From a virus: 64,000 bases of DNA. Where the stretch lies: IMG/VR virus record IMGVR_UViG_3300031784_000026, positions 3,012 to 67,011 of that record; one strand, written 5' to 3'. The position numbers and the translations under genes were made by a program. The stretch's first letter is position 1. Each line of letters opens with the position of its first letter. Shown piece after piece: positions 1 through 64,000 of the stretch. Under the pieces are notes generated by a model. That model was not told the origin of the DNA, made no database searches, and worked only from the letters and a program-made list of their open reading frames with translations.

Positions 1-572
1 CCGCCTGCACCACCAGCAAAACCTTGCCCAGAGGTGCCGCTTGCTCCCGGAGTAGATGCGTTATTTGCACCACCCCCACCAGATCCGCCGCTAGTTGGTC
101 CAGAACTATATGCACCGCCTCCGCCACCACCAATGGCATTACTTGTGTAAAAAGAAGAATTACCGCCTGATCCACCAACCCCACTTAGAGAGGCTGCGCC
201 AGCCGCGCCACCAGCGCCAACAACAACTTGATAGGTGATACCTGCAATTAAAGGTGCTGTTCCAGTAAGTAATCCGCCAGCACCGCCGCCGCCGCCGCTA
301 ACATAGTTGGGAGAAGCACCGCCACCACCGCCACCGCCTGCAACATTTAAATAAGTGACAGAATAAGCAAAAGTTGGAATTGTTGCCCAAGTTCCATCAC
401 CGCGAAGAAATGTCGTTGCCGAAGGGGTTCCAGTAATTGCACTGTTAATAGCTGTAGAAGATACTAAAGGTGTCCCTGTTGCCGCAGGCAACGTAAGCGT
501 GTTTGTCCCCGCAACCGCAGGTGCATCTACAATAATGTAACCAGATGTGGAGCCGTTAAGTTTCAGTGGCAT
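1..572 (-). CDS. Glycine-rich fibre/adhesin protein, 3'-truncated by the window edge (not in ORF track)
   Basis: Hand translation: MPLKLNGSTSGYIIVDAPAVAGTNTLTLPAATG...TGTPSATTFLRGDGTW...YLNVAGGGGGGG. The first 30 aa are identical to 60635..61777. Confidence 0.85.
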   Translation of the reverse strand, partial: MPLKLNGSTSGYIIVDAPAVAGTNTLTLPAATGTPLVSSTAINSAITGTPSATTFLRGDGTWATIPTFAYSVTYLNVAGGGGGGGASPNYVSGGGGGAGGLLTGTAPLIAGITYQVVVGAGGAAGAASLSGVGGSGGNSSFYTSNAIGGGGGGAYSSGPTSGGSGGGGANNASTPGASGTSGQGFAGGAG

Positions 573-575
573 GGC

Positions 576-1079
576 TTACACAATCGTCCAAGTTGAACCA
601 GACGGCACCGTGACAGTGACACCTGAGTTGATGGTTATCTGACCTGCTGACAGAGCATTCTTAGTAGAGGTTATAGTATAGTTTGATGAGATTGTCTGAG
701 CATTTTCGATGATAGCCCCAGTGACACTAAGCTGACCCGTCGTGTCCCAGCTCGGGCCGCCCGTTGAAAGCATTCCCGGAGCAATCGTTCCTGATGACAC
801 GCCAACATACAACACGTTACCAAGCATCACGCCCCAGAAAGCCGTGCTGGCAGCAGGTGCAGTCGTGAATGTGATCGTGTCGTTTGATACGGTGTAAGAT
901 GAAGTTGGTTCTTGAACGACGCCACCAAGAGAGATGATAAGCGCGTTCGCTGATCCCGGCGTGACAGCCGTACCTGAGCTTGTGAGATTGAAAGTCGTCG
1001 TCGATCCGTTGAAGCTGCCCGAGATATCATCGAGCTTGCTATACGAACCAATGAGCGGTGGGTTGCCGATATAGCTCAT
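576..1079 (-). CDS. Virion fibre-associated protein (167 aa), paralog/allele of 61781..62284
   Basis: MSYIGNPP N-terminus, LDDISGSFNGSTTTFNLT domain, C-terminal SAGQITINSGVTVTVPSGSTWTIV; very similar to the right-end copy. Confidence 0.8.
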   Translation of the reverse strand: MSYIGNPPLIGSYSKLDDISGSFNGSTTTFNLTSSGTAVTPGSANALIISLGGVVQEPTSSYTVSNDTITFTTAPAASTAFWGVMLGNVLYVGVSSGTIAPGMLSTGGPSWDTTGQLSVTGAIIENAQTISSNYTITSTKNALSAGQITINSGVTVTVPSGSTWTIV

Positions 1080-2200
1080 GCTGTATAGCTCCCCGATGCG
1101 GTGAACTTAATGATTGTATTAGATCCAGACGTCGTGACTGTTGGGGAACCTGTGGTTGTGCCTGTGTAACGGGAAGTGGGAACAGAAATAATTACAACAC
1201 CTGATCCGCCTGCGCCGCCTCTACCATTTGAGCCACCGTCAACTCGACCACCGCCTCCTCCGCCGCCGCCAAGATTTGCTGTACCGGCACTTGCGTTATT
1301 GTTTCCTCCTTGATTATTACCATTGCCGCCGCCACCATTGCCGCCGCCGCCACTGCCGCCAGTACCAGCTTGATAAGCACCTCCGGGATCTTGGCCCTGT
1401 GCGCCCCCACCGCCGCCGCCTGCGTAGGTAATGGCTGATCCCGTAATAGAAGATGACACGCCAGCGCCGCCATTACCACCTGTTGACGTTCCACCCGGAG
1501 CAGTCCCAGTGACGCCTATTGCACCTGCACCACCGCCGCCGCCGCCGTATCGAGTTGTCTGCCCATTAAAGGAACCGCCACCACCAGAAAAGCCCGAACC
1601 GTTTGCCGTACCCCCCGATGTATTTGTTGCGTTACCTCCGCCACCACCGCCGTTACCATTGGTTGCAGACCCATTGCCGCCAGCATTGCCGCCACCAGCT
1701 CCATAACCTCCACCGCCAGCGGTTAAACTGAGGCCAGTTGAGTCGCTACCAACAACCCCATTTGATCCGGGAAAAGTTGTATTTGAAGAAGCTGCCCCGC
1801 CAGCTCCAACAACAAAACTGTAGGCTGTTCCGGGAGTTAAATAAGATGTTCCGGAAAGAACACCGCCGCCACCGCCTGCGCCCGCAGCCTGACTACCACC
1901 GCCACCACCGCCGCCAACAATTAAATAGGTGACTGCGTAAGGAGGAGCCTGTCGAAAATTTACCCACGTTGATGAGTTAGTATCGTACCACTCTGGCTCA
2001 CCAGTTGTAGAATTAAAACGTATGTACCCAGCGCCTCCAGCGGGACGTTGTGCCGTTGTCCCAACAGGAAGATCAAAATAACCAGTGCTGGTGTTGGCCT
2101 GATCAGATATGGCCGCTGGAGTGACTGCCCCAGACGCAAGGTTTGACGCAGTAACTACGCCCGTTCCAAGAAAACCAGATCCAATCTTAGTCTGTGCCAT
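1076..2200 (-). CDS. Glycine-rich (polyglycine II sandwich-like) fibre/adhesin protein
   Basis: PVGTTAQRP shaft module followed by regularly spaced Gly runs from YLIVGGGGGGG to GGSGVVII. Confidence 0.8.
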   Translation of the reverse strand: MAQTKIGSGFLGTGVVTASNLASGAVTPAAISDQANTSTGYFDLPVGTTAQRPAGGAGYIRFNSTTGEPEWYDTNSSTWVNFRQAPPYAVTYLIVGGGGGGGSQAAGAGGGGGVLSGTSYLTPGTAYSFVVGAGGAASSNTTFPGSNGVVGSDSTGLSLTAGGGGYGAGGGNAGGNGSATNGNGGGGGGNATNTSGGTANGSGFSGGGGSFNGQTTRYGGGGGGAGAIGVTGTAPGGTSTGGNGGAGVSSSITGSAITYAGGGGGGAQGQDPGGAYQAGTGGSGGGGNGGGGNGNNQGGNNNASAGTANLGGGGGGGGRVDGGSNGRGGAGGSGVVIISVPTSRYTGTTTGSPTVTTSGSNTIIKFTASGSYTA

Positions 2201-2568
2201 TACTCAACAACTTTCCAAGACGTTGTGGCTTCATCCCATGTGTATAGCTTACCGTCTGTAGGATAAGGTGTCGGTGCTTCCCATGTCCAATTATCATGAT
2301 TCAATGTCCATGAAGAGAAAGGCTGCGGCGCATAGAACACGTCATGAGACGGGTCATACGTGAAACCAACGCCAGCGTAGTTGCCGCGCAAAGCAGGCTT
2401 GCCGCTTGGCTCGTTGCTGTCAGGATTGTAATGCACATTGCCGCGTGTGTTGTACGATGTTTGGATCCACGTACCCGGCGAGCTGTCTACAAATGTTTGG
2501 AAAAAATCAGGCTCGGCCACGATGACCTGAACAACTTTTCCATCAACTACTTTTGCAAAATGTCCCAT
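2200..2568 (-). CDS. Conserved Trp/Tyr-rich 122 aa protein accompanying Gly-rich genes
   Basis: MGHFAKV...WIQTSYN...RGNYAG...WEAPTPYP; translationally coupled (TAATG) to the next gene; near-identical copy at 63558..63926. Confidence 0.85.
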   Translation of the reverse strand: MGHFAKVVDGKVVQVIVAEPDFFQTFVDSSPGTWIQTSYNTRGNVHYNPDSNEPSGKPALRGNYAGVGFTYDPSHDVFYAPQPFSSWTLNHDNWTWEAPTPYPTDGKLYTWDEATTSWKVVE

Positions 2569-2642
2569 GTTTTCCTCTTTACGCAGTGTAAGAACCGGAA
2601 GAATTAAATGTCAGGATTGTATTGGAGCCAGATGTCGTGATT
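2516..2642 (+). repeat. 127-bp exact direct repeat of the window end (63874..64000)
   Basis: Base-by-base comparison; offset 61,358 bp. Confidence 0.9.
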
Positions 2643-3946
2643 GTCGGAGTGCCTGTATAAACACCAGAATAACCTGCTGTGGGAACTGACAAAACAACAA
2701 CGCCAGAGCCACCTGCGCCGCCGACGCCACTTCCACCACGCGCACCCCCGCCGCCGCCGCCCAAATTTGCTGCCCCGGTGCCACCGTTTGACGGATCGCC
2801 CGATCCACCATTTGCGCCGCCGCCCTTTTGACCGGCTGTTGCAGTTCCACCGCCAAGACCGCCAGTGGCACCCGATCCCCCTCCGCCACCGCCTGCGTAA
2901 TAACCGGTTGATCCAGAAATAGTGCTTGTTGAAGGTATGCCGCCATTTCCGCCGTTGTTCCCAGAATTGTTTGAACCTACGCCGCCAGACCCGCCACCGC
3001 CACCGCCACCATAAGTACCACCGCCAGCCCCGCCTCTATAGCCCTCTACTGGAGAATATCCGCCTTGGTTACCCGCCGCGCCTTGTGCGCCGCCAGTAGC
3101 CGCGTCACCGCCGCCGCCAGATCCACCAACACCGCCAGAACTTCCGCCGCCGCTACCAAAACCACCGCCCGTGGCAGAAATAGAACTTGGGCCACCGACT
3201 AAAGATGAGTTGTTGCCTTTGTTAGATGACGCCGCTCCACCGGAACCAACGGTTGCGGTATATGTTACGCCTTTGTAGAAAGTAAAAGTTGTAAAGTTTC
3301 TGAAGCCGCCCGCACCACCGCCACCACCAGCAGAGCCACCGTTACCGCCGCCACCGCCGCCTGCAACGATGAGTGCTGCGCCAGAAACCGTTGTGTACGC
3401 AGTTAACTGACCATAGGACGCATAACCCAACCATCCACGAGTTGAGTCAATATATACAAATGTTAATGATCCAGCATTTGTAACAATAGCCACGTTTGAC
3501 GTAGAGCCCTCAATTTTTCCACCGTTAGGGCTAATTGTGATGGCGTTCGTTGCAGAAGTTGAAGCATAATCTTTTACGGTCACAGTATCTCCGGTTGAAG
3601 GAGACGCCGGAAGAGATACTGTTATTCCGCCAGATGTTGTGTTTACAGGATATGCTCCACCTGCCACTGCTGTGAAGTTTGTGGTTTGCACAGCTTGCCA
3701 AGAAAGTGCAGCGGTCGCCCAAACTCCATCCCCACGCAGAAATGTTGAGGAAGAAGGAGTTCCTGTCGCACTGATGTCAGCAATAACAACTGCACCTGCT
3801 GCAATGGCCGTGGTCGTTACGGCGTTAGCGGCAATAGCAGAGGATGTAACTGCATTTGCAGCTAAAGCATTTGCATCAACAGCACCCGTCGCAATTTGCG
3901 ACGAGGTCAGCGGTGTAGAGGGAGGATAATTACCCTGATAACCCAT
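2579..3946 (-). CDS. Glycine-rich fibre/adhesin protein (455 aa)
   Basis: AVTxxAIA repeats, TFLRGDG module, WQAVQTTNFTAV module, C-terminal Gly-rich domain. Confidence 0.8.
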   Translation of the reverse strand: MGYQGNYPPSTPLTSSQIATGAVDANALAANAVTSSAIAANAVTTTAIAAGAVVIADISATGTPSSSTFLRGDGVWATAALSWQAVQTTNFTAVAGGAYPVNTTSGGITVSLPASPSTGDTVTVKDYASTSATNAITISPNGGKIEGSTSNVAIVTNAGSLTFVYIDSTRGWLGYASYGQLTAYTTVSGAALIVAGGGGGGNGGSAGGGGGAGGFRNFTTFTFYKGVTYTATVGSGGAASSNKGNNSSLVGGPSSISATGGGFGSGGGSSGGVGGSGGGGDAATGGAQGAAGNQGGYSPVEGYRGGAGGGTYGGGGGGGSGGVGSNNSGNNGGNGGIPSTSTISGSTGYYAGGGGGGSGATGGLGGGTATAGQKGGGANGGSGDPSNGGTGAANLGGGGGGARGGSGVGGAGGSGVVVLSVPTAGYSGVYTGTPTITTSGSNTILTFNSSGSYTA

Positions 3947-3955
3947 CTGTCACGC

Positions 3956-4285
3956 TCACGTAATTTCAAGCAGGGACACAACTGCATCGGCTGTACCAGA
4001 AGATGTCACAACCTGTGCGCGGATATAGTTTGCTGCCTCAAGAACGACCTTCTGATCACCACCAACAATCACGATGGATGAGCCAACAGGAACAGGAACT
4101 TGATAAGCAAGATAATATGAGCTCGCACCTTTTACGACCTGCACGTTGACCGTGATGCTGGTCGTGTAGGTGTTGGCAAGCGAGAAGCCGATGATGGTTG
4201 TCTGCGTTGCAGATGGAGCAGTGTAAATGGTCGTATAACCACCGCTCGTAATCGCAGACCCGTAACTCTTGAAAGTATTTGCCAT
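3956..4285 (-). CDS. Small virion structural protein
   Basis: 109 aa beta-rich ORF (MANTFKS...VVSLLEIT) within the late operon. Confidence 0.7.
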   Translation of the reverse strand: MANTFKSYGSAITSGGYTTIYTAPSATQTTIIGFSLANTYTTSITVNVQVVKGASSYYLAYQVPVPVGSSIVIVGGDQKVVLEAANYIRAQVVTSSGTADAVVSLLEIT

Positions 4286-4288
4286 GTT

Positions 4289-5368
4289 TTACCCCAGAGC
4301 GATTGCCAGAGCCACAGCCGTTCCGGCAGGGTCTACTTGAAGACTTGTTTGAGCACCTGACACCGTTGTAGCACCAGTGCCGCCATACGCAATTCCTAAA
4401 ACACCAGACGTGATATCTGATGCTGAAACAGAAGGCGCAATTGTGGATACCGATGTCAGCTGACCCTGTGCGTTTACCGTGATTACTGGAATAGCTGTGG
4501 CAGAGCCATAACTTGTAGCACTGACGCCTGTGTTACTAATGCTGAACGTCGTGCCAGCAAGAGTTAAGCCCGTGCCCGCAGAATAGGTGATCGGTGCGCC
4601 AAACTGAATAAATACAATGTCAGTTGTACCAACCGTGATAGGAAGCGACGTTTGTTGAACCCAAGATGTATTGGCGTTTGTTGTGCCTGCGGTGATGAGA
4701 AAGAAGTCACCGGCATCGATCTGATTAGGACCACTGCCCGCCGTATTAAAATCCGTGGCGCGTGTCATGACCCATGCAGTAGAGCCATTACCGACAGTCG
4801 TGACAGTATACGCACCATTGTAGGGGGCGTTTGTCGAAGTCTCGTTCTTAACAAGAATACGATCATTAACGGAGGGGGTGCTTCCGTCGATGCTCAATGC
4901 GCCGACGGCATTCGCCGTAAGCGTAGCGCCAACACCGCTTGATCCATTATTGTATGTGTACGCTGGCAGCGTAGTTGCTGTGGCATACTTACAGGATTGA
5001 TGAAAGTTCAGACCTTGAGCGGTTGAGTCAACGTAGGTTTTGTTGACCAGATCATACGCACCACTCGGAACCGTGACAGTCGTGCCGCCGGTGATGACAG
5101 GAGATGTCAGCGTCTTGTTGGTGAGCGTCTGCGTTCCTGTCAGTGTCACGACGTTGCTGCTGGTGCTCAACGCACCTGCTGACAGCGTCAGTTCACCGCT
5201 TACAGAAATTTCTTCCGCTGCACCTGTACCCGCAGTAGTACGGCCTAAAAGCCTATTCGTTGCAAGCAACAAATCATGGTCATCGTTCCAGTTCGACGGC
5301 CTGACAATACTAGTGTCAGCGTCGTCCGGTACTGAACTGACGAACTTGTGCTTGAGCGAAACGGTCAT
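4289..5368 (-). CDS. Tail/head fibre protein
   Basis: Thr/Gly/Ser-rich; GTQTLTNKTLTSP, DRILVKNE, YSAGTGLTL and GGTGAT fibre motifs; ends ALAIALG. Confidence 0.75.
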   Translation of the reverse strand: MTVSLKHKFVSSVPDDADTSIVRPSNWNDDHDLLLATNRLLGRTTAGTGAAEEISVSGELTLSAGALSTSSNVVTLTGTQTLTNKTLTSPVITGGTTVTVPSGAYDLVNKTYVDSTAQGLNFHQSCKYATATTLPAYTYNNGSSGVGATLTANAVGALSIDGSTPSVNDRILVKNETSTNAPYNGAYTVTTVGNGSTAWVMTRATDFNTAGSGPNQIDAGDFFLITAGTTNANTSWVQQTSLPITVGTTDIVFIQFGAPITYSAGTGLTLAGTTFSISNTGVSATSYGSATAIPVITVNAQGQLTSVSTIAPSVSASDITSGVLGIAYGGTGATTVSGAQTSLQVDPAGTAVALAIALG

Positions 5369-5374
5369 TTATCA

Positions 5375-5830
5375 TCACGCTATGCGAATAATGGAATTAC
5401 TTGCGTCTGCCGCCGGGAACACGATGGTGAATGTGCCTGCCGAAGCTGTTTTGTCAGAACCAAAGTCCAACACAACAACTGACGGGTTGGTGTATGCACC
5501 GCTGCTTGGCGTGGTGTTATAGATCAACGCACCACGGGCCGTGAACGAGGCCGATGCCCAAGACGTGTCAGCAAAGTCCGTGAACGCCGTTGTTCCCGAG
5601 GAGGTCGGGTCGATGCGTGTCAGAGTGTTGCCACCCGCCGAGTAGGCCGAGCCGGAAGTGTTGGTTGTCTCGCCAGAGGTCGTGTACGCCGTGGTCGAAG
5701 CATCCAGCGTCGCGCTGTTTGTATAGAGTGCGATCTTAAAGGTGTCACCGCCAGACAACTTAAAATCGTGAACGGCTTCCAGAAGCTGCTGCTTGAAAGA
5801 CGTACACATATAGTTACCGGTAAACGCCAT
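5375..5830 (-). CDS. Virion structural protein
   Basis: CTSFKQQLL...FKIALY...ARGALIYN...LDFGSDK; GGAG RBS upstream. Confidence 0.75.
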   Translation of the reverse strand: MAFTGNYMCTSFKQQLLEAVHDFKLSGGDTFKIALYTNSATLDASTTAYTTSGETTNTSGSAYSAGGNTLTRIDPTSSGTTAFTDFADTSWASASFTARGALIYNTTPSSGAYTNPSVVVLDFGSDKTASAGTFTIVFPAADASNSIIRIA

Positions 5831-5840
5831 TGTTCTCTCC

Positions 5841-6095
5841 TTAACCCTGTAACAATTGGCTGGCGACGGTCGATCTATCGCACTGAATAGCCTGTTTCAT
5901 GTAATAGAGTATAACCTGCTCGACCTGTTTTTGAAAGGCTCTTGCCTGCTCCGAGATAACCGGGGGAGCGGTGTCAGAGACCTGTACAATTTTCTGTGCA
6001 GCTCGGTTGGCCCAGAACTCCGGCGGGTGGCCGCCATTGGCGGAGGCCACGACATCGACCGAGATTGTGGGCATGTGCATAGCTTGAGTAAACAT
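5841..6095 (-). CDS. Hypothetical protein
   Basis: 84 aa ORF coupled to the upstream gene in the late operon. Confidence 0.65.
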   Translation of the reverse strand: MFTQAMHMPTISVDVVASANGGHPPEFWANRAAQKIVQVSDTAPPVISEQARAFQKQVEQVILYYMKQAIQCDRSTVASQLLQG

Positions 6096-6733
6096 CAGTT
6101 AGCCTTTACCCTAATGAGACCGTCACGGTAAGCATCCACGTCTTCTCGGCCTTCGCCATAGTTCTTGAGACGGGCCAATGCTTCCATGAACCGCTGGTTG
6201 TAGGTGTTCAGGAGATCCGGCTCACCTTTCATAAAGGTGTAGGCTTCCACAAGGCAGCCGTAGAGCAGGGCTTCCTGACCGTAGTTGCTGATCCACGTCC
6301 CGCTCGTCTCCACCGTCAGGCTGGCCGGACGGTAGAAATAGTGCAGTTCCACGCCATAGGTGCTGTTCGGAACGGGAGCCAGAATGAAGTTGTTGATGTC
6401 AAAGAACGCGTAATACTTCGGAACACCGGTAGCCCCGGTAGGATTATATTCCTGAAGGTATTCGACGTCCTTTTGCAGCAAGAAACTGGTCGATCCGTTT
6501 GCCGTAACGGACAAACTGAACGCGTTCAGATAGTCTGATGGAACAGCTAAATACTTGTTACCACTCGTTAAATTAGCCGTCTGGTTCTTGCGGAAGAATT
6601 GCAAATCAACATTGAACAGAATCCGTTCTTCCGTGTTCAGGATGAACTGGTCTATCTGGCTGTTGAAGGTTGTCTCGTCGTACTGTGTCCAATCCTTAAT
6701 GGCCTGAACCAGTGTAGCGTATGTCCATGCCAT
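6095..6733 (-). CDS. Head-tail adaptor-like protein (start re-set to MAWTY at 6733)
   Basis: TYATLVQAI...ILNTEERI...GVPKYY...LLYGCLVEAY pattern of adaptor proteins. Confidence 0.7.
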   Translation of the reverse strand: MAWTYATLVQAIKDWTQYDETTFNSQIDQFILNTEERILFNVDLQFFRKNQTANLTSGNKYLAVPSDYLNAFSLSVTANGSTSFLLQKDVEYLQEYNPTGATGVPKYYAFFDINNFILAPVPNSTYGVELHYFYRPASLTVETSGTWISNYGQEALLYGCLVEAYTFMKGEPDLLNTYNQRFMEALARLKNYGEGREDVDAYRDGLIRVKAN

Positions 6734-7038
6734 CAGGTGATCTCCACAGTAACAACACCGACCTGAGTAATCCCCTGAAGCAAGGAATTTTGCAAGAACG
6801 GAAACTGCCAATCTTGCACCGGCACATCCATCGGCTCATTCCGTGACAGGCGGGGCTCATACAAAGCCTGCGGTTCCGTCGGCGGATAAATCGGACTCAA
6901 TTGCGGGTGCTTGACTTCCCAGCATTCCGGGCATGTCTTCAAACCGTTCCATTCTTTACGGAGCTGCAAGTAGTCATACTGAAACCCGCACCGGTCACAG
7001 ATGGCTACAGCATAAGAACCGTAAGCAAAACGTGTCAT
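6733..7038 (-). CDS. Cys-rich small protein
   Basis: CDRCG...CPEC...KHPQL; coupled to both neighbours. Confidence 0.7.
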   Translation of the reverse strand: MTRFAYGSYAVAICDRCGFQYDYLQLRKEWNGLKTCPECWEVKHPQLSPIYPPTEPQALYEPRLSRNEPMDVPVQDWQFPFLQNSLLQGITQVGVVTVEIT

Positions 7039-7724
7039 GTCAACACGCGGTAGGAGCTTCTTCCCGGCGTCAGGTTCAGAGAAGCCCTATCCCTGTCTTC
7101 AGTTGCGGCTCTGATGAACTCCTCGTCGTAGACTGCCTTGAGCAAAGCAACCCGATCAGGAGCTTTCTTAATCGCCAGATAATATGCCAACCCTGCTGCA
7201 AGGCAGGGGTAGAAACGGAATGGCATTTCCATCGTATTGACGCCTGCCGAGGCATCATCCATACGCGTCAGCTTTGTCACGATAACGCTGTAGGTGTTGT
7301 CAGGAGTCGGCCAGACATACAGAACCGGGGTGATCTGACGGTCGATATAGTATTGTGTCGGCTGGCCCGTCGTCAGTTTGTTGGGGATATTGTTGTAATA
7401 TTCCCGGCTGACACGGTCCATTGTCAGGTCCGCTTGTGACGCTGTCCCCTGACCCGTAGGCATACGGCAAATCGATTGAATGACATCGATGTCGTACGAG
7501 GCAAGGTTGTAGGTTGGCGTACCGGGGACCATCGTGATCGTCTGGTTCTCAATTGTCCATTGCAGGAGCCCACGGTTGGCCCAATCGGCCAAGACAAGAT
7601 TAAGACTACGACGAGCTGTCCGCTGGTCGTAGCCTGTTCTTACCTCAATACCGCAACGCTCATACGCCTCTTCGATGTACTCAGCGACGTCAAGCTCAAA
7701 GGACTTAGTCCCAGAAGTAGCCAT
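7035..7724 (-). CDS. Head-tail connector / tail tubular protein A-like
   Basis: IEEAYERCG...ARRSLNL...WANRG...VWPTPD...GLAYYLA. Confidence 0.7.
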   Translation of the reverse strand: MATSGTKSFELDVAEYIEEAYERCGIEVRTGYDQRTARRSLNLVLADWANRGLLQWTIENQTITMVPGTPTYNLASYDIDVIQSICRMPTGQGTASQADLTMDRVSREYYNNIPNKLTTGQPTQYYIDRQITPVLYVWPTPDNTYSVIVTKLTRMDDASAGVNTMEMPFRFYPCLAAGLAYYLAIKKAPDRVALLKAVYDEEFIRAATEDRDRASLNLTPGRSSYRVLT

Positions 7725-7726
7725 TA

Positions 7727-8005
7727 TTAGCAGCCTTTACCGCTCTTCATCATACCGCCCTTGTTCATCTTGACGGTCTTTTTCTTTGCCATACCACCAC
7801 GCTTGTACTCGGACTTCTCCATCATCGGAGATTCCTTCTTCTCGTGCTTACGCATGGCAGCCTTCGAAGCATACATCTCGCCAGTACCCTTTTCCTTCAT
7901 GGCGGAGTTCTTCATCATCTTGCCGTTAGGCATCTTGTGCATCCCAGACTTTTTCATCTTGGCACCCTTCTTTGAGAAAAGACCGTTTACGATTTCATTT
8001 GGCAT
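7727..8005 (-). CDS. Small Lys/Met-rich basic protein
   Basis: MPNEIVNG...YKRGG...MNKGG; start re-set to 8005. Confidence 0.6.
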   Translation of the reverse strand: MPNEIVNGLFSKKGAKMKKSGMHKMPNGKMMKNSAMKEKGTGEMYASKAAMRKHEKKESPMMEKSEYKRGGMAKKKTVKMNKGGMMKSGKGC

Positions 8006-8006
8006 T

Positions 8007-8573
8007 TTAACACATCTTTCCTTTACCATGACCGCGAGCAGCCATGCCACAACCACGGACCATGCCGCCCTTGGCCTTCTTCATAACGCTGCCGCCACGA
8101 CTCATGGCTTCAGTAGCTTTTGTTTTATATGATTTTCCTTTTGGAAGAACATCATCAGAGCTACCGGGATATTCGTAAGAATAATCTTTGTTGGTAAATC
8201 CATACTTTTGCATTTCTTTACCAAAATCTTCACGGCTTCGACGAAGACCTTCATCAAAATTTTTATCTGCCATTTTGCTTGATGCTTCAGAATCATATTT
8301 TCCGTTATTATAAACGCTAACGGGAAGGCCCATTTTTTGTTTTACACCTTCACTTTGACGTTCATATCTATCTTTATCTTTATTCATTACCTTTGTAACG
8401 TCGCCACCTTCAGCCTTCTTCATGACCATAGGTTTTTCAGGGGTCTTGTAGCCCCCCTCAAGTTTCTTCAAATATTCCGGATCTACTGGAATGTTAGAAG
8501 ATGGGTATTTGGGCTCCTTCTTAGGGGCCATATCAGCAGGACGACGGGGAGGGAGTGGGATATTCTTCGGCAT
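8007..8573 (-). CDS. Basic protein with xxGG motifs
   Basis: 188 aa; KAEGG, MSRGG, KAKGG and C-terminal RGCGMAARG. Confidence 0.65.
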   Translation of the reverse strand: MPKNIPLPPRRPADMAPKKEPKYPSSNIPVDPEYLKKLEGGYKTPEKPMVMKKAEGGDVTKVMNKDKDRYERQSEGVKQKMGLPVSVYNNGKYDSEASSKMADKNFDEGLRRSREDFGKEMQKYGFTNKDYSYEYPGSSDDVLPKGKSYKTKATEAMSRGGSVMKKAKGGMVRGCGMAARGHGKGKMC

Positions 8574-8574
8574 A

Positions 8575-8736
8575 TTACTTACCCTTCTTTTTTGACATAC
8601 CAGCTTCTGACAAGGCTATGGCAATCGCTTGCTTACGGCTCTTGACCATTGGACCCTTCTTGCTACCGGAGTGAAGTTTACCGGCTTTAAATTCCTTCAT
8701 GACCTTTTGGATCTTGCCGGGCATCTGCTTTTTCAT
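8575..8736 (-). CDS. Small basic protein, DUF6496-like (not in ORF track)
   Basis: Hand translation MKKQMPGKIQKVMKEFKAGKLHSGSKKGPMVKSRKQAIAIALSEAGMSKKKGK. Confidence 0.75.
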   Translation of the reverse strand: MKKQMPGKIQKVMKEFKAGKLHSGSKKGPMVKSRKQAIAIALSEAGMSKKKGK

Positions 8737-8888
8737 TTCTTCCTCGCTGCGCGAATATTGTCGATCATGTTGGGGTACTTGCGACCTGCTTTTTTAGCTG
8801 CTGCCTTAGCAGAAGCTTTTTGAGCAGGGGTCAAGGCCTTGGATTTACCAAGGCTCTTGGGGCGAGGTTTTTCCCAGACGGCTTTCAT
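8733..8888 (-). CDS. Small basic protein (not in ORF track)
   Basis: MKAVWEKPRPKSLGKSKALTPAQKASAKAAAKKAGRKYPNMIDNIRAARKK; ATGA overlaps at both ends. Confidence 0.7.
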   Translation of the reverse strand: MKAVWEKPRPKSLGKSKALTPAQKASAKAAAKKAGRKYPNMIDNIRAARKK

Positions 8889-9040
8889 TTTTTACCCTTT
8901 TTGCCTACAGCAATCATAATCGCAATGCCGACCTTCGGCTTCTTTGCAGAGCCGCCTTTCTTCATCGCAGGAACCATCGGAGCCATAGCTTTACGCGAAC
9001 GGTTAGAAGCGACCATCTTTGAAATGCTCTTCTTACGCAC
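8885..9040 (-). CDS. Small basic protein (GTG start; not in ORF track)
   Basis: MRKKSISKMVASNRSRKAMAPMVPAMKKGGSAKKPKVGIAIMIAVGKKGKK; AAGGAG RBS upstream. Confidence 0.65.
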   Translation of the reverse strand: MRKKSISKMVASNRSRKAMAPMVPAMKKGGSAKKPKVGIAIMIAVGKKGKK

Positions 9041-9236
9041 CGAACTTCTCCTTAAGTTTGCTTATGCCGCGCTGAACCGTCTTCGTTTCATAGATACGAA
9101 TACCCGTCCACACTATTGTAAAACCAGCAGCAATAGAAGGAAGCATGCCCATTAATGCACCTAAAACTGTAGTAACTGAAGCTAGATCGAGGACGTGCTT
9201 CACGCCATCATCAAGGTGTGTCATCTGCACCTCCAC
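9033..9236 (-). CDS. Small membrane protein (possible holin-like)
   Basis: Hydrophobic LASVTTVLGALMGMLPSIAAGFTIVWTGIRIYET segment and basic tail. Confidence 0.6.
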   Translation of the reverse strand: MEVQMTHLDDGVKHVLDLASVTTVLGALMGMLPSIAAGFTIVWTGIRIYETKTVQRGISKLKEKFGA

Positions 9237-9508
9237 CGTTTTCTGGCTTGACGGAGACGGCTATTCGGATCTTTCGCGGCCTCCGGAAACTGTTTCATTT
9301 GTCCGGCAGAGCGAGCACAGAATGACTTACGGCGCTTTGCCCTTTCACCGGATGGGTTCGATTCGGTCACCGCTGTCTTCAGCTTTGAACCGGGGTTTGC
9401 ACGGCGATAGGCTTTCACGCCTTTCTCCGTCATTCCAGCACCTTTTTTAGTGGCGCGGAAATTTCCAGATTTCACGGAGGTTTTGATGCCCATACCTTTA
9501 GCCATCAC
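9221..9508 (-). CDS. Basic protein, DUF6321-like
   Basis: GMTEKGVKAYR...NPGSKLK...RRKSFCARS...RKRWRC. Confidence 0.7.
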   Translation of the reverse strand: MMAKGMGIKTSVKSGNFRATKKGAGMTEKGVKAYRRANPGSKLKTAVTESNPSGERAKRRKSFCARSAGQMKQFPEAAKDPNSRLRQARKRWRCR

Positions 9509-10299
9509 GCAGTCCCCGCGTCATTTTTAATGAGAACAAGTATAAACATGCTTGAGCAGGCGTTATTGGCAGCAGATCCAACAGCCTGTGCTTCAATCGT
9601 TGTCTTTTCTGGAACCGCCAAAGGGTACTCAAAAGCATAATCTGCCGAGCCATTGTTAATTGTGACGATAGCTGCGGTGCGACGAACATCATCCGTACCA
9701 CGAGTCATTAAACGGCCCGTAACGGCATTTGAACCTGTAATTTGTCCCGAAGAAAAAAGACCTTGCTCCACATAACCAGTATAGCCAGCAGGAATGGTGT
9801 AGCTACCGGTAACCCTAGTGTTATAGTCGTACTGGATAATGTCATAAACGGTTGCTGGGACGCCCGACGTAACAACCCCAGTCCCAAAATAAATGCTGCC
9901 TGCGGCACTATCCAGCGACCCGGCAGTGGCAACATAACACTGGTTAATGTGGAGATAAGAGTTTGCCGTAAGAACAGCAGTCTGACCGTTTAATGATACA
10001 ATTTCACTAACCACATTATGATCAGCGTTTAGCCCCTCAACATATACAGTTCTAGCACCTGTTCCCGCTGCTGTATCATCAGCATTATCTGAGCTTACTT
10101 TCATCTGTAAAGCAGTGGCAGGAAATTGAAGAATACCACCATAAGGCCAAACAGTTTCCACGGATGTATCGACGTCTGAGTTGTATCCAAACACAATGAC
10201 ACTTTGATGCCACGGGATCTGACCACGCGCCACTTGCAGATTGAACGGTTCATACGTTCCAACCCTCGATATTGATGCAGGTGGACGCGGAGCAGCCAT
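9505..10299 (-). CDS. Virion structural protein
   Basis: VFGYNSDVD...SSDNADDTAAGTGARTV...YTIPAGYT; late operon. Confidence 0.7.
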   Translation of the reverse strand: MAAPRPPASISRVGTYEPFNLQVARGQIPWHQSVIVFGYNSDVDTSVETVWPYGGILQFPATALQMKVSSDNADDTAAGTGARTVYVEGLNADHNVVSEIVSLNGQTAVLTANSYLHINQCYVATAGSLDSAAGSIYFGTGVVTSGVPATVYDIIQYDYNTRVTGSYTIPAGYTGYVEQGLFSSGQITGSNAVTGRLMTRGTDDVRRTAAIVTINNGSADYAFEYPLAVPEKTTIEAQAVGSAANNACSSMFILVLIKNDAGTA

Positions 10300-10308
10300 T
10301 TATACCCC

Positions 10309-10710
10309 TCAACCGTAGTTCTTCGTCATCTCAAGGACGACAGTGTATCTATCACCAGCGGTTGCACCGACTGTTGTGAACAATACGTCGCCGGTCTTAC
10401 CGCTGCCTGCGTTGTTTGACAAACCGCCAAAGCGTTCAAAGTCAAACGTAACGAATTGATCAGCACCGATGGTATAGCAAACAACGTCGGTCGTTGCATC
10501 CCAAAGGATATCAACGCCCATGCCTACCGTCATGGCATCAAGTCTTACGATATTCACGCTTGAGCAAGGCGTTCCTTGATAGGCCGCCAAAGCAGAAACA
10601 TCCACCTTGATCACGGCGGACTCACCACTGCCATCTGAGATATTCGTAAACTTCATGACAGCCGTTTTAGAGCCGTCAAAAACTACCTGCGAAGCTACTG
10701 CATCCGCCAT
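10309..10710 (-). CDS. Virion structural protein
   Basis: MADAVASQ...FTNISDGSGESAV; AGGAG RBS. Confidence 0.7.
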   Translation of the reverse strand: MADAVASQVVFDGSKTAVMKFTNISDGSGESAVIKVDVSALAAYQGTPCSSVNIVRLDAMTVGMGVDILWDATTDVVCYTIGADQFVTFDFERFGGLSNNAGSGKTGDVLFTTVGATAGDRYTVVLEMTKNYG

Positions 10711-10771
10711 GTGATTCTCCTACAAAACAGGTTGTAAGGGCGATGCAATGGTTGCACCGCCCCTAATCACA

Positions 10772-11248
10772 TTAGGCGGTGTATGTGCCGTGCTGGATGT
10801 AGTTCACAACGAGTGTGCCAGCGCCAGCGCCGGTGTTTGTCGATGTGACACGGATCTTGACGTCAGTAGTGCCGACATTGACCCAGTTACCGACGCGGGT
10901 TGCGTCAGCGCCAGCCGTTGCTGCGATGATGCCGAGCGTACCGCCAGCAACTGCGCCAGCAGCCGTGAAAGCCGTTGCAGAAGCCGTTGAGCCGATGCCG
11001 AGCGTGGAGGCTGCGCCGTCCCAAACTGTCGTTACAAAAAGCTGAATGCTTGTGATTGTCGAGCCCGCAGGGATCACAATGTTGGTCGTGTAAACACCAG
11101 CCGAACCACCGTTCGTAGCTTGCGTGATTGCTTCTTTTTGAGAAAGAACAACTTCACCAATGTTGGCAACGTCCGTGCCGAGTGTGGTGCCGGTTGTGTA
11201 TTTGATTGGGCCCGAGCGAAGCGGGCCGGAGAAAGTCGTGGTGCCCAT
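10772..11248 (-). CDS. Capsid-associated (decoration-like) protein
   Basis: MGTTTFSGPLRSG N-terminus, beta-rich, directly downstream of the major capsid gene. Confidence 0.65.
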   Translation of the reverse strand: MGTTTFSGPLRSGPIKYTTGTTLGTDVANIGEVVLSQKEAITQATNGGSAGVYTTNIVIPAGSTITSIQLFVTTVWDGAASTLGIGSTASATAFTAAGAVAGGTLGIIAATAGADATRVGNWVNVGTTDVKIRVTSTNTGAGAGTLVVNYIQHGTYTA

Positions 11249-11312
11249 TAGGGTCTCCTGTCATTGGGTATGTCAGCCACTATGGCTGTCAGGGACTAAA
11301 AAACTGTATAAC

Positions 11313-11342
11313 AAAAAGGGGGCTGACACAAGTCCAGCCCCC
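11313..11342 (-). terminator. Rho-independent terminator after the major capsid gene
   Basis: - strand GGGGGCTG-loop-CAGCCCCC followed by TTTTT. Confidence 0.75.
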
Positions 11343-11369
11343 AATCTGTTGTAACACGGTCAGTGCAAA

Positions 11370-12278
11370 TTACGCACCTTGTGAACCGTAGATACCGCGC
11401 GGGTCAGACCAACCGAACGAATAACGCTCGCGGGCCTTGTAGCGCACGTTGCCTGTGTCGAAGTCGCCTTCAAGAGCGGTCTTGAGGGGCGAACGAACGA
11501 AGTGCTTCATGCCGTTCGGCGCATCGGTCTTCACAAACCACGCATCAGGGTCAGTCAAGAAGTGATTGACCGCGAAGCCATCAGGCAGGTAGCTGCCCGA
11601 CTTGATCGCGTTGATATCGTTGTCTGCTGTGCCGGTGCGTTGTTCCGACTTCAAGAGGCGCTGTGCAGTGAACTGAAGCTGCGGAGGAATGATGAGCTTC
11701 ATGCCACGGAGAGCGACCTTGAGACCACGTTCGTCGATGAACAAGGAGATATCAATGAGGGCCTGCTCAAGCGAGGTTTCATTGAGGTCAGCTTGCGTCG
11801 AGAGCGTGTTCGACCAGTTGCCACCCATTGCAGTCGGGTGAGCCGAGTTCACCAACGAGACGCCGTCGCCGCCTGCATATGAAGACGAGAACGCGTTGTT
11901 GAGAACCGAAGCTGCCTTAACCTGCTTGGTGTTCGACATTGAACGGGCCAAAGCGCGGGTGTAGCGAGCCGACAACTTGTCGTAGAGGTTGTCTTCCACA
12001 GCTTCTTCCGTGATGGCGAATGCAAGAGCAATCGTCTCATGGGTGTAGCGAGCCGTGAAAGATTCGCCTGCCTGATCATAAGCGACGGCAGCGCCTTCGC
12101 CTTTCACAGGGGCTTGTTCAAAGCCATAGAGCATAACCTCTTCTTCGAATGCACGGTCTGAATTCTCCGTATCGAAGATTTCAGCGTGTTCGTTGTCGTA
12201 GCGGTCATACTCCAAGCCAAAGAGGGCATTGAGGCCGGGCTCAAGCTCTTTGAGGAGTTGTGAACGGGTAATTGCCAT
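11370..12278 (-). CDS. Major capsid protein (HK97 fold, Mu gpT-like)
   Basis: MAITRSQLLKELEPGLNALFG...ITEEAVEDNLY...RERYSFGWSDPRG; followed by a terminator. Confidence 0.9.
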   Translation of the reverse strand: MAITRSQLLKELEPGLNALFGLEYDRYDNEHAEIFDTENSDRAFEEEVMLYGFEQAPVKGEGAAVAYDQAGESFTARYTHETIALAFAITEEAVEDNLYDKLSARYTRALARSMSNTKQVKAASVLNNAFSSSYAGGDGVSLVNSAHPTAMGGNWSNTLSTQADLNETSLEQALIDISLFIDERGLKVALRGMKLIIPPQLQFTAQRLLKSEQRTGTADNDINAIKSGSYLPDGFAVNHFLTDPDAWFVKTDAPNGMKHFVRSPLKTALEGDFDTGNVRYKARERYSFGWSDPRGIYGSQGA

Positions 12279-12291
12279 TGTCCATTACTCC

Positions 12292-12909
12292 TTAGACGCC
12301 AGCGCCTGTGCCGTTAGCACAGTAGCGATAGAAGTGATTGTTAAGCTGAACGATGGCAATGCGGCCAGCAACCGACGGATCCGAGTCGTTCGGCGTATCT
12401 ACGAAGCCGAGGATGCGGAGGTTGAGGGTGTTGGTCGTGTTAGCCGTCGAAACCGCAAGCTCTGCCGAAGAAAGACCCGAGGTCGTTGAACCCGAGGTTG
12501 CCGAGGCAAGGTTTGCGTTAGCGTGGATGAGTGAGTCTGCTGCTGCCGCATCGCAGTTAATTGCGAATGTTGCATCTGGGTCAGAAACAATCGTTGCTGT
12601 CGCGGCAGTGTTTGCCTTAACAGCAGCGGTTCCCGGCCAGTACGGCGACCACTTGGGCTTGCCCGTGAGGTCGATGTAGTTGCAGCCCATGAAAACGCCG
12701 AGAAGCGGAACAGTACCGCCGTTGGCATTGCCGACGATGTCGACCAAGCCGTTGGCGAGCGGAATCACAGGGGTGCCCTGATAGATAACGCTTGAGGTAC
12801 CAGCCGTCGAAGCCGTCTGAATGCTGTAGACGACGTCGCCGGTTGAGTTTACACCGCTTCCAAGCATACGATACGGCTTCAAGCCGAACGCGGCATCTGT
12901 ATTTGCCAT
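12292..12909 (-). CDS. Capsid cement/minor capsid protein
   Basis: MANTDAAFGLKP...GVFMGCNY...DPD; immediately upstream of MCP. Confidence 0.65.
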   Translation of the reverse strand: MANTDAAFGLKPYRMLGSGVNSTGDVVYSIQTASTAGTSSVIYQGTPVIPLANGLVDIVGNANGGTVPLLGVFMGCNYIDLTGKPKWSPYWPGTAAVKANTAATATIVSDPDATFAINCDAAAADSLIHANANLASATSGSTTSGLSSAELAVSTANTTNTLNLRILGFVDTPNDSDPSVAGRIAIVQLNNHFYRYCANGTGAGV

Positions 12910-12925
12910 TGCTTAGATCCTTTGT

Positions 12926-13381
12926 TCAGGAGGTTCTTGGACCTCCAAACGTGACACGGGATTGCCGATCAGGTTTCTGAATCGGCATAGTTGAATTGCT
13001 CTCTCGCATCAGGTCGTTATCCACCGCGATGATCTGATCACCAGCCATTTTACGGTAGTAAGCATTACGCTGATCGACGAGTTCTTTTGGAATACGAGCC
13101 AAGACCAGACCACCTACCGCAATCACTCCGGCATGTTTGCCGTCCTGAAGGCTCGGGAGATCGTCCCGATCTGGATATTCCTCTGCGCGAACCAATTCGT
13201 AGCCTTCGCGAAGGCGAGCGGACATATTCTTCCGGTCATCGAACCCGTTGGTTTCGTAACGAATCCAACGGTGAACAAAGCCCTCCGGAGCCGGAGGTGC
13301 GTCCAAGGTGGACGGGGGGCGCCAGACTTTTGGTCTAACGGATTTTTCACGGGTCACTTCTGCACGTCCAGTACGAGTCAT
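12926..13381 (-). CDS. Conserved head-module protein
   Basis: WRPPSTLDAPPAPEGFVHRWIR...REGYELVR...GGLVLARIP. Confidence 0.75.
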   Translation of the reverse strand: MTRTGRAEVTREKSVRPKVWRPPSTLDAPPAPEGFVHRWIRYETNGFDDRKNMSARLREGYELVRAEEYPDRDDLPSLQDGKHAGVIAVGGLVLARIPKELVDQRNAYYRKMAGDQIIAVDNDLMRESNSTMPIQKPDRQSRVTFGGPRTS

Positions 13382-14286
13382 TGTACTCTCTCCTGTACGA
13401 GCTTCAGTTGCCGTTTGTAGTCATCATAACTGACTCCCAACCTTTTGGCAATTGTCTTCTGGGTTTCGCTGAGTTCAACGTCACCTGAAGAGCGTTTTAC
13501 CTGTGTTGGACGGGCTGAAGCTACGGGGTTGTTGGGTTTCTTTACTGCGGGCTGCGTAAACTTATGTGGGAATTCCTGACGGATACGCTTATCCAACTCA
13601 CGATAGTAATCATCATCCGTGGCTGAATAACCTTCCTGCATAAGATCTTCGTGAATGCCCAAAGCCTCTTGAGTCATGGCTCGATCTTTTCCGAACCATA
13701 CATTTTTCTCGGCCCAGTTCTGGGCTTTTGGATCAGGCGACGCTTCTCTGGGTTGCGGAGGCGGAGGCGTTTGTCTTGTCGGTGCCTCAACTTCCTGCTG
13801 CCTGTAGGCCCGATAGTTGTGTAGACGTTCACGTTCAGTCGCCAAACGAACAAGGTTTGTTTGGATCTCAACCTGCTTATCTACGTCGCCACTATCTACG
13901 GCAAACTTAAGTTGGTCGCGATAAAGCTGCTCTTGAGTGGAAAGGCGTGTCTCTGCCTCGGACTCAAAACTTTTGCTAAGGGTTGTCTCACGTTTCCGGA
14001 TTTCATCCAGTTCCGTTTTGACAGCCTTGGCGTAATCAAGGGCTTCTTGTTCGCGGCGCTGCGCTTCCCTAGCCTTATAGGTAAGCTTGTTAATTCGCCT
14101 TTTGACGGTCTCACTATACGAAGAAAGCTCGTCATCTTCGTCTTCAGAGGCTTTTTTCTTCGGCTCCTCTGCCTGTTCCTCTTTATCAGAGGCCTCGGCG
14201 GAGGCGGCTTCTACCTCTTTTTCAGGGGCAGACTCGGACTCTTGTTCTTCAACAACGTCCTTTTCCTTGTCTTCTTCCTCGAGCAT
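13378..14286 (-). CDS. Capsid scaffolding protein
   Basis: Acidic N-terminus, long coiled coil, C-terminal LSETQKTIAKRLGVS; position before MCP. Confidence 0.7.
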   Translation of the reverse strand: MLEEEDKEKDVVEEQESESAPEKEVEAASAEASDKEEQAEEPKKKASEDEDDELSSYSETVKRRINKLTYKAREAQRREQEALDYAKAVKTELDEIRKRETTLSKSFESEAETRLSTQEQLYRDQLKFAVDSGDVDKQVEIQTNLVRLATERERLHNYRAYRQQEVEAPTRQTPPPPQPREASPDPKAQNWAEKNVWFGKDRAMTQEALGIHEDLMQEGYSATDDDYYRELDKRIRQEFPHKFTQPAVKKPNNPVASARPTQVKRSSGDVELSETQKTIAKRLGVSYDDYKRQLKLVQERVQ

Positions 14287-14305
14287 GAATCACTCCATGT
14301 TGCGC

Positions 14306-14806
14306 TTAGACGTGCAAGACGTCAGCGGGGTCTAGAATAGTCGCGATTACCTCGTCATCATTGATGATTCGGACTTCACCACCGTCGATACGGAATCGTG
14401 CTCCGGCATACCGCCCGATCATGACCCAATCGCCCTTCTTGCACCAAGGGCCGGTAGGAAATTTTTCCTTGTCATTGTAGGCTTCAGGCCCAATGGCAAG
14501 TACATACCCCACCACAGTGGTCAAAGAGTTCCGTTCAACGGTCTCGTCCGCATACAGGACGCCGCCTTTGGACTGTTTTGGGCCACGGTAGGGGAGAATG
14601 AGAACGCGCCATCCCGTTGGTTTAGGGAGGCGTTCCATAACATTAGCTGGGATCTTCGTGGGATCTAGAGATCGTTCGACCTCTGGGACATAAGCATCGG
14701 CTACTGTGGGTTCTGTCGGTGCTTCTTGCGCGGGAACCGGAGATGCCGGGGCTTTTTTGGCTTTAACGGCCTTTGCTACGTGATCGGGTAGAATCAGACC
14801 ACTCAT
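14306..14806 (-). CDS. GroES/Cpn10-like co-chaperonin
   Basis: PTGWRVLI...SKGGVLY...VLAIGP...KKGDWV...YAG...IINDDEVIA Cpn10 pattern. Confidence 0.85.
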   Translation of the reverse strand: MSGLILPDHVAKAVKAKKAPASPVPAQEAPTEPTVADAYVPEVERSLDPTKIPANVMERLPKPTGWRVLILPYRGPKQSKGGVLYADETVERNSLTTVVGYVLAIGPEAYNDKEKFPTGPWCKKGDWVMIGRYAGARFRIDGGEVRIINDDEVIATILDPADVLHV

Positions 14807-14996
14807 CGTCGTTACCACTCTTCTTCAGCAGAGAGACTATCTGCTCCTCTACCGACACAAACGCTTCGTATTGAGAGCGAAGCTTTTGATAGGTAGCGAA
14901 GTCCGGAACAGACCCCTCTGTTATCTGTTCCGTTAGGACTGTAGTCCTTTCGCGTAGGAATTTAAGAATATTTTCAGCTAAGTAAAGGCCGTCCAC
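14763..14996 (-). CDS. Hypothetical protein
   Basis: 77 aa helical ORF, GTG start with AAGGGG RBS. Confidence 0.65.
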   Translation of the reverse strand: MDGLYLAENILKFLRERTTVLTEQITEGSVPDFATYQKLRSQYEAFVSVEEQIVSLLKKSGNDDEWSDSTRSRSKGR

Positions 14997-15010
14997 GGGT
15001 TGTTCCCCTT

Positions 15011-15514
15011 TTATTTAGGTGAGTTCTCATGCTTGTGAGCAGACCCAAAATAATACGATAGCACCAGCATCAGAGCCCCATCCAATGTACCAAGGACTCG
15101 AGCCACAAGCTCCCGCATAGAACCGTCGATAACATTGTGCAATAAGAACCATTGGACTGTCCCCCACGCAACCACAACGATCACGGCAAGAACGCGCGGT
15201 GTCAGGTCATGGGTGACCATTGCCATCTTGCGTGCTGAATCACGGTCAGACGCCGCAATTCTTTCCAGATCTATATCCAGAGATTTCATTTGGACTTTGA
15301 AATCAGCATCGATCTTTTTCAACGCGGCGAGCTGATCTGCTGTCGGATTAGCGAGAGCAGTTTTAATATCATCAGCCGTCGCGTCCTCGTGACCAAACAA
15401 AGCTCCTGATAAGGCTTTAACCGCCATGCCTGCGACTGGCCCGCCAAGAGCTGTGGCAATCGTAGGGGCAACGGAACCAATAAGCGGCCCAAACGTCTTG
15501 AGAATGTCCATCAC
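15011..15514 (-). CDS. Holin-like membrane protein (3TM type)
   Basis: VAPTIATALGGP N-terminus, DRDSARK, two TM segments, YYFGS. Confidence 0.65.
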   Translation of the reverse strand: MMDILKTFGPLIGSVAPTIATALGGPVAGMAVKALSGALFGHEDATADDIKTALANPTADQLAALKKIDADFKVQMKSLDIDLERIAASDRDSARKMAMVTHDLTPRVLAVIVVVAWGTVQWFLLHNVIDGSMRELVARVLGTLDGALMLVLSYYFGSAHKHENSPK

Positions 15515-15783
15515 TTGCCCTCCGTGACTTTTTCTAGGATGCGAACGCGCACCGACAATTCATTGAGCTTACCCGTCAACTCATCACGCAACTTATACCG
15601 CGCTTCTGCCGACAACGGACTATCGGTTGGTGTCCCCTGTGGCGTGATTAACATTGGCATTTTGCTCTCAAGTTCCTGAACCTTGACTTGCAAAGTTGTG
15701 ATCTGCGTCAAAAGCCAACCAATCGCCGCCAGAAGGACGGGAAAGAGCATGTTAATGATTTTGCTGAAGTCAAAATGGTCCAT
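15511..15783 (-). CDS. Single-TM coiled-coil protein
   Basis: N-terminal hydrophobic LFPVLLAAIGWLL followed by a coiled coil. Confidence 0.65.
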   Translation of the reverse strand: MDHFDFSKIINMLFPVLLAAIGWLLTQITTLQVKVQELESKMPMLITPQGTPTDSPLSAEARYKLRDELTGKLNELSVRVRILEKVTEGK

Positions 15784-16250
15784 CAGTGAGCTCCAAGCAC
15801 AATTATTAACCCAATAACACCCATAACAATAATGAGCCCACCAACAATGCTTCCAACAAGTATTGCATCTTTACGGGCTTCTTCCATCTCTTCTGCGTGT
15901 AGTCGTGCCTGACGGGCAGCTTCTCTTTTCATTTCAGCAACCTGTTTTTGGATGTAGTCCCAAGCGTTTTTCCCATGTTGGGAAATGAACAGGTTTTTTG
16001 CATCAAGCGCCAACTGATTAGCTTTGGCCTTGGCGCTATAAAGTTTCATGGCCTCAGCTTCAAAGTCTTCCGTGGATTGGAACAGGCGTTTCTTTCGTGG
16101 CAGCGAAACGAGCTGCACGACTTTAGCCACCTCAGACATCAGACTACTGACACGGCGTGCCGTATCTACAACGTCCTCACCCGCACTAACTGCGGACTTG
16201 AGGCCGCTATAGATAGCGGTAGCACCGGCCAGTATTGTAAAAGGATCCAT
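15783..16250 (-). CDS. Membrane protein (C-terminal TM)
   Basis: MDPFTILAGA...; C-terminal AILVGSIVGGLIIVMGVIGLIIVLG. Confidence 0.7.
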   Translation of the reverse strand: MDPFTILAGATAIYSGLKSAVSAGEDVVDTARRVSSLMSEVAKVVQLVSLPRKKRLFQSTEDFEAEAMKLYSAKAKANQLALDAKNLFISQHGKNAWDYIQKQVAEMKREAARQARLHAEEMEEARKDAILVGSIVGGLIIVMGVIGLIIVLGAH

Positions 16251-16444
16251 TAGCGGACGATGAACATCTGACCGCGAAGCATCGCACCAAAGCCGCGAGC
16301 TTTCATTTCACCCTTTGAAGGTGCGCCCGGAACAGCTACGTTTTCCGTCTTACGGAAAGGAACTGTGCCTTGGCCCTCAATCACTTGCACCATATCATCG
16401 ACCTTAGGGGTCTTTGTCTTAGCACGCTTAATCGGATAAACCAT
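16250..16444 (-). CDS. Small basic protein (start re-set to MVYPIK)
   Basis: GAGGAG RBS; C-terminal KARGFGAMLRG. Confidence 0.6.
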   Translation of the reverse strand: MVYPIKRAKTKTPKVDDMVQVIEGQGTVPFRKTENVAVPGAPSKGEMKARGFGAMLRGQMFIVR

Positions 16445-16445
16445 A

Positions 16446-18047
16446 TCATTCTCCTCTATTACGTCCGTACTTACGGAAGTATTCTTCGTCAGAGAGATTA
16501 GCGTCGCTAGAGCCTTCTGACTTGCCACCAAACAAAGAGGCAATGCCTTGCCCCAACCCACCGAAGATTGCTTCGCCGAGATCTTTTACATAATAATCGA
16601 CAACTGGCCCCTGACCAAAGTCTACGATGCGTGACTTAACTTTGCTCATGTCGCCGCCAGCAAAGTCCTCTGCATACTTCTGCTTTGCGTATCCGATATC
16701 AGCCTCCGGATAGGTTGAAGTACGTCCTTGCGCTTCAAGCTGCGAAACGCGACCACCAGTATCAAATAGACTACCAAGCCACTCACCAAAAGTCTGTGGA
16801 CTCGACGACGCTGCTTGCGCCGCCGTTTGTGCCCCTCCCCCAGACACAGTCACGCCTAGCCCTTCTTGCATACCAGAAGCGGGCGAACCCATAAACACAT
16901 CGGCAGGAGAACCTGCTTCCATGAATGTACGTGGCTCTCTTACTCTTGCCCCCGCTACTTTAGCGTTAACCGTACCAAGAACATCGGCAACGGTTTTGTT
17001 ATCACCAAGAATAGAAGGATTATACCGAACAGCTTTTTCTCCAACCACCTCAGAGATTGGTGTATCAGGGGCAGCTTTTAATGCTTTTACAGCAGCGTTT
17101 ACGCCAAGGAAGTGTGAGGTATAAAGACTTTCCGGCGTAATAGCGATGCCGTTGTCGCGAAGTGTGCGGGCATTTTCTATCGCAAGATTTCTAGCCATCT
17201 CCGTAGAAAGGACCGGATTGAAACGCAGATCCAAAACTTCTTGTTCTGTGCGGCCCTGTAGAAGGTCTGGGCGAGTCTTAGCAACTGTATCAAGCCACGT
17301 TCCCTCCGTGAACTGATATAAACCAGAGGCCGAACTTTGTTTGTTCTTTGCCAATGGATCTCCGCCACTTTCAATAATTGCGGTTCTATCCAAGAAGTTG
17401 TTGAGAGTATCGCGGTATGTGTAATCAAGATTTTTACGAATAGCAGATTCAGGCACACCACGACGTTGTGGACCTGTCTCCTGACCCATCATTGGGTTGA
17501 AGTCATACTTACCGAACTGTGCTCCCAAGTCTGGGATTGTGTAGCCGGTAGGTCGAATAGCTTCTGTTGTGGGTGCAATAGCCATCGTTGGCTGTGGCAC
17601 GTTTGCAAAGATCGACGGCATCCCTACCGTGTAGGGAGTCATCTGATACTGAGCAAAATTAGGGAATGATATTGGTGCAGTTTGCGGCTGAACTTGTGGA
17701 GCCATGCCATAGCGCATTGTCTCGGCAGGCGAAAATGGAAATGCGCTGGTCACATTAGAGCCACGGCCCTGACCCATCGCAAGCCCCATGTTCACAGGCA
17801 TGGCCGCTTCGGCTGGTGCTACAGGGCGAACATCAGTTACGTTTGAACCACGCCCTTGAGATTGATAGTCACGACCGCCGCCACCCGCCGGTGTGCCAGC
17901 GCCGGTTGTACCGAAGCCGCCCCCGCCACCTACGGATCCACCGCCACCCGTTCCGAAGCCGGGCGTGTCGCCTGCGCGTGGGTTAAACCCGCCACCAAGA
18001 CCGTAACCAGAATTAAAGGACCCGCCACCATATTCTCTGTCTGGCAT
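16446..18047 (-). CDS. Virion protein with lysozyme/lytic transglycosylase-like domain
   Basis: IIESGGDPLAKN..SSASGLYQFTEGTW...LYTSHFLG. Confidence 0.75.
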   Translation of the reverse strand: MPDREYGGGSFNSGYGLGGGFNPRAGDTPGFGTGGGGSVGGGGGFGTTGAGTPAGGGGRDYQSQGRGSNVTDVRPVAPAEAAMPVNMGLAMGQGRGSNVTSAFPFSPAETMRYGMAPQVQPQTAPISFPNFAQYQMTPYTVGMPSIFANVPQPTMAIAPTTEAIRPTGYTIPDLGAQFGKYDFNPMMGQETGPQRRGVPESAIRKNLDYTYRDTLNNFLDRTAIIESGGDPLAKNKQSSASGLYQFTEGTWLDTVAKTRPDLLQGRTEQEVLDLRFNPVLSTEMARNLAIENARTLRDNGIAITPESLYTSHFLGVNAAVKALKAAPDTPISEVVGEKAVRYNPSILGDNKTVADVLGTVNAKVAGARVREPRTFMEAGSPADVFMGSPASGMQEGLGVTVSGGGAQTAAQAASSSPQTFGEWLGSLFDTGGRVSQLEAQGRTSTYPEADIGYAKQKYAEDFAGGDMSKVKSRIVDFGQGPVVDYYVKDLGEAIFGGLGQGIASLFGGKSEGSSDANLSDEEYFRKYGRNRGE

Positions 18048-18049
18048 GA

Positions 18050-20392
18050 TTACCTACCCATTTTGGTAGCGGCTACACGCTGCATAGCAGTGTTAGCGCG
18101 GAGTTGAGCAATGTCTTCCATCGATTGGATCTTTTCTTTGTCCAATGCAGTCTTCGTCTGAAGCTTCTGGGCATCAAGAGCAATCCGGCTTTGGTCAGAC
18201 TGAGCCTTCTGCTGAAGTTCCTGTGCCTTCAATTGCAGGTTCTGCTGCTGCAACTGCACAAGCGGGTCAGGACCTTGCTGAGGCATAAGCTGCTGCATCA
18301 ACTGCTGAGTCATCATGGCTTCAATCTTGGCGACCTCGACTTCCATCTCTTGCGGCTGCAACATGACATTGATGCCCTGCTGCTGCATTTGGATGACAAC
18401 CTGCTGCTGCGCTGCGAGAGACAGGTGCTCGAGGACGTGGGACATCAGCACGCCATACACTGCCGGTGACATTTGAATCAGCGGCGTGAGCATGAAAGTG
18501 ATGTGGGTTTGGATGTGGGCCATGTGGTCCTGTTCCGGGAAAACCTTCAACGGTTGACCACCGGACGGGATTGTCAGGGACTTTGCATTCTCCAAGGCAG
18601 GGCTTTGCGGCATCGGCTGCGGAGGAGGGGGCAACACAAGGTCTACGTCGGTGACGCCCAGTGCCGAATACATCCGGCGATACGCCTCATACATATTGTG
18701 CATCTGCGGCGCTTGCTGGGCGAGCTGCAATTGCTGTTGAGCCAGCGCAATACGCTGGGTCATCGAGAAGATATTGGGGTCGCTAACCGGAATAACGTCG
18801 ATCTTGCCGTCAAAGTCTTGGGCCTTGACCGAAGCATCACCGCCTTGGACCTCGTACGGGTACACAGGCGGTAGATATTCAGCAAAAATGTCCGCGAGTA
18901 GCTTCAATTCCTGCTTTTGAGCGAAGTGCATCCGTTTGTGGACCGCCGACATGACCCGGGAGCCACGTTCCAACAGGGCGATTGTAGTACCGACCGGCAA
19001 TTCTTGGTTGGACTCGCCCATTCCAAGGTCTGTCGTACCGATAAACTTCTCGGCTGCGCCAATACAGAAGCCTAAAAGCTGGAAAAGTGTGGCCGACGGC
19101 TCTTTATAGGGGAGCGGAAGCAGAGATTGCTGCAAATCGCCACCCGGAGCGTCAACATCTCGCCATTCCCCCGGCTGAATCGGGGTTTGATCCTCGATTC
19201 TCAGTCCTCTTGCCTTAAATCCCGCAGGTAAATTCGCAAGAGTGCCAGCGTCAACCAACTGCCGAAGAATAGAGGTAGAGCTCCGACTGAGATTGCCCAA
19301 AAGATGAACGAGTCCAAATCCATAGAACCCCATTCCTGACAAGAATTTGTATTGAACAAAGAACTGCCTCTTCTTTTTGAGCGGATCATCCTCACGCCAG
19401 TTGCGGCGGATGGACAAAATCTTACGGGAACCGGTGTCATAGGTCACAATGTAGGGGATTTGGAGACCTGTGACCTCTCCTTCCTCATCTTTGTCCTCGA
19501 AACCTTCGATATCGAGGTAACAATGACACTCGTGAAGCGTATATGAGTTAGGGTCATCTGGTTTTTCGATGCCCGTCGTCCGATCTACGCGCTCTTGAAT
19601 CTCATCTTTGTCCCCTGCCGATGGCTTACCGAGGTCGATGTCGCGGTAAAAGCCGTTTACTTGCAGGCGCTTAAGTTCATTTGGAGAGTAGCTAAGCACG
19701 TGAGTGACCCGTTCAGCGGTCAAAAGATCACGAGCAGCATACGGAACGATCAAATCCTTGGGCAAAATGTAGGGACTGGTCGCCCGGCCAAGGTAATCGT
19801 CGTAGTAAACCTTCTTGAAAGCCGACCCACCGTACCCGACAAAGTACAACATCTGGTCGAAATCGGGGTCATATTCTTCCATGACCTCCGTAATCTGATA
19901 GTTCATGTAAGTTTTGATGCGATCTGCCTGTGCTTCACGCTCCGGTGTCACCTTTCCGATGATCTGTGTGCGTACCGGACCACCTGCTGGCAGCAATTCC
20001 TTGTAGGCCTGAGCCTGAAACTGGGTCACAGCCTCGTTGAGGATGGGGTGCGTAACACCCGTCGAACCCTCAAACGGCTCTGTGCGGTCTTCATAGTTGA
20101 GACCGAGCAAGACCATGCCCTGCTCGTAGATCTTTTTCCACTCGTCGCGGCTTCGATCATCTTCCGTGATCAGCTCGTCAAGGTCATCGACGATTTTAAG
20201 TAGAAGGCGTTCATCCAAAACTTCGGCGAGGTTTGCGCCGAACGGGATGTCCATCTCGGCAACGTCCACGCTCTCTTGTTCTTCGACCTCTGCCTCATCC
20301 ATCTCGGAGGAATCGTTCTGGTCCTTGAGGAGGTCTTCGATGTCTGAGTCGTCAGACTTTTCAATATTGTTGAACGGGGAAATAGCCATCAA
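18050..20392 (-). CDS. Portal protein
   Basis: 780 aa after terL; HPILNEAVTQFQAQAYKELLPAGGPVRT, GSAFKKVY, GTLANLPAG, Gln-rich C-terminal barrel. Confidence 0.9.
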   Translation of the reverse strand: MMAISPFNNIEKSDDSDIEDLLKDQNDSSEMDEAEVEEQESVDVAEMDIPFGANLAEVLDERLLLKIVDDLDELITEDDRSRDEWKKIYEQGMVLLGLNYEDRTEPFEGSTGVTHPILNEAVTQFQAQAYKELLPAGGPVRTQIIGKVTPEREAQADRIKTYMNYQITEVMEEYDPDFDQMLYFVGYGGSAFKKVYYDDYLGRATSPYILPKDLIVPYAARDLLTAERVTHVLSYSPNELKRLQVNGFYRDIDLGKPSAGDKDEIQERVDRTTGIEKPDDPNSYTLHECHCYLDIEGFEDKDEEGEVTGLQIPYIVTYDTGSRKILSIRRNWREDDPLKKKRQFFVQYKFLSGMGFYGFGLVHLLGNLSRSSTSILRQLVDAGTLANLPAGFKARGLRIEDQTPIQPGEWRDVDAPGGDLQQSLLPLPYKEPSATLFQLLGFCIGAAEKFIGTTDLGMGESNQELPVGTTIALLERGSRVMSAVHKRMHFAQKQELKLLADIFAEYLPPVYPYEVQGGDASVKAQDFDGKIDVIPVSDPNIFSMTQRIALAQQQLQLAQQAPQMHNMYEAYRRMYSALGVTDVDLVLPPPPQPMPQSPALENAKSLTIPSGGQPLKVFPEQDHMAHIQTHITFMLTPLIQMSPAVYGVLMSHVLEHLSLAAQQQVVIQMQQQGINVMLQPQEMEVEVAKIEAMMTQQLMQQLMPQQGPDPLVQLQQQNLQLKAQELQQKAQSDQSRIALDAQKLQTKTALDKEKIQSMEDIAQLRANTAMQRVAATKMGR

Positions 20393-21852
20393 TAATAAAT
20401 CCTTCTGCCGACCTTCGTCTCACCTTCTATCACAAGATCTTCCGGATGCGACAGGAATCCTCCCTGCCGAAACCGCATCAACGCTTGTGTGGCGGCGTCA
20501 CAGTGGTCGTCATGTTCTCCAAATGGAAATGCGGCCATCTCTTCGATGACCTCTTCGGCCCAGCTCGTTTCAGGATACCACACCAAACCTGCCTCGAATA
20601 GGGGGGCCACGGAGTTCATTCTGACGTGTTTATCATTTCCCCGGCTTGGAGAAAAGTTCACGACCGGGATGCCCGTTGCCCGGAGTTCCTGTGTCAAAGG
20701 ATGACCGGCAGCCTTCGCTTCGATCAAGACCGTTTCCGGATCCCAGTACTTATACTCGTCGTGGGCAATCTTCTTCAGTTCCGGAAACTCCCACCGACCC
20801 TTCTTGGCATCAAGGAGGATCACGTTCGGCGGTCCACCTTCCGAAGGATAGAAGACGCCCCATGTCTGGATCGCGCTAAAGTCAGCCGTCCGGGTTTTAA
20901 GGAACGCCGTGTCGTAGCTTTGCATTACATACTGCAAAGGCGGGATGCTTCCCTTCTTCCAAGGTTTCCACCAGTCGCGCTTGATGATCGCCGCCGTATC
21001 CGAGGTCGGCGTCTGCATATACTGCGCGTTCCACTGGGTGAGCGGAATCGAAGCTTTGACGCGCTCCAACTCCTCGATCTTCCAGTATTGCGGCCACAAA
21101 GGTTTGCCGCTCGGAAGAATCGCCGGAAACTCAATGACTTCCCACTGATCAGCCTTCGGGTCATTCGCCGACTGACGCAGCAAGCGAGCCGTCAGGTCGT
21201 TCTCACCCCACCGGGTCATGACTAGGATAATAGTACCGCCCGGCTGTAACCGTTGTCTCGGACCCGAACTATACCACTCCCACGCGTTTTCCAGCGCAGT
21301 CGGTGACATTGCATCTTGTTCTGAATGAGGATCATCAACGATAAATAAGTCTGCGCCACGTCCTGCGATGGATCCCCCCACACCGGCTGCGTAATATTCT
21401 CCACCATCATCTGTCTCCCACCGGTATGCAGCCTTACTGTCAGACCTGAGCTTTGTTTGAAAGATCTTCTTATACTCCTCAGACTCCATCAGGTTCTTAA
21501 CCTTGCGACCAAACCTCACAGACAAATCTGCTGTATGCGTCGCCTGCATAATCTTCAAATGCGGATTCCTACCAATCATCCACGCCGGAAACAGATAGCT
21601 CGCAAACTCGGATTTCGTATGACGCGGAGGGAGATTAATGATTACCCGCTTCAGCTCGCCGCGAGCGATAGCCTCAAACTTCTCCGCAATATCTCGATGA
21701 TGCTTGCCAGCAATGAAGCTCGGCCACACGAGTTTCACAAACTCCAGAAACTCTTTGCGAGCCAAAGCTGTTGTATCAATGACCCCGAGACGTTCGCCTA
21801 ACTGATAGGCCCGAACCATAATCTCTTGAGGTAATTTCTCTTCATCGGTCAT
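20389..21852 (-). CDS. terL: Terminase large subunit
   Basis: Walker A variant LPPRHTKSE, Walker B FIVDDP, MTRW, nuclease SYDTA and HDDHCDA. Confidence 0.95.
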   Translation of the reverse strand: MTDEEKLPQEIMVRAYQLGERLGVIDTTALARKEFLEFVKLVWPSFIAGKHHRDIAEKFEAIARGELKRVIINLPPRHTKSEFASYLFPAWMIGRNPHLKIMQATHTADLSVRFGRKVKNLMESEEYKKIFQTKLRSDSKAAYRWETDDGGEYYAAGVGGSIAGRGADLFIVDDPHSEQDAMSPTALENAWEWYSSGPRQRLQPGGTIILVMTRWGENDLTARLLRQSANDPKADQWEVIEFPAILPSGKPLWPQYWKIEELERVKASIPLTQWNAQYMQTPTSDTAAIIKRDWWKPWKKGSIPPLQYVMQSYDTAFLKTRTADFSAIQTWGVFYPSEGGPPNVILLDAKKGRWEFPELKKIAHDEYKYWDPETVLIEAKAAGHPLTQELRATGIPVVNFSPSRGNDKHVRMNSVAPLFEAGLVWYPETSWAEEVIEEMAAFPFGEHDDHCDAATQALMRFRQGGFLSHPEDLVIEGETKVGRRIYY

Positions 21853-21919
21853 TCGCTATTTCCATCAAGCACTTAGGTATGATATCACAAAAGAGATAAA
21901 TGTCAGAGGACAAAGGATA

Positions 21920-22402
21920 ATGGGCGATCAACCCCTAGACCTATATGACATCGCGTGGTTCTTCTCAAAAGTAGACGTTAAAGACAAACGAGACTGCTGG
22001 GAGTTCAGAGGACACAAGGCCGTTGGCGGATATGGGAGCGTAACGATCCGAGGCCAACATTACTACACCCACCGATTATCATACGAGATATTCTGCGGGG
22101 AGATCCCCAAAGATCTGGTCATCCGGCACATGTGCGATAACGCCGCGTGCTGTAACCCCTGCCATCTGACCACTGGCACTCAAAGAGATAACGTCGTCGA
22201 CCGGATGATCCGTGGCCGCTCTGCCGTCGGATCCCGGAACGGGCGATCCAAGCTTACAGAAGACGAGGTCCGGCAAATCCTCGATGACCCGAGATCAGCC
22301 CCGGCAACTGCAAAGGCATATGGTGTAGGCAAGGATACCATCCTCCGTATACGCAGAGGGCAGTCTTGGGCGCACGTTACTTCGGACGACGTCGCAAAAT
22401 AG
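21920..22402 (+). CDS. HNH homing endonuclease with C-terminal HTH
   Basis: CWEF...HRLSY...IRHMCDNAACCNPCHL...DN; GSRNGRSKLTEDEV tail. Confidence 0.9.
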   Translation: MGDQPLDLYDIAWFFSKVDVKDKRDCWEFRGHKAVGGYGSVTIRGQHYYTHRLSYEIFCGEIPKDLVIRHMCDNAACCNPCHLTTGTQRDNVVDRMIRGRSAVGSRNGRSKLTEDEVRQILDDPRSAPATAKAYGVGKDTILRIRRGQSWAHVTSDDVAK

Positions 22403-22643
22403 CTTTGTTGGTTCTTGGGTCATAGACGTATTCGGCCTTTGATCTTCCCGATGCAGAAGCCGCGCGATCTATCGCCCGCTCCTGTGCCGTCATCCGGTTG
22501 CGCCGCTCGCCCGCTGCCGTCAAAGTCCCGTCGTCATTCATGTGACCACGGCTCTTCAAGATTTGCTCGGCCTTCTCCCGCGACCCTAACTGCGCTGACA
22601 GGCGGTCTACGAGTTGATGTCGCCCCATAAATTTCATCGTCAT
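22377..22643 (-). CDS. Hypothetical protein
   Basis: 88 aa ORF with GAGG RBS. Confidence 0.6.
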   Translation of the reverse strand: MTMKFMGRHQLVDRLSAQLGSREKAEQILKSRGHMNDDGTLTAAGERRNRMTAQERAIDRAASASGRSKAEYVYDPRTNKAILRRRPK

Positions 22644-22677
22644 GGGTATGCCTCATTGGTAGATATCTTGGTAGATA

Positions 22678-22953
22678 TCAAAAGAGCTTGATCTCGTCCA
22701 TGATCAGAGGACAACCGTCAAATGACGTTTGACAGTTGTAGCCGATAAACTCGGAAGCTTCGTCCTCTGTCATCCCGTCTCTTACCATAAGCACATCGAT
22801 CATCTTATCGAAAGAATATATCACCCGAAGGCTGTTATTTATCTCGGTCGTACCAATGATCGCGTCATCGAAACCATCCATAAGGACGGCTGTCATACCG
22901 AAGTGTTCTGCGAATTCAGCTACTGCTTCACGGAGGGGATGGGGCTCTGTCAT
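22678..22953 (-). CDS. Conserved phage protein
   Basis: DGFDDAIIG...IYS..KMIDVL..DGMTEDEASEFI.YN. Confidence 0.75.
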   Translation of the reverse strand: MTEPHPLREAVAEFAEHFGMTAVLMDGFDDAIIGTTEINNSLRVIYSFDKMIDVLMVRDGMTEDEASEFIGYNCQTSFDGCPLIMDEIKLF

Positions 22954-23390
22954 GATATCCTCTGAAATTTGTCCATTGAAATAAGGCAACACGGTTCGAT
23001 GTCCTGATCATCCCCGCGATCCTTCCGACCGGCAATGGTCAGAGGATAGAGGGGAAAGGATTCCACAGCTTTAACAGTGTGCATATAGATCCCGTCTGTC
23101 AGCTTGAGCGCCAACACAAAGGCTATACGAAACTGGTCATGCCACTTCTGGGCTTCCAAGATCTTGTGGGCAGAGATAATCACGCCCCCAAAAGAGTCGA
23201 GCTTGTCGTACGAGTAATTACGGCATTTGATCTCTGCGATAGCCACAACGGTCTTGTCGCGGCACAAGGCGTAATCCAAGGCAAAGTAGTTCTTTAGCTT
23301 GTGGACATCGACGCCCCACTTCTCACCGATGACCTTTGCCACCGAAGCTTCGTTGTCCAGATCCTGTTGGGTTTCATATGTCGGGCGCAC
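22950..23390 (-). CDS. PD-(D/E)XK nuclease-like protein
   Basis: LDY...AEIKCR motif; GRKDRGDDQDIEP. Confidence 0.7.
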   Translation of the reverse strand: MRPTYETQQDLDNEASVAKVIGEKWGVDVHKLKNYFALDYALCRDKTVVAIAEIKCRNYSYDKLDSFGGVIISAHKILEAQKWHDQFRIAFVLALKLTDGIYMHTVKAVESFPLYPLTIAGRKDRGDDQDIEPCCLISMDKFQRIS

Positions 23391-23691
23391 TCTGTCCTCT
23401 TTTTATTATACCCCGGGCCGCCGGGGGACCCTATGAACAGACCGTAAAAAGGGGGTCGGGGTCAATATCAAAAGTTTTATTTCCATATAACTTTCCGTGA
23501 AAAATCGTGTTTTTAGTCGAGTGCGTGCGATGGCAGGGGTCAATTAGGGGGGTCTGGGGTCAACGGTTCGGTCGAAAGCGGATCTGGATTCTTGGAAAGG
23601 GACCCGCGTCGGGGATAGGTCAGCATTGTTGACCTGATGCGCGACAGGCGAGGTATGCGCCAGACGCATGGCAGGTATGCATAAATAGTTA

Positions 23692-23720
23692 TTGACTATC
23701 CTTTGACTATGTGTTAGTCT
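23692..23720 (+). promoter_or_regulatory. Sigma70-type early promoter
   Basis: TTGACT-17-TAGTCT with TG extension. Confidence 0.6.
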
Positions 23721-23777
23721 TCTGGTGTTAGATCGATGGTGGTCTAACACGGCTGTTTTACATTGTGGAGAAATACT

Positions 23778-24128
23778 ATGAACAGCGATAACATCACGCG
23801 CGTCGCGCATGACCTTAGCAGACTGCTTGACGAAATGCTTTACGAGATCCGGAAAACAGAGCTTCTGGCAAAGAGCCTAGAGGATCGGATCAGGGAGCTA
23901 GAGCTGAAGGCGGAGGTTTTATCCTTGGCGGATCGCAAGGGATATAACATGACGGACCTTGGAAACATGGTCGATGAGATATCGAAGGAAGGTCTGCTCG
24001 ACGACTACATCAACGAGCGGATCTCAGATCATCCCGACGTCGCAAGCGAAGACAGTATTCGCGAGTGGGCGCGAGACGAAGCTCAAGAGGTCTTGAGTAA
24101 CGCGAGCTTCGAGATCACGGTTAACTAA
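23778..24128 (+). CDS. Acidic early protein
   Basis: GGAG RBS, ATG 23778, followed by a hairpin. Confidence 0.75.
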   Translation: MNSDNITRVAHDLSRLLDEMLYEIRKTELLAKSLEDRIRELELKAEVLSLADRKGYNMTDLGNMVDEISKEGLLDDYINERISDHPDVASEDSIREWARDEAQEVLSNASFEITVN

Positions 24129-24135
24129 TAAAAGA

Positions 24136-24168
24136 AAGGGGAGAGAAATCTCCCCTTGACTTTTTCTT
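24136..24168 (+). terminator. Terminator overlapping the next -35 element
   Basis: AAGGGGAGA-GAAA-TCTCCCCTT followed by a T-rich tract. Confidence 0.7.
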
Positions 24169-24183
24169 TATAGTTGATAGATT
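24156..24183 (+). promoter_or_regulatory. Sigma70-type early promoter
   Basis: TTGACT-16-TAGATT with TG extension. Confidence 0.55.
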
Positions 24184-24214
24184 GATATTGTCCCAAAGCA
24201 GAGGAGAAAGTGCA

Positions 24215-24412
24215 ATGGACACATTCACGGCGATCAGCCTGATCGAAGGTCTTGAAGAAGCAGAAGAATTCGAGATCATCGAAGCTTGGCAATACCTGAT
24301 CGACACCGGCATTGTCTGGAGCTTGCAGGGTTTCTACGGTCGCATGGCACGGGATCTTATTGAGACCGGCGTATGCTACCTCAACAATAGCGAAGAAGAA
24401 ATCGCAGTCTAA
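24215..24412 (+). CDS. Small conserved phage early protein
   Basis: WQYLIDTGIVWSLQGFYGRMARDLIETG; GAGGAG RBS. Confidence 0.8.
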   Translation: MDTFTAISLIEGLEEAEEFEIIEAWQYLIDTGIVWSLQGFYGRMARDLIETGVCYLNNSEEEIAV

Positions 24413-24417
24413 TTGAG

Positions 24418-24447
24418 AGCGGGGGCGCAAGCTCCCGCTTTTTCTTT
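24418..24447 (+). terminator. Rho-independent terminator
   Basis: AGCGGGGGC-GCAA-GCTCCCGCT-TTTTCTTT. Confidence 0.75.
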
Positions 24448-24498
24448 GTCCTTAATCAATCAATGTCCTATTAGGACTTTACCGGCGCGAGGCGAATT

Positions 24499-24672
24499 AT
24501 GATTACTAAAGCACAACAACAGGCGATACTGAGGGTTTACTTGCGAGATACCACAGAAGCGCAGTCTTATTTGCAATTCCGTCGCAGGATAGTGCGAGGG
24601 TTTGATTGTCTTATGCTCCCTTGGAAAGGCATGTGGCTTGGGATCGAACTTGACGGTTACACCCACAGTTAA
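24499..24672 (+). CDS. Small conserved phage protein (not in ORF track)
   Basis: MITKAQQQAILRVYLRDTTEAQSYLQFRRRIVRGFDCLMLPWKGMWLGIELDGYTHS; GAGG RBS. Confidence 0.75.
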   Translation: MITKAQQQAILRVYLRDTTEAQSYLQFRRRIVRGFDCLMLPWKGMWLGIELDGYTHS

Positions 24673-24764
24673 GACTTTACCGGCGCATTGAGACTTTACC
24701 GGCGTGACTTCTCCACACGCCCCTGCCCCTCGCAAATTTATTTTTGCGGGGGGCTTTTTATTTG

Positions 24765-24793
24765 TTGACTTTTATTTGACTTGCTCCTATATT
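24765..24793 (+). promoter_or_regulatory. Sigma70-type early promoter, preceded by a hairpin (24725-24759)
   Basis: TTGACT-17-TATATT. Confidence 0.65.
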
Positions 24794-24825
24794 GATCTGG
24801 TAACGCAAACAAAGGGAGAAAGCCT

Positions 24826-25059
24826 ATGCGTTCTATTTCCACTATCGCTCGTGAAATCCGCGCAGACTGGACTAAGCCTTACTTTGGCGCAGTCCCTTAC
24901 TTAAGCGCAATGCAGTCCCTCGATAGCATTGAGGATAACTATTATGAGGATAGCGGCAAATCCGTTGTGCTCTACTTTCTCGCGAACGCGCAGACTTGGA
25001 AAGGCGAGAAAGCCCGTTCGATAAAGGCTGAGCTAAAGAAGCTCTGCGGTATCAAATAA
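24826..25059 (+). CDS. Small conserved phage protein
   Basis: IAREIRADW.KPYFGAVPYLSAM...YFLANAQTWKGE; GGAG RBS. Confidence 0.8.
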   Translation: MRSISTIAREIRADWTKPYFGAVPYLSAMQSLDSIEDNYYEDSGKSVVLYFLANAQTWKGEKARSIKAELKKLCGIK

Positions 25060-25066
25060 GATTAGC

Positions 25067-25345
25067 ACTTTACCGGCGCGGGCCCGCTTCTCCACAGGCG
25101 GGCCCGTTTTCTTATGACAAGGAGAAAGTATATGGACATTGCCGAAGCCCTAGAGATTGTAATTAATCTTGCCCGTCAAAACATACCGTCAGATCCCGAA
25201 CTAGAGGAGCTTGCCGCTCGTTACGCCGAAGCCTGCAACGTGGTCGAGGATATGGCAGTCAATCAATTCAGCGAAGATTAGAACTTTACCGGCGCAGTCG
25301 GACTTTACCGGCGCGGGCCCGCTTCTCCACAGGCGGGCCCGTTTT
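25067..25345 (+). repeat. 44-bp exact direct repeats (25067-25110, 25302-25345), each motif + terminator
   Basis: ACTTTACCGGCGCGGGCCCGCTTCTCCACAGGCGGGCCCGTTTT twice. Confidence 0.9.
25132..25281 (+). CDS. 49 aa acidic microprotein (not in ORF track)
   Basis: MDIAEALEIVINLARQNIPSDPELEELAARYAEACNVVEDMAVNQFSED; AAGGAG RBS. Confidence 0.7.
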   Translation: MDIAEALEIVINLARQNIPSDPELEELAARYAEACNVVEDMAVNQFSED

Positions 25346-25351
25346 TATTTG

Positions 25352-25379
25352 TTGACTTTTATTTGACTTCTGTTATTCT
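25352..25379 (+). promoter_or_regulatory. Sigma70-type early promoter
   Basis: TTGACT-16-TATTCT with TG extension; upstream context shared with the 24765 promoter. Confidence 0.6.
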
Positions 25380-25410
25380 TGGCGGGTCAATTCCACAGAA
25401 AGGGGATATC

Positions 25411-26058
25411 ATGACAACTCTCAAAGAAGCGCAAAGCGCAGGCAAGATATCAATAGGTAATACAAAAATGCCGGGCTCTACCTTCGCAGTCTCGGCAAAG
25501 CACTGCAACGTAGGCGGCAAGCTTGCCGATCTAGAGGGGTCGGTTTGTTATGAATGTTATGCCCTAAGGCTTCAAAATTTCCGGCCTACCGTCAACGCCG
25601 GATGGACGGGCAACCTAGACAAGGCAAACCGCATGATCAAAACCGATCCGGCGCGATGGGTCGCCTACATCACCTTCCAAATCAATAAAGCTTACGAGAA
25701 AACCGGCGAACCATATCACCGTTGGTTTGACAGTGGAGACTTGCAATCTGTCGAGATGCTAGAGGCGATATGCGAGGTCGCACGGGCTACGCCCCAGATC
25801 CGCCATTGGCTCCCGACGCGTGAGACAAAAATCATTAATGACTTTACCGGCTCGATCCCAGACAACCTAATCGTGCGGGTCTCGAGCCCGATGATCGACG
25901 ACAAGCCAATCAATAAATACATATGGACTAGCACGGTCCACAAGAACAGTGAACCGGTCGGACATATTTGTCCGGCCCGTCATCAAGGAAACGCGTGCGG
26001 CTCTTGCCGTGCCTGTTGGTCAGATGACATCCGAAACATCTCCTACCCCCTCCACTAG
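25411..26058 (+). CDS. Gp88-like Cys-rich (radical-SAM-like) protein
   Basis: NTKMPG, CX13CX2C-YA, RWFDSGD, HWLPTRE, C-terminal CPA...CGSCRACW. Confidence 0.8.
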   Translation: MTTLKEAQSAGKISIGNTKMPGSTFAVSAKHCNVGGKLADLEGSVCYECYALRLQNFRPTVNAGWTGNLDKANRMIKTDPARWVAYITFQINKAYEKTGEPYHRWFDSGDLQSVEMLEAICEVARATPQIRHWLPTRETKIINDFTGSIPDNLIVRVSSPMIDDKPINKYIWTSTVHKNSEPVGHICPARHQGNACGSCRACWSDDIRNISYPLH

Positions 26059-26102
26059 GGGGTAGCTCTTCTTTGCTTATTGATACTTTACCGGCGTGCG
26101 TG

Positions 26103-26510
26103 CTACTTTACCGGCGCGACGTGGATGCCTCCCTTTTGTCCGTCGCCAACTGCCCACGGTTGAGCGCATGCGCTCCCGTGGGTCTTTTTCCAGAATGTTT
26201 CCCGTGAAAAGTTATGACAAGATAAATGACATGACCGGCACAGCCAGAGAACATCTGTCGGTCTACCATAATCCTCATGGTGCATCTCGGCGTCTGTACC
26301 GGCGCACACGAAACAATACTGGGCGTCAAGCTTTCCGCGTCTCTTGTAGACGTTGGCATGAGATCGAGCCTTCACCTTTTTCTTTTGCTCGTCTGAGAGA
26401 TCCCCGTAAGGGGTTCGATGCTCGCGCATATATGCGGCATGGCAGGCCTTACAGTATCTCTGCCCGTGCCGGTCGTTTTCATTCCCGCATTTTGAGCATG
26501 TCGTTTTCAT
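26103..26510 (-). CDS. Zn-finger / HNH-like protein
   Basis: CSKC, CKACH, CFVC...HHEDY...WLCRSCH; GGAG RBS. Confidence 0.65.
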   Translation of the reverse strand: MKTTCSKCGNENDRHGQRYCKACHAAYMREHRTPYGDLSDEQKKKVKARSHANVYKRRGKLDAQYCFVCAGTDAEMHHEDYGRPTDVLWLCRSCHLSCHNFSRETFWKKTHGSACAQPWAVGDGQKGGIHVAPVK

Positions 26511-26581
26511 GGGTCGCTCCGTGGAACATGTGGAACATTTTCCTAACACGCATTTGTTCCACGGTAAAGTGTTTTAAGACT

Positions 26582-26995
26582 TTACCGGCGCAGGGCAATG
26601 AGCCGTGATTCAAGGAAATCGAGCAAGGTCTGCCACTTTACCGGCGCGGATAACACTAAATCTGGGGTAATTTCAGGGTTTTCCACTAGATCTAGTAGCT
26701 TTGAGCATGAAAAAATTTCTACAACCTCTGCCCGTGGACGGCTGACCAAGTTGAACACGTTAGGAAAAAATGCCGCTCTCCTTGTTTGCCAAGCAATTTG
26801 GGCGGGACGCCACAAAGAGACCGGTTGGATCGCCTTGCGAGATTCTACCTTGTTTTCGAGCCAAAATTCGCCGAAAGGGGCGGCTCCGTTGACGTCTGGT
26901 ATTCCGACGCCTGCCCACGCCTCAACCCTTGTCCAATGGATCGTCTCCGTCGCTTTCTTCAAGGACTGATACATCTTCTTCTCGGTTTGGAACAA
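26582..26995 (-). CDS. VRR-NUC/Holliday junction resolvase-like PD-(D/E)XK nuclease
   Basis: RVE...GIPDV...FWLENK...RPAQIAW. Confidence 0.75.
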   Translation of the reverse strand: MFQTEKKMYQSLKKATETIHWTRVEAWAGVGIPDVNGAAPFGEFWLENKVESRKAIQPVSLWRPAQIAWQTRRAAFFPNVFNLVSRPRAEVVEIFSCSKLLDLVENPEITPDLVLSAPVKWQTLLDFLESRLIALRR

Positions 26996-27515
26996 GGTCG
27001 ATCTCCTTCGGGGGAAGCATCGCCTGCTTCAATGCAGGGTATTGCTCATGCAGTTTCTGAAGCTCGGCGAGCACCTCTTCACGGGACATCTGGTCGATCT
27101 TGCCCACAAGGATTTCAGAGCGGCTGATGTAGAGGCCTGCCGCCATGCCGCGTTGCTTCTCTGCCGCGACAGCAGGGCCAAGGGCCTTCTGTTCAATGGC
27201 GAGATCACGGATGCGAGCCAGTTGGGTGATGTGGCTCTCGTAGGTAACCTCATGCTGTTTGGCGAGGCTTTTCTCAAGCTCACGGATCCGGTCGATGACT
27301 TTGGGAAAGTCGCGACCGTTCATAAAACGAGAGGCCACGACAGCGGCGTCTTGATAGCCCGCCTTCTCTGCGGCTTCTGTCTGAGTCATGAAGCCGAAGA
27401 CGAAGTTGCGGCAAAAGTCCTCCTGCATCTGGGTCAGGCCCGACTCAAGCTTCGTCAGCTTAGTCTTGGGAGGGGCGACAGCCTTCACATAGTGGGTCTG
27501 CTTGCGATCCTTCAC
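26922..27515 (-). CDS. terS: Terminase small subunit
   Basis: LTQMQEDFCRNFV...TEAAEKAGY HTH; LARIRDLA...AVAAEKQRGMAAGLY. Confidence 0.8.
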   Translation of the reverse strand: MKDRKQTHYVKAVAPPKTKLTKLESGLTQMQEDFCRNFVFGFMTQTEAAEKAGYQDAAVVASRFMNGRDFPKVIDRIRELEKSLAKQHEVTYESHITQLARIRDLAIEQKALGPAVAAEKQRGMAAGLYISRSEILVGKIDQMSREEVLAELQKLHEQYPALKQAMLPPKEIDLVPNREEDVSVLEESDGDDPLDKG

Positions 27516-27624
27516 GATGTTCTCTTTCTGTTCTGAATTTCCCAGTAAGGCATTCTAGCCAAAGAAAAATTTTATTTCCACAGAGAAAAATCCTGTCCAC
27601 ATGCGCGGGGGGAACTTATTTGGT

Positions 27625-27878
27625 CTATCACATTTTATGATAGCTTCCTGTAAAAAAGATAGCATATTCTCTTGTATTATCAATGGGTTATCAATTCTAT
27701 CATTTCTATCATGCCGAATCCACCTTTTGTGTGTCCAAAAATTTTTTAACGCCGCGCGCGCGCAGATTCAGTTTGGAAAAACACACTTTTTTAAAATCGA
27801 CGATATTTATGATAGAAGTGATAAGGTATTTGAAATCATTCATCTTTTCCCTATCAAAGTTAACAACAAATTAGATAG
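27625..27878. other. AT-rich divergent intergenic region with dyad symmetry, candidate replication origin
   Basis: About 11 YTATCA/TGATAR/AGATAG units; 16-bp inverted repeat around (GC)5. Confidence 0.55.
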
Positions 27879-28017
27879 ACCTCACTTCCCTTATAGGCAG
27901 TTTGTCAAAGGACAGAGGACCTCTAACCACCCACCACTAACCACCCCCGCCAACAATTCCCCTCGATTTATTGGCGGCCCCCAGTTACAATCTGACCACT
28001 GCAATAGGAGGCCTGCC

Positions 28018-28206
28018 ATGACCGATCCCAAGATCTTCACCGTCTACAACCTCGTGACCTATGTGATGGAAGTAGAGGCCGCCAACGAGGACGAAGCCTT
28101 GGAGATGGCCCGCTTCTCGGACGAGAGCGAGTGGGAATTCGTGGGCGAGGACTTCGACGTGGACGACAACGCAGGCAACGAGGACGAATTCGAACTCCCG
28201 TTCTGA
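28018..28206 (+). CDS. Acidic microprotein (real start within the listed 201 aa ORF)
   Basis: AGGAGG RBS before MTDPKIF; VEAANEDEA motif. Confidence 0.75.
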   Translation: MTDPKIFTVYNLVTYVMEVEAANEDEALEMARFSDESEWEFVGEDFDVDDNAGNEDEFELPF

Positions 28207-28341
28207 CTGCCCAACACCTTAAATCTTTGTAGGCACACCCATGCGCCGGTCGCATGGCAGGTATGCGCTTGTGTGCGTTGATCCTTTGTAAACAATCTAT
28301 ATCTTGCACCCTGTTGATTTGTTCAAAGAAAGGAACATCAC

Positions 28342-28593
28342 ATGGAAATGGCAATGCACCACGAATACAACCTGACCACCAAAGACGGTCTGATCTTGGG
28401 GGTCTGGAACGAGAAGAAAACCCCGTCCCACCTCGACTACTACATTGGCCCGTTCGAGTCAGAAGAGCAGGCCAAGCAATATGCCGACGACTACACCGAG
28501 TCGTGGCGCTTGGGCTACAACGGACGTGGTCGGGCGGTAAAGCTCAACCATTCCTTCTACGTCGCCTGCACCCGTTGGACATCGTGTGACTGA
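28342..28593 (+). CDS. Hypothetical early protein
   Basis: AAGGA RBS; YIGPFESEEQA motif. Confidence 0.7.
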   Translation: MEMAMHHEYNLTTKDGLILGVWNEKKTPSHLDYYIGPFESEEQAKQYADDYTESWRLGYNGRGRAVKLNHSFYVACTRWTSCD

Positions 28594-28603
28594 GGAGGAA
28601 CCC

Positions 28604-28945
28604 ATGAACATTGAGCAACGCACAGGGATCGAGCGGAAGATCGTCAGCATGGTCATCGATGCCGCCTTCGAGCGTGGCTTCGGTATCTGGATCGACAATG
28701 GCGGGAACGACGACGAGATCATCTACTGTGGCACACCGGAAGAAGCCAAGGCTCAGATCATGCAGACCGACGAGGAGTATATCCACCTGTACAAGGCAGA
28801 GAACGACCTAAAGATTGGTTACGGGTGGGTCTGGTGTGTCTATGGCAATGACGGTTTCGACGTGATCGCCGATCACTCGACCTTCACCGTCATCGACGAG
28901 ATCATGAACCCCATCAACGACCTGATCGAGAAAGGACAGATCTGA
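28604..28945 (+). CDS. Hypothetical early protein
   Basis: GAGGAGG RBS; GWVWCVYGNDGFDVIAD. Confidence 0.75.
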   Translation: MNIEQRTGIERKIVSMVIDAAFERGFGIWIDNGGNDDEIIYCGTPEEAKAQIMQTDEEYIHLYKAENDLKIGYGWVWCVYGNDGFDVIADHSTFTVIDEIMNPINDLIEKGQI

Positions 28946-29106
28946 TGGCCCAGTATTTGGTAACCCTCGCCTCCTACAAGTCCATTCTTGTGGAGGCTGA
29001 GGGGGAGATGTCTGCGCGGGAAGTTGCAGGCAAGATCCCAGAGACGGAATGGCAAGAGGACGAGCTTCTTTTGTTCGTTGAACCTTATGACCCCGAAGAG
29101 GAGTGA
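28945..29106 (+). CDS. 53 aa acidic microprotein (not in ORF track)
   Basis: MAQYLVTLASYKSILVEAEGEMSAREVAGKIPETEWQEDELLLFVEPYDPEEE; TGATG coupling. Confidence 0.65.
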   Translation: MAQYLVTLASYKSILVEAEGEMSAREVAGKIPETEWQEDELLLFVEPYDPEEE

Positions 29107-29110
29107 CCCC

Positions 29111-29350
29111 ATGTCACGCGAGATCCACGTTTTTAGTGCCGTTTGTTACACAAACTACGTTGACGCCAAGGAGTCGGGGGGCATCTATGCCTACGACGTC
29201 AGCCACGCAGACGACTCGGACAATTTGAGAAAGGGCCTGCTCTACGAGGCGATTCTCGCCATGCAGACCGCCTTGTCCTGTGTCGGACATATGGGCGACC
29301 TGTCTTTCGCGTTGGTCGAAGACGGCAAGATCATAGACTACTGGCGATAG
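29111..29350 (+). CDS. Hypothetical early protein
   Basis: GAGGAG RBS before MSREIHVF. Confidence 0.65.
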   Translation: MSREIHVFSAVCYTNYVDAKESGGIYAYDVSHADDSDNLRKGLLYEAILAMQTALSCVGHMGDLSFALVEDGKIIDYWR

Positions 29351-29359
29351 GAGGAACCC

Positions 29360-29539
29360 ATGAAGATCAAATACATCTGCACCCGTTGCAAGTCTGACCG
29401 CGTCGGGCAGGACGCCTTCTGCGATTGGAATGTCGAAAAACAAACGTGGGAGATCGCCAACTTCACAGGCGAGGCCTTCTGCCACGATTGCTCTGACAAC
29501 ACAGAGCTTGTGGAAGTCCAGATCGAACCGGAGAACTGA
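29360..29539 (+). CDS. Zn-ribbon microprotein (not in ORF track)
   Basis: MKIKYICTRCKSD...AFCHDCSDNTELVEV; AGGAGG RBS. Confidence 0.7.
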   Translation: MKIKYICTRCKSDRVGQDAFCDWNVEKQTWEIANFTGEAFCHDCSDNTELVEVQIEPEN

Positions 29540-29540
29540 C

Positions 29541-29801
29541 ATGATCTTTACTGTTGGACAATTGCGTGAATCCTTGAAGGACTTGGCTGATTGGGCGGAA
29601 GTCTACGTTTGGGATGACGGAGACCGCCATGTGATTGAATCCGTGGACAAACTGCATGTAGGCCATGTTGATTTGAATATATGCCACGTTGATCTTAACG
29701 CGAGGTCAAACTCTACGGATGAAATTAACCGGTTGCGGGAAGAACTCCATGAGCTGAGAATAACAATGGGGTTCATCCGCAAGCTTTCAGAGGACGCCTG
29801 A
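29541..29801 (+). CDS. Hypothetical protein
   Basis: MIFTVGQLRESL; GGAG RBS. Confidence 0.65.
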   Translation: MIFTVGQLRESLKDLADWAEVYVWDDGDRHVIESVDKLHVGHVDLNICHVDLNARSNSTDEINRLREELHELRITMGFIRKLSEDA

Positions 29802-29802
29802 G

Positions 29803-30132
29803 ATGCCAAAAGCCTATTGCGTGACCGGTTTAGAACGCCCTGTATGGGTCTCGAGCGAAGTCAAGGCCCGACAGATGATAAAGGACAGAGGTCAGGGAAC
29901 AGTCATCCCTTTTGATATTCCAACCAGATTGTCGGACCTACTTGACTGGCTCAACACCCTTGATCTCACAAATCCTGTGGCCTCAGATAAACCACCAGTT
30001 GACAGAGGACAACAGAAAGTAGACACTGCGTCGTGGCCTGACGATATTATTGATTTACAAAAGCGTGTAATCGAACGACTACAGGAGCAGTTGGACCTGT
30101 TCCAAAGCCATGAACCTAAGAAAGGGAAGTAA
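29803..30132 (+). CDS. Hypothetical protein
   Basis: Tightly packed ORF with RBS. Confidence 0.6.
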   Translation: MPKAYCVTGLERPVWVSSEVKARQMIKDRGQGTVIPFDIPTRLSDLLDWLNTLDLTNPVASDKPPVDRGQQKVDTASWPDDIIDLQKRVIERLQEQLDLFQSHEPKKGK

Positions 30133-30317
30133 TGGAAGAGCTTAAAGAGATTGCGGTGATCGTTGTCAGCACATGGGCGGCGGTCGAAGTCCTCAAACAA
30201 TTTATTCGTGCTTGGGAAAACTACTACACCGATTGGTATCGCAGAGAATACAGCAACCTTACAGACGTCATCGAACAGATAACGAAGTCAGAACTTCCAA
30301 AGAAAGGGGCGAAGTAA
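30132..30317 (+). CDS. Small protein with N-terminal hydrophobic segment
   Basis: TAATG coupling. Confidence 0.55.
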   Translation: MEELKEIAVIVVSTWAAVEVLKQFIRAWENYYTDWYRREYSNLTDVIEQITKSELPKKGAK

Positions 30318-30318
30318 T

Positions 30319-30549
30319 ATGGACAAGTATCAAGCTACAAATTTCCTCGTGTCTCGTAGCCTTGAGGTCAGCGCGTTGTGTCTGACGTCTGCTGACAAGG
30401 CTTTCCTGAGCATTGTGTTGGATGGGTATCGTGTGGAGATGGAGCGTGCGCTTGCAGATCCCTCGATGCCTTCCCGCACTCGCGAATTCATCTTGAAAGA
30501 AGTCGCAGACTCAAAGCGTTTATCCAAGCTGATGGTAGGTGACCAATGA
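30319..30549 (+). CDS. Hypothetical protein
   Basis: Tightly packed ORF. Confidence 0.55.
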   Translation: MDKYQATNFLVSRSLEVSALCLTSADKAFLSIVLDGYRVEMERALADPSMPSRTREFILKEVADSKRLSKLMVGDQ

Positions 30550-30785
30550 CAGAGGACAGAAGCAAATCAAGAAAGCTTCTCGATAAGCTTGCCGATCTCA
30601 TGAACGGCTATCTTAATGAGGCAACGACCGATGAAGAGAGGGAGGCCGCAATTGCTACGGGTCTTCAGACTCTTGTGAATTTCGCGATCCTGTCGTCTTG
30701 CACGGCAGGTCTTACAGAAGACGAGATGCACGATGTCGTGCATGAGATTTACTCGATGTACAATGAAGGTAGAGCAGATGACTAA
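30546..30785 (+). CDS. Hypothetical protein
   Basis: ATGA coupling. Confidence 0.55.
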   Translation: MTEDRSKSRKLLDKLADLMNGYLNEATTDEEREAAIATGLQTLVNFAILSSCTAGLTEDEMHDVVHEIYSMYNEGRADD

Positions 30786-31167
30786 AGAAGAATTGGAACG
30801 GCTTGTTCGAGCGTATGAGGAAGAACTGGATTATTACCGTAGCTTGTTTTCGGTGGATCAATTCAGCTCTCGCCTCAAGGATTACTTCAATCTCACCGAT
30901 CAGTTGGCGGCGGCGTTGAAGCTTTTCTTGGACTCAGGCCGCGTGTCGAACGAGGCTTTGACAAAGACCGCAGAACTCTTTGGCAAGAAGGCAGAGCACG
31001 ATGCAGACTACTCAAAGATTGTTGTCTGGCGCTTGCGTAAGGCTCTCGAAGACTACGGCTTTGTGATCGAGAACAGTTATGGTTGGGGCTACCGCATGGA
31101 TCCCGATCAAGTGAAAGAGCTGAAGGATATCGTGAACAACAAGAAGAAAGGGAAGAAGTCTAAATGA
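30778..31167 (+). CDS. OmpR/CtrA-type winged-helix DNA-binding protein without receiver domain
   Basis: KIVVWRLRKAL...IENSYGWGYRM matches the trans_reg_C recognition helix and wing. Confidence 0.7.
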   Translation: MTKEELERLVRAYEEELDYYRSLFSVDQFSSRLKDYFNLTDQLAAALKLFLDSGRVSNEALTKTAELFGKKAEHDADYSKIVVWRLRKALEDYGFVIENSYGWGYRMDPDQVKELKDIVNNKKKGKKSK

Positions 31168-31688
31168 CCGTATCCTACATTGATAACTACAAAACGATCC
31201 GCAACAAGTTTCGCCCGCCGGTGAGGCCTGTCGTGATTCAAAGGACAGAGGTCAAAGAACAACCCGCACCTGTCGTTGTACTTGAGCCAGAGCAGATCGA
31301 AGAGCTTCCGGAGATCGAGCGTTGGGCGCGATATGGTTCGGGCGACAAGAACTATCGCGACATGATGAGTGACGCGAGAACACTTCGCACCGAAGCAGAG
31401 AAGCGTGGCATCAGCTTCTATACCAAACTCATGGAAGGTATGCCGACCGTATCGAACCGCCTGAAGCTTGCGACGGTGGTCGTGCTTGAGGAATACGCGA
31501 TTGATTGGAAGACACTGTTTGACAAGGACCGGTCTCGTTTCAAGACAGCGATACGGTGGAAGGTCTTTGACGCATTGCGCGAAGAGGGCCTGTCGTTTTT
31601 AGAAATCGCCAGACTTTGTGATGTGGATCACACGTCGGTGATGCACGGTCTTAAGAGAATTAGGGGAGAGTACAATGTCGGACGTTAA
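31164..31688 (+). CDS. Protein with DnaA domain IV-like HTH
   Basis: GLSFLEIARLCDVDHTSVMHGLKRI resembles DnaA SLxxIGxxFxxRDHTTVxHA. Confidence 0.7.
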   Translation: MTVSYIDNYKTIRNKFRPPVRPVVIQRTEVKEQPAPVVVLEPEQIEELPEIERWARYGSGDKNYRDMMSDARTLRTEAEKRGISFYTKLMEGMPTVSNRLKLATVVVLEEYAIDWKTLFDKDRSRFKTAIRWKVFDALREEGLSFLEIARLCDVDHTSVMHGLKRIRGEYNVGR

Positions 31689-32055
31689 GAAGATCTTGGG
31701 CGAGCGCGAGAAGACACACGGTAGCTTTGCGGATGTTGCGGCGATGAGTCAGCAGTTGAAGACAGCAATGAGCATGTCGAAGAACTGGCTTGTGTTGAAT
31801 GCGGCACAGCGCGAGGCGCTTGAACAGATCGCCATGAAGATCGCACGGGTTCTGTCCGGTGATCGCAACTACCGTGACCACTGGGAAGACATTGGTGGCT
31901 ACGCAAAGCTTGGCGAAGAGTGGTCGAACACGTCGCTTCATACCGTGCAGAAGGAGTTGGCTGAGGCAGGGATGCCAACCGTAGGTGAGATCAACTTTGT
32001 CGGCGCGGAAGGTAAAGAAGAGAAGGCTCCGGTCTTGGCGATCTTCAAGAAATGA
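31675..32055 (+). CDS. DUF6378-like protein
   Basis: ILGEREKTHG...KIARVLSGD...DHWEDIGGYA. Confidence 0.75.
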   Translation: MSDVKKILGEREKTHGSFADVAAMSQQLKTAMSMSKNWLVLNAAQREALEQIAMKIARVLSGDRNYRDHWEDIGGYAKLGEEWSNTSLHTVQKELAEAGMPTVGEINFVGAEGKEEKAPVLAIFKK

Positions 32056-32145
32056 GTCATGAATGGATAGTCTTTGTGGTGTGCGAGACCGTCATGGTCT
32101 TGTGCATCGCAATGATCCTAATTGGTCGCTACACAGGAGGGCCAC

Positions 32146-32391
32146 ATGGACGTAACGATGTGTAAGGGGGCAGATGAGGGATGTCCGTTGGCGGAGACGT
32201 GTTATCGATCCCCTGCCAGTGGGAAGGAGCCAGACCCGACTTATCAGTCTTGGTTCATAGACCCGCCGTTCTGGCGGTCTTGGCAGAACGGGAACCTAAG
32301 CATTTCCTGCGATGAGTACTGGGAAGTCCGTAAGAAAGGGGCAAGCAATGGCATTCAAGGAAACAAAGATACTGAGGGAACTAGCGGCTGA
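32146..32391 (+). CDS. Small Cys-rich protein
   Basis: MDVTMCKG...CPL..TCYR...CDEYW; AGGAGG RBS. Confidence 0.7.
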   Translation: MDVTMCKGADEGCPLAETCYRSPASGKEPDPTYQSWFIDPPFWRSWQNGNLSISCDEYWEVRKKGASNGIQGNKDTEGTSG

Positions 32392-32590
32392 TACGGGCCT
32401 GACCTTTTTAGGAATGCATACCAAAAGCAAACACGACTGGGCTTCCTTCCGGAATAGTGATGGGGTAGTCTTACTCCATCCAATATCAAGGGCTGATGGC
32501 ATATCAGGACGTGACGTCATGAACATGCGCGGTCAGTTTAAAAGGTTTGCCCGTGGTCAGGTTCATGGGCTGAAGATAATTAAGTCGTAG
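32348..32590 (+). CDS. Hypothetical basic protein
   Basis: AAGGGG RBS before MAFKETK. Confidence 0.55.
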   Translation: MAFKETKILRELAADTGLTFLGMHTKSKHDWASFRNSDGVVLLHPISRADGISGRDVMNMRGQFKRFARGQVHGLKIIKS

Positions 32591-32602
32591 AAAGATAAAC
32601 CC

Positions 32603-32743
32603 GTGGGTTACAAACTGATCATAGCGATGGCGGTGTTCGACCTACTTGTCGCAATATCGTTTCTGTATGAGGAGAAGTACCCGTGGGCTATCATCTTTTT
32701 CTGTGCAACCATAAGTAACATCGCATCATTGTGGCTTTTATGA
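32603..32743 (+). CDS. Two-TM microprotein (not in ORF track)
   Basis: MGYKLIIAMAVFDLLVAISFLYEEKYPWAIIFFCATISNIASLWLL; ATGA overlap with the next gene. Confidence 0.5.
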   Translation: MGYKLIIAMAVFDLLVAISFLYEEKYPWAIIFFCATISNIASLWLL

Positions 32744-33390
32744 AACCGGCAATTGCCATCTTCCGACACGATCCAGAATGTTCCCAAGAGTGTATCGATG
32801 GGATGGTCGAAGCTTTATCTGGTGACTTCAAGATCAAGACTTTTGATGAGACAGAGTTTCATGCCAACACCTTTGACGAGATCGACATCGTCGCTTTTGG
32901 TGGCGGGATTGGAGATGCTCGTCGCTACTACGATTTCTTCAAACGGAGGGAGGGCAACGCCGTCGCTGACTTTGTTGCCAATGGTGGCAAATACTTAGGG
33001 ATCTGTATGGGCGCTTACTGGGCGGGGCGGGACTACTTTGATCTGCTTACCAACCTCGAGCCTGTGCAGTACATCAAGCGACCAACGGCAGATGTTAAAC
33101 GATCCTACGCAACTGTCGCGCCGGTCGATTGGCAGGGGAAAAAGGACACCATGTTCTTTTACGATGGTTGCACATACGAGGGAGAAGGCCGTTGTCAGAC
33201 GATAGCTCGCTATGCTAATGACGATCCTATGGCGATCATTCAAGGCCGCGTTGGTTTGATTGGTTGTCACCCAGAAAGTTTAGAGTCGTGGTATCAAGGT
33301 AGGTACAAGTACATCAATAAGCATTGGCACGAGGGTCGCCATCATGACCTTCTTGTTTCATTCACAAAGAGATTGTTGAGGCAGAAATGA
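32740..33390 (+). CDS. BPL_N / class I glutamine-amidotransferase-fold protein
   Basis: FGGG, GGKYLGICMGAY nucleophile elbow, GCHPE. Confidence 0.8.
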   Translation: MKPAIAIFRHDPECSQECIDGMVEALSGDFKIKTFDETEFHANTFDEIDIVAFGGGIGDARRYYDFFKRREGNAVADFVANGGKYLGICMGAYWAGRDYFDLLTNLEPVQYIKRPTADVKRSYATVAPVDWQGKKDTMFFYDGCTYEGEGRCQTIARYANDDPMAIIQGRVGLIGCHPESLESWYQGRYKYINKHWHEGRHHDLLVSFTKRLLRQK

Positions 33391-33590
33391 ACACCGAAGA
33401 AGAGCTGAAAGAAAACCTTTTTCAAGTGATGAAAAAGTACCATAAAGTAACTGCTGAACTATCCTCTATAGATATGAGGTCAGCGCAGTTGAAATACGAA
33501 AAAAGTAAGATAGAAAATGAACGTGTTTCTATTGAGCGTTCTCTGGAAACTTATTTTAGGAAGTTGAATGAAGACGATCATTCACGTTAA
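33387..33590 (+). CDS. Coiled-coil small protein
   Basis: ATGA coupling. Confidence 0.55.
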   Translation: MNTEEELKENLFQVMKKYHKVTAELSSIDMRSAQLKYEKSKIENERVSIERSLETYFRKLNEDDHSR

Positions 33591-33819
33591 CCAACACATC
33601 ATCAAGAAGAACGCCAAGACAAAGGGCAGAGATCCTGTGTTGACAGTCAAGACATACAAGTCAAATACCTATGCCCATGAGGTTCGCATCAAGGGTGAGT
33701 CGCGAGTGGTTTACTCTGCGGATGAGCCACTCTCATGCGGTGCCCGTGTGTGGATCGAAACGAATGCGCCGGTTGAAACTATAGTGTGGAATGAAAACGA
33801 TGACAGGGTTCAGGAGTAA
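33568..33819 (+). CDS. Conserved phage protein
   Basis: IHVNQHII..N...PVLTVK...PLSCGARVWIET. Confidence 0.75.
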   Translation: MKTIIHVNQHIIKKNAKTKGRDPVLTVKTYKSNTYAHEVRIKGESRVVYSADEPLSCGARVWIETNAPVETIVWNENDDRVQE

Positions 33820-33826
33820 AAGACAA

Positions 33827-34087
33827 ATGGCAGAGGTCAGATGGCTGGGGCCATATGCCCCAGAAGAAAGGCACGCAGACAACGAGACGCTTGAGCACAT
33901 CATCGCGCTTCGTAAGATGTTGGCTATGGCAGAACAACAACGAGACAATGCTCTCGATGCGGCGGTGGCGTCGATCCACAAGGAACGCGTGTTTCGTTAT
34001 GCATTGAACGAGATCCATGCGGCATCGACAGACGATCTTATCAAACGTCTTGTTACTAAGACTTTTGAAACGGTGAATGATTTATGA
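33827..34087 (+). CDS. Hypothetical protein
   Basis: AGGAG RBS before MAEVRW. Confidence 0.55.
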   Translation: MAEVRWLGPYAPEERHADNETLEHIIALRKMLAMAEQQRDNALDAAVASIHKERVFRYALNEIHAASTDDLIKRLVTKTFETVNDL

Positions 34088-34222
34088 GAAAGATCATCCG
34101 ATACGAGAAGCACGGCGACGAACTCGTTGCCTTGTGTGAAGACGACAACGGTGACCGTTGGTATATACTTATCAGCAAAGGTGGTAAGTTTACTTTTTAA
34201 ATCTCTTAGAAAGGAAAGAGAC

Positions 34223-34669
34223 ATGATGTACTACGATCCAAAACAAATGGAGCCCATTGATGATATGGTTTACTCCATTGAACCTGATGCAGAAACTATT
34301 CTTAAGAAAGCTATAGACATTTACAAGGAACAATTCCTTACGGTTAAGGAACAAGAAAAAACAATTCGCGTTCTCAAGGCAACGATTGATTTCATAACCA
34401 ATGAAACCGTAATTTTGAGAAGGAAATACAAGTCCCTTATGGGGGAAAAGGTAGAAACCTTCGAGAAGTCAATTGAAGAGCTTGAGCTTAGCACTCGTGT
34501 TTACAATGTTTTTTTGAACATGAATGTTAAGACTTTAGGAGATGTGTACGTTCTTAAGAAGAGCGAACTTTTACGGCAACCAAACTTTGGCGTAACGTCT
34601 CTTAGGGAAGTGAAAGAACTCATGAAGTTGCATGGGCTAACCGATTGGGGATACGAGGAACAACGGTAA
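34223..34669 (+). CDS. Coiled-coil + RNA polymerase alpha-CTD-like protein
   Basis: SIEELELSTRVYNVF...TLGDV....SELLRQPNFGVTSLREVKELM. Confidence 0.85.
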   Translation: MMYYDPKQMEPIDDMVYSIEPDAETILKKAIDIYKEQFLTVKEQEKTIRVLKATIDFITNETVILRRKYKSLMGEKVETFEKSIEELELSTRVYNVFLNMNVKTLGDVYVLKKSELLRQPNFGVTSLREVKELMKLHGLTDWGYEEQR

Positions 34670-35130
34670 TGTGGTACGAGTTTCATCAAAACAATAGTGG
34701 TGGATCTTTCTACATTGACGGGTACAAAGGCATTGGTCCTAACGTATGGATCGAGGCCGACTCTGAAGAAGCCGCAAATGATATAGCCGAGGGCATTGGT
34801 ATATACTTTGACGGCGTCGAGAAAGAGCGTGACTGCTCGTGTTGCGGGGACCGGTGGTATCCCGCAAGCCACGGTCAAGAAGCTCCGATCATAGACACCA
34901 TGTACAACTTTTTTCACCACCCAAATGTCTACCTTCACGGCAAGAATGGTGAAGTTGTGACGGTGACAGATGTAACGCTTATTGGGGTGTTGACAGATGT
35001 TGACATCCCTCTACGCCAAGACCTGTTCTGTTTTGTTACCGATGGCAGTGAAGAGATGCTGAAGGTTTGGAAGTACAAGCACACATTGTACGGGGAAACT
35101 ATTCACAACTTTTTAATTGGACCTGAATAG
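34669..35130 (+). CDS. Conserved phage protein
   Basis: QNNSGGSF...IEADS...GIYFDG...DCSCCGDRW. Confidence 0.75.
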   Translation: MWYEFHQNNSGGSFYIDGYKGIGPNVWIEADSEEAANDIAEGIGIYFDGVEKERDCSCCGDRWYPASHGQEAPIIDTMYNFFHHPNVYLHGKNGEVVTVTDVTLIGVLTDVDIPLRQDLFCFVTDGSEEMLKVWKYKHTLYGETIHNFLIGPE

Positions 35131-35135
35131 GTCAG

Positions 35136-35164
35136 TTGACAAAGGGCAGAGGACACCTTACCGT
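35136..35164 (+). promoter_or_regulatory. Promoter for the replication operon
   Basis: TTGACA-17-TACCGT. Confidence 0.55.
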
Positions 35165-35190
35165 CCTCAACCCATACGGAGAAGAAAGCC

Positions 35191-35529
35191 GTGACGGTTT
35201 ATATTACGCAAGAAGTTAGGGGGAGAGATCTCTCTGATGCTTTAAGTTTCGGTGAGCTAGATGTTCTGATTCCTGCCAAGGATCAGATTGCTTTGTCTGC
35301 CGCGCCAACGGTACGGCGTATGCTGAGGAAGCTCTCTAAGTTTACCGATAAGGACTATCTAGTCCTGTCTGGTGATCCGGTTTGCATTGGCATCGCTTGT
35401 GCCATTGCCGCCTCCTCCAACAATGGAAAATTCCAAGTGTTGAAGTGGGATCGATTGGATCAAATGTACTACCCGATACAGGTCAATCTCTTTGGAAAGG
35501 AGAAAGAAAGTGGATCTGTCAGTTCTTGA
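35191..35529 (+). CDS. Conserved protein at the head of the replication operon
   Basis: VYITQE...A..FG...DYLVLSGDP...LKWD. Confidence 0.7.
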   Translation: MTVYITQEVRGRDLSDALSFGELDVLIPAKDQIALSAAPTVRRMLRKLSKFTDKDYLVLSGDPVCIGIACAIAASSNNGKFQVLKWDRLDQMYYPIQVNLFGKEKESGSVSS

Positions 35530-36070
35530 GGCGGCGGCTGCTGAAGTCGCGAAGATTGAAGAGGAAGGACTCTCGCGGGTTTCTTCCTTGGTCAAGAAAC
35601 AAATGACACTCGAGAAGCGTGTCGTTGATATTGAAGAAGAACTTTCACGCACGAAGGAGGATCTCCGTCGCGTGCAAGAAGAAGAATTGCCTTCTGCTCT
35701 AGCCGAGCATGGGCTGAAGTCATTGCAGATGGAAGACGGAAGCGTTGTTACCGTTGATCCATTCTATGGTGCATCGATCCCCAAGGATCGTACCGTCGAA
35801 GCCTTTCACTGGCTTCGCGATCACGGCTTTGGGGATATCGTGAAGAACACAGTCTCGGCCTCGTTTGGTCGCGGTCGTGATGATGAGGCACAGGCTCTGC
35901 TCAACAGTCTTGAACAGCAGGGAATGGATGTGTCGCAGAAGCAATGGGTTGAACCCATGACACTCAAGGCTTTTGCAAAGGAGCAGATTGAAAAGGGGTC
36001 TGCTCTTCCAAGTGATTTGTTTGGTGTTTATGTGGGCCAGAAAGCCCGTGTCCGGAAAGGAAAGAAGTAA
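35510..36070 (+). CDS. Replication-module coiled-coil protein
   Basis: AFHWLRDHGFGDIVKN...VEPMTLKAF; GTG start with GGAG RBS. Confidence 0.75.
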   Translation: MDLSVLEAAAAEVAKIEEEGLSRVSSLVKKQMTLEKRVVDIEEELSRTKEDLRRVQEEELPSALAEHGLKSLQMEDGSVVTVDPFYGASIPKDRTVEAFHWLRDHGFGDIVKNTVSASFGRGRDDEAQALLNSLEQQGMDVSQKQWVEPMTLKAFAKEQIEKGSALPSDLFGVYVGQKARVRKGKK

Positions 36071-36870
36071 TGACTAAGAATGCTGTAGCAAAGGTCGAGA
36101 AGACCTCACACCTCACCCTTGTTGGTGGTATCGATCTCGAGCAGTTTGCCGGTGGCGGCATGCAAGAGATGAAGGCAGAGGATATGTCGATCCCCTTCCT
36201 TCGTATCCTCGCGCAGTTGTCACCGCAGGTGAACAAGCGTGATGGTGCTTACGTACAAGGCGCAGAGGCAGGGGACATCTACCACACGGTAGAGAACCGC
36301 GCGTTCAAAGGTGACGAAGGCGTAATCGTTGTGCCCTGCTATCTCTCGCATCGTTATGTTGAGTGGAAGCCTCGTGAAAAGGGCGGCGGGTACGTTGCCA
36401 GCTATCACGCGGAAGATCCGGTCGTGAAGACAACACGTCGCGATGATCGCGGTAATGATGTCCTTCCGAACGGCAACATGCTGGTGAACACATACCAGTA
36501 CTTTGTTCTTCTGATTACCTCGGATGGTCCACAGCGTTGCATGATTGCCATGTCTTCCTCGCAAGTTACGCGTGCGAAGAAATGGAATACTACCATGCAG
36601 GCCCAGACTGCTCGTGGTTCAAAGGGATTGTTTACTCTCCCGATGTACACCTACATGTACAAGATGCGTACTGCCCAACAGCAGAATGATAAGGGGTCGT
36701 GGTACGGTTGGGACATCACAAAGGAAGATCATGTTGATACTGAGACTTTCCAGTTGGCTCACGACTTTATGCTTGCCGTGCGTGCAGGTGATGTGAAGGT
36801 CCGTGAAGACGATGGATCAGAACACGCTGCAAGCTCGAGCTCCACTGCAAGAGAAGACGAAGTTCTTTAA
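36070..36870 (+). CDS. Single-stranded DNA-binding protein (putative)
   Basis: IPFLRILAQLSPQV...YVEW...NDKGSWYGW; acidic C-terminus; location. Confidence 0.6.
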   Translation: MTKNAVAKVEKTSHLTLVGGIDLEQFAGGGMQEMKAEDMSIPFLRILAQLSPQVNKRDGAYVQGAEAGDIYHTVENRAFKGDEGVIVVPCYLSHRYVEWKPREKGGGYVASYHAEDPVVKTTRRDDRGNDVLPNGNMLVNTYQYFVLLITSDGPQRCMIAMSSSQVTRAKKWNTTMQAQTARGSKGLFTLPMYTYMYKMRTAQQQNDKGSWYGWDITKEDHVDTETFQLAHDFMLAVRAGDVKVREDDGSEHAASSSSTAREDEVL

Positions 36871-36883
36871 TTGGTGGACAGAG

Positions 36884-36903
36884 GCACGGCCTACGGGCCG
36901 TGT
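36884..36903 (+). terminator. Stable cUACGg hairpin after the SSB gene (no U-tract)
   Basis: GCACGGCC-TACG-GGCCGTGT. Confidence 0.45.
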
Positions 36904-36922
36904 CCTCCTCGGGGGATGAACC

Positions 36923-38452
36923 GTGGACTTAACAAAAGAATTCTACGATCTCTTTCGTGGTAGCGATATCGCGCACGGAACATTTGAGATCAACGCAGAA
37001 AGAGTAACAGATGGCAAACGTCAGGGAACAGCCCGCGTTATCCGTGAAGCAACGACTCTTGATCATTGGAGAAGTCATCTCGATGGCAAGGTTGGCCTTG
37101 GGATTATCCCCATCACGAGCGAGAACACTGTACGGTGGTGCGCCATCGACGTTGACGTATACAGTCTCGATCACGCTTCCCTCGCGAGAAAGCTCAAATC
37201 TTTACATATCAAGGGTGTGCTTTGCCGGTCAAAATCTGGAGGTGGACACCTCTACTTTTTTCTGAGTGAAAGCATCCCTGCCGGTGATGCCATGTCCAAG
37301 TGCGGTGCTATCGCCGCCCTGCTTGGTTACGGTAATTGTGAGATCTTTCCGAAGCAGGCGTCGATCCTGCTTGATCGTGGTGACACAGGCAACTTCTTGA
37401 ACATGCCGTACTTTGCCAGTGGGCGAAGTACCCGCTTCGGTTTCAACGACGAAGGCACGGGTCTTAGCGCACAAGAGTTTGTAGACTTCGCCAAGTCTCG
37501 CGTGATGACGGCAGATGAATTCTTTGCAATTAAGACACGCGATGAAAGCCAAGACGATACTTTGCCCGAAGGACCGCCGTGTCTTCAGCACCTTGCATCG
37601 CAAGGTTTCGGAGAAGGTAGTCGCAACAACGCACTGTTCAACCTTGGAGTGTATGCACGGTTGTCTGCCCCTGACGATTGGGAAGAACGTGTGAAGAAGA
37701 TGAATGCTAAGATGGTGGTTCCGCCCTTGGATAATAGGGAAGTTGAAGCCATCATTAAACAATTGAAAAAGAAGGACTACTTCTACAAGTGTGGCGATCA
37801 ACCGATTGCACCGTTCTGCAACAAAGACATTTGCATGACGCGCAAGTTTGGTGTCGGAGAAGGTAATGCCAACGTCGACATTAGTTCGCTCACAAAGATC
37901 GACGGTGATCCTCCGATCTGGATCCTGACTGTCAATGGGCAAAGGTTAGAGCTCAACACAGACTCGCTCCACTCGCAGACGATGTTTCAGAAAGCCTGCA
38001 TCTCACAGATCAATCAGTTCCCTCCGATGGTGAGTGCGCCGGTATGGCAACGGCGAGTTGCGGCATTGCTTGCAAATGCAACCGTTGTTGAAGTCCCACC
38101 GGACACAACGACCAAAGGTGAGTTTGAAGATCTGTTGACGGCGTTTTGTTGTGATCGTGCGCGTGGCAGTGAGAAACAGGAAATCTTGCAAGGCATTGCT
38201 GTCTGGTTGGATGGAAGAATCTTTTTTCAAATCAAAGATCTTAAGAAGCACCTTATTGTTAACGGTTTCACACAGTATACAACCAACAAGATTGGCCTCG
38301 TACTGAAAGAAATTGATGGGGCGTTGAAAGGTTTTTGGAATGTGCGCGGCAAAGGTGTTCACGTTTGGAGCGTTCCTGAAAAACACTTTGTCGATAGAAT
38401 GGTTATCAACAAGCGGGAGATCCCGCAGTTCAAAGAAGATCAGGTACTCTAA
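36923..38452 (+). CDS. Archaeo-eukaryotic primase (AEP) with PriCT-1-like domain
   Basis: WCAIDVD, RSKSGGGHLYFF, EIFPKQ, PPC...EGSRNNALF. Confidence 0.85.
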   Translation: MDLTKEFYDLFRGSDIAHGTFEINAERVTDGKRQGTARVIREATTLDHWRSHLDGKVGLGIIPITSENTVRWCAIDVDVYSLDHASLARKLKSLHIKGVLCRSKSGGGHLYFFLSESIPAGDAMSKCGAIAALLGYGNCEIFPKQASILLDRGDTGNFLNMPYFASGRSTRFGFNDEGTGLSAQEFVDFAKSRVMTADEFFAIKTRDESQDDTLPEGPPCLQHLASQGFGEGSRNNALFNLGVYARLSAPDDWEERVKKMNAKMVVPPLDNREVEAIIKQLKKKDYFYKCGDQPIAPFCNKDICMTRKFGVGEGNANVDISSLTKIDGDPPIWILTVNGQRLELNTDSLHSQTMFQKACISQINQFPPMVSAPVWQRRVAALLANATVVEVPPDTTTKGEFEDLLTAFCCDRARGSEKQEILQGIAVWLDGRIFFQIKDLKKHLIVNGFTQYTTNKIGLVLKEIDGALKGFWNVRGKGVHVWSVPEKHFVDRMVINKREIPQFKEDQVL

Positions 38453-39960
38453 TGCATATTATTCTCGGGCCCCCGGGCACAGGTAAAACAACAAAGCTTT
38501 TGTCCTTGGTAGAATATTATCTCGACAAGGGCGTGCCTCCGGATCGCATTGGCTACTTCGCTTTCACTCGTCGTGCCGCGCACGAAGCGATCACGCGTGC
38601 AAAAGCCAAGTTCAAACTGGAGGCCAGTGCGTTTCCGTTCTTTAAGACATTGCACAGTTTGGCGTTTCGTCAGCTTGGTATTCCATCCAAGAACCTTATG
38701 CAGTATGAGCACTACAACGACATTAGTAAGTGGCTGAAGATCCCAAAGTTTAACCAAAGCTTTGAGATTGAGGATGGTCCTTTTGTAGACTTTGGATACG
38801 GCGACAAGTTTCTTCAGACAATTAACATGGCTCGCATCTGCCAGACTCCACTGCGGGATCTGTACAATCGGACAGAGGTGTCTCTCTATGTCAATTGGTC
38901 AGAGCTTGAGTGGGTTGCTCGCTGTGTGAATGAGTACAAGAAGAAGCATCAACTCTTCGACTACACTGATCTGCTCGAGCAGTTTGTCGCGCAGGAACTT
39001 GCTCCCAGACTTGATGTCGCCTTTATCGATGAGGCACAGGATCTGTCTCCTCTACAGTGGCAGATGGCACACCTCATCGAACGCTGTTCAGAAGAAACAT
39101 ACATTGCCGGTGACGATGACCAAGCCATCTATCGTTGGGCTGGGGCTGACGTGGATTACTTTATCCGCCTTGACGGTGACGTGACAGTACTGGATCGAAG
39201 CTACCGTATCCCGAGCAGTCACCATGAGATTTCACAGAGTCTGATTAACCGCATCAACTCACGCCGCCCTAAAGTTTTTGAGCCTCGTCCAGAGCGTGGC
39301 GTTGTGCAGTGGCACTCAGACAGCATGAGTGTCGATCTCTCAGAAGGATCGTGGCTTCTGCTTGGTCGCACCAAGAACATGATCCGAGGTTTGGAAGAGC
39401 AGGTCAAAACAAAAGGTCACCTCTATACGACACGTCTTGGTGGGTCTGACAAGAACGACATCACCTCTGCGATTGAGATCTGGGAACGTCTGCGTAGTGG
39501 TGGCGAAGCAACCGTTGAAGAGGTTCGTCTTGCATATAAGTTCATGGACAAAGATCAGGTGACACACGGCTTTAAAACGATGCCGAATGCTGACGAAGAC
39601 AGGCCCTATAAAATTCAAGATCTTGTGCAAGACTTTGGATTGAAGCACCAAGATCCTTGGAACATTGGATTGAAGCGCATCCCTGAAGAGACTCGGGTAT
39701 ATTTTGAGGCGTGCGAGAAGAAGGGTGAGAACGTAGGAAGCAAGCCCCGCATCCATATCTCCACCATTCATGGGGCAAAAGGTGCGGAAGCAGACAACGT
39801 CTTGTTGCTTACAGACTTTAACTACCCCAATGAAAGACGCCTTCGTTACAACCCACATCTTATGGACGACGAGAAGCGCGTGTTCTATGTTGGCCTTACT
39901 CGAGCCAAAGAACAGCTTCACCTGATTCATCCAACGAACACACAAGGATTTAGGATATGA
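38452..39960 (+). CDS. UvrD/Rep superfamily 1 helicase
   Basis: GPPGTGKTT, AFTRRAA, IDEAQD, GDDDQAIY, STIHGAKG, YVGLTRAK. Confidence 0.9.
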   Translation: MHIILGPPGTGKTTKLLSLVEYYLDKGVPPDRIGYFAFTRRAAHEAITRAKAKFKLEASAFPFFKTLHSLAFRQLGIPSKNLMQYEHYNDISKWLKIPKFNQSFEIEDGPFVDFGYGDKFLQTINMARICQTPLRDLYNRTEVSLYVNWSELEWVARCVNEYKKKHQLFDYTDLLEQFVAQELAPRLDVAFIDEAQDLSPLQWQMAHLIERCSEETYIAGDDDQAIYRWAGADVDYFIRLDGDVTVLDRSYRIPSSHHEISQSLINRINSRRPKVFEPRPERGVVQWHSDSMSVDLSEGSWLLLGRTKNMIRGLEEQVKTKGHLYTTRLGGSDKNDITSAIEIWERLRSGGEATVEEVRLAYKFMDKDQVTHGFKTMPNADEDRPYKIQDLVQDFGLKHQDPWNIGLKRIPEETRVYFEACEKKGENVGSKPRIHISTIHGAKGAEADNVLLLTDFNYPNERRLRYNPHLMDDEKRVFYVGLTRAKEQLHLIHPTNTQGFRI

Positions 39961-40220
39961 CCGAAGAAACAACATCCGACCGTGTTCAATCCGTTTACAC
40001 TAGCCTTATCAAGAATATGATTGGGCAGTTGCACGACAGATACACAGATGACGACTACAGCTCGTCAGACGTCATGTTTGATTGTGCGCTTGTCATGATC
40101 AAGGAAGCGGCACAGGTTGCTGTCCTCCTTGGGGTACCGAAAGATACGTATCTAGCTACCTGCGTCGAAGTCTACGACGTTGTTCAGTTGGCGATGACGG
40201 ATGTTGTTGGGACAGCATGA
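39957..40220 (+). CDS. Hypothetical protein
   Basis: ATGA coupling. Confidence 0.55.
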   Translation: MTEETTSDRVQSVYTSLIKNMIGQLHDRYTDDDYSSSDVMFDCALVMIKEAAQVAVLLGVPKDTYLATCVEVYDVVQLAMTDVVGTA

Positions 40221-40334
40221 TGGAAGTCGTTGCAGTTTGTGAGTGCGGTAAGGTTGAGTTGCAGACCACGATGGATAAGCTGTCCAAGAAGTGGCCGGTC
40301 TGTGACTGCAATCAATTTTTGAAAGTGACTAACG

Positions 40335-42230
40335 ATGTCAATGTTCTTCGTGAAACCACCAGAGACAGAGTGGGTGATGCCGACCGAGATTCCGGACTTG
40401 AGAGGGGCAAAAGAGTTTTGTATCGACCTTGAAACATATGACCCTAATCTAAAGACAAAGGGCAGTGGATGGCCCACCAAGGACGGGCACGTCGTTGGCG
40501 TAGCCATCGCTGTTGAAGGTCTGGCGATCTATCTCCCCATTCGTCACGGTAAGGGTGACAATTTCCCACCGAGCATGGTCCTCAACTACATGAAGGATCT
40601 CTGCTCAGACCCCGAAGCGCACTACATCTTTCACAACGCACAGTATGACGTGGGTTGGCTGAGAGCAGAGGGTGTCGAGGTAAAGGGAACGATCATTGAT
40701 ACAATGATCGCCGCCCCATTACTGGATGAAAACCGCTTCAGTTATGCGCTAAATAGTTTGGGCAAAGACTACCTGTTCGAAACCAAAGATGAGCGGATGC
40801 TTCGCGATGCGGCGAAGGAGTTTGGTCTTGACCCCAAGGCCGAGCTTCACCTGCTCCCTGCCATGTATGTTGGCAAGTACGCCGAGCAGGATGCGGCGCT
40901 GACTCTCCGCTTGTGGAACCATTTCAAGGGCATGATCCAGAACGATGGTCTTGAGCAGATCTTTGAGGTCGAATCTCAAATCCTTCGGATCGCCATCGAC
41001 ATGAGGACTAGAGGGGTCAGGATTGATCTTGAGAAGACAGAGAGTGCCGGTAAGGACCTTGTCGCAAAAGAGCGTGAGATCATTGCCTCTGTAAAAAAAG
41101 AATACGGAATTGATGTAGACATCTGGGCGGCGGCTTCCGTAGCCAAGGGCTTCGACAAGCTTGGGCTTGAGTACAACCGCACGGCAAAGGGACAGCCCAG
41201 CTTTACCAAAGACTTCCTCAAGAACCACGAGCACCCGTTTGCTCAGTCCGTGGTCAAGGCCCGTGAATTGAACAAGGCACACTCGACATTTATCGAGACG
41301 ATCCTCCGCCACCAGAACAATGGTCGCTTGCACCCTGAAATGCATCAGCTCCGCAGTGACGATGGCGGCACGGTGACAGGGCGGTTCAGCTATTCAAACC
41401 CAAACCTTCAGCAGATCCCATCTCGCGATCAAAACATCTCCTCCTTGATCCGGTCGCTCTTTCTTCCGGAGAAGGGTGAGACATGGGGATCGTTTGACTA
41501 CGCATCACAAGAGCCACGCCTTGTCGTGCATTACGCGAAGTCCCTCGACCTTGGCGGGTCAGATGAGTTTGTTCATGCGTTCTTGGATGATCCTCGTACA
41601 GACTTCCATCAGCTTGCGGCTGATCTCATGGGTGTGTCGCGCAAGGAAGCAAAGACAATCGGCTTGGGTTTGATCTACGGCATGGGCGTCAACAAGCTTT
41701 CGCATCAGCTCGGTGTTGATCTTGACGAGGCCAAGGGCTTGTCCCGCAAGTACCACCAGAACATCCCGTTCCTCAAAGAGCTTGCCGATAAATGCTCGGG
41801 CAGAGCAAGCCGCCCACCCTATCTAATCCGCACCCTGCTCCATCGCCGGTGCCGCTTCCCAATGTGGGAACCTGTGTCCGTCTCACGGGATGAGCCTGTA
41901 CGTACACCGTACAACCGCGAGAAAGCTGAGCAGACATATGGCCCCAATAACATCAAGGTGGCCTTTGCCTATAAGGCGTTGAACCGTTTGATCCAAGGCT
42001 CTGCCGCCGATCAGACCAAGATGGCAATGGTTGAGTTACACAAGGAAGGTTTGTTGCCCCTCGTTCAAATCCACGACGAGTTGGCAATGTCTGTTCCCGA
42101 TAGAGATACCGCCCACAAGGTGCGTGAAATTATGGAGTCATGCGTACGTCTTCACGTACCAAGTGTTGTGGATATGGAATGCGGTCCCAACTGGGGATCT
42201 TTAAAGGAAGGCTGGTTTGATCCAGAATAA
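40335..42230 (+). CDS. polA: Family A DNA polymerase with 3'-5' exonuclease
   Basis: IDLET, HNAQYD, TGRFS..NPNLQQIP, DYASQEPR, KTIGLGLIYG, QGSAAD, IHDE. Confidence 0.95.
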   Translation: MSMFFVKPPETEWVMPTEIPDLRGAKEFCIDLETYDPNLKTKGSGWPTKDGHVVGVAIAVEGLAIYLPIRHGKGDNFPPSMVLNYMKDLCSDPEAHYIFHNAQYDVGWLRAEGVEVKGTIIDTMIAAPLLDENRFSYALNSLGKDYLFETKDERMLRDAAKEFGLDPKAELHLLPAMYVGKYAEQDAALTLRLWNHFKGMIQNDGLEQIFEVESQILRIAIDMRTRGVRIDLEKTESAGKDLVAKEREIIASVKKEYGIDVDIWAAASVAKGFDKLGLEYNRTAKGQPSFTKDFLKNHEHPFAQSVVKARELNKAHSTFIETILRHQNNGRLHPEMHQLRSDDGGTVTGRFSYSNPNLQQIPSRDQNISSLIRSLFLPEKGETWGSFDYASQEPRLVVHYAKSLDLGGSDEFVHAFLDDPRTDFHQLAADLMGVSRKEAKTIGLGLIYGMGVNKLSHQLGVDLDEAKGLSRKYHQNIPFLKELADKCSGRASRPPYLIRTLLHRRCRFPMWEPVSVSRDEPVRTPYNREKAEQTYGPNNIKVAFAYKALNRLIQGSAADQTKMAMVELHKEGLLPLVQIHDELAMSVPDRDTAHKVREIMESCVRLHVPSVVDMECGPNWGSLKEGWFDPE

Positions 42231-42254
42231 TTGTAGCCACAGAAAGGGCAGAAC

Positions 42255-43691
42255 ATGAGATACAAATTTAAGCATCAGCCATACGCGCATCAGCTTACGG
42301 CTTTGGAAAAGTCATGGGACAAGAACGAGTACGCTTTGTTCTGTGAGATGGGCACAGGCAAATCGAAGATTCTTATCGACAACTTTGCCATGCTCTATGA
42401 CAACGGCCAGATCGATGGCGTGTTGGTTGTCGCACCAAAGGGTGTGTACAAGAATTGGCAGAGGAAAGAGGTCCCCGAACATCTGCCCGAGCACATCGTT
42501 GCAGACATCGTAGTCTGGTCTCCCAACCACACCAAGAAACAACTGGAGCATCTCGATGTCGCGTTGAAGGACGATGACAACCTCAAGGTGTTGATCATGA
42601 ATGTCGAAGCATTCTCCACTGACAAGGGCGTAGAGTTTGCCAAGCAGTTTCTACGCAAGCGCAAAGTCTTTATGGCAGTGGATGAAAGCACGACGATTAA
42701 GAATCGTTCAGCCAAGCGTACAAAGAACATCGTGAATGTAGGTGGTCTTGCCAAGTATCGTAGGATCGCAACGGGATCTCCTATCACCAAGACACCGATG
42801 GATCTATTTTCGCAGTGCGACTTTCTTGACCCGCATCTTCTTGGCTTTGGGTCGTTCTTCAGTTTCCAAGCCCGCTACTGTAAAATGTGGAGACGTTCCG
42901 TCGGCACCCACTCCTTCAATCAAGTTGTCGGGTACCAGAACCTCGAAGAACTTACAAACAACCTTGACCGGTTTAGTTACCGTATTCTCAAGAAAGATTG
43001 TCTCGATCTCCCCGAGAAGATCTACATCAAGAGATTGGTAGAACTTACGCCCGAGCAACGGCGCGTCTACGACCAGCTCAAAACAATCGCACTTGCCGTC
43101 CTCGAGCAAGGGGTTGTTACGGCGGCAAATGCACTTACTCAGATCCTGCGACTTCAACAGGTGTGCTCCGGATTCTTGAAGACTGACGACGGGAAGTTTG
43201 AAACAATCCCTTCCAACAAGCTTAACGAATTGATGGAGGCATTGGAAGAGGTAGACGGCAAAGTAATTATCTGGGCCAACTATACCCACGACATTTACGC
43301 CATCGCCAAGGCCATTCAAAAAGAATACGGGGAAGGCACAGTCCGTATGTACTTCGGCGAGACAAAGGCAGAGGACAGACAGCAGATTGTAGAGGACTTC
43401 CAAGACCCCAACAACTCTGTGCGGTTCTTTGTCGGACAGCCTCGTACAGGTGGCTACGGCCTGACGCTGACTGAGGCTAAAACTGTCATTTATTACAGTA
43501 ATAGTTATGACTTAGAAGTCAGACTTCAGTCAGAAGATCGCGCACACCGCATTGGTCAGAAGAACAATGTCACTTACATCGACATCGTTACTGAAGGTAC
43601 GGTGGACGAAAAGATCCTGTCTGCTCTACGTGACAAGATTGATATTGCTTCGACGGTCCTGAAAGAAGGCTACAAAGAGTGGCTGATCTAA
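42255..43691 (+). CDS. SNF2-family helicase
   Basis: EMGTGKS, VDEST, TGSP, LRLQQ, GLTLT, QSEDRAHRIGQ. Confidence 0.92.
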   Translation: MRYKFKHQPYAHQLTALEKSWDKNEYALFCEMGTGKSKILIDNFAMLYDNGQIDGVLVVAPKGVYKNWQRKEVPEHLPEHIVADIVVWSPNHTKKQLEHLDVALKDDDNLKVLIMNVEAFSTDKGVEFAKQFLRKRKVFMAVDESTTIKNRSAKRTKNIVNVGGLAKYRRIATGSPITKTPMDLFSQCDFLDPHLLGFGSFFSFQARYCKMWRRSVGTHSFNQVVGYQNLEELTNNLDRFSYRILKKDCLDLPEKIYIKRLVELTPEQRRVYDQLKTIALAVLEQGVVTAANALTQILRLQQVCSGFLKTDDGKFETIPSNKLNELMEALEEVDGKVIIWANYTHDIYAIAKAIQKEYGEGTVRMYFGETKAEDRQQIVEDFQDPNNSVRFFVGQPRTGGYGLTLTEAKTVIYYSNSYDLEVRLQSEDRAHRIGQKNNVTYIDIVTEGTVDEKILSALRDKIDIASTVLKEGYKEWLI

Positions 43692-44212
43692 GTTGCCATC
43701 TCGAACGCAACCTTTTCTACGTCATCAACGCGACGTTGCCAGCCCTTCCCAAATGTACTCCAGATGGGAAGGGACTGCATAAACGCAAGACGTTTGTCGC
43801 AGATGTTTGTTACAAGATCTCGGGGGTTTGCGGCGGCTACGGCAGCAAGGGTAGCTGGCCCAATGATGCCATCCTGATTAAGTCCAAGAGCAGCCTGAAG
43901 AAACTTGGCGGCACGCACAACACCACTATTAACAGCAACATCAAACACAGCATAGTCCACACCTGCCGGTAGATCATCTCCACGGACACGGTCCCAGTAG
44001 TTCTTTTTGTAGAGCGGTTGGACATCTTCTGTTGTCAACGCCTTCATGTCATCGATTGTTACTGGGTGACCAACCCACTCTTCCCAAACCTTTTTGGTCA
44101 CCCCTTTGTTGGTAGCTCCGCCCGGATCAGAAGGATGATTTACGAAGCCTCCCTCATGTTTGAGGACGTGAGCAATGCAGGTGTTGTAGTTATCGCGCAT
44201 ATTACAATCCAA
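43688..44212 (-). CDS. Endolysin, glycosyl hydrolase family 108 with PG-binding tail
   Basis: HEGGFVNHPSDPGGATNKGVT, YW, FDVAVNSG, DGIIGPAT, FGKGW.RR. Confidence 0.9.
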   Translation of the reverse strand: MDCNMRDNYNTCIAHVLKHEGGFVNHPSDPGGATNKGVTKKVWEEWVGHPVTIDDMKALTTEDVQPLYKKNYWDRVRGDDLPAGVDYAVFDVAVNSGVVRAAKFLQAALGLNQDGIIGPATLAAVAAANPRDLVTNICDKRLAFMQSLPIWSTFGKGWQRRVDDVEKVAFEMAT

Positions 44213-47200
44213 GTTCTCGGCCCATAGTCACGGCCTGTTCTGCTAGACGAACCTTTTCTTCCCTCAACATATTGATCCGTTGAACTTTGTCTTCAGCGGA
44301 AATGTTTTGATTGAGACGAACCTTATCCATAGCGTCGTTAAGATCACCGATTCTATTTTGAACACGATTGAGCATTGGCTTCAAGGTCATAGCTTGTGGG
44401 TTAGCCTCAAGCTTTTCCAACAAAGCATCAATGTCCCCAGTATCCTGAGCCTTCTTAATGGAGCTGGTGATCTCTGTTACATCCTTCACCATTGTGTAGA
44501 AGTCTTTGACGTACTTGTTTGTAAGTTGCTCAGGAGATTTCACAAAGCGAGCAAGGCCTACAGCATTGGCACCGATAGAAACAGGATTTGTCGGATCTCC
44601 AAAATACCCCTGCGGACGAGTACCGGCTGATGCAAGAAACCCGTCAACGATAGAAGTAAAGGTTGTTGCTAGTGTGCCAAGATATCCACGCAAGAGAACA
44701 TCAACTTGCTTTGGAGAAAGGTTAGCCTCGCCGGTATACTTACCAATAAGCTTTGCGACTTCGGACGTGAGTTCATCTGCACGTTCTCCTGACGGCAACC
44801 GCTTGTCAGCAAGGGTTTCAATATCTCTGCCTGTAAACATATCCCTGTTAAAGTACAGCTCAACAAGAGGCTTTGCAAACTGCGGGATTGGATTGAAGAA
44901 GAAGGTGCCCATTGCAATTTGACCGAGGCCATCTGCAAGTTCAGACCCATCTTGTTGACGAATAGCATCCAACACTAGAGCAGGAATAGCACCGAACGCC
45001 GATCCCAATTCAAAGACTCGAGGCAACGCAACAACTGTATCCCCAGCCTTGAGATAATTGTTTGCGATCTTGTCTCTAACAGAAAGATTTTTATACCACT
45101 CGTCATCGCCGTAGATGGCGTTGAGACCCAACTCGATTGCGGCCAACATTAAACCGCGATTAACGATTGCAAGAGGGAGACCGATAGAACCCTTTTGGAA
45201 AAGAGTCTTTCCCCCACCTGCCGTACCTGCTTCCATCAAGCGGTAAAGGCTTTGCACTCGGGCATTCAAGAAAGGAATCATAGGAATAAGAACAGCAAGG
45301 GCGCTGCCCGTTATACCTTTGCCCGTGCCGGATCGACTGAAGTTTGTAAGGTTCACCGCTTCCCAAGCAGCTTCTTCTGGGTTCATCTTTTTCTTTTCGA
45401 CAAGCCACTTATAGTAAGCAATACGTGGACCCATTTCAGAGGCATCGCCGATATTCTCAAGTTTACCGAGCAGGTTCATGCCCTGTTGCCATGCGGTGGC
45501 ACTTCCTTCTTTCGTAGCAAATGCAGCACGCAAAGCTTCGGCCTGACTCTGTGCTGATGCACCATAGCGAAACCCACCAAAGCCTGTCTTAGCCTGAATG
45601 GCTTGAGCAGAGGCACCCCTCTTGTATGCTTCTTTGATGCCTTTAAACGTACCGACAACAAGATCTGTCAGTGGCATACCTGTCTTCAAGTAGACGTCAA
45701 GCACGCCGCGATACAAGTTTGCAATCTGAAACGCCGGTGCAGTAGTGACACCCGTCCGAAGTACGTTAGCAAACTTAGATGCGGCTGACACAAAGCCATC
45801 CAATTGCTTTGGCGAGAACGCCGCAAGCGACTGAAACATTGCCGGATCGTTGATCTGAAGGTGCTTGTCGCCACCAGCCACACGATAGGTGATAGAGTTA
45901 TTGTCTGGCTTGCCAACGACCTGAGCGATTGATGGATCATCAAGATCGATCAAAGCCTTCGCAGCATTGCTGTACGCAATATTCTTAAGACCTGCCGTAA
46001 CAATTGAAGAGTAGTTACGAAATGTATTTTCGTAGAAATTAGCGTCGATCTGCCCACCTGCCGTAACCTTCTGGTTAAACAACGTGACGGCACTTGGATT
46101 TTTAAGAGCTGCACCAACAGGACCGGCAACGGTCAGATTACCGTTGTTCTCTATCTCGGTATCCTGAATACGATAGAACGGGGTATAGAACATCGACATG
46201 AGATTATCCCCCAACTCCTGCGGGATAACACCAGTGTCAACTGAGAACTGAACCATCTCTTTGTTGAACTCATAGAGGTCCTGACCAACCTTCTTAATGT
46301 GCTCAGGTGTGGCCTCTACAATCTTCTTGAGTTGCTCATTGGTAAACGGCTTCATTGTATTAGGATCAATCTTGCCTGTCTTAGGATCGATTGTTCCTGT
46401 GCTCGGATCCTTGTATCCAATACCCGTACGACCACGGGCACGGAGATCAAGCTCACGTTTCGCAATCATATACAGCTGAAGAGCAGCCTCGCCTTTCAGC
46501 CCGGCAGGAGCGAAGAGTTTCTTAAGACCACCAATGTCTCGATTACCAATCTTAGAACGAAACTCAAGTTGCTTCGTCTTTGGATCGTAGACAAGATGAC
46601 CTGACTCAATCAATCCTGTCATACGACCTTGGGCATTTTGCATACGCTCAAGTGTACGACCAACCTCGCGCAAATCCGCTCTCTCAAGGAACGGAACCTG
46701 AGACGCCACGTTGTTTCTGATGAAGGCAGAAGCCAGAGATTCGTTACCAACCCTACCAAACAAATTGCTTACTAGGTTAGACCAGAACCCGACAGGTTTT
46801 TTAGCGGCCACAAAGTAGGCCATCTTCTGGACTTCTGGTGGAATGTTGGGATCAAGAAGAGCGGGGTTGTTATCTGTCTCTTGAATATCTGCCTGAGTCA
46901 GCGGGTGCTCTTTGCTGATTAGGCGGTCGCCCATGCTCGTATAGCCGGGGCGTGCTTCTTCACGCACAGTCGCTTCACGCATGACGTTTTCAACAACACC
47001 CTTGCGTCTACGGGCATCCGTAACCTTTGTATCCAAAGGAACACCGGCTGCACGAGCAGCAGCCTCGGCTTCAGCCTCTGTTTGAGCAGCCTTACCAGCC
47101 ACATCAATCGGCGTAGTTTCCTTGCGACCATACAGTTCGGAAAGCAGTTGTTCAAAAGCACCTTGGTCTGGCGTGATGCCAAGATACTTAGAGATCTCGT

Positions 47201-49538
47201 AATAGATCTTACGAAGACCATCGTAGAAGTTTTTAAATGCTTTTTGCAACGCCGTGCGTGGAACACGGTCGCTATTCATGTACCAGTTAGCACCCTTCTC
47301 CGCGATCCACTCAGAGAACCCCAAGTGATACCTCGGACGAAACTGAGCCTTGGCCTCACCTTTAAGAACAATCCTCCCTTTTGGTGTCTTCTCAACTTTA
47401 CCCTTCAAAGCTGCTGCGATCTCGGCTTGATCGGCAGAAGATTTAAATTTCTGCTGTTCAATAACCTTAAAGATCTCATACGAAGCCATGCGACGCATCG
47501 CATCTGGATACGTCTCGCGAACATACTGATCGATGATCGCACGAAGTTGATCCTTAGGAATACTGGAGAACCACGTAAACTCAAACACGTGAGCAAACTC
47601 GTGGAACAGTGTACGAAGAGCACTCTCCGGAGAATATGCTGCATCAGTGTTCACGTTAATCGTGATTTCACCCTGCAACAGTTTTCCGTAGTTCATGCTT
47701 CCAAAAGTACGGCTACCAGATGACGTCTTTCCTTTGGCCGACCGAAGATTCATCTTTATGCCGGGGAAAAACTTCAAGTGAATATCACGAGCAAGATCGA
47801 CGATTCCCGGCGCGTAATCCTCTAACGCCTTGTTCGAAGCATCTGTAACATTGAAGGGACTCTTATCGACAATGTCTTTGAGCTTAGCCTGTTCGGCAGG
47901 ATCTGTTGTGTTGACATCGATCCCGCCGATAGTCTCGCGTGGCTCAACAGGAAATGTAACTACAGACGCATCCTCACTAAAGCGAGGCACCGTAATTGAT
48001 TCCTCTGGCGCATGTCCTTTACCGTAGGCCTGCTTGCGATCCTCGAGATGCTTGTCGATCTTTGCAGAAACCTCGCGGCTCTTAAGATCAATCTCGTCCT
48101 CGGACATACCAAGGCCCTTACTCAAGTAGTCCTTGGCAAGGACTGAGTACCTTGGATCTTTAGCAAACGCATACAGAGATTTGTCCACAATGCTCGTGAA
48201 CTTTATCGGTAACTTTTTGCCCTCATCTGTTAAATAGTCCTGACCCTTATCAATAAGATCTTTATCAACTGCTGGATCTGTTACGTAAGACGCAACAGCG
48301 GTCGGCTCTGATTTTGTGAAATTAAATGTTTGAGGTACATCAACAAACTTGATTGCCGCTTCGGGCTTTGCCTTTAACAGATCCTTTGGATTGGCAAAAA
48401 ACGCAGTGGCTCCGGTGCTTCCCTCTGTAACATCGGGATCGAAGTACATACGAGTCTCGCCATTCTTAGGAGGCGGAAGTTTAGTTGCAGGTTCAGCAAC
48501 CTGATACTCCATAGGAGCTTCGTTAAAAGCTTCCAACGGTTTAGCATTTTGTTGAAGCCATTCATTTCCTTGCGAAGGAACGGCAACAGGTTCACCGGGC
48601 GGTGTGACAGTGGGTTCAACAGGGGCACCCGGCTCCGCAGGTTGTGCCGCCGTTGGTTCCGTTGGAGTTGTTGGTTCCACAGTAGGTTGCCTGCTGACAG
48701 CACCAGTGACCGCACCAAGACCACCACCAAGAAGACCGCCCGCCACAGCGCTTTCAACAAGTTCTTGGCGAACCTCCGGACTGAAGTCCGTAAGCTTTTC
48801 AGGATTAGCCTGAAGAATTTCCAAAGCCTGTTGTGCAGTCTCAGTCAAACCTTCAACTGCACCACCCTCAAGGGCTTTCAATGTAGACCGACGAACCAAG
48901 CTTCCTGTTGCGGCCTTGCCAATAAACGGAATGTACCTACCGATCAAAGCATCAAACGCGGCTTGTGGTACGGCAGTCGCGGCAGCACGACCAATAGAAA
49001 CATCCTGTAAAGGTGCTCCTTCTTGAACCTGCCGCTGGATGTTTGTTGCTGTGAACACGGGAAAGCTAAGAGCACTGGCTCCTGCTGCCGCGCCAATAGG
49101 ACCACCAATAATGCCGCCACCAATACCGCCAATGACAGAGGGCAGAGCATAGGGGACACTCTCTGCACCGACCTCGTACGCATAGCGTGCAAGACGAGAT
49201 GGACTCATACCAATCTCAGCGGCTGTAGGAACTTCTCTACGATACCGTTGAGCAATATCTTCTTGCCGTTGCTGAGCTTCTTTAAGATTTTCTTTTGCTG
49301 CTTCTTCATAACCAAGTTGAGATTGCAGTGCAGCAATACCGGTTTGAGCCGCTGACTTTAGACCAGCAGTACCCGCCTCAAAGGGGGTTGCCCTTTGTCC
49401 TTTGCCGGTTACGGTAAGCCAAAAGTCAAACTTATCTTTTCCCTCACCGTATTCTTTGTAAAGAATAGCGGCTAGTTCAGGATCGGAATAGTTTTGATAC
49501 TCTGGAAACGCTTGGCGGTATTCGTCAAGAGTAGACAT
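44202..49538 (-). CDS. Large internal virion/ejection protein (HExxH motif, LPD38-like C-terminus)
   Basis: 1778 aa; EGLTETAQQ, TLFHEFAHVF, C-terminal LPRVFELG...PLVE...NRDMFTGRDI...SPKQVD. Confidence 0.75.
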   Translation of the reverse strand: MSTLDEYRQAFPEYQNYSDPELAAILYKEYGEGKDKFDFWLTVTGKGQRATPFEAGTAGLKSAAQTGIAALQSQLGYEEAAKENLKEAQQRQEDIAQRYRREVPTAAEIGMSPSRLARYAYEVGAESVPYALPSVIGGIGGGIIGGPIGAAAGASALSFPVFTATNIQRQVQEGAPLQDVSIGRAAATAVPQAAFDALIGRYIPFIGKAATGSLVRRSTLKALEGGAVEGLTETAQQALEILQANPEKLTDFSPEVRQELVESAVAGGLLGGGLGAVTGAVSRQPTVEPTTPTEPTAAQPAEPGAPVEPTVTPPGEPVAVPSQGNEWLQQNAKPLEAFNEAPMEYQVAEPATKLPPPKNGETRMYFDPDVTEGSTGATAFFANPKDLLKAKPEAAIKFVDVPQTFNFTKSEPTAVASYVTDPAVDKDLIDKGQDYLTDEGKKLPIKFTSIVDKSLYAFAKDPRYSVLAKDYLSKGLGMSEDEIDLKSREVSAKIDKHLEDRKQAYGKGHAPEESITVPRFSEDASVVTFPVEPRETIGGIDVNTTDPAEQAKLKDIVDKSPFNVTDASNKALEDYAPGIVDLARDIHLKFFPGIKMNLRSAKGKTSSGSRTFGSMNYGKLLQGEITINVNTDAAYSPESALRTLFHEFAHVFEFTWFSSIPKDQLRAIIDQYVRETYPDAMRRMASYEIFKVIEQQKFKSSADQAEIAAALKGKVEKTPKGRIVLKGEAKAQFRPRYHLGFSEWIAEKGANWYMNSDRVPRTALQKAFKNFYDGLRKIYYEISKYLGITPDQGAFEQLLSELYGRKETTPIDVAGKAAQTEAEAEAAARAAGVPLDTKVTDARRRKGVVENVMREATVREEARPGYTSMGDRLISKEHPLTQADIQETDNNPALLDPNIPPEVQKMAYFVAAKKPVGFWSNLVSNLFGRVGNESLASAFIRNNVASQVPFLERADLREVGRTLERMQNAQGRMTGLIESGHLVYDPKTKQLEFRSKIGNRDIGGLKKLFAPAGLKGEAALQLYMIAKRELDLRARGRTGIGYKDPSTGTIDPKTGKIDPNTMKPFTNEQLKKIVEATPEHIKKVGQDLYEFNKEMVQFSVDTGVIPQELGDNLMSMFYTPFYRIQDTEIENNGNLTVAGPVGAALKNPSAVTLFNQKVTAGGQIDANFYENTFRNYSSIVTAGLKNIAYSNAAKALIDLDDPSIAQVVGKPDNNSITYRVAGGDKHLQINDPAMFQSLAAFSPKQLDGFVSAASKFANVLRTGVTTAPAFQIANLYRGVLDVYLKTGMPLTDLVVGTFKGIKEAYKRGASAQAIQAKTGFGGFRYGASAQSQAEALRAAFATKEGSATAWQQGMNLLGKLENIGDASEMGPRIAYYKWLVEKKKMNPEEAAWEAVNLTNFSRSGTGKGITGSALAVLIPMIPFLNARVQSLYRLMEAGTAGGGKTLFQKGSIGLPLAIVNRGLMLAAIELGLNAIYGDDEWYKNLSVRDKIANNYLKAGDTVVALPRVFELGSAFGAIPALVLDAIRQQDGSELADGLGQIAMGTFFFNPIPQFAKPLVELYFNRDMFTGRDIETLADKRLPSGERADELTSEVAKLIGKYTGEANLSPKQVDVLLRGYLGTLATTFTSIVDGFLASAGTRPQGYFGDPTNPVSIGANAVGLARFVKSPEQLTNKYVKDFYTMVKDVTEITSSIKKAQDTGDIDALLEKLEANPQAMTLKPMLNRVQNRIGDLNDAMDKVRLNQNISAEDKVQRINMLREEKVRLAEQAVTMGRELGL

Positions 49539-49549
49539 TTAATTATCCG

Positions 49550-51199
49550 TTACTGAAACTGTTCAAAATCTTTAGTCAACTCAGGATCAGGGGAAGCATT
49601 TCTTGCTATAGAGACTTGAGTTTTAAACTGATCTGTAAAGTCTTGAAGCTGATCATTAATGAACAACTTCTTTCGAGCATTAAATGCTGCGGGATCTTTG
49701 CTTTGTAACATAGATAGGGTTGGGTCGTTTTTAACGGTATCGATCCACTTACCTTCCGCTTTACTACGTGCATTGCTGAGTGCTTCAAGATAGTCTTGTT
49801 GAAGTTTTGCAGCAGCGATACCGGCAGCTTTTTCACGGCTACCGTAATACTTTTCCATCATGCTCAGCTTACGGTCTTCAATATCACGCGCACGAGCTTG
49901 CCCCAGTTGAGATGCATATGCTTGCAGTCCAGCAATACCACCCTCACCAATGTTGGCAAGAGCGTTAGAACTTTTGCCTGCCATCATTGCAAGACCGGCT
50001 TGCATCAATGCCATGTTAAATGCGTCTTCGCGATCACGTTTAATATCAGTCATTGACGTCGAATAGTCTCTCTCCGAAGAAGCGGCTCTAGTGACTGCGG
50101 GTGTTGGTGCTTTTGCGCCGTACTGTAAATTACCTTCTACACGAGACGCAGCAACTTTGTCTTCCGCAGATTGAGTTGCTGGAAGACTCGTCAGTCCCAT
50201 ACCACTCGTTGTGGCAGCGCCGGAGAGAGGACCACCTTGATACTCTGACCGAGTAGGAACGGATCCGCCAACATCGGCCACAGCTTTTCTAACGGCGGCT
50301 TCTTGCTGCGCCTGTGCGCGAGCAACTTCTTCGCGCGTTGAGGACTCAAACACTCCCGGAACAGGGTTTTCTTCTCTTGCACGACGTGCGGCACGACGTT
50401 GTTCTTCAATGTCAGCAAGCCTGCGCTCGTACATCCGCTGTTCAACATCTGGTCGCGGAGCAGTTTCTTCCTGTTCTTTAAGTGTTTTAATTGTCTGTTC
50501 GATCTCAGACTTACTTGGGGGGTTGTCCAAAAGATCGCGGATACCACGAGTAAGTCTTGAGCCACCATCGGTATAGCGAGCCTGCTGTTCGTCAAAAATC
50601 TTTTGGGCCGCTTCCGGACCATAGCGATTCTTAAGTTCTTCAAGGGCAGCACGTTCTTCGTCAGACAATGGCTCGGCCATAAATTCCGGGCGAACATAGT
50701 TTGTCTGGAACTCATCGACAATTGCGGGTTGATCTTCACGACCAATGCGAAGTCCAACGTCAGGAAGTGAATACTTTGCTTTAGGTCCAACAGCCATTGT
50801 CTGCGGGCCATCGGGATACATGAAACGGCTGATGCGCTCAAACACCCCGGGTGATTCAATGGTCGGCTTGATCTTGTCGGCAGGATCTCCGCCCTCTGCC
50901 ATGCCGATTGGACGCATGCCCATGTTCGCCATCTGCTGCATACGCATGGCAGTGTCGGCAGTCTGTTGTTGTGCAGGCATGTTGACAGCAACCGGACGGA
51001 ATACGCCCGGGCGATCTTGTTCCTTGAGCGTTTGATAGTTTGCGGGGTCAAACTTTTCTTTTGCTGCCGCCATCATCGCAAGCGCCTGCTCACGACGAGC
51101 AACCACTGCCGGATCTTCAGACTCGCGAAGATCTTCTACGCCCTTCGACTTAGACTTCGGGCGAAACATCTCACGATCAAGAACGGGATCATATGCCAT
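49550..51199 (-). CDS. Internal virion (ejection) protein
   Basis: VLDREMF N-terminus, ALMQAGLAMMAG, location. Confidence 0.6.
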   Translation of the reverse strand: MAYDPVLDREMFRPKSKSKGVEDLRESEDPAVVARREQALAMMAAAKEKFDPANYQTLKEQDRPGVFRPVAVNMPAQQQTADTAMRMQQMANMGMRPIGMAEGGDPADKIKPTIESPGVFERISRFMYPDGPQTMAVGPKAKYSLPDVGLRIGREDQPAIVDEFQTNYVRPEFMAEPLSDEERAALEELKNRYGPEAAQKIFDEQQARYTDGGSRLTRGIRDLLDNPPSKSEIEQTIKTLKEQEETAPRPDVEQRMYERRLADIEEQRRAARRAREENPVPGVFESSTREEVARAQAQQEAAVRKAVADVGGSVPTRSEYQGGPLSGAATTSGMGLTSLPATQSAEDKVAASRVEGNLQYGAKAPTPAVTRAASSERDYSTSMTDIKRDREDAFNMALMQAGLAMMAGKSSNALANIGEGGIAGLQAYASQLGQARARDIEDRKLSMMEKYYGSREKAAGIAAAKLQQDYLEALSNARSKAEGKWIDTVKNDPTLSMLQSKDPAAFNARKKLFINDQLQDFTDQFKTQVSIARNASPDPELTKDFEQFQ

Positions 51200-52107
51200 T
51201 ACACAACTCCGAATGCGTTCTTGCCCATGTTGTATGCGCCAAGACCGGCGATACCGAGGCCAGCAATCTGCGAGAACGGGCTAGGTGTAGGCTGCGTTGT
51301 CGCTGTCATACCCATCTGGCCTGACGGCGTCTTGTTCAAGATATCAGCATAGTAAGACAAACGCTGATACGGCTCTGCATTCATCATTGCTTGGTTCATG
51401 CGTTGAGCGTCAAGCAGCTTCTGCTGCTGGCCCTGCATGTTAGCGCCCATGTTATACAAGAATGAAACATCACCTTGGCCAAGGGCAGAGGTCTGCTGAC
51501 CGAGACCAGCGATCCCCTGACCAACTGTTGCAAGAGACTGACCTGCCGCCTGCATACGAGCCTGCTGATTTTGGAATGCGTTCATCGCGGCTTGTTGTGC
51601 TTGGCTGTAGTTCTGCGCGTAGTCTTGCATGATACGTGCTGATTGAACGTCAGCAAGATTGCGACCGAGTTCCGCTTGCTGAATGCCATAGCGAGATCCG
51701 CCAAATGCGCCTGCTCTTGTCGCACCGGCAGCAACGCCTTGCCGCTGTATGTCAGCCTGACGGTTCATCTCCTGCAAGGCTTTCTGTGTCACAGCCTCTT
51801 GATACGGATTCATGTACGCTGCGGCAGCATTTGGATCGTAGGCTTGAGCGCCACCAGCAATCATACCCGCGCCTTGGCCCATCAAGCCACTGGCCTGTTG
51901 CAAGAAAGGTTGATACGCGCCAATGCCTTGTGATGCCAACTGAGAAGCACGTTCTTGCTGACCAGAAAGACCTGCCACCTGATACTCAGGAAGTTGCGCC
52001 GGAGCCTTGCCGGTAACGCCTTTCACGTCCTCAATGAGGGCGCGGCGATACGCTTCCATCCAATCTGGTTCGCGTTGAACATAGGTTTGTGTCGTCGTAT
52101 CAGCCAT
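51199..52107 (-). CDS. DNA transfer/pilot-like protein
   Basis: Gln/Ala-rich; YMNPYQ, AGAFGGSR, C-terminal hydrophobic segment. Confidence 0.7.
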   Translation of the reverse strand: MADTTTQTYVQREPDWMEAYRRALIEDVKGVTGKAPAQLPEYQVAGLSGQQERASQLASQGIGAYQPFLQQASGLMGQGAGMIAGGAQAYDPNAAAAYMNPYQEAVTQKALQEMNRQADIQRQGVAAGATRAGAFGGSRYGIQQAELGRNLADVQSARIMQDYAQNYSQAQQAAMNAFQNQQARMQAAGQSLATVGQGIAGLGQQTSALGQGDVSFLYNMGANMQGQQQKLLDAQRMNQAMMNAEPYQRLSYYADILNKTPSGQMGMTATTQPTPSPFSQIAGLGIAGLGAYNMGKNAFGVV

Positions 52108-52109
52108 TG

Positions 52110-53456
52110 TTAGGCCCTCTTTTCAAACTGGTGCATAAGAGCATACATCTTCTTTGCACCCGCCTTACGGCTGCCATTACCTGCGCCACGAACAGCCTTT
52201 GCTGTCATGACAAACTCACCGTCGCTCAAACGAGCTGGAATGCTATCGCTTGTTCCTGTACCCGGGCCCTCAAGGTGCCCACCCATGCGAGCATCCATCT
52301 CACCACCGTGCGCTGCATACATCGTCGGAACAAAGTTGACTCGTGAGGCAACACCAGACGTGAACGCATTAGGTGCAAATCGATTAGCCCGGATCTGTTC
52401 TGCTGTAGCCCCCGGAGGAAGCGACGGTGCTTCACCTTGTTCTGGCTGCATGGCAGAGGCTATTGCTGCGCCCCCGAGACCTGCAATTCCAGCAGTGATG
52501 TAGGGGCTGTCTCGAACAAACTTATCTACGCCCGCAAACATACTGGGGGTTGAAGACGCAGTTGTTATTGGAGCTGCCGTCTCTCTTGCTACCTTGATGG
52601 CATCCGTGGGTGTTGTTGTCGGCAAAGGCGTATATGCGGACGACTGATTGGCATAAAGATTTGAAGAAGCGCCCGGAAGACCACCTTGGACGCCTGCCAT
52701 AAAGCCCTTGCCGCTCATCGCGCCTTGTACCCCGCTGAATACAGCACCGGTCGCGCCGCCGATCAAAGCGGACTGAAGTGCTTCGCCGGGCGATGCGCCG
52801 TTGATCATTGCACCAATACCAGACCCAATTGCACCCGATGCAATGGCCCCAAGGCCGGGAACCAAGAAGTTTAATGCCACCGGCAGGACAACGGGAGCAG
52901 CCTTCTTCAAGAAGTTACCGATGTCATCAAAGAACCCATACTCCGGCAGGCCGGTCTTGGGGTTCATGCCGCCGCCACGAGTCGCCTGAAGCATAGCTGC
53001 TTCACGAGGATTGATGTGAGCGAGGATCTTGTCACTGCCTGTGCCAGCCTTTTGAACGGCTTTGGCTTTCTTTCGCAATGCAGCAATCCCGCCCTTGGCG
53101 AACTGCTCTCTGCCGCCTGAGAGGGCCTGATCGACCATCTTCTCAAGGATCTCAAAGAACGACGGAACGTAGTCAGGTGGCAGATCGCCTGCCTCAATGA
53201 CACCCTTGTCAACGAGCATTCTGACAGCGTCGTCGTAACGATCTTGATTCTTCTTCAGGAACTGAATGATTTGCTGGAGGATCTGAAGTTTGTCAGGGGA
53301 CAATTCTGACAGATCATCTTGAAGTTCTTGCAGGCTATTGATCTCTGCCGGAGACAAGCTATTGAAGCCCCCGCTCAAGGCGTTGACTGCATCCGGAGAA
53401 GCGCCCTCCGCTTGTTGCGGCTGCGCCGTGTTAAGACCCATTATTCCCTGCACCAT
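52110..53456 (-). CDS. Internal virion protein
   Basis: LAHINPREA, NPKTGLPEYGFF, GPGTGTSDSIPARLSDGEFVMTAKAV. Confidence 0.7.
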   Translation of the reverse strand: MVQGIMGLNTAQPQQAEGASPDAVNALSGGFNSLSPAEINSLQELQDDLSELSPDKLQILQQIIQFLKKNQDRYDDAVRMLVDKGVIEAGDLPPDYVPSFFEILEKMVDQALSGGREQFAKGGIAALRKKAKAVQKAGTGSDKILAHINPREAAMLQATRGGGMNPKTGLPEYGFFDDIGNFLKKAAPVVLPVALNFLVPGLGAIASGAIGSGIGAMINGASPGEALQSALIGGATGAVFSGVQGAMSGKGFMAGVQGGLPGASSNLYANQSSAYTPLPTTTPTDAIKVARETAAPITTASSTPSMFAGVDKFVRDSPYITAGIAGLGGAAIASAMQPEQGEAPSLPPGATAEQIRANRFAPNAFTSGVASRVNFVPTMYAAHGGEMDARMGGHLEGPGTGTSDSIPARLSDGEFVMTAKAVRGAGNGSRKAGAKKMYALMHQFEKRA

Positions 53457-53545
53457 AGCTCACCTATAATGTATATGCTGTGGCAGGGGCCGAACCTGTT
53501 ATAAGGCCCATCCACAATACATTTTTAAGCCTCGGAAGACAAGTA

Positions 53546-53839
53546 TTAGACTGTCACCGAAACCGTTCCAACTCCACCTGTTGCAGACAAGCCCAAGACA
53601 TAAGGCTTATCCTGCAACGAGATACGCACTGCACCGTCAACCTGAAACAAAGATCCCGGCTCAAGGCCGTAGTCGGTTGTTGGCAAATCCGTCAACACCA
53701 TCGTCGTTTGACGACCTTCACCGGGGTTCCTAATCAAGGTTGTCAGGATGTTGAGCATCCTGACCACGTCGTCCATGTATTGCGGGCTGTAGGCATCGGG
53801 CGACCGACCGAATACCGGAAGCGAAAGCCTGCGATCCAT
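53546..53839 (-). CDS. Small tail protein
   Basis: Coupled to the upstream tail gene. Confidence 0.6.
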   Translation of the reverse strand: MDRRLSLPVFGRSPDAYSPQYMDDVVRMLNILTTLIRNPGEGRQTTMVLTDLPTTDYGLEPGSLFQVDGAVRISLQDKPYVLGLSATGGVGTVSVTV

Positions 53840-55704
53840 TAGCGCCTACCGTCTGGCTGGATTTCAATGCGCGGCGATCCAAGAGACCACCGCGTCCCTA
53901 CCTTGTTGCTACCAACCCTAAAGGTTACTTGCCGCCCACGCAAACGTGTAAACACCTGCGTTGTGAACTGTTCAATCGGAACTGTAGCACTCTGTGCTAC
54001 AGTATTCGTAGAACTGCTTGAGTAGTTCGACCCCGGGAACTGCTGCATCTTCAACGTCATAGTAGCCTGCGGGCTATCTGTTGAGTTGATAAAGGTCAGG
54101 TCTGGAATGATCTTTTTCACGAAGGCAAACTGATCACCCTCACCGATATCGAACGGCGAGCTTTCGATGTACGAGTTGATTGCGACAGGCGGGTTAGCAC
54201 TACCATCGTCCGTCCCGAGTTCTTGATTGTAGAGGTAGCGATCAGGCGAAGCGGCAATCGGATATTGGTTTGTGCCGCGATCAAGCCATGCAGTACGTGC
54301 AAGTGTTCCATACGACCATGCTTTTTCTGCATAGTTGTACGTGACATAGACGTCGTTCTCCGACGAGTTTGCTGTCGGATAGAACCATGTGATCTCATTG
54401 TACTCAGAATTGACGGCAGCGTAGACCTTGTCCGTCTCTTCCATGTTGATATTTGTAAACACATGATTCTTGATGGGGCAGGGCAACTCATCGGTTCTAC
54501 CGTTATAGATGTAGAACTTACCCATACCCATCCAAAAGACATTGTCTTCGACGGTTGCGTAGCAGTTGTAACCAATCGACGTGATGTTCGATGCAATCGG
54601 GTTGATGCCGAATGTGTATGGCGGACCCAAGAACTGCAACGAGTAGAGCGACAAGTCCGTCCAGACAAGAATTTCGCGCTTGGTTTCGATGGCACGGATG
54701 ATGTGTGTACCGGCACCGAGACGTAAATCACCCGCCGTGTTTGTGGCAGACGGTGTCCAGACAGTCGGATCTTCCTGTGTGCTGAACCGAATCAGAAGCG
54801 GATCTTGCGCGGGATTGATACTGCCGTCGTTGTTGATGAAGTTGTTTGCACCAAAGGCAATAACGTGGCGATCATTGTCCGAAACGATGATCTGTGTGGC
54901 GATTGTCGGGCAAGAAGGGTCAGTGGACAGAGAATCAAGTTCAACCCCCCGTACACCAGTGCCAGTTGTTGCATCCCAATAATAGATGCCACCGTCACGT
55001 ACGTTGAAGATCAAGTCCTCACCGAAGTTATCCGAAGCCCAAAGACGAAGAGTATTACCCACACTGAGCGTTGTCGCTGAACCCCAGCCACCACGACCCC
55101 ATGTGCCTGCACCCCAACCTGTGCCGCCGACCTGTGTATCGAGGCCAGAGTTGATTTGATAGGCAGCCGTGACAGTGCCACCATTGCCTGTGTCAGAAGC
55201 ATTGGCTGTTGCAGAAGCTGTGATCTGATAGTTGTCAGCATCAACAACGAATGTAATCTGATGTTCTTGGTTCAACACTGATGCTGTGATGTTGCCACCA
55301 AGACCCGTTGCGCCAGAGAACGTGACATAGTCCCCGGTGAACGCGCCGTGGTTCACGTCATAGACGTTGATGACAGCACTGCCGTTTGTTGCTGTCAGCG
55401 GACTTGTGAGCGTGACAGTGTCACGGAGAGGAGTGATGTCAAATAACTCCTGACCACTTTCAATGTAGAACTTACTTGTTGTTCCGATGCCTAAGTAGTT
55501 TGCACCACTCAAAGCAATCCAGTTATTGAGTTCGCGGCAGGTGCCAAGGAATTGTGTGGTCGCGTATTTCTGCCATCCGCCCACGGACTGCGGAAAGCCG
55601 TTACGAAAGCGTACAAGGTTGCCATCATACCAGCCGCCCTCGTTCGTGTATGATGACACGTCCTTGATGATTCCGGGGCGAAACTGAAGTTTTTGTAATG
55701 GCAT
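53839..55704 (-). CDS. Tail stabilisation / tubular protein B-like (P22 gp10-like)
   Basis: MPLQKLQFRPG start, RLWASDNFGEDL, IRFSTQED, EITWFYP, ARTAWLD, RLRGRQ, DGRR end. Confidence 0.75.
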   Translation of the reverse strand: MPLQKLQFRPGIIKDVSSYTNEGGWYDGNLVRFRNGFPQSVGGWQKYATTQFLGTCRELNNWIALSGANYLGIGTTSKFYIESGQELFDITPLRDTVTLTSPLTATNGSAVINVYDVNHGAFTGDYVTFSGATGLGGNITASVLNQEHQITFVVDADNYQITASATANASDTGNGGTVTAAYQINSGLDTQVGGTGWGAGTWGRGGWGSATTLSVGNTLRLWASDNFGEDLIFNVRDGGIYYWDATTGTGVRGVELDSLSTDPSCPTIATQIIVSDNDRHVIAFGANNFINNDGSINPAQDPLLIRFSTQEDPTVWTPSATNTAGDLRLGAGTHIIRAIETKREILVWTDLSLYSLQFLGPPYTFGINPIASNITSIGYNCYATVEDNVFWMGMGKFYIYNGRTDELPCPIKNHVFTNINMEETDKVYAAVNSEYNEITWFYPTANSSENDVYVTYNYAEKAWSYGTLARTAWLDRGTNQYPIAASPDRYLYNQELGTDDGSANPPVAINSYIESSPFDIGEGDQFAFVKKIIPDLTFINSTDSPQATMTLKMQQFPGSNYSSSSTNTVAQSATVPIEQFTTQVFTRLRGRQVTFRVGSNKVGTRWSLGSPRIEIQPDGRR

Positions 55705-55708
55705 GTTA

Positions 55709-56746
55709 TTAGACCGTATAAGTGCCTGAGCCAGTGAAAGTAATAAGTGTATAACCACCAGATGTGCTAATGCTTGCAGAACCTGTATAAGTACCTGAGT
55801 ACTGGCTTGTTGGCACAGCGATAATTACAACACCCTGATAGCCGTTACCGCCGTATGCAACAAAAGTTGCGCTGTCGCCACCGGCTGCGCCAGCACCGCC
55901 ACCGCCACCGCCGTAGAATGTAGCATTGCCACCTGTATTACCGCCACCGTTTGCACCGGCACCGCCACCACCGGATCCACCCGCAGCCCCACTGCCGCTA
56001 CTTGATGCACCACCACCGCCACCACCAGCATAGGTGACGCTGTTAATTGACCAAGTGTGGCCGTTACCGCCTACACCAGCATACGTTCCTGCCGCTCCAG
56101 CGCCACCACCGCCACCGCCTCGCGTCTGACCGGTAGCAGATCCGCCGCCAGCGTTTCCGTAGAAGGTTGAGAACGAGCCTGTGCCGGAAGTAGCAGAGCC
56201 AACGCTTGCACCCCATGACGAACCGCCACCAGAGCCGCCGTTACCGCCGCTCTGATCCAACCCACGACGACCGCTTGTGATACCGCCGCCACCGCCACCA
56301 TAGGCTGTTATGGTGTTGGTCAAGAATGAGAGGGTGCTGTTGCCCCCTCTACCGTTTGCTGTGTTTCCAGCTTGTGAGGTGTTTGTTGCAGCGCCGCCAG
56401 ATCCGACGGTTACGCTAATTACCGTACCGATAAGTATCGTTGTGCTTCCAACGCCAACACCGCCCGCGCCACCGCCGCCGGGACCCGGTTGTTGTTGGTC
56501 TGTGCCACCACCAGCACCGCCGCCACCAACCACAATCCAGTTTGTGTTTACGAGAGGATTGGTCCCGGTCGTGCTGTAGAACGCCGTCATAGCAAGGTTT
56601 GACGAAGGAAACGTCCCTGATGAACCGTTTGAATAGTAATAAGTTATGCCACGGTAGTCAGACAAGGCATAGGTATTCACAGCAGGAAACGCGTCTTTAA
56701 TGTCCTGCATCGTTATTGTACCAGAAGAGGGGCAGTATGTAGGCAT
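55709..56746 (-). CDS. Glycine-rich adhesin-like protein
   Basis: N-terminal SSGTITMQDI...LSDYRG domain then Gly-rich domain. Confidence 0.75.
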   Translation of the reverse strand: MPTYCPSSGTITMQDIKDAFPAVNTYALSDYRGITYYYSNGSSGTFPSSNLAMTAFYSTTGTNPLVNTNWIVVGGGGAGGGTDQQQPGPGGGGAGGVGVGSTTILIGTVISVTVGSGGAATNTSQAGNTANGRGGNSTLSFLTNTITAYGGGGGGITSGRRGLDQSGGNGGSGGGSSWGASVGSATSGTGSFSTFYGNAGGGSATGQTRGGGGGGAGAAGTYAGVGGNGHTWSINSVTYAGGGGGGASSSGSGAAGGSGGGGAGANGGGNTGGNATFYGGGGGGAGAAGGDSATFVAYGGNGYQGVVIIAVPTSQYSGTYTGSASISTSGGYTLITFTGSGTYTV

Positions 56747-57765
56747 TACTTAGCCTCCAAAGCTTCCACCTTAGCCTTAAGTTCCTTGATTGCCTCTATA
56801 AGCAAAGGAACAAGACGCTCGTATCGAACAGTCATGTATTGTGGGTCGATTGGTGCTTCGGCAACAATCTCCGGCATGACAGCAGCAACCTCTTGGGCTG
56901 ACACGCCGACTTCCTTCTTAACGTCGTAACCCAAGGCTTGAGCTAGTTCGTTTGCCTGATAATAGAAACCCGATAGAGATTGAACCTTGTCCAGCGGGCT
57001 ATCAATTGCACCGAGCCGTGTCTTCAGCCGCTCGTCAGAATAGTAGGCTGTCACGTTACCGGTCGAGCGAAGTTCGCCAACGGTAATAATTGACGGGAGA
57101 TCAATAGTAATAGACCCTGTGCCATTCGTAATCGAAATGTTGCTACCAGCCGTCAACGTAGCTTTGGTAAGCGTGTTGCCCGTGCTGTTGCCAATTAAGA
57201 GCTGACCGTTTGTGTAGGTCGTTTGTCCAGTTCCACCGTTTGCTACAGGCAATGTCCCCGTGATGGACGAACTGAGTGAGATGTTGCTGAATGTGTTTGA
57301 AGCGCCGCTCATGGTCTTGCCGGTGAGCGTCTGTGCGCCGTCTTCCGTGACAGGAGCGTTGGCGACCTCGATCACGTCGGTCGAGTTTGTATATACAATT
57401 GCCTTCTTACCAGCCTTGATAATGACGCCAGTTTGGCCCGAGACCTTGACGGTCACTGTGTAGCCGCCGGTTGTGTTGTTGTAGAAGATATATGGCTTAT
57501 CGACGGCAGGCACTTCAACGGTGCGGTTTGCTGTCAAAACGCCTGTCAGCTCAAGGACATAGTTACGACCGTTTGAGGATGCGCCGTTAGGGATTGTGAG
57601 GACGGTGGGGCTTGCGCTGTCAGCAACGGCCTGCGTGACATAGCCAACAATCGCCTCTTCCATAATGGTGCCGAGGTTTGTGTTGGTCGTCGAACCCCAA
57701 GTACCGGACTGATCGCCTGTACCCATCAGGTTGATTTTAAGATTGGTTGAATAGGTACTGGTCAT
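56746..57765 (-). CDS. Tail fibre with C-terminal intramolecular chaperone (peptidase S74)
   Basis: YSDERLK...GVSAQEV..VMPE...VRYERLVPLLIEAIKEL. Confidence 0.85.
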   Translation of the reverse strand: MTSTYSTNLKINLMGTGDQSGTWGSTTNTNLGTIMEEAIVGYVTQAVADSASPTVLTIPNGASSNGRNYVLELTGVLTANRTVEVPAVDKPYIFYNNTTGGYTVTVKVSGQTGVIIKAGKKAIVYTNSTDVIEVANAPVTEDGAQTLTGKTMSGASNTFSNISLSSSITGTLPVANGGTGQTTYTNGQLLIGNSTGNTLTKATLTAGSNISITNGTGSITIDLPSIITVGELRSTGNVTAYYSDERLKTRLGAIDSPLDKVQSLSGFYYQANELAQALGYDVKKEVGVSAQEVAAVMPEIVAEAPIDPQYMTVRYERLVPLLIEAIKELKAKVEALEAK

Positions 57766-57806
57766 GAAACGGTCCTCTTACATGCAAAAGCAGTATACTC
57801 TTTATG

Positions 57807-58439
57807 TCAGCTTGGTTCAATCGGCGTCCAGATAGAAGCGTCAGATGGTTCAATCTCCGTCCAGATTGAGCCGGGTGTCGGGTTCATTTGAGCCCATGTA
57901 CCAGCCTCAACAGGAACAACCTGCGTCCAGATTGAGCCGGGAGCAGGTGTGATGCCATTCCAGCTTGATCCGGGGTCGGGGATGATTTGGCCCCAGACCA
58001 AGACCTGACCGGCATAACCTGTGGCCTGTACGCCAGTGACGTACACATTGGCGTCGTAGATTGTAACGACGGTGCCGACAAGGGCGTTGGCTGACAAACC
58101 ATTTGGAAACACCGTGGCATCGAGAACCACGGTAACGTCATTGGTGTAGCCTGTCCCAACTACACCCGTCGGGTAGACATTGGCGTCGTAAATTACGGAT
58201 ACGTCACCAACGTACCCTGTAGCCGACAAACCGGTAAGGTCGATATTGGCGTCGCCAGTGGCGAGGGCGATACCGACTTCACCTGTACCAACAACGCCCG
58301 TGACGCTGACGCTTGAGTCAAGATTAACCGTTAGAACGCCAACAAACCCCGTGGCATAAAGGCCATCGGGGTAGACGTTCATGCTTCCAGTTTGGAACCC
58401 GTTCCACTGGAAGGCATTTGGCTGGAAAGCTTTGACCAC
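57807..58439 (-). CDS. Val/Thr/Gly repeat structural protein
   Basis: Repeated VxxTGxxATGxVG units and C-terminal W-repeats. Confidence 0.7.
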   Translation of the reverse strand: MVKAFQPNAFQWNGFQTGSMNVYPDGLYATGFVGVLTVNLDSSVSVTGVVGTGEVGIALATGDANIDLTGLSATGYVGDVSVIYDANVYPTGVVGTGYTNDVTVVLDATVFPNGLSANALVGTVVTIYDANVYVTGVQATGYAGQVLVWGQIIPDPGSSWNGITPAPGSIWTQVVPVEAGTWAQMNPTPGSIWTEIEPSDASIWTPIEPS

Positions 58440-58457
58440 GGCCCTACCCTAAACCAG

Positions 58458-59396
58458 CTAAGATATGGTGTAAGTGCTAGATGCAAAATCAATCGGCAAG
58501 AAATACTCAATCGTCATTACGCCTTGAAAAAGATTGCTTCCGTCCGATGACGATAGATTAGTGATCAACACGTTACTTGTAGATGTATTGAAAGAAAGAC
58601 CGGGAATGTTTGTTCCACTGTCATACCTAAAGATTTGAACAGGTGCGGCTGTTCCGCCATCCCAGTAGTACATAGCGTAAATGTGTCCGTTGCCTTTTGC
58701 GCCCGTGTGACCGCAAAGAGAAATGCGTATCATGCTACGGAATCCGTTTGCACCCGTTCCTGTGACACGGCTGATCTCCTGCGATGCAGTAACACCAATA
58801 GAGAAAACCTCCTGTGTGTAATACCCCGCCCCGGGAACAGATGAATTACCGTTCATGAAAATGGTGGCTGGGCTGGAATTACTCGCCGTGCCACGGATAT
58901 TTAATATCCTGCCGCCACTGGTATCGTATTGAGTTGGATTGGTGGAATTGATGCCTACGTTGCCGGAGGAGTCGATACGCATACGTTCTGTAGCGTTTGT
59001 AAAAAATGTTAACGGAACAACTGATCCATTATATAGAAATCCACCACCACCAAGATTAGGATCGTTACTTGAACCTACAATTAAAGTATTACTGGTAGAG
59101 GTAAACGTTGCTCTTGATTGTGCAGATGATCCACTGTTTGTATTTTGAATATTGACAGAGAATGCTCCTGAAGAAGAACCTTGCACATCAAGTTTATAAC
59201 CCGGCGAATTCGTCCCGATCCCAACATTACCTGACGAGTCAACGCGCATACGCTCACTACCACCAGTAGTCCAAGCAATCGTATCTGCCGCAGGGAAGAA
59301 CTCACCTGTGTTGGTATCACTACCTTGCACTGCGGGGGTAGAGGCAGAGCCGTCAACGCCAGCGATACCAGTTGTTCCGTTAATTGTTACGGGCAT
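58458..59396 (-). CDS. Tail fibre-like protein
   Basis: Two ERMRxDSSGNVGI shaft repeats. Confidence 0.75.
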   Translation of the reverse strand: MPVTINGTTGIAGVDGSASTPAVQGSDTNTGEFFPAADTIAWTTGGSERMRVDSSGNVGIGTNSPGYKLDVQGSSSGAFSVNIQNTNSGSSAQSRATFTSTSNTLIVGSSNDPNLGGGGFLYNGSVVPLTFFTNATERMRIDSSGNVGINSTNPTQYDTSGGRILNIRGTASNSSPATIFMNGNSSVPGAGYYTQEVFSIGVTASQEISRVTGTGANGFRSMIRISLCGHTGAKGNGHIYAMYYWDGGTAAPVQIFRYDSGTNIPGLSFNTSTSNVLITNLSSSDGSNLFQGVMTIEYFLPIDFASSTYTIS

Positions 59397-59404
59397 GTCT
59401 CACC

Positions 59405-60625
59405 TCAGTAATAAATAGCCACAAAACCAGAACCGCCACCGGCTGAAGTATACTGTGATGCCGATTGAACTTGGTTTCCGCCAACAGCATAATGGCTCCA
59501 GTTGTCATATCCATCATATGTTTTTGGTAGATCAGGATCATCATACATTGCTGGGCGAAACTCTTCTCCAGTATAGGTAGCGCCGTTTAAAACTGTTGAT
59601 CCGATATATCCAGAGCCGCCACCACCGCCAGCCATAGTATTTGTTTCAAAATAACCGCCGCCACCGCCGCCGTAATATCCACCGCCGCCACCGCCGCCGT
59701 AAGCCTGATTCCCACCATACCCTCCAGTTAATGCACTTCCAGCAGAGCCAGCAGTGCTGGAGCTGGTTCCTGCTGCACCCCCCGAAGATTGAGTGCCGCC
59801 GCCACCTGCGGCGGCGTATCTTCCGTCATAGGAAGCGGCACCATTCTGTCCAGTTAACCCCCCGCCAGCTCCGCCCCAATTACCGTTAATCATGCGGCTG
59901 CATCCACCGCCACCGCCACCGCCTGCAATCATAACAGCGTTTGCTTGCGTCACTGATGTACGAAAAATTCCGCTGTACCCACCGCCGCCGCCGACATAAC
60001 GGTTGTCCGTATTAGAATATATCCCACCACCTCCACCGTAAATTGGTGTTTGACCCCCGGCATAATTTGTTTGGCCGCCACGTCCAACAACGATGATTAG
60101 TGATTCTCCTGCTGTGACAGGAATAATCCCTGTTGAATGACCTCCGCCGCCACCGCGCATCCCATAGTTCCAACCACCTTGGTTTCCACCACCACCTCCA
60201 GCGCCCCACATCTTAACAAGGATGTGGGCTATACCAGCAGGAACCGTCCACGTTTGGTTGGCGTTAGTGCAAGAAAAAGTAACTTTTGTTTTCCCAGATG
60301 GAAGCGCATAGAGAGGTTGCACCGGGAAAGGCATTGTCCCACGTTGTGCGCCGAAAGTTCCTGCCACTGACATTGTCATGACCGGAGATGATGTATTCAC
60401 ACCAAGAGTTGTTGGGTTAAAACCGCCAGAAGGTGTGAACGACCCTGTGACAACAAGATTTCCAGTAACGGTCGCATTTCCAGATACAGTGGCATTTCCA
60501 GTAACGGTCGCATTTCCAGATACAGTGGCATTCGCCCCAGTCGTAAGATTACCGCTCGGGTCAAGCGTAATATTAACCGTCGTAGACGATGGGTTCTGGA
60601 TGTTTGTGGCTTTGAGGGTGGACAT
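59405..60625 (-). CDS. Glycine-rich adhesin-like protein
   Basis: QTWTVPAG...KMWGAGGGGG...GGGGGYYGGGGG. Confidence 0.8.
   Translation of the reverse strand: MSTLKATNIQNPSSTTVNITLDPSGNLTTGANATVSGNATVTGNATVSGNATVTGNLVVTGSFTPSGGFNPTTLGVNTSSPVMTMSVAGTFGAQRGTMPFPVQPLYALPSGKTKVTFSCTNANQTWTVPAGIAHILVKMWGAGGGGGNQGGWNYGMRGGGGGHSTGIIPVTAGESLIIVVGRGGQTNYAGGQTPIYGGGGGIYSNTDNRYVGGGGGYSGIFRTSVTQANAVMIAGGGGGGGCSRMINGNWGGAGGGLTGQNGAASYDGRYAAAGGGGTQSSGGAAGTSSSTAGSAGSALTGGYGGNQAYGGGGGGGYYGGGGGGYFETNTMAGGGGGSGYIGSTVLNGATYTGEEFRPAMYDDPDLPKTYDGYDNWSHYAVGGNQVQSASQYTSAGGGSGFVAIYY
60458..60529 (+). repeat. Perfect 36-bp tandem duplication
   Basis: ATTTCCAGTAACGGTCGCATTTCCAGATACAGTGGC twice; encodes (ATVSGNATVTGN)2. 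Confidence 0.9.
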
Positions 60626-60634
60626 AAATGTACC

Positions 60635-61777
60635 TTAAGTTGTGAAGGTGCCAGAAGTTGTAAACGTGTGAATGGTGTACCCGCCCGATGAAGTTACTGT
60701 TCCACCCGTCGCTACCTGTGCCCCCAAGTAACGTATAATCACGATGCCAGAACCCCCGTTTCCACCAATATATATAGAGATACCCTGACCTCCACCTCCG
60801 CCGCCGGTATTTGCTCCACCTGATCCACCTGTTGCAGACGAAGAGGAGGCTGTTCCATTCCCACCGGTGTTTAAGGCAGAACCACCTCCAGTACCCGGTG
60901 TGCCGGGGGAGGCTGGATACAGGGCACCGCCGCCACCGCCACCAAGCCCTCCGTTTCCTGCCGTGGCAGCCGTTGCGCTTGATTGGGCCCCACCGCCGCC
61001 GCCGCCAGCCCAATATAAGGATGTGCCATTGATTGCGGACACAAAGCCAATTCCGCCATTCCCAGACACGTTTGATCCCGTGTTTGCTGCACCAGCGCCG
61101 CCACCTCCACCTCCACCGGACGATGCGTAAGGGCCTGCGGTAGATGTTGTTGTGGTGCCGCCAGAAAATCCTTGACCTGAAGTAGCTGAGCCCCCGGCGG
61201 CAGTAGCGGGCCATCCCCCGCCTCCTCCAGAACCACCACTGCGCCCATTAGACGTGGAAGTATAACCGCTATTATAAGCTCCCCCACCGCCGCCACCTGA
61301 ACAGCTCGCTACCCCCGAGATGGAAGACGTGCCTCCATCCCCTCCCTGTGCTGTTCCTGTCGTTGCCCCGGATCCCCCAGATCCAACGGTAACCGTAACC
61401 GCAGATCCTGTAAGTACACCTGTAGATCCTGTGGAAACACCGCCGCCACCGCCGCCGCCAGCCGACCCGCCCCCACCGCCGCCAGCAACTACTAAATACT
61501 CAATAGACAAACTAGTGGCATAGTTTATCCAGCTCCCAGCATACTGCTCAAATTTTCCCGTTGTGGTGTTATAACGCACCATCCCATTTGCAGGACTAGC
61601 TGGTCTTTGCGCTGTTGTCCCCACAGGAACTGACAAGTAGCCCGTGCTTGTTGTCGCTGTGTCATACGCTGTCACGACACCTGTGACAGCAGGCAACGTA
61701 AGCGTGTTTGTCCCCGCAACCGCAGGTGCATCCACAATAATGTAACCAGATGTGGAGCCGTTGAGTTTTAATGGCAT
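60635..61777 (-). CDS. Glycine-rich fibre/adhesin protein
   Basis: MPLKLNG N-terminus, PVGTTAQRP module, Gly-rich domain. Confidence 0.8.
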   Translation of the reverse strand: MPLKLNGSTSGYIIVDAPAVAGTNTLTLPAVTGVVTAYDTATTSTGYLSVPVGTTAQRPASPANGMVRYNTTTGKFEQYAGSWINYATSLSIEYLVVAGGGGGGSAGGGGGGGVSTGSTGVLTGSAVTVTVGSGGSGATTGTAQGGDGGTSSISGVASCSGGGGGGAYNSGYTSTSNGRSGGSGGGGGWPATAAGGSATSGQGFSGGTTTTSTAGPYASSGGGGGGGAGAANTGSNVSGNGGIGFVSAINGTSLYWAGGGGGGAQSSATAATAGNGGLGGGGGGALYPASPGTPGTGGGSALNTGGNGTASSSSATGGSGGANTGGGGGGQGISIYIGGNGGSGIVIIRYLGAQVATGGTVTSSGGYTIHTFTTSGTFTT

Positions 61778-61780
61778 GGC

Positions 61781-62284
61781 TTACACAATCGTCCAAGTTG
61801 AGCCCGATGGCACCGTTACAGTGACACCAGAGTTGATGGTTATCTGACCTGCTGACAAAGCATTTTTTGTGGATGTTATAGTATAGTCTGCCGAAATTGT
61901 CTGGGCATTTTCAATGATCGCACCAGTCACGCTCAACTGACCTGTCGTGTCCCATGTTGGAGCCCCAGCAGAAAGACCGCCCGGAGCAATCGTTCCAGAT
62001 GACACGCCAACGTAGAGCACGTTGCCGAGCATCACGCCCCAGAAAGATGTGCCGGACGCAGGAGCAGGATTAAACGTAATCGTGCTGCCCGACACTGAAT
62101 AAGAGATCGCAGGCTCCTGCACAACACCGCCGAGCGAAATAACAAGTGCATTCGGGGTTCCCGGAGTAACGGGAGTTGCCGCCGCTGTCAGATTAAATGT
62201 TGTCGTAACGCCATTGAAGCCAGACGAGATGTCATCCAGCTTTTGATATGCGCCAACAAGAGGAGGGTTCCCGATGTAGCTCAT
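61781..62284 (-). CDS. Virion fibre-associated protein, paralog/allele of 576..1079
   Basis: Same length (167 aa), highly similar. Confidence 0.8.
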   Translation of the reverse strand: MSYIGNPPLVGAYQKLDDISSGFNGVTTTFNLTAAATPVTPGTPNALVISLGGVVQEPAISYSVSGSTITFNPAPASGTSFWGVMLGNVLYVGVSSGTIAPGGLSAGAPTWDTTGQLSVTGAIIENAQTISADYTITSTKNALSAGQITINSGVTVTVPSGSTWTIV

Positions 62285-63558
62285 GCGGTGTACGTCCCAG
62301 AGGCCGTGAATCTAAGAATGGTGTTAGATCCAGAAGTTGTTACTGTCGGAGATCCTGTGGTCACTCCTGAATAACTTACAGTTGGGAGAGAAAGAATAAC
62401 AACCCCAGATCCGCCGTTACCGCCGATCTGTTGCCAGCCACCTTGCGCGGAACCGCCAGCTCCGCCACCGCCACCGCCAGTATTTGCTGTGGCCGCTCCG
62501 CCAACACCTGTTTGACTAGCGCCGTTACCGCCACCGCCGAGGCCCCCAGTAGAGCCGGAGCCGCCATTATATCCGCCACCACCGCCGCCGCCGCCAGAAT
62601 AGTAGACAGCACTTCCTGTGATAGATGATTGAAGGCCAACGCCGCCATTAGCGCCATTGACTGTTGTTGTAGCTACACCAGCACCGCCCGCACCACCGCC
62701 GCCACCAGCACCGTTATTGTTTGGAGCCGCTGCGGAACCGCCGACGTTTCCATAAAAGGTAGAGTATGTTCCAGCGCCTCGTGTAGCACTTGCTGATGGT
62801 GCTGTTCTCGGTGTTCCACCACCACTTGAACCGCCCGTACTGGCAGTAGACGCATCAACGCAACCGTAGCCCCCACCATACGCTGTTTCAGTAACAGCAC
62901 CAAAACTAATTACCGAATTAGAACCGGACGTTGCGTTATTAGCATTAACAGCGGACCCACCTGCCCCAACTGTAACAGTGATGACAGTTCCGGGCACAAA
63001 CGTGACTGAACTTGCTAACCCCAAACCACCAGCACCGCCGCCCGAGCCGCCCGGCTGAGAGTTTGCGCCGCCACCGCCGCCACCACCAGCAGCAAGAAGC
63101 CATGAAATACTGTATGGACGAGCCAATCTTCCGGATGTGGAAGCATAGGGCAACCAACCCCTTGTGGAATCAACGTATACAAAATTTATCGCTAGACCAA
63201 GGGTGTTCAAAATAGCGTTGGTGGTAGCTCCTTGTAAATTTGCCCCACTTGGGTTGATTGTACAGTTGTTCGTTGCGAACGTGCTTGCGTAGTCAATAAT
63301 GACTATTGAGTCGCCGATAGAAGGGGAAGACGGAAAAGTTACAGTTATTGCCCCACTTGTTGTGTTAACAGGATATCCTCTTCCGGAAACCGCCGTAAAG
63401 TTTGTAGTTTGAACAGCTTGCCAAACTAGGCCGGGAGATGCCCATGCACCATCTCCCCTCAAAAATGTTGAGGAGGAAGGAGTTCCTGTAGCACTTAAAT
63501 TAGATACAGAGATTGCCCCGCTAGAAACAAACCCTGATCCGATTTTAGTCTGTGGCAT
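62281..63558 (-). CDS. Glycine-rich fibre/adhesin protein
   Basis: MPQTKIGSGF, TFLRGDG and WQAVQTTNF modules, Gly-rich domain. Confidence 0.8.
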   Translation of the reverse strand: MPQTKIGSGFVSSGAISVSNLSATGTPSSSTFLRGDGAWASPGLVWQAVQTTNFTAVSGRGYPVNTTSGAITVTFPSSPSIGDSIVIIDYASTFATNNCTINPSGANLQGATTNAILNTLGLAINFVYVDSTRGWLPYASTSGRLARPYSISWLLAAGGGGGGGANSQPGGSGGGAGGLGLASSVTFVPGTVITVTVGAGGSAVNANNATSGSNSVISFGAVTETAYGGGYGCVDASTASTGGSSGGGTPRTAPSASATRGAGTYSTFYGNVGGSAAAPNNNGAGGGGGAGGAGVATTTVNGANGGVGLQSSITGSAVYYSGGGGGGGGYNGGSGSTGGLGGGGNGASQTGVGGAATANTGGGGGGAGGSAQGGWQQIGGNGGSGVVILSLPTVSYSGVTTGSPTVTTSGSNTILRFTASGTYTA

Positions 63559-63926
63559 TACTCAACTACTTTCCACGATGTTGTAGTTTCATCCCAAACA
63601 TAAAGTTTGCCGTCAGTAGGATAAGGTGTCGGCGCTTCCCATGTCCATGTATCATGATTCAATGTCCATGAAGGATATGGTTGCGGCGCATAGAACACAT
63701 CGTGAGATGGATCATAAGTAAAACCAATACCAGCGTAGTTGCCGCGCAAAGCAGGCTGACCGCTTGGCTCTTGGCTATCAGGTTTATAGTGGACGTTGCC
63801 GCGTGTGTTGTACGAGGTTTGAAGCCATGTACCCGGCGAGCTATCGACAAAGGTTTGGAAGAACTCTGGTTCTGCCACGATGACCTGAACAACTTTTCCA
63901 TCAACTACTTTTGCAAAATGTCCCAT
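63558..63926 (-). CDS. 122 aa protein, paralog/allele of 2200..2568
   Basis: Near-identical protein with many synonymous changes. Confidence 0.85.
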   Translation of the reverse strand: MGHFAKVVDGKVVQVIVAEPEFFQTFVDSSPGTWLQTSYNTRGNVHYKPDSQEPSGQPALRGNYAGIGFTYDPSHDVFYAPQPYPSWTLNHDTWTWEAPTPYPTDGKLYVWDETTTSWKVVE

Positions 63927-63936
63927 GTTTTCCTCT

Positions 63937-64000
63937 TTACGCAGTGTAAGAACCGGAAGAATTAAATGTCAGGATTGTATTGGAGCCAGATGTCGTGATT
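63937..64000 (-). CDS. 3' end of a copy of the 455 aa Gly-rich gene (partial)
   Basis: Identical to 2579..2642 (ITTSGSNTILTFNSSGSYTA-stop). Confidence 0.8.
   Translation of the reverse strand, partial: ITTSGSNTILTFNSSGSYTA

Follow-up and report, generated by a model that had tools for sequence, protein, structure and literature searches.

What does a 12-bp word do that recurs, always in the same orientation, in the gap between the two terminase genes of a phage? We addressed this question in a 64,000-nucleotide stretch of DNA (hereafter, the window), which covers bases 3012-67011 of a 67,011-base virus record. The initial annotation had placed the repeats between terS and terL, and this is correct: the gene for the small terminase subunit (TerS) is located at 26922..27515 and the gene for the large subunit (TerL), which forms the far border, at 20389..21852, both on the - strand. 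Directly downstream of terS is a gene for a PD-(D/E)XK nuclease with a RecU/Hjc-like Holliday-junction-resolvase fold (26582..26974, - strand). The island between terL and this terS-resolvase gene pair consists of small + strand genes that carry host-type promoter-like sites and terminator-like hairpins.

A match search allowing at most one mismatch recovered ten perfect copies and one one-mismatch copy of ACTTTACCGGCG, all on the + strand at 24476-26646, with starts at 24476, 24674, 24693, 25067, 25283, 25302, 25841, 26085, 26105, 26579 and 26635. This recount agrees with the number, the common orientation and the 2.2-kb extent that had been claimed. The exact count on both strands of the whole 67-kb record gave 10 forward and 0 reverse matches, none of them outside this interval, as had been claimed for the window, and the reversed control word was found 0 times forward and 0 times reverse in the 67,011 bases. 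Dinucleotide shuffles predict 0.15 matches, and none of 100 shuffles reached 11. When two mismatches were allowed, two further near-copies were found within the interval, at 26293 (+) and 26559 (-), and 10 hits were scattered outside it on both strands. The three tandem pairs, described initially as 19-20 bp apart, have measured spacings of 19, 19 and 20 bp.

The copies are placed relative to the genes as follows. A promoter-like site (24156-24183) and a terminator (24415-24442) accompany the DUF7417 gene (24182..24412, +). The first copy, a single one (24476..24487), follows this terminator and ends 11 nt before the start codon of a 57-aa cassette gene (24499..24672, +) that occurs only in the window and the L014-type relative. 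One nucleotide past the stop of this gene begins the tandem pair 24674/24693 (24674..24704, 19 bp apart), and a terminator (24725-24754) follows 20 nt on, upstream of the 77-aa gene (phrog_13953; 24826..25059, +) with its promoter-like site at 24765-24793 (10 of 12 matches). The 77-aa gene is retained in all array-bearing lineages whose locus reaches that far. A single copy (25067..25078) begins 7 nt past its stop, abuts a terminator stem (25078) and forms the left arm of a direct repeat, composed of box and terminator, that flanks a 55-aa cassette gene (25114..25281, +) found in the window only. The pair 25283/25302 (25283..25313, 19 bp apart) lies 1 nt past the stop of the 55-aa gene and again abuts a terminator stem (25313-25342), which is followed by a promoter-like site (25352-25379) and the GP88 family gene (PF17338; 25411..26058, +), with a further terminator at its end (26043-26065). 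For the terminator-like hairpins, RNA folding gave z-scores of -5.6, -3.8 and -2.9.

The remaining copies are located within or beside coding sequence. The sole one-mismatch copy (25841..25852, last G replaced by T) is written into the codons DFTG of the GP88 gene; it is retained in the L014-type relative and is possibly a coding coincidence. The pair 26085/26105 (26085..26116, 20 bp apart) is situated between the GP88 terminator and a second terminator, and its second copy overlaps the stop (...APVK) of an HNH-type endonuclease gene on the - strand (phrog_2340; 26103..26549), which is found in the window only and is inserted in a cluster of copies at the junction with the terS-resolvase operon. 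The copy at 26579..26590, a member of this junction cluster, overlaps the stop of the resolvase-like gene (...LRR), and the copy at 26635..26646 is read as A-P-V-K-W within the 3' end of the same gene and is kept in every class A relative. Comparison with the gene coordinates confirmed the positions given in the initial annotation, namely 1, 7 and 1 nt past the stops at 24672, 25059 and 25281, across the stops of both - strand genes, and inside codons in two cases.

The borders of the repeated site are sharp. Among 67 class A sites from 8 arrays, the information content drops to approximately 0 bits outside the site, with the exception of a conserved T at -4 (1.7 bits), a C at +13 (1.4 bits) and a G at +14 (1.1 bits), all three of which are outside the search pattern. 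Judged from these alignments, the pattern is best explained by a full site of approximately 18-20 bp, with a T at -4, then the 12-mer, then C and G.

Close relatives carry the array in the same slots and with the same polarity, in lineage-specific words that have changed in concert. The word ACTTTACCGGCG is common to the window, L010 and L014, whereas L016, L017, L018 and L030 have ACTT[TT/GA/AT]CCGGCG, L031 has ACTTTACAGGCG and L032 has ACTTTACCGGCT. The copy in the resolvase codons changes in step, through a synonymous change of the Pro codon in L031 and a change from Ala to Lys in L032. In the wider clade (TerS 50-56% identical), unrelated words occupy the same interval, namely ..ATCTAAGGCCCGCG, ..ATCAAAAGCCCGCG, ACACTGGCGATTCT.. 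and tandem 9-bp units similar to GGATCTATC. A 9-mer present at 5-10 copies was found in 19 of 30 downstream intervals, always with 0 copies on the other strand; none of 20 upstream intervals reached five copies of any 9-mer, and the maximum in shuffles was four. A cluster beside terS, where the resolvase gene has its 3' end, is present in every class examined. It is the only cluster in class G, as tandem 9-bp units, and consists of 11-bp tandem units in class E; in class D, the copies of an unrelated word likewise follow three + strand gene ends. The junction cluster comprises 5-6 copies within 170-215 bp in the relatives, and in the window it begins approximately 280 bp from the terS stop. 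Short tandem words were also observed in the same neighbourhood in marine relatives, including the cultured HTVC027P.

The initial annotation had proposed that selection acts on the nucleic acid rather than on the protein, and had asked whether relatives have a lineage-specific motif in the same interval. Such motifs were found, which favours a cis-acting site, and the sharp borders, the single polarity, the concerted change that includes the copy in codons and the replacement of whole words all argue for selection on the nucleic acid. Since the relatives have variants of their own at the corresponding site, the word is probably a previously undescribed docking signal for a protein on DNA. It would be a polar, sequence-specific site that evolves with its reader, lineage by lineage.

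The word might instead have no dedicated reader. It would then be the conserved core of a terminator-promoter module like the PeSLs of T4-type phages, kept alike by gene conversion and of importance solely as recombination homology; we consider this very improbable. The anatomy does match, in that a strong host-type early promoter and a terminator stem-loop are repeated before small orphan genes in a hyperplastic region, with bounded indels (PMC2839356, PMC4122927), and in the PeSL systems, too, genes gained or lost among close relatives are bounded by the repeats (Arbiol et al. 2010; Comeau et al. 2014; PMC2839356, PMC4122927). The island likewise has sigma-70-like promoters, predicted terminator-like stem-loops and indels bounded by modules, and longer identical blocks are found at 25067 and 25302 (box and terminator) and at 24755 and 25343 (terminator tail and promoter). 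However, PeSLs consist of promoter and stem-loop only, whereas the 12-mer is an additional element distinct from both, that stands alone in places, is strictly polar and is replaced by lineage-specific words. Sequence identity stops sharply at the box borders in most copies, the boxes at 24476, 26579 and 26635 stand without promoter or terminator, and some copies are inside codons. As we read the L016/L018-type relatives, they have boxes but no promoter between the cassettes; class G has tandem boxes only; and 12 bp is short for homology-driven exchange. The setting differs as well, in that we are dealing with one island in a podovirus-like relative of HTVC023P rather than with many regions.

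A function as joints of cassette turnover, as in the PeSL elements, is nevertheless proposed here for the boxes. Copies flank five variable genes, namely the 57-aa and 55-aa genes, the HNH gene, an 84-aa gene of L030 and one additional gene of L018, although the HNH gene has only its right border at a box; a contig from run X19 joins 26189 to 26575 and is devoid of the HNH gene. These observations support the suggestion of the initial annotation that the repeats are recombination points for cassette exchange. Each cassette would bring one box along, and thus the same repeats would also act as turnover joints, the other copies having spread through the island as small early genes came and went by recombination between boxes. 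Integron cassettes with attC sites were considered and rejected: there was no Phage_integrase match, and the box is asymmetric with no conserved fold.

The orientation of the boxes matches that of the + strand transcripts, and copies sit between stop codon and terminator, which would also fit a signal read in RNA. Such a signal would be located in the 3' untranslated region of the early transcripts, immediately ahead of the terminator hairpin, and could recruit an RNA-binding antiterminator, attract a nuclease that strips off the protective hairpin or pair with another RNA; each of these seems improbable to us. In the lineages L016/L018/L030, as we read them, the 5' arm of the terminator stem is built from the GC-rich half of the box. 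Furthermore, a promoter scan of the + strand found no promoter belonging to the 55-aa gene, which thus needs read-through of the terminator that follows a box. However, no fold is common to the copies, in which the word is either unpaired or paired in varying ways; of six stretches, two showed no folding advantage over shuffles (z -0.45 and -0.64), and a search against Rfam gave no match at gathering score. The pair 26085/26105 comes after the GP88 terminator, the copies at 26579 and 26635 lie past the last + strand terminator, and the constant spacing of 19-20 bp and the tandem 9-bp and 11-bp clusters of classes G and E point to DNA.

If the boxes are read on DNA, the neighbourhood suggests a candidate reader. 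The conserved heart of the array would be the 4-6 boxes, all in one orientation, with which the terS-resolvase operon ends, and this junction cluster may serve as a recognition site for packaging or genome ends, with TerS, of the SPP1 G1P family, as its most likely reader. We tentatively prefer this reading, in which packaging or genome-end recognition boxes double as cassette-turnover joints, while placing it below an even chance. The observed sites, with their polarity, concerted change and position, and the box-bounded indels lead us to infer protein binding, with TerS as the putative binder and packaging as the putative role. TerS matches phrog_51 (E 1.1e-12) and is borderline for Pfam Terminase_2 (25.7 bits, cut-off 26.1); GP88 was excluded as the reader protein. 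The ATPase domain of TerL is weakly most similar, among solved structures, to the T7-type maturase B (E 0.0025). In phage T7, short same-direction repeats are reportedly arrayed by the terminal repeats (Dunn and Studier, 1983), likewise near a DNA-processing site; the repeats described here are longer and punctuate genes.

The closest parallel for packaging is the pac region of SPP1 and SF6, which has three sets of short direct repeats (boxA, boxB, boxC) at a terS gene of the Terminase_2 type, and these repeats differ among related phages (PMC4737164). In contrast to pac, which spans the terS promoter and start, the boxes here are downstream of terS, behind the resolvase gene (PMC4737164), and they are 12-14 bp long and perfectly kept, in at most 11 copies over 2.2 kb between genes. 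The pac and cos recognition regions known from other phages are compact, and that of SPP1 is at the terS start (PMC4737164), whereas the array in the window is downstream of terS and spans 2.2 kb. It also counts against packaging that distant copies are kept perfect, which is not required of a single pac site, and that copies follow + strand stops, mostly before terminators, which a transcription-linked role predicts directly. The DNA-binding domain of SF6 is reported to have little specificity for the repeats (PMC4737164). The helix-turn-helix of TerS is variable at the start of the recognition helix, and the variants do not sort by word class: near-identical helices (..T[E/D][T/K]TAPIAGSRF..) occur with class B, C and G words, and the window and L031 share a helix yet differ at box position 8. 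Because the word classes are deep clades, this co-variation test has little power.

A transcription-linked role could take the form of a polar insulator, which we regard as less probable and as the main rival. A phage DNA-binding protein on the boxes would stop or silence host RNA polymerase coming from the strong early promoters that drive the + strand cassettes; the effect, in our view about equally doubtful, would be to shut off the island and to keep antisense early transcription out of the late genes and the terS-resolvase operon. Every copy has the orientation of the + strand genes, copies begin 1-7 nt past three stop codons and lie ahead of terminators at four of five junctions, and the island has host-type promoters and terminators. 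In every class, copies are densest where the island converges on the - strand operon, and the unrelated word of class D again follows three + strand gene ends. In the cultured HTVC027P, expression of gp33, a GP88 homologue by sequence homology, is early to middle and separate from that of the late genes (PMC12753301).

The known counterpart is the stoperator of Cluster A mycobacteriophages, bound by L5 gp71-type repressors. Stoperators are asymmetric 13-bp sites in many copies in short intergenic spaces, with an orientation that follows transcription and with lineage-specific variation (PMC9283540), to which the co-orientation of all 11 copies with the + strand genes corresponds. However, stoperators are spread through the genome at more than 20 sites in both arms (PMC9283540), whereas the copies in the window are all within 2.2 kb of a 67-kb record, precede strong terminators and have their conserved core in a cluster beside terS. 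No candidate repressor, and none of L5 gp71 type, was identified in the phage of the window, where helix-turn-helix proteins are encoded at 30733-31688. No match to Phage_integrase or Resolvase was found in the virus record, and this lack of an integrase match argues against a temperate phage with an immunity repressor. The stoperator analogy of the initial annotation thus fails on two defining points, the confinement of the sites to 2.2 kb and the lack of an integrase match, while its proposals of nucleic-acid selection and of recombination points are supported. A roadblock directly before strong terminators would also seem superfluous; the terminator adjoins the next promoter, and the gap between stop and terminator may be the sole free place for a site of any kind. 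Moreover, the tandem 9-bp cluster of class G is more reminiscent of a binding site for an oligomeric protein on DNA.

A different DNA transaction was also considered, namely a one-way replication-fork barrier, iteron-like copy control or a pause signal for DNA entry near the genome end; we judge it unlikely. Approximately 0.9 kb separates the start of the array from an origin-like region, rich in AT and in dyads, where the strands diverge (27516-28018, that is 27.5-28.0 kb). Strict polarity and many copies are traits of polar barriers such as the Tus-Ter systems, and the tandem spacing of 19-20 bp resembles that of iterons. The word depth of contigs is also approximately doubled over ~22.9-26.9 kb in three runs, although contig depth cannot count copies and there are branch points with other sequence at its borders; the doubling could reflect a long terminal repeat and may equally reflect sequence shared by co-occurring strains. 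However, the words within the origin-like region, both in the window and in class B relatives, are inverted and differ from the box. In an iteron-type origin, an AT-rich unwinding region and an initiator gene accompany the direct repeats, whereas here no initiator gene adjoins the array and no AT-rich unwinding region lies beside the cluster.

We found no description of the array in the HTVC023P literature, of which the supplementary files may hold more. In the available text of the HTVC023P-type genome paper (PMC9599517), the words 'promoter', 'TerS' and 'hypervariable' do not occur, and the three passages with 'repeat' concern curli genes. The boxes and their reader might even constitute a polar barrier of a new kind that also captures cassettes and that HTVC023P-type phages share, each lineage with its own words, although we think this unlikely. 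Similarly doubtful is that a fast-evolving protein marks the end of every early cassette, blocks polymerases from one side and promotes integrase-free gain and loss of box-flanked genes.

Far from being peculiar to one contig, one-way arrays of short words that differ between lineages occupy the gap from terS to terL across a whole clade of uncultured freshwater phages. Among pelagiphages, the HTVC023P type is reported to be the most abundant group in the ocean (PMC12753301). If the boxes are a packaging signal, they would provide the first handle on DNA recognition by these abundant phages, and would also explain why new genes pile up at this place. A polar roadblock, in turn, would mean that control of the stoperator kind also operates in lytic phages that infect Gram-negative hosts. 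In either case, the boxes are a precise and testable bait for the reader protein.

The 12-bp box, ACTTTACCGGCG, occurred in 10 perfect copies and one copy with a single mismatch (25841), all on the + strand within positions 24476-26646. The expected number of matches was 0.15, and none of 100 dinucleotide shuffles reached 11. Across the full 67,011-base record, the word was found 10 times in forward and never in reverse orientation, and the reversed control word was absent. These both-strand counts agree with the copy number, single orientation and absence elsewhere claimed in the initial annotation. Its other descriptions also proved correct: three tandem pairs (spacings of 19, 19 and 20 bp), boxes starting 1, 7 and 1 nt past three stop codons, overlaps with two - strand stop codons, and copies within codons (APVKW and DFTG). 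With two mismatches allowed, the interval gained one copy at 26293 (+) and one inverted partial copy at 26559; the 10 matches outside it were unrelated and scattered over both strands.

The alignment of 67 sites from eight arrays of class A (the closer group of relatives) showed an information content of approximately zero on both flanks. Only three flanking positions stood out, a T at the fourth base before the box (1.7 bits) and, directly after it, a C (1.4 bits) and a G (1.1 bits), all of which lie outside the search pattern. Thus, the box is a discrete site of about 18-20 bp with sharp borders. Judged from its sequence, it looks like a protein-binding site, unlike a block of recombinational homology.

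The boxes are located between terS (26922..27515, -) and the packaging gene terL (20389..21852, -), with the SU10-type portal gene at 18050..20392 (-). The interval contains an HNH endonuclease gene next to terL (21920..22402, +), a PDDEXK_14 gene (-), a DUF7417 gene (+), three small ORFs of 57, 77 and 55 aa (+), a GP88-family gene (25411-26058, +) and a second HNH-type gene (26103..26549, -). A 130-aa resolvase-like gene (26582..26974, -) is located directly downstream of terS. Its product has an E...PD...ExK signature, and the structural model (pLDDT 85) matched the Holliday-junction resolvases RecU, PrfA and Hjc (Foldseek best E 8e-4, probability 1.00); a PDB profile search and NCBIfam gave no match. 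In the ESM Atlas, the 77-aa protein matched only viral clusters without a name, for which there was no model. Host-type promoter-like sites for the + strand genes were observed at 24156, 24765 and 25352, and strong terminator hairpins were predicted at 24415, 24725, 25078, 25313 and 26043, suggesting that the island is a set of self-contained early-type cassettes, placed antisense amid the late packaging genes.

This uncultured phage comes from fresh water and is related to the HTVC023P-type pelagiphages, with a TerL identity of 57-63% to HTVC027P, HTVC023P, 023Pt_psg01 and DSL-LC04. The source runs were labelled freshwater or lake metagenome, or fungus metagenome (9 of the 18 best runs), and no RNA run was among those listed for this sequence. 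Known phage records provided no close match to the region, only three weak matches, all within GP88. A gap of approximately 4.7 kb with small genes separates terS and terL also in HTVC027P and DSL-LC04. According to the accessible part of PMC12753301, the GP88 homologue of HTVC027P, gp33, shares with gp34 a temporal class of its own with early-to-middle expression, and gp30, adjoining terS, is expressed both early and late. By analogy, this timing fits an island that is transcribed separately from the late packaging genes.

We tentatively interpret the boxes as packaging or genome-end recognition sites, a reading that we hold to be plausible rather than probable. The cluster beside the terS-resolvase operon would be the anchor for such recognition, and further copies would have spread across the island by cassette gain and loss. 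The main alternative is a stoperator-like polar transcription insulator (stoperators being repressor sites of Cluster A mycobacteriophages). It accounts more directly for the placement behind stop codons and for the shared direction with transcription, but is in our judgement doubtful. Stoperator-like roadblocks were suggested in the initial annotation, but the sites are not spread genome-wide as stoperators are in the accessible part of PMC9283540, and no integrase was found in the record, which speaks against a temperate phage. Nor was a candidate protein found for an insulator. Moreover, each terminator in the window directly adjoins the next promoter, so that the stop-to-terminator gap may be all the room that a site of any kind has. 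The position between stop codon and terminator is therefore a weaker argument for an insulator.

An RNA-level signal is very unlikely, since the word has no common fold, strong folding is limited to the terminators, and no Rfam family reached threshold (three matches, all far under the gathering score). Moreover, the tandem boxes at 26085/26105 and the single boxes at 26579 and 26635 are located past terminators, and the constant spacing of 19-20 bp, together with the tandem 9- and 11-bp clusters of other box classes, points to duplex DNA. That the sites serve some DNA transaction other than packaging, genome-end recognition or transcription insulation is unlikely.

The same word, arranged in tandem pairs, was identified in five IMG/VR contigs, in which the flanks were 72-93% identical to the window and the word was perfect. 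More relatives were found by searching with TerS and GP88. The array slots were constant in every class A lineage: one behind each of the DUF7417 gene, the 77-aa gene and GP88, then 4-6 clustered copies in the space from GP88 to the resolvase gene, and a last copy in the resolvase codons. The word was ACTTTACCGGCG in the window, L010 and L014, ACTT[TT/GA/AT]CCGGCG in L016, L017, L018 and L030, ACTTTACAGGCG in L031 and ACTTTACCGGCT in L032. The copy in the resolvase codons followed the word of the lineage, through a synonymous change of a Pro codon in L031 and a change from Ala to Lys in L032. This concerted word change points to co-evolution with a putative reader, or to gene conversion under selection that would act on the DNA.

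Loci with a TerS identity of 50-56% carried other words of the same polarity, downstream of terS and the resolvase gene. The words were ..GCATCTAAGGCCCGCG in class B (variant GGACCGCG in L121), ..GCATCAAAAGCCCGCG in class C, ACACTGGCGATTCT.. in class D and 9-bp tandem GGATCTATC-like units in class G. An 11-bp tandem word (class E) was present in two loci with a TerS identity of 44%. A 9-mer at 5-10 copies, with none on the opposite strand, was present in 19 of 30 downstream intervals, as compared to none of 20 upstream intervals with 5 copies and a shuffle maximum of 4. With mismatches allowed, a class B-variant or class G cluster was observed in seven more loci; two short downstream intervals showed no repeated word. 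The initial annotation had proposed to look for a lineage-specific motif in the same interval of relatives, and such motifs were thus found, both in the class A slots and as the words of classes B-E and G. Classes A, B and C have a common build, consisting of an ATTGC-like flank, an AT-rich hexamer and a GC-rich tail with a CGCG end, and their words look as though they had diverged from a single ancestral site.

A cluster at the 3' end of the resolvase gene was present in all classes examined, and class G had that cluster alone; class D copies were likewise placed after three + strand gene ends. Past terS, 3-4 further same-strand copies of the class D sub-word TTCTGTCGA were seen that lacked the remainder of the box (L123 8044-9428, L124 3926-5059). 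Loci with approximately 40% TerS identity, among them pelagiphage-like contigs, displayed recurrent and partly tandem 7-bp words, for example GCTTCAAGC. Tandem heptamer arrays flank the GP88 homologue gp33 on both sides in HTVC027P (L019), where 7-bp GCTTGNN arrays were located at 4999-5135, 5889-5946 and 6219-6246, and similar 7-bp words were seen in L155, L167, L170, L173, L177 and L183 (approximately 40% TerS identity). The cultured freshwater phage DSL-LC04 (L020) displayed GC-rich GGCCCGTG-like short repeats at 8410-8684, just upstream of terL.

The boxes also mark the joints of gene gain and loss, as the initial annotation had suggested. The 57-aa gene, found in the window and the L014 type only, brings one extra box copy, and the 55-aa gene, unique to the window, is flanked by an identical box-plus-terminator repeat. 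An extra gene in L018 has a 26-bp flanking repeat that includes the box, and an 84-aa gene in L030 lies between two boxes with a third in its own codons. The HNH-type gene at 26103..26549, located within the box cluster at the 3' end of the resolvase-like gene, was observed in the window only. In the assembled contigs of public runs, the island was present along with one joined form, an HNH-less contig from run X19 that joins 26189 to 26575. The whole record yielded no gene for a tyrosine or serine recombinase, and the turnover is thus more likely to proceed through recombination of one repeat with another than through an enzyme of the integron type. That the boxes are homology modules and nothing more is nevertheless barely plausible. 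The anatomy of the island matches the promoter-early stem-loop (PeSL) cassettes of T4-type phages, as described in the accessible part of PMC2839356, but the box is an additional element here.

Several proteins were considered as the putative reader of the box. GP88 was rejected as the reader, since classes B-G carry arrays without a GP88 or DUF7417 match (0 of 33 loci, L115-L147; tblastn E 1e-5) and 70 of 80 GP88-bearing viral loci have no ACTT-type boxes (none, or unrelated tandem arrays, or promoter-like words). The 10 loci with such boxes comprise eight with CTTNNCCGGCG as well as L031 and L032. GP88 is central in the class A arrays and highly conserved (77-87% identity), has two invariant Cys clusters and 822 homologues, and its homologue in Roseobacter podophages occupies the first or last position of the record. 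Only weak TIM-barrel-like fold matches were obtained (Foldseek best E 0.07; VIA best Z 6.3), so no GP88 function can be named. The HNH protein at 21920..22402 was also rejected, being absent from the L014 type, which keeps the array. The resolvase-like protein is an unlikely sequence reader, as its model suggests a minimal RecU/Hjc-like nuclease fold of 130 aa.

TerS (phrog_51) is the only evident sequence-reading protein kept beside the cluster; it has a borderline match to Pfam Terminase_2, the family of SPP1 G1P. The core of its helix-turn-helix, ..ASRF[LM]NGRD, is conserved and the start of the recognition helix is variable. The helix variants did not sort with word class, but the classes are deep clades (73-75% terS nucleotide identity between classes), and the covariation test is therefore weak either way. 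A ..TAPIAGSRF.. helix was common to loci with class B, C and G words. The helix is identical in the window and L031, which differ at box position 8, and the TerS motifs of L031 and L032 differ at six positions. We found no informative recombinants, in which word class and genes would be discordant at a fine scale.

Two further proteins remain candidate readers. One (31164..31688) has a DnaA-domain-IV-like helix-turn-helix, and the other (30733..31167), the gene of which is coupled just upstream, may be a winged-helix protein. The former, of 174 aa, matched Bac_DnaA_C (Pfam) at E 0.00045, under the cut-off, and has a C-terminal helix-turn-helix and a DHTSVMH stretch, kept as DHTS[VI][ML][HY]G in six relatives at an overall identity of only 32-48%. 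Against it as the reader, the identity is only 32-33% where the box is nearly unchanged, and better candidate words are found in the origin-like region (27516-28018), the inverted words of which differ from the box. This region is AT-rich, non-coding and located at the strand-divergence point, with TATCA/TGATAG-like dyad units around a (GC)5 run; a 201-aa ORF at 27601..28206 is probably not real, and position 28019 is the start of a small acidic ORF. The corresponding place in class B relatives is occupied by a different inverted word, ACCCTGTGA (L139 5569-5828; L116 6573-6844). Elsewhere in the window, 34127-34669 encodes a clear RNA polymerase alpha C-terminal domain (PF03118, E 7e-15) without the alpha N-terminal domain. 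Several tail-fibre-like genes at 1-3946 and 55709-63558 (-) have common phrog_2295 and phrog_31104 modules and Gly-rich repeats, with words such as CCACCGCCGCC in up to 23 copies.

The contig ends of relatives marked no fixed genome end in the interval. Five long partial contigs of relatives (12-30 kb) each had one end within the terL-terS interval, but at scattered positions, as would result if high variability broke the assemblies here, and not from a fixed end. In the public metagenome runs X16, X17 and X18, the contig word depth at 22869-26913 was approximately 2-2.5 times that of flanking contigs (12.2 and 10.8 versus 4.2-5.5 in X16), with branch points to other sequence at approximately 22849/22883. 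The raised depth could reflect sequence common to co-occurring strains or a long terminal repeat, and contig depth fits both.

A description of such arrays was not found in the searched literature on HTVC023P-type phages; in the accessible part of PMC9599517, the terms 'promoter', 'TerS' and 'hypervariable' are absent and 'repeat' refers to curli genes. The finding is related to known kinds of elements, namely terminase recognition repeats and PeSL-type cassettes, and HTVC027P is a cultured relative that can be used for experiments.
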